A stretch of DNA of 20,000 bases from an uncultured virus (IMG/VR IMGVR_UViG_3300037863_000082) (IMGVR_UViG_3300037863_000082), one strand, 5' to 3'. Positions 1-20,000 are shown, numbered from the stretch's first letter. Numbers and translations: made by a program. Notes: generated by a model not told the origin, from the letters alone.

Positions 1-3000
1 AATGACTGCTGTGATCCAATGTTAATTGTATTTGCATCAACATCAACATTTGTAGAATTTTGCAAGAATGTTCTGGCAGTTCCAAGGTTTGTATCGCTAG
101 CCCCCTCTGTTGTTATTGACAATTGGTCTGTCACCTTATTTGGGTATCTTGTTTTAATAGTTGCAATTCCAGTATTGATATCAACAGTAAATGCTTCAAT
201 TTGTTTTGGCGCATTAAAGTTAATACCATAAGAAACCTGAATACCCTTACCGGACTGGTATCGGAAGTATCTGCGAGTTTGTCTAATGATCGAAGAGTCT
301 GGATTTAGTGATGGAGTCAGCTCAACACCGCCATCAAATGGCCTGTGAAGGGCAAACCCGTCTGCCTTTACAAACAAAGAGGTAACTAGGGCATACTGGA
401 ATCCGGACTGAGTTCCAATCGGGGTAATATCGTCTGAAGCAAATTCTGGGATTTCGTCTTCAAGAACAATTCCAGTAGCAGATCTAACGCCAAGAACCTT
501 TGACTCAAAAACTGCTCCGGCATACTTGCTAGTCACTACAGCATTTCCTGCAGTACTTACCAGCTCGACCTGTACGCCATCTTGTGTTCCGGCTGCTGCA
601 ATGGCTTCGTCATAACTAGGATAGAATCTAAAGGTGTTAGATTTTTCTGTTTGAACAAATTTGTGTGTGCCAGATCCAGTAGTAAGAATATCTACTCTAT
701 TAGAGTCGGACAGAGAGTCGGCCCTATTGTTATAAAGATAGAAGGCGCTTGTGCTAGTTGTTCTAATAAAATATTCTCGACCGGAGACCAGTGGTTCTGG
801 TGATACTGCCGATTCAAACCTGACGGCATCTCCTGTTGTAAGTCCATGAACGGCATTCGTAGTGACAATATCGTTTGTTGCAATATTTGTAGAGAAAAGC
901 TCTCTAATGTTGGAATTTCTTCCAATGTAGTAAAGTCTTCCGTCTATTAGTGTTGACATAATTTCTGAAGATGTGTAAGAAGCTGTCTGACCATCTGTGT
1001 AAGTGTGCGTTGGAGAATAGAACTGATCTTGCTGAGTAAAGATAGCGGTTCCAGAACCTGAGCTGGTTATGTTTACTATGTTTATATTATCAAAAGCATC
1101 TTGTTTTGTTTCATGCAAAGTAAAAGTTGTAGCATTGACCGGCGTTGTTTGATTTATTCTTACGTGATACCCCTGGCCAGAGGTTATATTTCCGGCAGGA
1201 GTGTCTGCTGTATAAACAACATAATCTCCTGTAAAGTAGTTGTGGGTAGGGGTTGTAATAATGTTTGTTGTGGTGTTAACGGTGCTAACGTTTTGAGTGA
1301 AACTGATTTCTCTATTAACAGCGCTGTTGGTCTGAGAAAGTGTTAAAACATCTTCATCCTGAGTAATAAAGATTTTAAAGAGATCACCGTTTTTAAACAG
1401 GTTAAAGAAGTTAGTATTGATACCGCTAAGAATGCTTGAGCCCAGCGTGGTAGTAACTGTTCCTGGGCCGAGCACCTCGGCACCTACGTTATATGTTAAG
1501 AAAGAATGATTTTCATCTGAGCCCAAAGATCCTTCATCGGCTAGCTGCGCGCCGATGTTGATGGAGTTCCCTAGGTTAGCGTTCTGTCTAGTGGATGCTA
1601 CAGTAAACCAGTCCTTGCTGATTCTTATAACATAGTAAACATTGTTATTGTCTAGACCTGATATTCTTTCTAGCGTAGAAAATGCGCTAAGGGTTGCTGT
1701 TCCATAGTCTTCTGTTTCGCCATACCCTATTATTACCTCTTCGTCAATAACATCTATATAGTGGGTTCCGCTACCTGCTGTAAGCAGGTCTATGGCATTT
1801 GCTTCGACCAAAGAGTCTTCATATGTTTCGTGAAGGTAGAACTGGTCTGCGTCAAAAACTCTAACATAATAAGTATCTCCGGAGGTAACTCCGGTTGGTG
1901 GATCTACAGAGTTAAATACTACAGCCTGGCCTGTAGAAAGATTATGATCTGCTGTGGTAGTAATAAGATCGAGCGTATCATTAATAAATGTAGACTCCAG
2001 TGTCTCAATTATGTTGCTCTCAATTCCCCAAACTTTTACTCTATCTGTGTCTGATGCTGCGTCTGAAGAGCTTGTGTGCAGAGAAAAAGTGTCGGAACTT
2101 ATAACGTTTACATAATAAGAAGCGTTATTCTGTAATCCTGGAATTTCTTGTGATGGGCTTTCTACAATATAAACAAGCTCTTGTTCGGTTATCAAGCCGT
2201 GGGATGGTATCGTAAATACGCCAGTAGACTCATTAACCCCGTCGGTGTTTTGTTCCAGAGATATCTCTGATGATTGATTATAAATAATTTCAGCACCATT
2301 ATATAGCTTGTGGTTTTCGTAACGAATTGCATTGAACCCTGAACTAAAATCATCATAGGGGTTAAATGTTATCGATCTGGGGCTAAGAACTGCGTTTGTT
2401 GGTGTTAGTGTAAATTCTGTGGACCCTGGGCCACCAACCTTAACATCTAAATCGTAAATACCGTCAACGGCGTTCTGGGCTACGTTGCTAAGCTCTTGAA
2501 TTCCTGTCGCAGTAGTTAAAAGATTTACAAACTCTTTTCTTCTAAGAGAAAGAGACGTTCCCTCAATAAATGAAAGGATTGGGGCTCTGAGGTCTGAATA
2601 AGAGTCTCCGGTTTGATTAAAAATACCGGCTTCGGCTTCTGATTTTGTGTAATATAGAGCAAATGTCTGTGGGCTTAGCGTTTTAATGTAGTAAACAGAT
2701 CCTGAAGAAAGGCCAGATATTGGGGAGGTCGAACTAATTAATACCGATTCTCCGGTAACGAAGTTATCTCTTGAGAATAGTCCTTCTCCGGAACCGTAAC
2801 CCGTAAAGTCAATCCTATTTATATCATTCAGGGCGTCGTCTGCTGTGTTGTGTAGTTGAAAGCTTGTGGTTCCAGTTATCCTGACATAGTAATCATTTTC
2901 GCTAGTCAAGCCGCTGATCGGCGTACCAAAGTTTGTTGTGGACTCTGGTAGAGCGTAGTAGGTTACCCTGTCCCCGGTAGAAAATCCATGGACGATACTT

Positions 3001-6000
3001 GTGGTGATTACGTCTGTAGTAAGGTTTACAAAAGATCCAGAGGCCTGGTTTGGGCAAGTTCTTGTTAGACCAGTCTCGTCGGATCTAAAGAAAGAGCCAA
3101 CAAGGTCTACAGCATTACCGGTTAGAGTAATTGTTTTTGTTTCTGAGTCTTCGTTTGTAGAAATCCTAAACCTATCATTTGTTGGAGAAGAAACGTAGTA
3201 TGTACTGTTGTTGGTAATCTGAGGCTCTGAGTTCGGTGCGCCAAACGGTCCAGAGTTGTATATTAGCGGAGTGTTCTCAATTAGTCCGTGTGAATTTACA
3301 AAAAATGTGTTGGAGCTTTGTGTTGCTGCTCTTCTGCTAAACCTGATGCTAGAATATAAGGCATCTCTTGTTGGTCGAATTCTTCGAATTCTTCCCGAAG
3401 AGCCGTTTTCTCTGAACCTAATGCTTGTAGGAGTTGGCTTTTCAATTACCAAACTTGTTCCAACACCAATACCCGATGGTAAGCCAACACCCTCAATAAA
3501 CCATCCAACTTCACCACTATAAATATCAACCCTGTCGGAGGTCACGTTGTTCATGGCCCCTTCGTAGGTTCTGTGGAATGCCAAAACTGTGTTGGATATG
3601 TGCCTAATATAGTGAAGTGAACCATGCTTAAATTGTGGATTTTCGTTACCAAATTGTGGTAGCCGAACAACTCGAACCTGCTGTCCCGTTTTAAATTGAT
3701 TATTGTAATCAGTGTTGAAATAGTTAGCACCGTAGTTATTAACACTTCCAATCTGACACCAAGCATTGACTGGGATAAATGTTGAAATTGCGCTACCGAC
3801 CCACTGAATGCTTAGGTTTGTAACTGTGTGGGAATTGTCTGGGGGTCTGCGCATGTCAAGCTCCATTACATTTCTGATCGCTTCGTCCCTTGTCCTATAA
3901 ATTCTAAAGATATCATCACTGCTGATATCTCTAAAGTAAAAGTTAACATCTTCTGGTAACTTTTCTACCTTTTTAACTGCGTGCCAGCCCGATGCGCCGG
4001 TCAAGTTTACTCTGTTTGTATCTGCAATGGCGTGAGCCCTACAAAAATAAAATGCCACAGTTGTATCGCTAATTTTATTTACAAAATACTGAAGTCTGCT
4101 AGAAAGTCCACTAATTGATCCGCTAAGGCTCCAGAAAGAAACGTTGTCTCCTGTCTCAAATCCGTGATTAAATTCAAAAGTAATTGTTTCGTCTGTTGTG
4201 TTTATTTGAGTAAGGTCTCCCTGAATGTCAAGACCGTAAAATCTAGTAAGTGTGGCGTTACCGATTGGGGTACCGGAAAGGTCTCTCTTGCTCACACCGT
4301 TTCTTGCGTCAGCCCTGCTTGAGTGCAATGTAAAGCTTGTCTCGTCAATTACATTTGGAAAGTACCAGTCTTGATTTGAAAGCCCAGTGATTGGTGTGTT
4401 TTCTTGAACTACATAATATAGCTGCTCTCCGGTGTGAAAACCGTGTGGTGTTGGGGTAGTAATAATGTCGGTCGCTGTATCTACAGTTGCAGAGCTTTGA
4501 GCAAATTCATAATAGTGGTTTGGTGCATAGAAAAGTCCAGTGGTTTCATCCAGGACACTTCTAAATTCTGCCCAACCACCCCTTGGGGTTAACGCAATAA
4601 GTCCCGTGGCACCTCCGATAATAGCGTTTTCCCTGGTGTCATAAAGTCTAAATACGCTAGTTGAATCAAATCTAAAGTATGCCTCCTGATCTTCTATGTT
4701 CCTTAGAACATCTGGTAGGTTTTCCTGATGAATTAATGTACAGTTACCCATTCCCCTTGAGGTTATCGTTACTGGGTTTGCTCCTGAGTTTGCATCTGCT
4801 TCTGTTGTGTGCAGGGTAAGAACGTTTATGGTGATTCTTCTTAAGAAATAATCGGTTTCTTCGTCTAAACCGGCTGGGAGCACAGTGATTGCTCCGGCCT
4901 TCTGTACTCGAACCCTGTCACCATTCCTAGTATCTACATAACCGTTCCATAAAGAAATCTGACCATTGTTAATGTTAACGTCTCTAGCGTTAAAGCTAAT
5001 AATGGAAGGAATCTGTTTCCAGGTAACCTTGTCTCCGTTTTTAAAGCCATATGTAAAGTAGTGCTCGTCTACACCACTAGTTGTAGACCACTGACTGTTT
5101 AAGACGTTTATAGACTGGCAGTTAACAATCATAGAAGCTGGTCTGGTCTGGTGTTTCATTTTTGTACCATTTGGAATGTAGTACAGAGTTTTTCCAGATC
5201 TTGGATAAATTAGTGGGCTATCAACATTAAGGTTGATAGCGGGGTAAAGATAAACATCTTCGTAGGTAGTTAAGTCTACCCTTGTTTGAGGAACAGGAAC
5301 GTCTGTTTCAAGAGAATTGTCAAAAGACTCTACAGTAAGAACGTCTCCACTGTTTAGATTAGAGAATGCATTTTGCCCGACGGTAAGATCGTTTATAGAA
5401 GACCTATTCTCAACCGTTGTTGCTGGTACAATCCAGGTTGTACCGGTTATAACGGTGCCTGAAAGAACGTGCTCCTGAGTTAAGGCAGCGTCTGTATATA
5501 GTTTAAAGAATCTGTTTTGTTTTTCAACAATAATTTCAAGGTCTATTGAGCCTGTGCTTGTAATATCTAGCCTGCTGTTGTTTGCAATGGCTCCGGCCCT
5601 TGTGGTATGCAAAGTAAAGGTGCTATCGTTAATAACACGAATATAGTAATAGGTACCTTCACCAATATTTCCCGGTGTGGTTTCTCCTTTTCTTCTCCAA
5701 AGTCTAACCTGGTCTCCAGTTTGCCAGTATCCAGAGCTTAGGCTAGAGTTAGAGACACCCTCCGTGTTTCCATTTAGTGGCATTGAGCCCAAAAGGTCAA
5801 AATCTGATCCTGGCGTAATGGTAATTCTGTCAGTTGAGACGTTTACACCCAAAGCCCCAAATCTTAAAATAGCATTTCCTGCAGATGTGGGTAGGTTAGT
5901 TACATTGCTTCCATCATAATTCTTTAAGTAGAACTTATACCATGTTGGAGTGTACGCATCATTAGAGGTATAGTTTTTAAAAGACATAGTTGTTGCTGCT

Positions 6001-7202
6001 GGTTGAATTCCAGTACTGGTAGAAAAAACGTAAACTTCTTGTGCTTCTGAAGAGTTTGTATCACGATACGGCTGCCTTAGCTGCATAACGCTGTCTGTGT
6101 ATAAAGCTTCTATTCTGTAGCACTTTGCTAATTGGTGATACCCAAAGTTTGTATCACCCATAGAAGAAATATCGTGAACAGATGGTGGTCTGTAATTTAC
6201 ATCAAATTCAGAAACTGTAAGCTGAATAGTGTTTTCGTCAAGTACGCCAACCCAATATGGAGTTCTATATCTTCCAACATTACCCATTGCACTATCTGTA
6301 TGGATGTTGCCCTCGTCAGCGGTCTGGCTGTCTGTTTCTACATCTACTGCTGGAATATACATAACCATGTCTCCGTTATTAAACGGATGATTTGGAACGT
6401 TTATTGTATTATAATATACGTCTACGTCATCAGACGTAAACTTTGCACTATAAGCACCGTCCCAGTCTTGATAAGTGTATGCTTCTTTTATTTGAGTATA
6501 AGAGTCTATTTCTGGAGTTGTTAAGTTTTCAAAGTCAGAGGGGTCTATTAGAGAGGCGTCAAACTTGTATGTCTTACCACCAACGCTGTTGCTCAATACA
6601 AACCTGGTTCCTTCAGAGAATCCGTGTGGATGTGGCGTTTTTACAGTAAGTCTTGATGGGTCTAGGCCATCGGTGGTGATCGAATCTAACACATCTAGCT
6701 TTGCCTGTGTCCCTTGGTAAAGTCTACCAATATACATCACTGTTTCTTCTTTTATAATATTGAAGAAGCTGCCCTCCGAAGCGCCTGGCCTGGTCTGTAC
6801 CTCTTTACAAACATAGGTAAATTCTTTATCATTAATTACGTTGTCTACAACAAATGCACCATTAGCACTAAAAGAATCTACACCCTGAACAATTAGTGGA
6901 GAACCAACAACAAGTCCGTGATCTGTGTTTGTTGTTACTACAAGTGTAGATGAACCAACAGTTGCGGTAACGATAGAAACATCAATAGGTGGGTCTCCTG
7001 GTCTTGCAAAAAATGTTGGAATATTGTTTACTCGTTCAAGTGTCTCCCACTTTGTCTCCTGAAGGCCATACTCAAAGTCTGTATCAATAAGGTTCTCTGG
7101 CTGAGAGACGCGAATCTTGCTAACTGGATCAACAAAGGTTGCAATAGGTGAAACTTCGTTTTTACCCTCTGCGGCGGAGTCCTTAAGATATCTAAGCGAC
7201 AT
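1..7202 (-). CDS. Giant virion structural/tail-associated repeat protein (>=2400 aa, 3' end outside window)
   Basis: ATG at 7202 gives MSLRYLKDSAAEGKNEVSPIATFVDPVSKIRVSQPENLIDTDFEYGLQETKWETLERVNNIP. The frame was spot-checked open near 4140-4200, near 3660-3720 and at the left edge, and the ORF track lists no stop-terminated ORF in it. Many degenerate HG[FL]xxG[DE]xV repeats (HGLVVGS, HGFSEGT, HGFHTGEQL, HGFETGDNV, HGFSTGDRVTY, HGLTTGDA). The DPVSKxRVSxPENLIDTDFEYGLQ motif is one I recognise from large phage structural proteins. Confidence 0.88.
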   Translation of the reverse strand, partial: MSLRYLKDSAAEGKNEVSPIATFVDPVSKIRVSQPENLIDTDFEYGLQETKWETLERVNNIPTFFARPGDPPIDVSIVTATVGSSTLVVTTNTDHGLVVGSPLIVQGVDSFSANGAFVVDNVINDKEFTYVCKEVQTRPGASEGSFFNIIKEETVMYIGRLYQGTQAKLDVLDSITTDGLDPSRLTVKTPHPHGFSEGTRFVLSNSVGGKTYKFDASLIDPSDFENLTTPEIDSYTQIKEAYTYQDWDGAYSAKFTSDDVDVYYNTINVPNHPFNNGDMVMYIPAVDVETDSQTADEGNIHTDSAMGNVGRYRTPYWVGVLDENTIQLTVSEFDVNYRPPSVHDISSMGDTNFGYHQLAKCYRIEALYTDSVMQLRQPYRDTNSSEAQEVYVFSTSTGIQPAATTMSFKNYTSNDAYTPTWYKFYLKNYDGSNVTNLPTSAGNAILRFGALGVNVSTDRITITPGSDFDLLGSMPLNGNTEGVSNSSLSSGYWQTGDQVRLWRRKGETTPGNIGEGTYYYIRVINDSTFTLHTTRAGAIANNSRLDITSTGSIDLEIIVEKQNRFFKLYTDAALTQEHVLSGTVITGTTWIVPATTVENRSSINDLTVGQNAFSNLNSGDVLTVESFDNSLETDVPVPQTRVDLTTYEDVYLYPAINLNVDSPLIYPRSGKTLYYIPNGTKMKHQTRPASMIVNCQSINVLNSQWSTTSGVDEHYFTYGFKNGDKVTWKQIPSIISFNARDVNINNGQISLWNGYVDTRNGDRVRVQKAGAITVLPAGLDEETDYFLRRITINVLTLHTTEADANSGANPVTITSRGMGNCTLIHQENLPDVLRNIEDQEAYFRFDSTSVFRLYDTRENAIIGGATGLIALTPRGGWAEFRSVLDETTGLFYAPNHYYEFAQSSATVDTATDIITTPTPHGFHTGEQLYYVVQENTPITGLSNQDWYFPNVIDETSFTLHSSRADARNGVSKRDLSGTPIGNATLTRFYGLDIQGDLTQINTTDETITFEFNHGFETGDNVSFWSLSGSISGLSSRLQYFVNKISDTTVAFYFCRAHAIADTNRVNLTGASGWHAVKKVEKLPEDVNFYFRDISSDDIFRIYRTRDEAIRNVMELDMRRPPDNSHTVTNLSIQWVGSAISTFIPVNAWCQIGSVNNYGANYFNTDYNNQFKTGQQVRVVRLPQFGNENPQFKHGSLHYIRHISNTVLAFHRTYEGAMNNVTSDRVDIYSGEVGWFIEGVGLPSGIGVGTSLVIEKPTPTSIRFRENGSSGRIRRIRPTRDALYSSIRFSRRAATQSSNTFFVNSHGLIENTPLIYNSGPFGAPNSEPQITNNSTYYVSSPTNDRFRISTNEDSETKTITLTGNAVDLVGSFFRSDETGLTRTCPNQASGSFVNLTTDVITTSIVHGFSTGDRVTYYALPESTTNFGTPISGLTSENDYYVRITGTTSFQLHNTADDALNDINRIDFTGYGSGEGLFSRDNFVTGESVLISSTSPISGLSSGSVYYIKTLSPQTFALYYTKSEAEAGIFNQTGDSYSDLRAPILSFIEGTSLSLRRKEFVNLLTTATGIQELSNVAQNAVDGIYDLDVKVGGPGSTEFTLTPTNAVLSPRSITFNPYDDFSSGFNAIRYENHKLYNGAEIIYNQSSEISLEQNTDGVNESTGVFTIPSHGLITEQELVYIVESPSQEIPGLQNNASYYVNVISSDTFSLHTSSSDAASDTDRVKVWGIESNIIETLESTFINDTLDLITTTADHNLSTGQAVVFNSVDPPTGVTSGDTYYVRVFDADQFYLHETYEDSLVEANAIDLLTAGSGTHYIDVIDEEVIIGYGETEDYGTATLSAFSTLERISGLDNNNVYYVIRISKDWFTVASTRQNANLGNSINIGAQLADEGSLGSDENHSFLTYNVGAEVLGPGTVTTTLGSSILSGINTNFFNLFKNGDLFKIFITQDEDVLTLSQTNSAVNREISFTQNVSTVNTTTNIITTPTHNYFTGDYVVYTADTPAGNITSGQGYHVRINQTTPVNATTFTLHETKQDAFDNINIVNITSSGSGTAIFTQQDQFYSPTHTYTDGQTASYTSSEIMSTLIDGRLYYIGRNSNIRELFSTNIATNDIVTTNAVHGLTTGDAVRFESAVSPEPLVSGREYFIRTTSTSAFYLYNNRADSLSDSNRVDILTTGSGTHKFVQTEKSNTFRFYPSYDEAIAAAGTQDGVQVELVSTAGNAVVTSKYAGAVFESKVLGVRSATGIVLEDEIPEFASDDITPIGTQSGFQYALVTSLFVKADGFALHRPFDGGVELTPSLNPDSSIIRQTRRYFRYQSGKGIQVSYGINFNAPKQIEAFTVDINTGIATIKTRYPNKVTDQLSITTEGASDTNLGTARTFLQNSTNVDVDANTINIGSQQS

Positions 7203-7524
7203 ACTCTACCCCACTGATAGTAACTGTAACTGCGTTACCTGGCTGAGTAATATAAAGACTAGAGGCTGCCGGCACAACAATCGAAGTGTCATAAGCTAGG
7301 GTGTTTCCAACTGTCAATTCTGCCTCGTTTAATATCTTGTTAGAGTTTGCCGCCTCCGCACCACCAACAAGAATATGTAAAGAAAATGTTGTTGTTGCGT
7401 TAGAGGTATTTGTTCCATTGATTGACTTGATTATAGCATAGCTCCCTGCCGCTTCGGGAGAGTCGTAAATTGAACCAATTGTGTCATTGCCTATATACAA
7501 TAACGAAGGCACTAAAGCTGCCAT
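7192..7524 (-). CDS. Small beta-rich virion protein, paralog of 14215-14517
   Basis: 110 aa with GGAGG RBS upstream. Shares the pattern [IL]YxxP...AxxxxI...Nxx...ISGVE with the 100-aa ORF at 14215-14517. Overlaps the start of the giant ORF by 11 nt. Confidence 0.8.
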   Translation of the reverse strand: MAALVPSLLYIGNDTIGSIYDSPEAAGSYAIIKSINGTNTSNATTTFSLHILVGGAEAANSNKILNEAELTVGNTLAYDTSIVVPAASSLYITQPGNAVTVTISGVEYVA

Positions 7525-7537
7525 TACTTGCTACCTC

Positions 7538-8218
7538 CTATGCGTATGTCCAAAACAAAACCTCCAGATCACTAGTACCATTTTTCCACTCAGTACCATC
7601 ATACACTAGTATATCATCTCGTTGGGGATCTGTTATGCTAACATCAGAAAGATCTCCTATTACTGATGGAACACCTGGTAGATCGCTAAGGTTTATCTGA
7701 CCAGCTTCCCAGTTTCCTGTTGATGAATTATACAGAATAGTGTCTGAGTTAGATGGTGTCTCTGCAGAAACGTCATCAATATCATTCAAGGACCTGACTG
7801 GGTCTGCCCAGCTTATATCATACTCGTCGCTAGAATTTTTTTGAGGAACCTGTCCCGTTGTACCGCCTGATAGGTTAAGATTTCCTATAGACATGTCTGT
7901 GTAGTTGTTTGCTTCTGACTGTGCTGAGGCAATATCGTCTGCAATGTCTGTAAAAAAGTTTGGATTGTTCTCTATTGCTGCGGCAAGCTCTTCCAGTGTG
8001 TCGAGAACTTCTGGTGCGGCACCAATAAGGTCTTGAATTAATTGCTGAACGCTTGAGGCATCTTCAAAATAACCTAAGTCATTCCATGGCGTAATTCCAT
8101 CGCCTATTTTAAACTTATTATTATCTAGCTCATATCCAATTTCTGCAGCAGCGAGAATGGGGTTGACAGAAGTCCACTGAGACTCAAGTCCGCGCCTCTG
8201 CTGCATTCTTTGTATCAT
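7538..8218 (-). CDS. Tail fibre-associated protein with Mtd_N/hyaluronidase-like N-terminal domain
   Basis: QRRGLESQWTSVNPILAAAEIGYELDNNKFKIGDGITPWNDLGY matches the Mtd N-terminal anchor pattern. Also APEVLDTLEELAAAIENNPNF fibre motif and two LxDxxDV...LxY..xW.. repeats. GGAG RBS. Confidence 0.85.
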   Translation of the reverse strand: MIQRMQQRRGLESQWTSVNPILAAAEIGYELDNNKFKIGDGITPWNDLGYFEDASSVQQLIQDLIGAAPEVLDTLEELAAAIENNPNFFTDIADDIASAQSEANNYTDMSIGNLNLSGGTTGQVPQKNSSDEYDISWADPVRSLNDIDDVSAETPSNSDTILYNSSTGNWEAGQINLSDLPGVPSVIGDLSDVSITDPQRDDILVYDGTEWKNGTSDLEVLFWTYA

Positions 8219-8243
8219 TTTTTCTCCATAATAGTTCTATTTA

Positions 8244-8252
8244 ATTATAACA
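8244..8252 (-). promoter_or_regulatory. Extended -10 promoter TGTTATAAT
   Basis: TG-n-TATAAT in the intergenic gap upstream of 7538-8218. The same TATAAT element recurs before other structural genes. Confidence 0.6.
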
Positions 8253-8273
8253 TTTTTATTAAAGTTGAGTTTG

Positions 8274-8762
8274 TTACTTTTTTACAACATCCCAACACTG
8301 GCCTTCTTCATTCCAAGAGTACCTTTTGTCATCTGGCAAGTCTTTCATCGGTGGATTTACTGGAGCAATCCAAGAATTATAGTTAGAATCAAATATCCAG
8401 GAAGGATAAGGCTTGGCTGGCAGCGGGGTAGTAATTTCAAAGCTGCCGGCAAAACTGTAGTTTATGTCCTCTATCCAGGCTTCAATCTTATATTTTGTGT
8501 TTGGCTCTAGCTGATCTACGACAGAAAATGCAAGAATGTCCTCATTGCTTTCTATGTACCTTACCCTTGATGGTGGGAAGTTTCCAAATTGAATAATATC
8601 ATTATTTGAATTAAAAAACTTAAACCCCAGTTTTACGTTAACAAATTTTACGCCAAGACCATTGTTGTCACGAACGCCGATTCCAATATCTACAGATGAT
8701 GGATCTGCCTCTCCATCTATAGTCCAATTCTTTTTATCAACGTGTGCAATAAGTTTAATCAT
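8274..8762 (-). CDS. Hypothetical tail-associated protein
   Basis: 162 aa. C-terminal PYPSWIFD...WIAPVNPP...YSWNEEGQCW resembles small partners of Gly-rich phage fibre proteins. ATG lies 6 nt after TATAAT (8769-8774), so probably leaderless. Confidence 0.8.
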   Translation of the reverse strand: MIKLIAHVDKKNWTIDGEADPSSVDIGIGVRDNNGLGVKFVNVKLGFKFFNSNNDIIQFGNFPPSRVRYIESNEDILAFSVVDQLEPNTKYKIEAWIEDINYSFAGSFEITTPLPAKPYPSWIFDSNYNSWIAPVNPPMKDLPDDKRYSWNEEGQCWDVVKK

Positions 8763-8769
8763 TTTACTA

Positions 8770-11700
8770 TTATACCTTATATCTAACTATAACAATGCCG
8801 GGAAGGCCTGGGCTGCTGGGACCCATTCTTTGATTTGGATTTCCCGCAGCTTCTCCGGAGGCCCTTCCGCCACCGCCGCCGCCACCGCTTGTAGTCGCTG
8901 CTCCTCCGGAAGAAGAAGTTCGAACACCACCGTTTCCACCCCTAGCATATTCTGTGATTAGGCCGGTTATTCCAGAAGTTCTACCTAAAGATGCTACTCT
9001 TACTTGAGTTGCGGCAATGGGGTTTCCAGAACTTCCTCCAGCGCCGCCTTGGCCATTGTTTGATGTTATCTTTGAACCTGTATTTCCCTGACCAGATATT
9101 CCTGTTCCAACAGAACCGCCTCTCCAAACGGCACCACCGCCCGATCCACCACTCTTCCCGCTGCGGCCCTGGCCGGACCCCCCGCCTCCGCCACCAGTAG
9201 CTGTGACAACAAAAAAAGAAGAAATTCCTCCGTTATTTCCTGGCGGACACACTGTGGGTGACCCAACAGAGGTTCCTCCGGAACCAATCAAAATAGTAAA
9301 ATTTTCTGGAGAAGAAATCTCTATAGTACCGGAGACAACACCACCGGCGCCGCCGCCCGCTCCGGCCTCATACTCATTGTCTGCTGCGCCACCAGAGGCC
9401 CCTCCGCCTACAATAAGGTATTCTAATATATTTGCATTTGGATCGTCACTTAATCCAAGGACAGAAAACTCTCCGGAACCTATTGAAGAAAATTGGTGAA
9501 CCCTATAGATAATCCCTTGATCGTCTATATCAAAAGTTGTTCCACCCGTAGCGGTTAAAGCAGTAAATGCACTAAATCCAATTGGATATCTAATTATTAC
9601 TATTCCGCTGCCGCCTGGGCCGCCTAAGCTGTTTGTGATAGCCCTAGCCCCCCCACCGCCGCCGCCTAATCCGTTAGATCCGGAAGGAGCGGTGTTTGTT
9701 ACAGAGTCATAGTTTTGTCCGTTTGCTCCACCACCGGAACCTCCGGAGGCTCCTGGGTTATCTATACTTACAGAACCCGCCCCACCGCCACCGCCGTAAG
9801 AAAGATAGGATCCCGATAAATTAAATGGCTTACCGTTGCCTCCGGATCCGGGTATTGTTGATGATCCATTAGCCCCAACCTGAGAGGCTCCACCACCTCC
9901 ACCAGAAGATCCGGATCCATCTGATGAGCCCGAGCCGTTGCCGCCAAGATACCCTTGTATAGAAGATCCAGAACCAGTCCCTGCACCTGGGGTACCATTT
10001 CCAGCAGCCCCACCGCCAGATCCACCATTCTGTCCAGCTTTGTCTAGGGTTACAGAAGAGCCACCCCTTGCCCCACCACCTCCACCAATAGAAGAAACCC
10101 CAAACACAGAAGAGTTTTCTCCTTTGCTTCCCCTAGAATTAATAAAAGATGCTAAAGCGCCGTTTCCAACAATTACGTTGTATACTCCAGGAGATATAAC
10201 TGAAGTTCCATAGACTAGACCGCCGCCTCCGCCACCCGCCCCAGAGCCTAGGGAGCTCCCAGCGCCACCAGAACCTCCTCCGGCAACAGAAAGGAAAGAT
10301 ACGGTATCGCTTGATTCTCCTAGACTTATTACCTCAAATGTTCCGCTAGCGGAAAAGATATGAGATCTGTACCTAAGTCCACCATCGTTATATTCAACAA
10401 TAGTGCCACCAATTGCTTGTATTTGTCTAACCGGATAGCTGAGATCTACCCAGTCTGCCCCATCAAATCTTTTTGTTTCTTCAAAGTCTACCCAGTCCGA
10501 GCCATCCCACTTTTTTCCAACGTAGCCGTCTGTTTGTCCGACAACACCACCAATATCTTTAAATATAGTTATGTTTGGCTTAACCAATATGGAAAACTCC
10601 CGATCTACCGTTGTTGGAGAAACGCTTAAAAACGTTCTAATTGTAAAAGTATTATCTCCAGTGAACTGTGGTACGCCGTATATTCTTCCTCTTAAAATAT
10701 CTAATTCTAGGCCAACGGGAAGGGTGCTAGAAATAAGTGAATACCCCGTTGCGTTTGCTACAGCAATATTGGCAACATAGTAAGAGCCAACTCGAATTTC
10801 TGGGTTAAGTGTAGAATTTTGATTTGCAAACTCTGTAACCTGTAAAACAAAATCTTTGTTAGCGCTTCCTAATTCGTTTGCAGCACTTATAGTAAACGAA
10901 TATTCTCCTACGGTTTCAGGAATACCCTTCACGATCCCATTAAGATTGTCTATAGAAAGACCGGGTGGTAGAGAGCCATTTACAATATCATAATACTCTG
11001 CGTCTTGGGCAAACACGTCAGCATAAAAAGAAGATCCTAGGACTGGCTTTGCTGTATCTAGGATCAAGTAGCCATTTGTATCTCCTCCACTGGTATCAAT
11101 AAAAGACTCTCCAAGATTGGAAGCAGATAGGGATGTCCAGTACGGAATTGGCTTAGAAGTTTTTACGTTTAGTGGCGCAGTCCACTCTGAGCCCCTGGAA
11201 ACGCTTTCGCCGTTGTATATGCGGTTTGCAGCTAAAATCCTAAACCAATACTGTGTATCACTATCCAAGCTATCAACAACAATGTTTGTGCTTTTTGTCT
11301 CTACTTCAATGAAATCTTCTAGCTCCTGCTGCCCTCCGCCATTTGCTCCGGTCCTGCCGAATTGATTTTTAGAATATTGAATAACATACTTTTTTATTGG
11401 TACACCACCATCCGTTTCCGGCTTTTCCCATCTAAGTGTTACAGAGTGGTCTGTGGGACTGTGAACAGTAAAGTTTAAAGGCTTTGAGGGGACTTCTGCG
11501 TAAGTAAATTTTCCAACATAGCTTCTACCTGTTCCATTTGTTAATGGAGTTATGTTTGTCCCACTTAACGGCCTTGTCCCAAAAAAAACAGCTCCATTGG
11601 TGTTGTGTCCAAAAGAAACGGTTTGCGCTGTTTCCGAATCATCTACCACAGCAAATATTGGAAGGATGCCAGACTCTTCAGTTGCTGAGGTAGAAATAAC

Positions 11701-11922
11701 TGGAAAGAAATTTTCTGTTAAAGCATTATTTACAACTAAATTAACCTGCCTAGTTTCTGACTGAGAAGCTATCCATAAGGATATTCCAGTTATGGCAATT
11801 GGCATATTGCCATTGTTGTCTCTTCTGGTTTCTGGTAACCTAAAGGTGCTTCTCTGTTGATTTGAAGAAGAGCTACTGTTGACTACGGAGTTTGAGCCAT
11901 TTATTGTTGATATTCCACTCAT
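8770..11922 (-). CDS. Multidomain tail protein: fibronectin type III + two putative Ig (He_PIG-like) + two glycine-rich domains
   Basis: FN3 signature PSKPLNFTV...VTLRWEKPETDGGVPIKKYVIQY...LDSDTQYWFRILAAN. Ig signatures GSLPPGLSIDNLNGIVKGIP and STLPVGLELDILRGRIYGVP. Two GG-rich domains, each ending GIVI[IV]RY. Confidence 0.9.
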   Translation of the reverse strand: MSGISTINGSNSVVNSSSSSNQQRSTFRLPETRRDNNGNMPIAITGISLWIASQSETRQVNLVVNNALTENFFPVISTSATEESGILPIFAVVDDSETAQTVSFGHNTNGAVFFGTRPLSGTNITPLTNGTGRSYVGKFTYAEVPSKPLNFTVHSPTDHSVTLRWEKPETDGGVPIKKYVIQYSKNQFGRTGANGGGQQELEDFIEVETKSTNIVVDSLDSDTQYWFRILAANRIYNGESVSRGSEWTAPLNVKTSKPIPYWTSLSASNLGESFIDTSGGDTNGYLILDTAKPVLGSSFYADVFAQDAEYYDIVNGSLPPGLSIDNLNGIVKGIPETVGEYSFTISAANELGSANKDFVLQVTEFANQNSTLNPEIRVGSYYVANIAVANATGYSLISSTLPVGLELDILRGRIYGVPQFTGDNTFTIRTFLSVSPTTVDREFSILVKPNITIFKDIGGVVGQTDGYVGKKWDGSDWVDFEETKRFDGADWVDLSYPVRQIQAIGGTIVEYNDGGLRYRSHIFSASGTFEVISLGESSDTVSFLSVAGGGSGGAGSSLGSGAGGGGGGLVYGTSVISPGVYNVIVGNGALASFINSRGSKGENSSVFGVSSIGGGGGARGGSSVTLDKAGQNGGSGGGAAGNGTPGAGTGSGSSIQGYLGGNGSGSSDGSGSSGGGGGASQVGANGSSTIPGSGGNGKPFNLSGSYLSYGGGGGAGSVSIDNPGASGGSGGGANGQNYDSVTNTAPSGSNGLGGGGGGARAITNSLGGPGGSGIVIIRYPIGFSAFTALTATGGTTFDIDDQGIIYRVHQFSSIGSGEFSVLGLSDDPNANILEYLIVGGGASGGAADNEYEAGAGGGAGGVVSGTIEISSPENFTILIGSGGTSVGSPTVCPPGNNGGISSFFVVTATGGGGGGSGQGRSGKSGGSGGGAVWRGGSVGTGISGQGNTGSKITSNNGQGGAGGSSGNPIAATQVRVASLGRTSGITGLITEYARGGNGGVRTSSSGGAATTSGGGGGGGRASGEAAGNPNQRMGPSSPGLPGIVIVRYKV

Positions 11923-11928
11923 AATAGG

Positions 11929-12345
11929 TCACCAAAACCATAAGTCGCCAACTTGTGGATTGTCTGGCTCCGTTTCTTGTACTGATACCTTCAATGGTCC
12001 ATTATCTGTTGGAGTAATCCACTGATCTGTGTCCGACTTTGCCAATGTTATTGTATGGTACGGACCTCTAGAAACTAAAGAAGAAATTCCTAATATCTGC
12101 ACACCAGAAGATGGGGAAACGGTGATTACTCCATTTCCTAATTGCATTATTGTGATCGTTGACCCAATTGGTATCACAGCTTCTGAATTTTGCGCAATAG
12201 TTACAGAAACATTATCATCACTTGTAAACTTTAAAAGGTTTCCGGCGTCGGATGACTGAACTGTATAAGAAGTATTTGAAATCGAAAAAACATCTGGGTA
12301 AGATGGCCCATCAAAATTCTCAGGCCTAAAGGTAGTTTTGCCCAT
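11929..12345 (-). CDS. Tail fibre-related protein
   Basis: 138 aa. YTVQSSDAGNLL...IPIGSTITIMQLGNGVITV domain is also present in 13224-14204. C-terminal EPDNPQVGDLWFW fibre-type motif. Confidence 0.82.
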   Translation of the reverse strand: MGKTTFRPENFDGPSYPDVFSISNTSYTVQSSDAGNLLKFTSDDNVSVTIAQNSEAVIPIGSTITIMQLGNGVITVSPSSGVQILGISSLVSRGPYHTITLAKSDTDQWITPTDNGPLKVSVQETEPDNPQVGDLWFW

Positions 12346-12369
12346 CTGTCTCTCTTTCTTCTAAAACAA

Positions 12370-13221
12370 TTATACCAGGTTTAGAGGATACCTGATTATA
12401 ACAACACCAGATCCTCCAGATCTGTTATTTCCTCCACCACCGCCAAAACCATTAAGCCCTGGATTATTTGAGCCTCCACCACCGCCAAAACCTCCGTTAC
12501 CCGATGTTAGAGTGGCTCCAAAATTTCTTTGAAAACCTCCGGCACCTCCTCCAGCGTAATAAATGTTTTCACTTGTTATTCTAGAAATAAGTCCCCTGCC
12601 ACCATTTCCTGCCTGGGATCTTGTTGCAACGGAACCTGGCAAAGAAGCCCCACCACCGCCTCCGGAAGAGAATCCACCATCTATGTATTGTATACCGGCT
12701 CCACCAGGATTTCCTTGTCCAGATGAAGACACCGATCCTCCAATTCTGCCAGCGGTACCTTGAATGGATGAGCCTCCACCACCAGAAGCTCCAGAAGAGC
12801 CATTGGTTGCTGTTGTGTTATTTATAAAGTTTCCGCCGGCACCTCCTCCTGCTGAAATCACAGAAGCAAACGAACTAAGGCCACCATTCTGTCCAGCATT
12901 AGAAACTATTATTCCTCCGGCGCCTACTAAAACTGAATATGCAGTTGGTGACAAAGTGACTGTTCCGGACCTAAATCCACCGGCACCACCACCACCACCT
13001 ATTTGATAGCCACCTGAACCACCGCCACCAATTATTAAATACTCTACGGATCCATTAGTTGTACCAAGGTTACCAACAACAAAGTCATTGCTATCTTGAA
13101 ACATATGAACTCTGTATCTGATATCTCCATCAACAACATCTTCTACGGCGTTTCCACCAGAAGCAAATATTGGAGAGTATCCACCAAAAGACGCAAAGTT
13201 TCTAAAACCAAGAAGAGGCAA
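12370..13221 (-). CDS. Glycine-rich domain tail protein
   Basis: Single Gly-rich domain (RYRVHMF...VEYLIIGGGGSGG...GGSGVVIIRYP) paralogous to those in 8770-11922. Preferred start is TTG at 13221 (MPLLGFRN), after GAGG and just past the upstream stop, rather than ATG 13242. Confidence 0.85.
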   Translation of the reverse strand: MPLLGFRNFASFGGYSPIFASGGNAVEDVVDGDIRYRVHMFQDSNDFVVGNLGTTNGSVEYLIIGGGGSGGYQIGGGGGAGGFRSGTVTLSPTAYSVLVGAGGIIVSNAGQNGGLSSFASVISAGGGAGGNFINNTTATNGSSGASGGGGSSIQGTAGRIGGSVSSSGQGNPGGAGIQYIDGGFSSGGGGGASLPGSVATRSQAGNGGRGLISRITSENIYYAGGGAGGFQRNFGATLTSGNGGFGGGGGSNNPGLNGFGGGGGNNRSGGSGVVIIRYPLNLV

Positions 13222-13223
13222 TT

Positions 13224-14204
13224 CTAAACCTCTACAATCCATGAGGCTACAACTTCAGATGCTGAATCACCAAAAGAAGTAACGCTCAATACCCCAACCC
13301 TGTCTCCGTCTATTGATACTGGTTTCTGACCTAAGAATGTCCAGTCTGTCGGAAAAGTTAGAGTCTTTGTTGCTGTTCCGTTAATTAAAAGAACGGTTTT
13401 AATTGATCCTGGCCTATAGTTTTGTCCAGAGAATGTACTGTTGCCGGTAACTGTTTTACGAACAAGACCGGTACCACCAGCAAAATTGACAACAATAGAT
13501 GTACCAGAAGATTCATTAGTTACATCTATATCGTAATTTGGGGCAGAGACTATTTGATCAAAATCTGGATCAAACGTTACATCTATGTTTTCTGAAAAAT
13601 TAAGATCACCGGAAAGAACCCATTCGTTTTCTGCAATCTTAACAATCTTGGATTCCGAGTATCTGCCGGCTAGCCTGTTTATGCTGTCCCTACTTCTGAC
13701 CGATACTGATCCAGATTCGGCAATTACGTTTACTAATCCGGATCCGATTTGAACTATTTTAACAACCTGTCCTACTGGAAACGGAACGGTTGTATTTGTT
13801 GGAACATAGATAATTGTTCCTATGTTCGAGTTAACCAAAATTGTTTTGCCTCCATCGGCAAGCTCAAGTGTGTGGGTAGCAGACTTTGTTGATAGCTTTA
13901 CATCGTCCCCAACAAATCTCCAACCGTTACTGTAGTACTGAAGTTGATTCAAGTTTTGTATAAAACACACAACGCCATTAGATGGAGATGGGATTACTGT
14001 ATCTCTTGCTGCAACTGTTGCAAAGTTGTTTATTCCAGCCTGAGAGGTTAGAACACTCTCAAAGCTTACCGAGTTTTCAAACGTATGTGACGCGCTCCAA
14101 ACATAGGGCAGGGTTGCATTTGCTGTTCCGGCCATAGCATACCAAGTATCGGAATCTTCGTCATAAATGTACGCAAGATTTCCTGTATTGTCTATGGTGG
14201 CCAT
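13224..14204 (-). CDS. Tail fibre/adaptor protein
   Basis: 326 aa with AAGGAG RBS. Contains FATVAARDTVIPSPSNGVVCF, a central domain like 11929-12345, and a C-terminal beta domain (LTFPTDWTFLGQKP). Confidence 0.85.
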   Translation of the reverse strand: MATIDNTGNLAYIYDEDSDTWYAMAGTANATLPYVWSASHTFENSVSFESVLTSQAGINNFATVAARDTVIPSPSNGVVCFIQNLNQLQYYSNGWRFVGDDVKLSTKSATHTLELADGGKTILVNSNIGTIIYVPTNTTVPFPVGQVVKIVQIGSGLVNVIAESGSVSVRSRDSINRLAGRYSESKIVKIAENEWVLSGDLNFSENIDVTFDPDFDQIVSAPNYDIDVTNESSGTSIVVNFAGGTGLVRKTVTGNSTFSGQNYRPGSIKTVLLINGTATKTLTFPTDWTFLGQKPVSIDGDRVGVLSVTSFGDSASEVVASWIVEV

Positions 14205-14214
14205 ATGTTACTCC

Positions 14215-14517
14215 TTAAGAAATTTCTACACCGCTGATGTGAAAGTTTAGTCCGGAAGAAGAGGCAAAGCCTTCAATTATCTCTTCTGATGCAATAACTT
14301 GCTTAATGTCAAAAACAATAACATCGTTTCCAGAAACAGGGCTTTCATCAATAATTGTGACACCATCTAAACTTATCGTAGCACTTAGAGTTGCTGTTGT
14401 GGTGTTTGTTACAACAATGTTTGTAACCACTGCCTCTTGACCATTTGGCACAGCATAAAGTGTTCCGTTTGAGGTTGGTGCAGTTCCTCTATAAAGCGTT
14501 GCTTGTAAAATTGCCAT
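14215..14517 (-). CDS. Small beta-rich virion protein
   Basis: 100 aa, LYAVPNGQEAVVTNIVVTN...FHISGVEIS. Paralog of 7192-7524. Confidence 0.82.
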   Translation of the reverse strand: MAILQATLYRGTAPTSNGTLYAVPNGQEAVVTNIVVTNTTTATLSATISLDGVTIIDESPVSGNDVIVFDIKQVIASEEIIEGFASSSGLNFHISGVEIS

Positions 14518-14533
14518 TTTCCATATCTTTCTT

Positions 14534-15184
14534 TTAGTATAATCCCATAATGGTTGCTATTTTTTCTTCCTCTATATCTGAGGGAGCCCAAGCAACACCA
14601 AGAGTAGCAGTACTGTCAGCTGTTAAAACGTATCCGTTCTGACCAACAGAAAGACTGTCTAAATCTGTAGCAGAGTTTCCGACAAGGATATCTCCCTTTG
14701 CAGAAACGGCATTTGCAAAATCATTAATTGGAATCCAGGCCACCAGGTCAGCGTCGTAAACATAAGCGGTTTTTAGAGCAGAGTCTTTGTCAACCCAAAC
14801 CACTCCACTACTTAAGTCTTCTGTTGGTTCCGAATTAGAATAAAAGACAGAAGCATAGTATGTTGTTGAAGGTCCTCCAGAAACAGAAGAATCAACCCAG
14901 ATATATCCGTCTGGAATCCCCTCTTCCAGATTTGTTCCAGATGGTGTTCCCGTTGGTTCTGTACCAACAAAGTCTCCACCGGTTCTATAATATTCCAGTA
15001 TGTCTGCAAACTTTTCTGCTACCGCCTGAAAGTGACCTGCTATAGAGTTTTCTACAATAGATGCAGAAGACTCATTTGCTGGTTCGCCACCGCCGTAGTG
15101 ATATTGTTTTAGGGCATCTTGAATATTGGCATCGTCATCCAAATCCGGAATCTGAGTGTTAAAAAAGAATCCAACATTAGCCAT
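14534..15184 (-). CDS. Tail fibre-associated protein
   Basis: 216 aa. EP...GxxWVD repeats and C-terminal KGDILVG...LSVGQNGYVLTADSTATLGVAWA fibre-type motif. Confidence 0.85.
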   Translation of the reverse strand: MANVGFFFNTQIPDLDDDANIQDALKQYHYGGGEPANESSASIVENSIAGHFQAVAEKFADILEYYRTGGDFVGTEPTGTPSGTNLEEGIPDGYIWVDSSVSGGPSTTYYASVFYSNSEPTEDLSSGVVWVDKDSALKTAYVYDADLVAWIPINDFANAVSAKGDILVGNSATDLDSLSVGQNGYVLTADSTATLGVAWAPSDIEEEKIATIMGLY

Positions 15185-15202
15185 ATAGTATCACCTAGGC
15201 AA

Positions 15203-15775
15203 TTATACCACAGTAACGGAAACGCTAAATTCTTTCTCTCCTACAACTGGTGACCACGTTCCGCTAGAAAGCTCTGATGCATGAATGGTTGGTGAAAAGA
15301 AAATATTTGATCCTGAAGAAGTTAGGTCTGTAGGATATTCTATCGAGTATGCAACTGGATTTGTTCCAGAAAAAGAAATCTGGACTGCAAAATTATCTGG
15401 TGTTGCTGCCCCTCCGGAAAGCGTAGCGGGAATAATTTGATGAACTGGAATATTCAGTGTGACCTCTCCAGAAACAAAGGTAGGAGATGGTCTGCTGGAA
15501 TATGCTTCTGGAATTAGCTTAATAACGCTTACCCACTGTTCTACTCCATCTTGATTTAAATACTGATACATAAAAGAAAATTCATCGTCGTCTGCGTCAT
15601 AGTTAATGTACATATCAAAAAGGTTTGGGGACAATCCGGCAGTTGCTGGCTTTCCAATACCGGCAAAAATTCTACTTCCTCTTTCTCCCGATGATCCGAA
15701 GTCTAGCTCAACGTTAACAGAAGCTGGACCGCCTAGAACAGCAATTTCTGGATTAGAAAGTACGATCTCTGCCAT
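15203..15775 (-). CDS. Hypothetical structural protein (tail/baseplate module)
   Basis: 190 aa, coupled to the upstream gene by a TAATG overlap at 15775. Short GSSGERGS collagen-like stretch. Confidence 0.8.
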   Translation of the reverse strand: MAEIVLSNPEIAVLGGPASVNVELDFGSSGERGSRIFAGIGKPATAGLSPNLFDMYINYDADDDEFSFMYQYLNQDGVEQWVSVIKLIPEAYSSRPSPTFVSGEVTLNIPVHQIIPATLSGGAATPDNFAVQISFSGTNPVAYSIEYPTDLTSSGSNIFFSPTIHASELSSGTWSPVVGEKEFSVSVTVV

Positions 15776-16152
15776 TACGAAGAAACCCCGGTCGCGCCAG
15801 AAACGTGATCGGTGACGGTGATGTTTCCGGTTAGCAGTGTGTACTTTTTGTCATAAACAACATCAGTTTTAGAAATTTCTATATCATAAACATATGAGGT
15901 TCCGGCCTCTAGGTCAATTCCTACGTCTGGCTCAATAGCACAAAGAATGTGTGTCTTGTCTGCTGAAACAACAGCATAACCACTGATCTGATCCGCAACA
16001 CCCGTAGCGCCCCTCGATGTGGAAATGGTAAAAAGAGGAGTTCCATAGCCTGTTAGATCAAAGATGCCACCGGCGGAGTCTTTTGGGTAAACCCTAAACT
16101 CGAAGGTGTCTCCTCGATAATAATTAAAGTTGTAGCTTCCTGGAAATGCCAT
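15775..16152 (-). CDS. Baseplate upper protein (BppU_N)-like beta-sandwich protein
   Basis: 125 aa, YRGDTFEF...FDLTGY...YVYDIEI...LLTGNITV pattern. GAGGAG RBS and upstream TATAAT at 16170-16175. Confidence 0.7.
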   Translation of the reverse strand: MAFPGSYNFNYYRGDTFEFRVYPKDSAGGIFDLTGYGTPLFTISTSRGATGVADQISGYAVVSADKTHILCAIEPDVGIDLEAGTSYVYDIEISKTDVVYDKKYTLLTGNITVTDHVSGATGVSS

Positions 16153-16177
16153 ATATACTCCTCTTCATCATTATACA

Positions 16178-16843
16178 CTATGGAGTTACAAAATTTATTA
16201 AAATAGGCTCTGGGTCTACGGCTTCTCCGTCAATTTGAATTTCAAAATGTAGGTGTGGTCCGGTTGAAGTTCCTGTGTTACCAATCCCACCGATGTGTTG
16301 TCCCGACATCACAACGGCACCAACAAAAACATTTTCTGGTATTGAATTTAATTTTAAGTGAGCGTAGACAGTTCTCCAATTTTCCGCTTTTCCATTTATT
16401 GTAACTATGTGATCTATGTAAATATGAAGACCAAATCCTCCACTATACTCTAATTGCGAAACTAGTCCGTCCGATGCGGCAAATACAGGAGTTCCGGGCT
16501 TGTGTGCAAAATCAATACCTTGATGAAAACTTGAACAAGCCGAGCAAGACGCGCTTCTATTGCCATACCCGCTATCTATGATATTTTGTTTGACGGGCCA
16601 GGAGAATTTTGGAGTAATCTCTATCGTTGGATATCTGGCTGGTAAAATAGAGTAGCCATACTCTTTCACAACAAAAGGACCAGGCTCTAAACCTGTTGCT
16701 GTAATATCTACTTGATCTATTTCAAGGTCAGAAGAAAAAGCTTTTGAATCAGATGATCCTACAAGTAATATAATAATTAAACTAATAACGATATTAAACT
16801 TAAACATGTTTTCTAGGTTAACATTGTTTTTTAAAAAAATCAA
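16178..16843 (-). CDS. M23 family peptidase (probable endolysin/cell-wall hydrolase) with N-terminal hydrophobic segment
   Basis: Zn ligand motifs HQGID (HxxxD) and TGPHLHFE (HxH), plus YAHL. N-terminal IVISLIIILLVG. The start may be ATG 16807 instead. Confidence 0.92.
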   Translation of the reverse strand: MIFLKNNVNLENMFKFNIVISLIIILLVGSSDSKAFSSDLEIDQVDITATGLEPGPFVVKEYGYSILPARYPTIEITPKFSWPVKQNIIDSGYGNRSASCSACSSFHQGIDFAHKPGTPVFAASDGLVSQLEYSGGFGLHIYIDHIVTINGKAENWRTVYAHLKLNSIPENVFVGAVVMSGQHIGGIGNTGTSTGPHLHFEIQIDGEAVDPEPILINFVTP

Positions 16844-16879
16844 CCAGGATATAATTTATACAATTTAATAAAATAAAAG

Positions 16880-16930
16880 AATAGTACCTAGATCAGTTGG
16901 TATGAGAGAAAAACTGATTTAGGTACTATT
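16880..16930 (-). terminator. 19-bp stem-loop, probable intrinsic terminator/attenuator upstream of the M23 gene
   Basis: AATAGTACCTAGATCAGTT (16880-16898) / AACTGATTTAGGTACTATT (16912-16930), one mismatch, 13-nt loop. Followed on the minus strand by CUUUUAUUUUAUU. Confidence 0.6.
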
Positions 16931-17040
16931 GGGTTTATAAGTTATAAACGTTACACAATTGTAACACAATTCTCAGTAAAACAGTCTAAAACTATCAGGA
17001 AAGTGTGATACCCTTAAAATACTTTTTACTATAAAGAAAG

Positions 17041-17100
17041 ATATATATAATATATATATATATATATATACTATATATATAGTATATAAGTGTATATAGA
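17041..17100. repeat. (TA)n tract with 24-bp perfect palindrome
   Basis: (TA)10 at 17051-17070. TATATACTATATATATAGTATATA at 17065-17088 is self-complementary. Confidence 0.9.
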
Positions 17101-17109
17101 TAAAAGCAA
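17081..17109 (-). promoter_or_regulatory. Sigma70/SigA-type promoter TTGCTT-N17-TATACT
   Basis: -35 at 17109-17104, -10 at 17086-17081, 17-nt spacer. Fires into the TA tract toward the M23 gene. Confidence 0.55.
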
Positions 17110-17123
17110 ATTACGCGAAAACT

Positions 17124-17528
17124 TTATTTGTTAAGATCTTTTTCAATCTTATTTAAACGTTCTTCAATTTTGTCAAACTTTTGATCACCTTCAGCTAAAC
17201 GAAGATCTATACTATCCGTCTTATCATAAATCTCATTCACGCTGATCTCAATTCTATCGACTGCGTCTTTTACAGAAGAGCCACCATTATTCTTTAGCTG
17301 GCCATCAATTTCATTAAGTCTTTCCATCACCCCTGGAACACGATCACGACCAGGTCTTGATTCAATTCCTGACCAGTCTTCCATAAACTTTTCCCATGCC
17401 ATAGCCAAAGCACTTATTCTTTTACCTAATGGCAAAATTATTTTTCCAATGAGCAGCCACGTGGCAAGGACCGTTCCGAGGGCTCCAAAAATTTGTACAA
17501 CCATTAGTTGATCGGGATTTATTTCCAT
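17124..17528 (-). CDS. Lysis-module membrane protein (DUF2746-like, holin-associated)
   Basis: One N-terminal TM segment, then PGVMERL..IDGQLKNNGGSSVKDAVDRIE and a coiled coil, a pattern I recognise from actinophage proteins adjacent to lysins. Confidence 0.8.
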   Translation of the reverse strand: MEINPDQLMVVQIFGALGTVLATWLLIGKIILPLGKRISALAMAWEKFMEDWSGIESRPGRDRVPGVMERLNEIDGQLKNNGGSSVKDAVDRIEISVNEIYDKTDSIDLRLAEGDQKFDKIEERLNKIEKDLNK

Positions 17529-17811
17529 GACTCTTTAATTATAAATCCCTTTTTTATAAAAATATTATATTTTAAGTTTCGCGGTAAAGTTCGCGGCGAA
17601 TAAGAGTACCCAAACCTGTATGTATGACACATACAAGTATCGGTTATATACTGGGATATTCCGATATCACCGAATAGCCTTAAGCCTTATAGCCCTTATA
17701 GCCAGATAGTGTTTTATGTATGGGATAGTTAGCTCTGATCATTAGTCAGGATGACTCTTTTGATCAGATGAAACTCTTCATGCCCTCAAAAATATTTGCT
17801 ATACTCTATGT

Positions 17812-18009
17812 ATGACAGAAGTTAGATTTACGGATTTGTTTGACCCTAGACAGCCTAGATCAGATAAACAACTTGTTGATGCTCGTTTAGCTATTTGTAA
17901 TGATTGTCCCTGGCTAGATAAACGTCTAGTTAAATGCCGTCAATGTGGTTGTTTTATGAAATTAAAATCAACCTTAAAACAAGCTGAATGTCCTATAGGT
18001 AAGTGGTGA
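17812..18009 (+). CDS. Cys-rich protein (DUF6171-like), probably leaderless
   Basis: RLAICNDCP...CRQCGCFMKLK...CPIGKW. TG-C-TATACT (-10 at 17800-17805) lies 6 nt before the ATG. Confidence 0.85.
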   Translation: MTEVRFTDLFDPRQPRSDKQLVDARLAICNDCPWLDKRLVKCRQCGCFMKLKSTLKQAECPIGKW

Positions 18010-18012
18010 TTA

Positions 18013-18099
18013 ATGTATATTCCCAATGAGAAGAAAAGCTCTAATCAGGATGACGTTACACTATTTGATCCCTTCGAACATATGAGTGAAACATTCTAA
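18013..18099 (+). CDS. 28-aa mini-ORF MYIPNEKKSSNQDDVTLFDPFEHMSETF
   Basis: Starts 3 nt after the previous stop (GGTGA upstream) and abuts the next ORF. Confidence 0.45.
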   Translation: MYIPNEKKSSNQDDVTLFDPFEHMSETF

Positions 18100-18186
18100 A
18101 TGTTTGATGATACTGCATCATACAACAACCACCTCTGGGATGATACCTGGATGATTACTCCAAAGAAAGAAGAAAATGACTCTTAA
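18100..18186 (+). CDS. 28-aa mini-ORF MFDDTASYNNHLWDDTWMITPKKEENDS
   Basis: TAAATG junction with the upstream ORF and 11-nt overlap with the HTH gene. Confidence 0.45.
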   Translation: MFDDTASYNNHLWDDTWMITPKKEENDS

Positions 18187-18334
18187 ATACCATCATGATC
18201 CTACATACCTTCAGAAAAAAATAGATTTAGGAATGAAACCTAAAGAAATTGCTAATGAGCTTCGTGTTTCGTATAAACTTGTTGAATTGTACCTTCACAA
18301 ATTCAATATGCCCTTCATATCTCAAAAACCATAG
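18176..18334 (+). CDS. 52-aa helix-turn-helix DNA-binding protein
   Basis: MTLKYHHDPTYLQKKIDLGMKPKEIANELRVSYKLVELYLHKFNMPFISQKP. GMxxxEIAxELxVSxxxVxxYL is an HTH pattern. Below the ORF-track size cut-off. Confidence 0.75.
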   Translation: MTLKYHHDPTYLQKKIDLGMKPKEIANELRVSYKLVELYLHKFNMPFISQKP

Positions 18335-18463
18335 TAATAATGTTATAAAAATGTTATATTTCTAAAATATAAATTTTCTGAAAATTTCTTAATCTTGTAT
18401 GATACACGATCTACAGATATATTTTATTTCTATTAGTGCGCACACTGGCACGACCTTATATCT

Positions 18464-18510
18464 AATGGCCCGGACGCCATCATAAAGAATGACCCGGACG
18501 CCATCATAAA
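18464..18510. repeat. Tandem direct repeat, 23 nt x2 (period 24)
   Basis: AATGGCCCGGACGCCATCATAAA (18464-18486) and AATGACCCGGACGCCATCATAAA (18488-18510). Confidence 0.9.
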
Positions 18511-18544
18511 AAATACCCCTAGGATTTTTTTTATCCTAGGGGTA
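18508..18544 (-). terminator. Intrinsic terminator for the minus-strand mini-genes
   Basis: Perfect 12-bp stem TACCCCTAGGAT/ATCCTAGGGGTA (18514-18544) followed by U6 on the minus strand, 16 nt after the stop at 18561. Confidence 0.8.
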
Positions 18545-18560
18545 GGGGGTGGCGCTTGTA

Positions 18561-18755
18561 CTAAGCGACCACACCCAAGCGACCAAACAATTCTTCCCAA
18601 GTGGCTTGGGTATCCATCAAGATTGAAAAGTAACCTTCACCTTGACCAATATTCAGCTGAAAAATTTCAGCCTCAGACATAGTTGCGAATCCTTCTGAAC
18701 GCATAATTTCTTGACCATCGAAACGGTCGTATACTCTAATTTCATAACGGTTCAT
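18561..18755 (-). CDS. 64-aa hypothetical protein
   Basis: AGAAAGAAGG RBS, its own promoter (18786-18807) and a downstream terminator. Confidence 0.8.
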   Translation of the reverse strand: MNRYEIRVYDRFDGQEIMRSEGFATMSEAEIFQLNIGQGEGYFSILMDTQATWEELFGRLGVVA

Positions 18756-18785
18756 TTCTGACCTTCTTTCTTATTGATTGATTCT

Positions 18786-18807
18786 ATTCTAGCACTGACC
18801 ACTGACA
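18786..18807 (-). promoter_or_regulatory. RecA-NDp/PafBC-type promoter TGTCAG-N10-TAGAAT
   Basis: Minus strand TGTCAGTGGTCAGTGCTAGAAT. One of three copies with identical spacing. Confidence 0.7.
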
Positions 18808-18809
18808 CT

Positions 18810-18947
18810 CTAGACTAGTTCGTAGTCTAGAATCTCACCTTCAGATATCAACTGACCATATTTAGCCAAGACTGACTTGCGAGAGAACTCGCTGAACGAT
18901 AGTACTTTGACTGACTTGTCAAACTGAGTAACTTTGATTTGGAACAT
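18810..18947 (-). CDS. 45-aa hypothetical protein MFQIKVTQFDKSVKVLSFSEFSRKSVLAKYGQLISEGEILDYELV
   Basis: AAGG RBS. Paralog of 19852-19998, with many synonymous codon differences. Confidence 0.85.
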   Translation of the reverse strand: MFQIKVTQFDKSVKVLSFSEFSRKSVLAKYGQLISEGEILDYELV

Positions 18948-18980
18948 TTTGTAACCTTACTTTCTTATTTATATAACTAT

Positions 18981-19029
18981 ATCATCTCATGGATAACCGC
19001 AAAAGTCAAATCCATTTGCGGCGTGTCGC
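18981..19029 (-). promoter_or_regulatory. Promoter GACACGCC...TTGACT-N17-GATGAT
   Basis: TTGACTTTTGC is shared with the divergent promoter at 19126. The -10 is non-consensus but has the TG extension. Confidence 0.5.
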
Positions 19030-19065
19030 AATAATAATTTCAAACTCACAGCTTGTTCACAGGTA

Positions 19066-19124
19066 TGCGCGCACGCCTGTGGATAACATGTGGATAAGTA
19101 TTTTTGGTCTACACGGCGTGTCGC
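19066..19124 (+). repeat. Unit-head repeat copy 1: TGCGCGCA palindrome + two DnaA boxes + CGGCGTGTCGC
   Basis: 38/39 identity to 19729-19767, then a 9-nt variable spacer and an identical CGGCGTGTCGC. TGTGGATAA at 19078-19086 and 19089-19097. Confidence 0.92.
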
Positions 19125-19125
19125 C

Positions 19126-19154
19126 TTGACTTTTGCCTAATAGTGTGAAATACT
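19126..19154 (+). promoter_or_regulatory. Promoter TTGACT-N17-AATACT with TG extension
   Basis: Upstream of the AAGGAG RBS and ATG 19185. Confidence 0.55.
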
Positions 19155-19184
19155 AGAGGTATCAAATAAAGAAAGGAGTTCAAA

Positions 19185-19322
19185 ATGAACTTACTAGATG
19201 AAATGGAACTGGCTTACTGCGATGTATGCGGTAACTATGTTCCTACCGTTGAAGATGAGGGCGACCTCTTCTGTGCGTATGAGTACGCTGAGTACCCTGA
19301 CATTGCCAACATTGTTGGCTAG
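19185..19322 (+). CDS. 45-aa acidic CxxC mini-protein MNLLDEMELAYCDVCGNYVPTVEDEGDLFCAYEYAEYPDIANIVG
   Basis: GAAAGGAG RBS and an upstream promoter. Confidence 0.8.
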   Translation: MNLLDEMELAYCDVCGNYVPTVEDEGDLFCAYEYAEYPDIANIVG

Positions 19323-19344
19323 TGTCAGTGGTTGCTGATAGACT
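19323..19344 (+). promoter_or_regulatory. RecA-NDp/PafBC-type promoter TGTCAG-N10-TAGACT
   Basis: TGTCAGTGGTTGCTGATAGACT directly after the upstream stop and before the AGAAAGG RBS. Confidence 0.7.
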
Positions 19345-19372
19345 TTAGATATAAACAAGAAAGGTAAAACTA

Positions 19373-19516
19373 ATGAATCAAATTGACTACTCTCCTACTT
19401 ATGGCAAGGTGTACGCCACCTGCCCACGCTGTGAGAAAACTTTTATCGTAGACGCTTTTGTGCCTCATCACTTTTGTAACTACTGCCAGGGTAGCCTGAC
19501 TAAGAATGGTGTCTAA
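19373..19516 (+). CDS. 47-aa zinc-ribbon mini-protein
   Basis: MNQIDYSPTYGKVYATCPRCEKTFIVDAFVPHHFCNYCQGSLTKNGV with CPRC...CNYC. AGAAAGG RBS. Confidence 0.8.
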   Translation: MNQIDYSPTYGKVYATCPRCEKTFIVDAFVPHHFCNYCQGSLTKNGV

Positions 19517-19656
19517 TGCTAAAAACTTTTATCGGTGTATTTTTGCTAGGGGTAATGTTATCCTTCAGTGAAAATCTCTATGGCTATGCTCTAATCCCCC
19601 TGGCTATCTGTGGCGGTATGCTAGCGCTAGGCTTAGCATTAGAAAGAAAAGGCTAA
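19516..19656 (+). CDS. 46-aa two-TM membrane mini-protein
   Basis: MLKTFIGVFLLGVMLSFSENLYGYALIPLAICGGMLALGLALERKG. TAATG coupling at both ends. Confidence 0.75.
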   Translation: MLKTFIGVFLLGVMLSFSENLYGYALIPLAICGGMLALGLALERKG

Positions 19657-19712
19657 TGGATATCTGCCAGGATTGTGATGGCAATTGTAAGGTGTGCGGC
19701 GTGTCGACTTGA
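19656..19712 (+). CDS. 18-aa Cys peptide MDICQDCDGNCKVCGVST
   Basis: TAATG-coupled start with AAAGG upstream. CxxC-x3-CxxC pattern. Its end runs through the CGGCGTGTCG motif. Confidence 0.5.
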   Translation: MDICQDCDGNCKVCGVST

Positions 19713-19728
19713 CAGGACACCAAGGCGG

Positions 19729-19787
19729 TGCGCGCACGCCTGTGGATAACTTGTGGATAAGTATTTTCGGGGTTATCGGCGTGTCGC
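19729..19787 (+). repeat. Unit-head repeat copy 2: TGCGCGCA + two DnaA boxes + CGGCGTGTCGC
   Basis: Direct repeat of 19066-19124 at offset 663. TGTGGATAA at 19741-19749 and 19752-19760. Confidence 0.92.
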
Positions 19788-19795
19788 GTAGGTAA

Positions 19796-19817
19796 TGTCA
19801 GTGGTTGCTGGTATAGT
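19796..19817 (+). promoter_or_regulatory. RecA-NDp/PafBC-type promoter TGTCAG-N10-TATAGT
   Basis: TGTCAGTGGTTGCTGGTATAGT upstream of ATG 19852. Confidence 0.7.
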
Positions 19818-19851
19818 AGAACTAAGAATAGAAAATAGAAAGTAGAAAAAA

Positions 19852-19998
19852 ATGATAATCCTAAAACTAAAAGTAACTAACCTAGATGGCTCTCAAGTCA
19901 TCAAGTCATTCAGCGAGTTTGCTCGCACCTCAGTGTTGGCCAAATATGGTCAACTAATCTCTGAGGGTGAAATCCTAGATTTTGAGGTGGTATCCTAA
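19852..19998 (+). CDS. 48-aa hypothetical protein MIILKLKVTNLDGSQVIKSFSEFARTSVLAKYGQLISEGEILDFEVVS
   Basis: Paralog of 18810-18947. The stop overlaps a further ATG (19998-20000), so the unit continues past the window. Confidence 0.85.
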   Translation: MIILKLKVTNLDGSQVIKSFSEFARTSVLAKYGQLISEGEILDFEVVS

Positions 19999-20000
19999 TG

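Follow-up and report, generated by a model that had tools for sequence, protein, structure and literature searches.

The right-hand end of a 20,000-nt stretch of DNA from an uncultured virus (IMG/VR IMGVR_UViG_3300037863_000082; the whole stretch is referred to here as the window) carries repeated intergenic cassettes in which a palindrome, paired DnaA boxes, and an early-type promoter are combined ahead of very small genes. With moderate confidence, these repeats can be regarded as control cassettes of the host-regulator type that would serve as substrates for homologous recombination, and not as a shufflon or integron, judging from their composition and from comparison with related contigs. 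The initial annotation of this region had instead envisaged a system of expression cassettes exchanged, duplicated, or inverted at a symmetric crossover core. The sequence beyond 20000 was supplied by a near-identical contig from another assembly (G002; 100% identity over the 127-nt overlap), and motif counts over the window plus this continuation (49,797 nt) were compared with expectations from first-order Markov simulations.

The window contains two copies of the palindrome TGCGCGCA, located at 19066 and 19729, against a chance expectation of 0.17 (a count of two was reached in 2 of 200 shuffles), and each copy heads a 59-nt direct repeat (19066–19124 and 19729–19787; 88% identity, 663 nt offset), which confirms that the arm formerly noted after each palindrome is shared and non-random. 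Each copy of the repeat contains two perfect DnaA boxes and has CGGCGTGTCG, designated the C box, at its end. All four perfect TGTGGATAA 9-mers of the window, this being the reverse complement of the DnaA-box consensus TTATCCACA, are located inside these two heads. C boxes are present four times (19019, 19114, 19697, and 19777), a number reached in none of 200 shuffles, and all four are on the plus strand, flanking each DnaA-box pair as direct repeats. A mirror arm does exist to the left of 19066 (19047–19074 against 19728–19755; 28 nt, 79% complementary), as proposed when this site was described as a head-to-head junction, but the uniform orientation of the C boxes means that the junction is only weakly symmetric. 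Similarly, the related palindrome GTGCGCAC, thought to bound the array on the left, is present as a single copy at 18436 and is kept in the relative L019, but at least one copy arose in 11 of 200 shuffles and it is not significant alone. A general role for TGCGCGCA as an intrinsic terminator was rejected, since a T run follows only three of the 12 sites found in the window and continuation. The features of the region are listed in Table 1.

Table 1. Features predicted or matched at the right-hand end of the window (positions counted from its first nucleotide)
Feature	Position	Strand	Basis or remark
GTGCGCAC palindrome	18436..18443	.	Non-coding gap left of leftward operon; identical sequence at syntenic L019 position
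24-nt tandem repeat AATGACCCGGACGCCATCATAAAA, 2.3 copies	18464..18518	.	TRF score 89; diverged array at equivalent L019 place
Terminator-like hairpin closing leftward operon	18514..18544	-	12-pair stem, then T run
Mini-gene g64, 64 aa	18561..18755	-	ORF; 96–97% nt identity to L019 and G003, without internal stops
PafBC-type pattern TGTCAG-N10-TAGAAT, for g64	18786..18807	-	Pattern match; promoter scan agrees
Mini-gene g45, 45 aa	18810..18947	-	ORF; inverted paralogue of gene D
Sigma-70/SigA-like promoter TTGACT-17-GATGAT, TG before -10, for g45	18981..19009	-	Promoter scan
C box CGGCGTGTCG, copy 1	19019..19028	+	GACAC on opposite strand
Degenerate mirror arm (TGTGAACAA, TGTGAG...)	19047..19065	-	Left of palindrome; absent from equivalent L019 module
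TGCGCGCA palindrome, copy 1	19066..19073	.	Predicted within hairpin CACAGGTATGCGCGCACGCCTGTG
Two perfect DnaA boxes TTATCCACA, 2-nt gap	19078..19097	-	No DnaA-trios after them
C box, copy 2	19114..19123	+	Ends 2 nt upstream of -35
SigA-like promoter TTGACT-17-AATACT, for gene A	19126..19154	+	Promoter scan
Mini-gene A, 45 aa, Cys-rich	19185..19322	+	ORF; 80% nt identity to L019 homologue
PafBC-type pattern TGTCAG-N10-TAGACT, for genes B and C	19323..19344	+	Pattern match
Mini-genes B (47 aa, zinc-ribbon-like) and C (46 aa, hydrophobic)	19373..19656	+	ORFs
C box, copy 3, and TTGACA	19697..19714	+	C box-NN-TTGACA unit seen again in relatives
TGCGCGCA palindrome, copy 2	19729..19736	.	Abutted by three different left flanks in metagenome contigs (loose ends at 19732)
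Two perfect DnaA boxes, 2-nt gap	19741..19760	-	Exact 9-mer match
C box, copy 4	19777..19786	+	9 nt upstream of promoter element
PafBC-type pattern TGTCAG-N10-TATAGT, for gene D	19796..19817	+	Pattern match
Mini-gene D, 48 aa	19852..19998	+	ORF; paralogue of g45

The promoter pattern TGTC[AG]G-N10-TA...T is matched four times in the window, against an expectation of 0.35 (four matches were reached in 0 of 200 shuffles), and three copies of its 22-nt TGTCAG form lie in the cassette region (18786–18807 on the minus strand, 19323, and 19796). As a sequence pattern it matches the PafBC promoter consensus, given as tGTCgg(N10)tA(N3)T with its 5' element at -23 to -28 (PMC8635444), and places the GTC triplet at about -26. 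Different promoter types do stand behind the same head, as had been observed (TTGACT at 19126, TGTCAG at 19796), but TGTCAG was rejected as a -35 hexamer because only 10 nt separate it from the -10; it corresponds to a -28 to -23 element. The PafBC-dependent (RecA-NDp) promoters of Actinobacteria, described as being read by sigma adaptation (PMC8635444; PMC6789036), share the 22-nt pattern and the TAnnnT -10 with the phage copies, most of which likewise have no conserved -35; the phage copies differ in preceding orphan mini-genes and not DNA-repair genes, and in that TTGACA is also found at the -35 position in two of 13 plus-strand copies. Among the papers listed in literature searches, none linked PafBC to actinophage promoters. 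WhiA is described as recognizing GACAC, an asymmetric motif that may lie on either strand ahead of the -35 (PMC10243135), and this core is present on the opposite strand in all eight C boxes of the window and continuation, where it covers only five of the ten conserved C-box positions; GACAC overall is not enriched in the same sequence (89 observed, 73 expected). A WhiB-like protein is encoded on the continuation contig (PHROG E = 2.5e-15). The promoter of g45 is homologous to one upstream of gene F in the relative L016, and the promoter and leader of gene D are 96% identical in L019, there ahead of an unrelated gene.

The segments are indeed self-contained expression units, as originally claimed, in that each has its own promoter and Shine-Dalgarno sequence together with small ORFs, which are intact in relatives (no internal stops in six of six comparisons). 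Gene A is separated from its L019 homologue by 13 synonymous and 10 non-synonymous codon differences without stops, and gene C from its L016 homologue by seven synonymous differences and one non-synonymous; gene B is present in two copies in L016. Mini-gene g45 is related to gene D through a 74-nt inverted repeat (81% complementary) with its partner at 19906–19979. At the left of the leftward operon, identity to the relative G003 rises at 18539 from 66–72% to 96%. PHROGs and Pfam provided no function for the mini-genes, and a Pfam family above cut-off was obtained for only two of the 26 early ORFs scanned (DUF7178 and DUF932). The cassettes belong to a large (~107 kb), uncultured phage found in salt-lake metagenomes that probably infects Actinobacteria, the host being suggested by the WhiB-like gene, DUF932-family (PF06067) homologues in actinophages, and the promoter type.

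Further heads had been anticipated beyond 20000, with a regular unit size; additional copies are present, but their spacing is irregular. Fourteen of the 16 promoter-pattern matches (0.81 expected in the whole sequence), all eight perfect DnaA boxes (0.51 expected), all eight C boxes (0.04 expected), and all 12 TGCGCGCA sites fall within 18.7–30.4 kb, the cassette elements being confined to an early region of ~11 kb. Most of the TGCGCGCA palindromes are in, or directly after, predicted GC-rich hairpins. A third module located just beyond the window (288–553 of contig L005) has a cassette of identical type with an insert of ~170 nt, in which a 23-nt tandem repeat (3.8 copies, 100% match) has DnaA boxes on either side; L016 carries five copies of this repeat.

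A DNA search of 17000–20000 against 50,697 phage records gave no match, a tail-protein search of the same interval found nothing, and IMG/VR, scanned for exact matches to either of two head patterns, returned 0 matches for each; relatives were found only via the mini-proteins and the C box-plus-promoter pattern. Three of the five metagenome-scan contigs (L017, L018, and L020) were rejected as relatives, being high-GC bacterial DNA (68–70% GC) without homology to the window, so that the pattern matches there are attributable to chance. The nearest record in the collection searched (G001) ends at a (TA)n tract near 17,100 without the cassette region. The order C box, TTGACA, GC palindrome, DnaA boxes, C box, promoter is kept in distant relatives, even in a 99%-complete genome that is 66–69% identical in shared blocks of at least 150 nt. 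At the palindrome position, more distant relatives have GGCGCC, GGCCGGCC, or other GC-rich palindromes, and where TGCGCGCA is replaced the promoter is retained along with the DnaA boxes and C box. Across 18 sequence sets (16 contigs), 81 distinct promoter instances were recorded, of which 76 precede an ORF; 49 families are represented among these ORFs.

Gene content, order, and copy number differ among relatives, with junctions at the repeated heads. L016 has the order B', truncated C, iteron module, X, B, C, module, F, and L019 has two other genes in place of B, C, D, and E, as well as a 19729-type module directly ahead of a gene found at ~21911 in the continuation. Cassette pieces are 94–97% identical between genomes in which the neighboring genes are 68–84% identical, and one module of L016 combines a 19729-type left end with a 19066-type spacer, a third-module right end, and a TTGACT promoter, a chimeric structure that indicates crossovers within the cassette. 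These differences are in keeping with the exchange and duplication of units at the heads that were first proposed, but inversion is not supported: none of the ten joints listed from four metagenome runs changes strand (these are contigs, in which rare forms would be missed). Nor do the switches occur exactly at the palindrome: the junctions do lie at the heads but are scattered over C boxes, DnaA-box ends, and the promoter/leader, and only sometimes coincide with the left palindrome edge. A contig of run X1 joins 19971–20000, via 133 other letters, to 19697–19726, and may come from a different strain or reflect either circularization or tandem duplication. Among the loose contig ends listed, 16 of 19 are inside cassette or terminator intervals that together account for 315 of the 2,501 nt covered; the population evidence consists of assembled contigs from four metagenome runs, in which rare or active rearrangements are not visible. 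As to the depth of these contigs, an excess over 19697–20000 in X1 is noted purely as an observation, and gaps over 17920–18171 in X2 and X3 and over 18844–18927 in X4 were given no weight as evidence. None of the RNA runs was found to contain the stretch.

In its full form, a cassette begins after the stop codon of the previous gene with a C box, often followed by NN-TTGACA, and proceeds through a short hairpin and GC-rich palindrome (TGCGCGCA in this lineage), two tandem DnaA boxes, a T-rich stretch, and a second C box to a TGTC(A/G)G-N10-TAnnnT promoter 9 nt further on, after which a Shine-Dalgarno sequence leads into between one and three mini-genes. Early transcription would be controlled by the cassettes via host proteins: PafBC, acting at the -26 element, would adapt the host SigA polymerase; the box pair would be occupied by DnaA; and the GACAC core of the C box may be a target for a WhiA-type factor, perhaps with the WhiB-like protein of the phage. 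The cassettes also constitute repeated homologies of 60–120 nt in one orientation, and the deletions, duplications, replacements, and chimeric cassettes that distinguish relatives at these sites are likely, on the comparative evidence, to have been caused by homologous or microhomology-mediated recombination. Assemblies of these phages stop at the repeats, three related contigs breaking off near 17,100, 18,970, and 19,874 (window coordinates), a practical problem that this reading would also explain.

In phages, mosaic boundaries as a rule coincide with the borders of genes, and selection removes junctions inside genes, so that intergenic junctions are to be expected in any mosaic phage and their location alone is no proof of targeted recombination. 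The repeats could be ordinary duplicated early promoters without any special part in recombination, their heads purely regulatory and the junctions found there because those within genes are lethal. Conservation of the module across distant relatives, which indicates selection for function, and population data limited to contigs are in keeping with this explanation, but it is rendered unlikely by the crossovers inside the L016 cassette, by near-identical cassette pieces standing ahead of unrelated genes in genomes with 16–32% difference elsewhere, by an L016 junction that falls precisely on a C box, where the letters TCGG/GTGT are shared, and by the duplication of gene B between cassettes. A dedicated recombinase that exchanges, duplicates, or inverts ~650-bp units at TGCGCGCA is largely refuted and must be considered highly improbable, even though the palindrome is the leftmost conserved head element (three left flanks abut 19732 and one abuts 19064), the inverted paralogues g45 and D lie either side of 19066, and TGCGCGCA is confined to the early region. 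Shufflons and other invertible segments depend upon the recombinase Rci or a Hin/Gin-type serine invertase and display both orientations in a population, and integrons encode the tyrosine recombinase IntI beside an array of promoterless cassettes, each with one recombination site and a fixed crossover point. The phage units resemble these systems as small gene units with repeats at their bounds and a content that varies among relatives, but the recombinase, which the initial annotation had already failed to see, was not found on wider searching: Phage_integrase (PF00589; 14 of 14 control genomes matched) and Resolvase (PF00239) were detected in none of eight related records, including one (G004) estimated to be 99% complete, and the ORFs scanned with PHROGs and Pfam yielded no recombinase or integrase families. 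Furthermore, there is no single crossover point, the majority of junctions being elsewhere in the cassette; the supposed core is not conserved, its place being taken by different palindromes where relatives carry this module; all three relatives holding the leftward operon (L019, G003, and L031) agree in its orientation; and every unit, unlike integron cassettes, has its own promoter.

The DnaA boxes lend themselves to other explanations, one of which is compatible with host-regulator-type cassettes, namely that the modules are replication origins or origin-derived duplicates, with the third module a working iteron-type origin. The tandem repeat between DnaA boxes in that module recalls the combination of iterons and DnaA boxes described as defining iteron-plasmid origins (PMC4980987), and the 19066 module is situated between divergent promoters. 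Origin function is nonetheless rather unlikely: the basal unwinding system is described as one or more DnaA boxes followed by at least three NAN trios within 16 nt (PMC8287927), and trios follow none of the six boxes of three modules; no Rep-like protein was found by Pfam among the 26 early ORFs; modules that precede members of the same family of genes in L021 and L031 contain DnaA boxes but lack the tandem repeat; and a better candidate is located at ~30,278–30,360 of the continuation, where two boxes (~30,278 and 30,290, 4-nt gap) are followed by three NAN trios in agreement with the DnaA-trio pattern and then by TGGAGTAAAA repeats. A phage-encoded DnaA-like protein was found in none of five records, and sigma region 4 gave one weak match, below cut-off. 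It is very unlikely that the paired boxes instead form a trap that titrates host DnaA from the host origin or pauses DNA entry. The eight perfect boxes of the early region, well above expectation, and the T5-like phages, in which eight DnaA boxes are described among repeats and palindromes of the first-injected region, that of the proposed injection stop signal (Davison; bioRxiv 10.1101/866236), speak for such a role; however, according to that account T5 has one untranslated eight-box cluster in its terminal repeat, whereas the pairs here are spread over several promoter cassettes at fixed promoter distances, and eight sites are a small sink. A more ambitious proposal joins DnaA, WhiA, and PafBC sites, gene-moving cassettes, and a structural palindrome into portable sensor-promoters. 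DnaA, the host replication initiator, WhiA, a cell-division regulator, possibly acting with the phage WhiB-like protein, and PafBC, the activator of the single-stranded-DNA alarm, would together tie the firing of the first phage genes to how far the cell is replicating or damaged; orphan genes would be moved within and between phage genomes by excised circles or unequal crossing-over; and the lineage-specific GC palindrome beside the DnaA boxes would be a cruciform- or Z-DNA-forming element that reacts to supercoiling from divergent transcription. Taken jointly, these propositions are quite unlikely to hold.

The host-regulator-type cassettes favored here can be compared with the PeSL (promoter-early stem-loop) cassettes of T4-type phages, between which recombination has been proposed (Arbiol et al., 2010; Comeau et al., 2014; PMC2839356; PMC4122927). 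As outlined in those reports, PeSLs are repeated intergenic cassettes of ~100 nt that consist of an early promoter and a GC-rich stem-loop, are concentrated among small orphan genes, and bound insertions, deletions, and replacements between close relatives. The present cassettes share these properties, with 14 promoter-pattern copies and 12 palindrome sites (structure and activity being predicted), a region in which two of 26 ORFs have Pfam families, and indel borders at cassettes in the junction maps against L016 and L019. They differ in belonging to a phage of another kind, with no DNA match for 17000–20000 among the phage records searched; in a promoter of the PafBC -26/-10 type, that of PeSLs being described as a sigma-70 consensus; in also containing paired DnaA boxes and the 10-nt C box; and in being known from assembled contigs alone, where PeSLs are described as giving rise to mini-circles, which are circular excision products. 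If the reading advanced here is true, a group of large, uncultured phages builds its early promoters from host regulator sites, repeated a dozen times, and would provide a concrete, testable case of a phage reading the replication and DNA-damage state of its host. Cassette-mediated gene shuffling, so far a T4-type phenomenon, would then extend to unrelated phages with a different promoter type.

The window is occupied from 3 to 17528 by minus-strand genes encoding phage tail, baseplate, and lysis proteins, and small genes start at ~17,800. The mini-genes form a leftward operon and a series of rightward units (see table) around position 19066, which therefore lies within a divergent-promoter region. 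Judged on their sequences, they are real genes; homologues in relatives contain no internal stops (six of six comparisons), and codon differences in gene C are 7 synonymous vs 1 non-synonymous. A putative 18-codon Cys-rich ORF (MDICQDCDGNCKVCGVST, 19658-19714) extends into the C box at 19697, a conserved element described below, and is retained in the related contig L016 with one amino-acid change. The convergent units are separated by an AT-rich non-coding gap (18335-18520) that holds the palindrome GTGCGCAC and 2.3 copies of a 24-nt repeat; the equivalent place in contig L019 holds the same palindrome and a diverged repeat array.

Transcription units of the mini-gene region (window positions)
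Feature	Elements	Strand
Leftward operon	promoter 19009, g45, second promoter 18807, g64, terminator 18544-18514	-
Rightward unit	promoter 19126, gene A	+
Rightward unit	promoter 19323, genes B and C	+
Rightward unit	promoter 19796, gene D	+

The initial annotation had described palindromes heading a repeated arm, and these were confirmed. TGCGCGCA occurs in the window only at 19066 and 19729 (0.17 expected; at least two copies in 2 of 200 shuffles), in each case at the start of a 59-nt direct repeat (19066-19124 and 19729-19787) that is 88% identical between the two copies. All four perfect copies of the 9-mer TGTGGATAA, the reverse complement of the DnaA-box consensus TTATCCACA, fall inside these repeats. 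The window also contains four copies of the C box, CGGCGTGTCG, at 19019, 19114, 19697, and 19777, a number reached in none of 200 shuffles. The proposed head-to-head junction at 19066 was borne out in part: a mirror arm is present (28 nt, 79% complementarity), but the symmetry is weak, since all four C boxes lie on the plus strand and thus flank each DnaA-box pair as direct repeats. Within the window lineage, TGCGCGCA either precedes the DnaA boxes by 3 nt or immediately follows a GC-rich hairpin ending the preceding gene. More distant relatives keep the order of C box, TTGACA, hairpin, GC palindrome, DnaA boxes, C box, and promoter, with GGCGCC, GGCCGGCC, or other GC-rich palindromes in the palindrome position, and the 99%-complete genome G004 has zero copies of TGCGCGCA; it is thus the palindromic, GC-rich character that is conserved and not the sequence. 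A shared 21-nt string, GCGCGCACGCCTGTGGATAAC, also occurs around position 10001 of L018, just upstream of an ORF beginning like a DnaA protein; this high-GC bacterial contig was rejected as a relative, being unrelated, and the string was judged to resemble the surroundings of a host-type DnaA box by chance.

Further heads are present past 20000 on a composite of the window and the IMG/VR contig G002, a separate assembly that starts within gene D, extends 29.8 kb, and is 100% identical to the window across the 127-nt overlap. The composite contains 12 TGCGCGCA sites, 8 C boxes, 8 perfect DnaA boxes, and 14 promoters of one pattern, all confined to 18.7-30.4 kb and nearly all in the same orientation, with 0.04 to 0.81 copies expected per motif in simulated sequences. 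Spacing on the composite is irregular, and there is no regular unit size past 20000. The third head (~20,161-20,426 of the composite; L005:288-553) consists of the same cassette plus an insert of ~170 nt bearing a 23-nt tandem repeat, in 3.8 perfect copies here and five in L016 (L016:152-447).

The TGTCAG promoter type noted previously corresponds to the pattern TGTC(A/G)G-N10-TAnnnT. The published PafBC promoter consensus is tGTCgg(N10)tA(N3)T, in which the upstream element spans -23 to -28 and a -35 is lacking (PMC8635444); matches to the PafBC pattern number 4 in the window vs 0.35 expected. The C box includes GACAC, the asymmetric core of WhiA sites, lying upstream of -35 on either strand (PMC10243135). 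The WhiA link is less secure than the match to PafBC, given that conservation extends over all 10 nt of the box and that GACAC shows no overall enrichment. Together with a WhiB-like protein encoded on G002 and actinophage homologues of a DUF932-family (PF06067) protein, the PafBC-type promoters and C-box GACAC suggest an actinobacterial host; no paper linking PafBC to actinophage promoters was found in the literature searched. The C box and the next hexamer form TGTC-N5-GACA (e.g., 19702-19714), and full promoters contain TGACA-G-TGTCA; such repeated TGTC/GACA half-sites might be the marks of one DNA-binding protein.

Exchange and duplication of cassettes at the repeated heads, as initially proposed, are supported by comparison with relatives, most likely via homologous recombination: gene content, order, and copy number differ at the cassettes in L016 and L019. 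In L016, gene B is present in two copies, and the elements run B', truncated C, iteron module, new gene X, B, C, module, F. One junction of this contig coincides exactly with a C box, and the letters TCGG/GTGT are common to that box and the beginning of gene C; the L016 module is visibly chimeric, combining three cassette types. L019 has two other genes in place of B to E, a divergent-promoter module without palindrome or DnaA boxes, and a 19729-type module, 94-97% identical, directly ahead of the gene located at ~21,911 on the composite; neighbouring genes are 68-84% identical. Contig G003 is 96% identical to the window over the leftward g45-g64 cassette (18539-18970) vs 66-84% elsewhere, with the switch at the terminator, which points to a recent exchange that had one of its boundaries in the terminator hairpin. 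Among 18 sequence sets (16 contigs; L022, L023, and L029 left out as duplicates), 76 of 81 distinct promoter copies are followed by an ORF, and the ORFs belong to 49 families. In assembled contigs from four salt-lake metagenome runs, 16 of the 19 loose ends listed lie in cassette or terminator intervals, which account for 315 of the 2,501 nt compared. In one of these runs, X1, from which the window may derive, a contig over 19697-20000 has a depth of 49, vs 19 for 17500-19726, and two continuations beyond gene D have depths of ~28 each; one leads through 133 other letters back into a 19697-type C box and may represent a tandem duplication, circle, or second strain. The nearest of the contigs compared, G001, terminates in a (TA)n-rich tract of ~60 nt (17041-17102) and two further related contigs terminate at ~18,970 and ~19,874; in this phage group, assemblies are interrupted at such repeats.

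An integron- or shufflon-like mechanism, with segments exchanged or inverted site-specifically at the palindrome, is not supported. Integrase or resolvase domains are found in none of eight related records and recombinase families in none of the ORFs scanned, and junctions between relatives are scattered across the cassette. Inversion is likewise not supported, the leftward operon having the same orientation in three relatives and none of the 10 contig joints listed from the four metagenome runs changing strand. The iteron-bearing third cassette is also a candidate replication origin, its tandem repeat resembling an iteron array with DnaA boxes on its flanks; however, no Rep protein was found among the ORFs scanned, and two relatives lack the tandem repeats in their equivalent modules. 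Under the DnaA-trio rule for origins (PMC8287927), trios follow none of the six module DnaA boxes. A second candidate origin at ~30,278-30,360 of the composite (L013:4430-4520, minus strand) fits the box-spacer-trio pattern, with two perfect DnaA boxes separated by a 3-nt gap, a 4-nt spacer, three NAN trios (GAG TAA GAC), and then about four short, AT-rich TGGAGTAAAA repeats, although a chance match is possible given how permissive the NAN rule is.

The DnaA-box cluster of T5-like phages offers the nearest precedent for an early region of a lytic phage that contains DnaA boxes (bioRxiv 10.1101/866236). Among known systems, the cassettes themselves come closest to the PeSL cassette of T4-type phages, a repeated promoter and stem-loop in orphan-gene regions that is reported to mediate modular shuffling (PMC2839356; PMC4122927). 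The window cassettes differ from PeSL in belonging to another phage group, in their promoter type, and in the addition of DnaA boxes and the C box.
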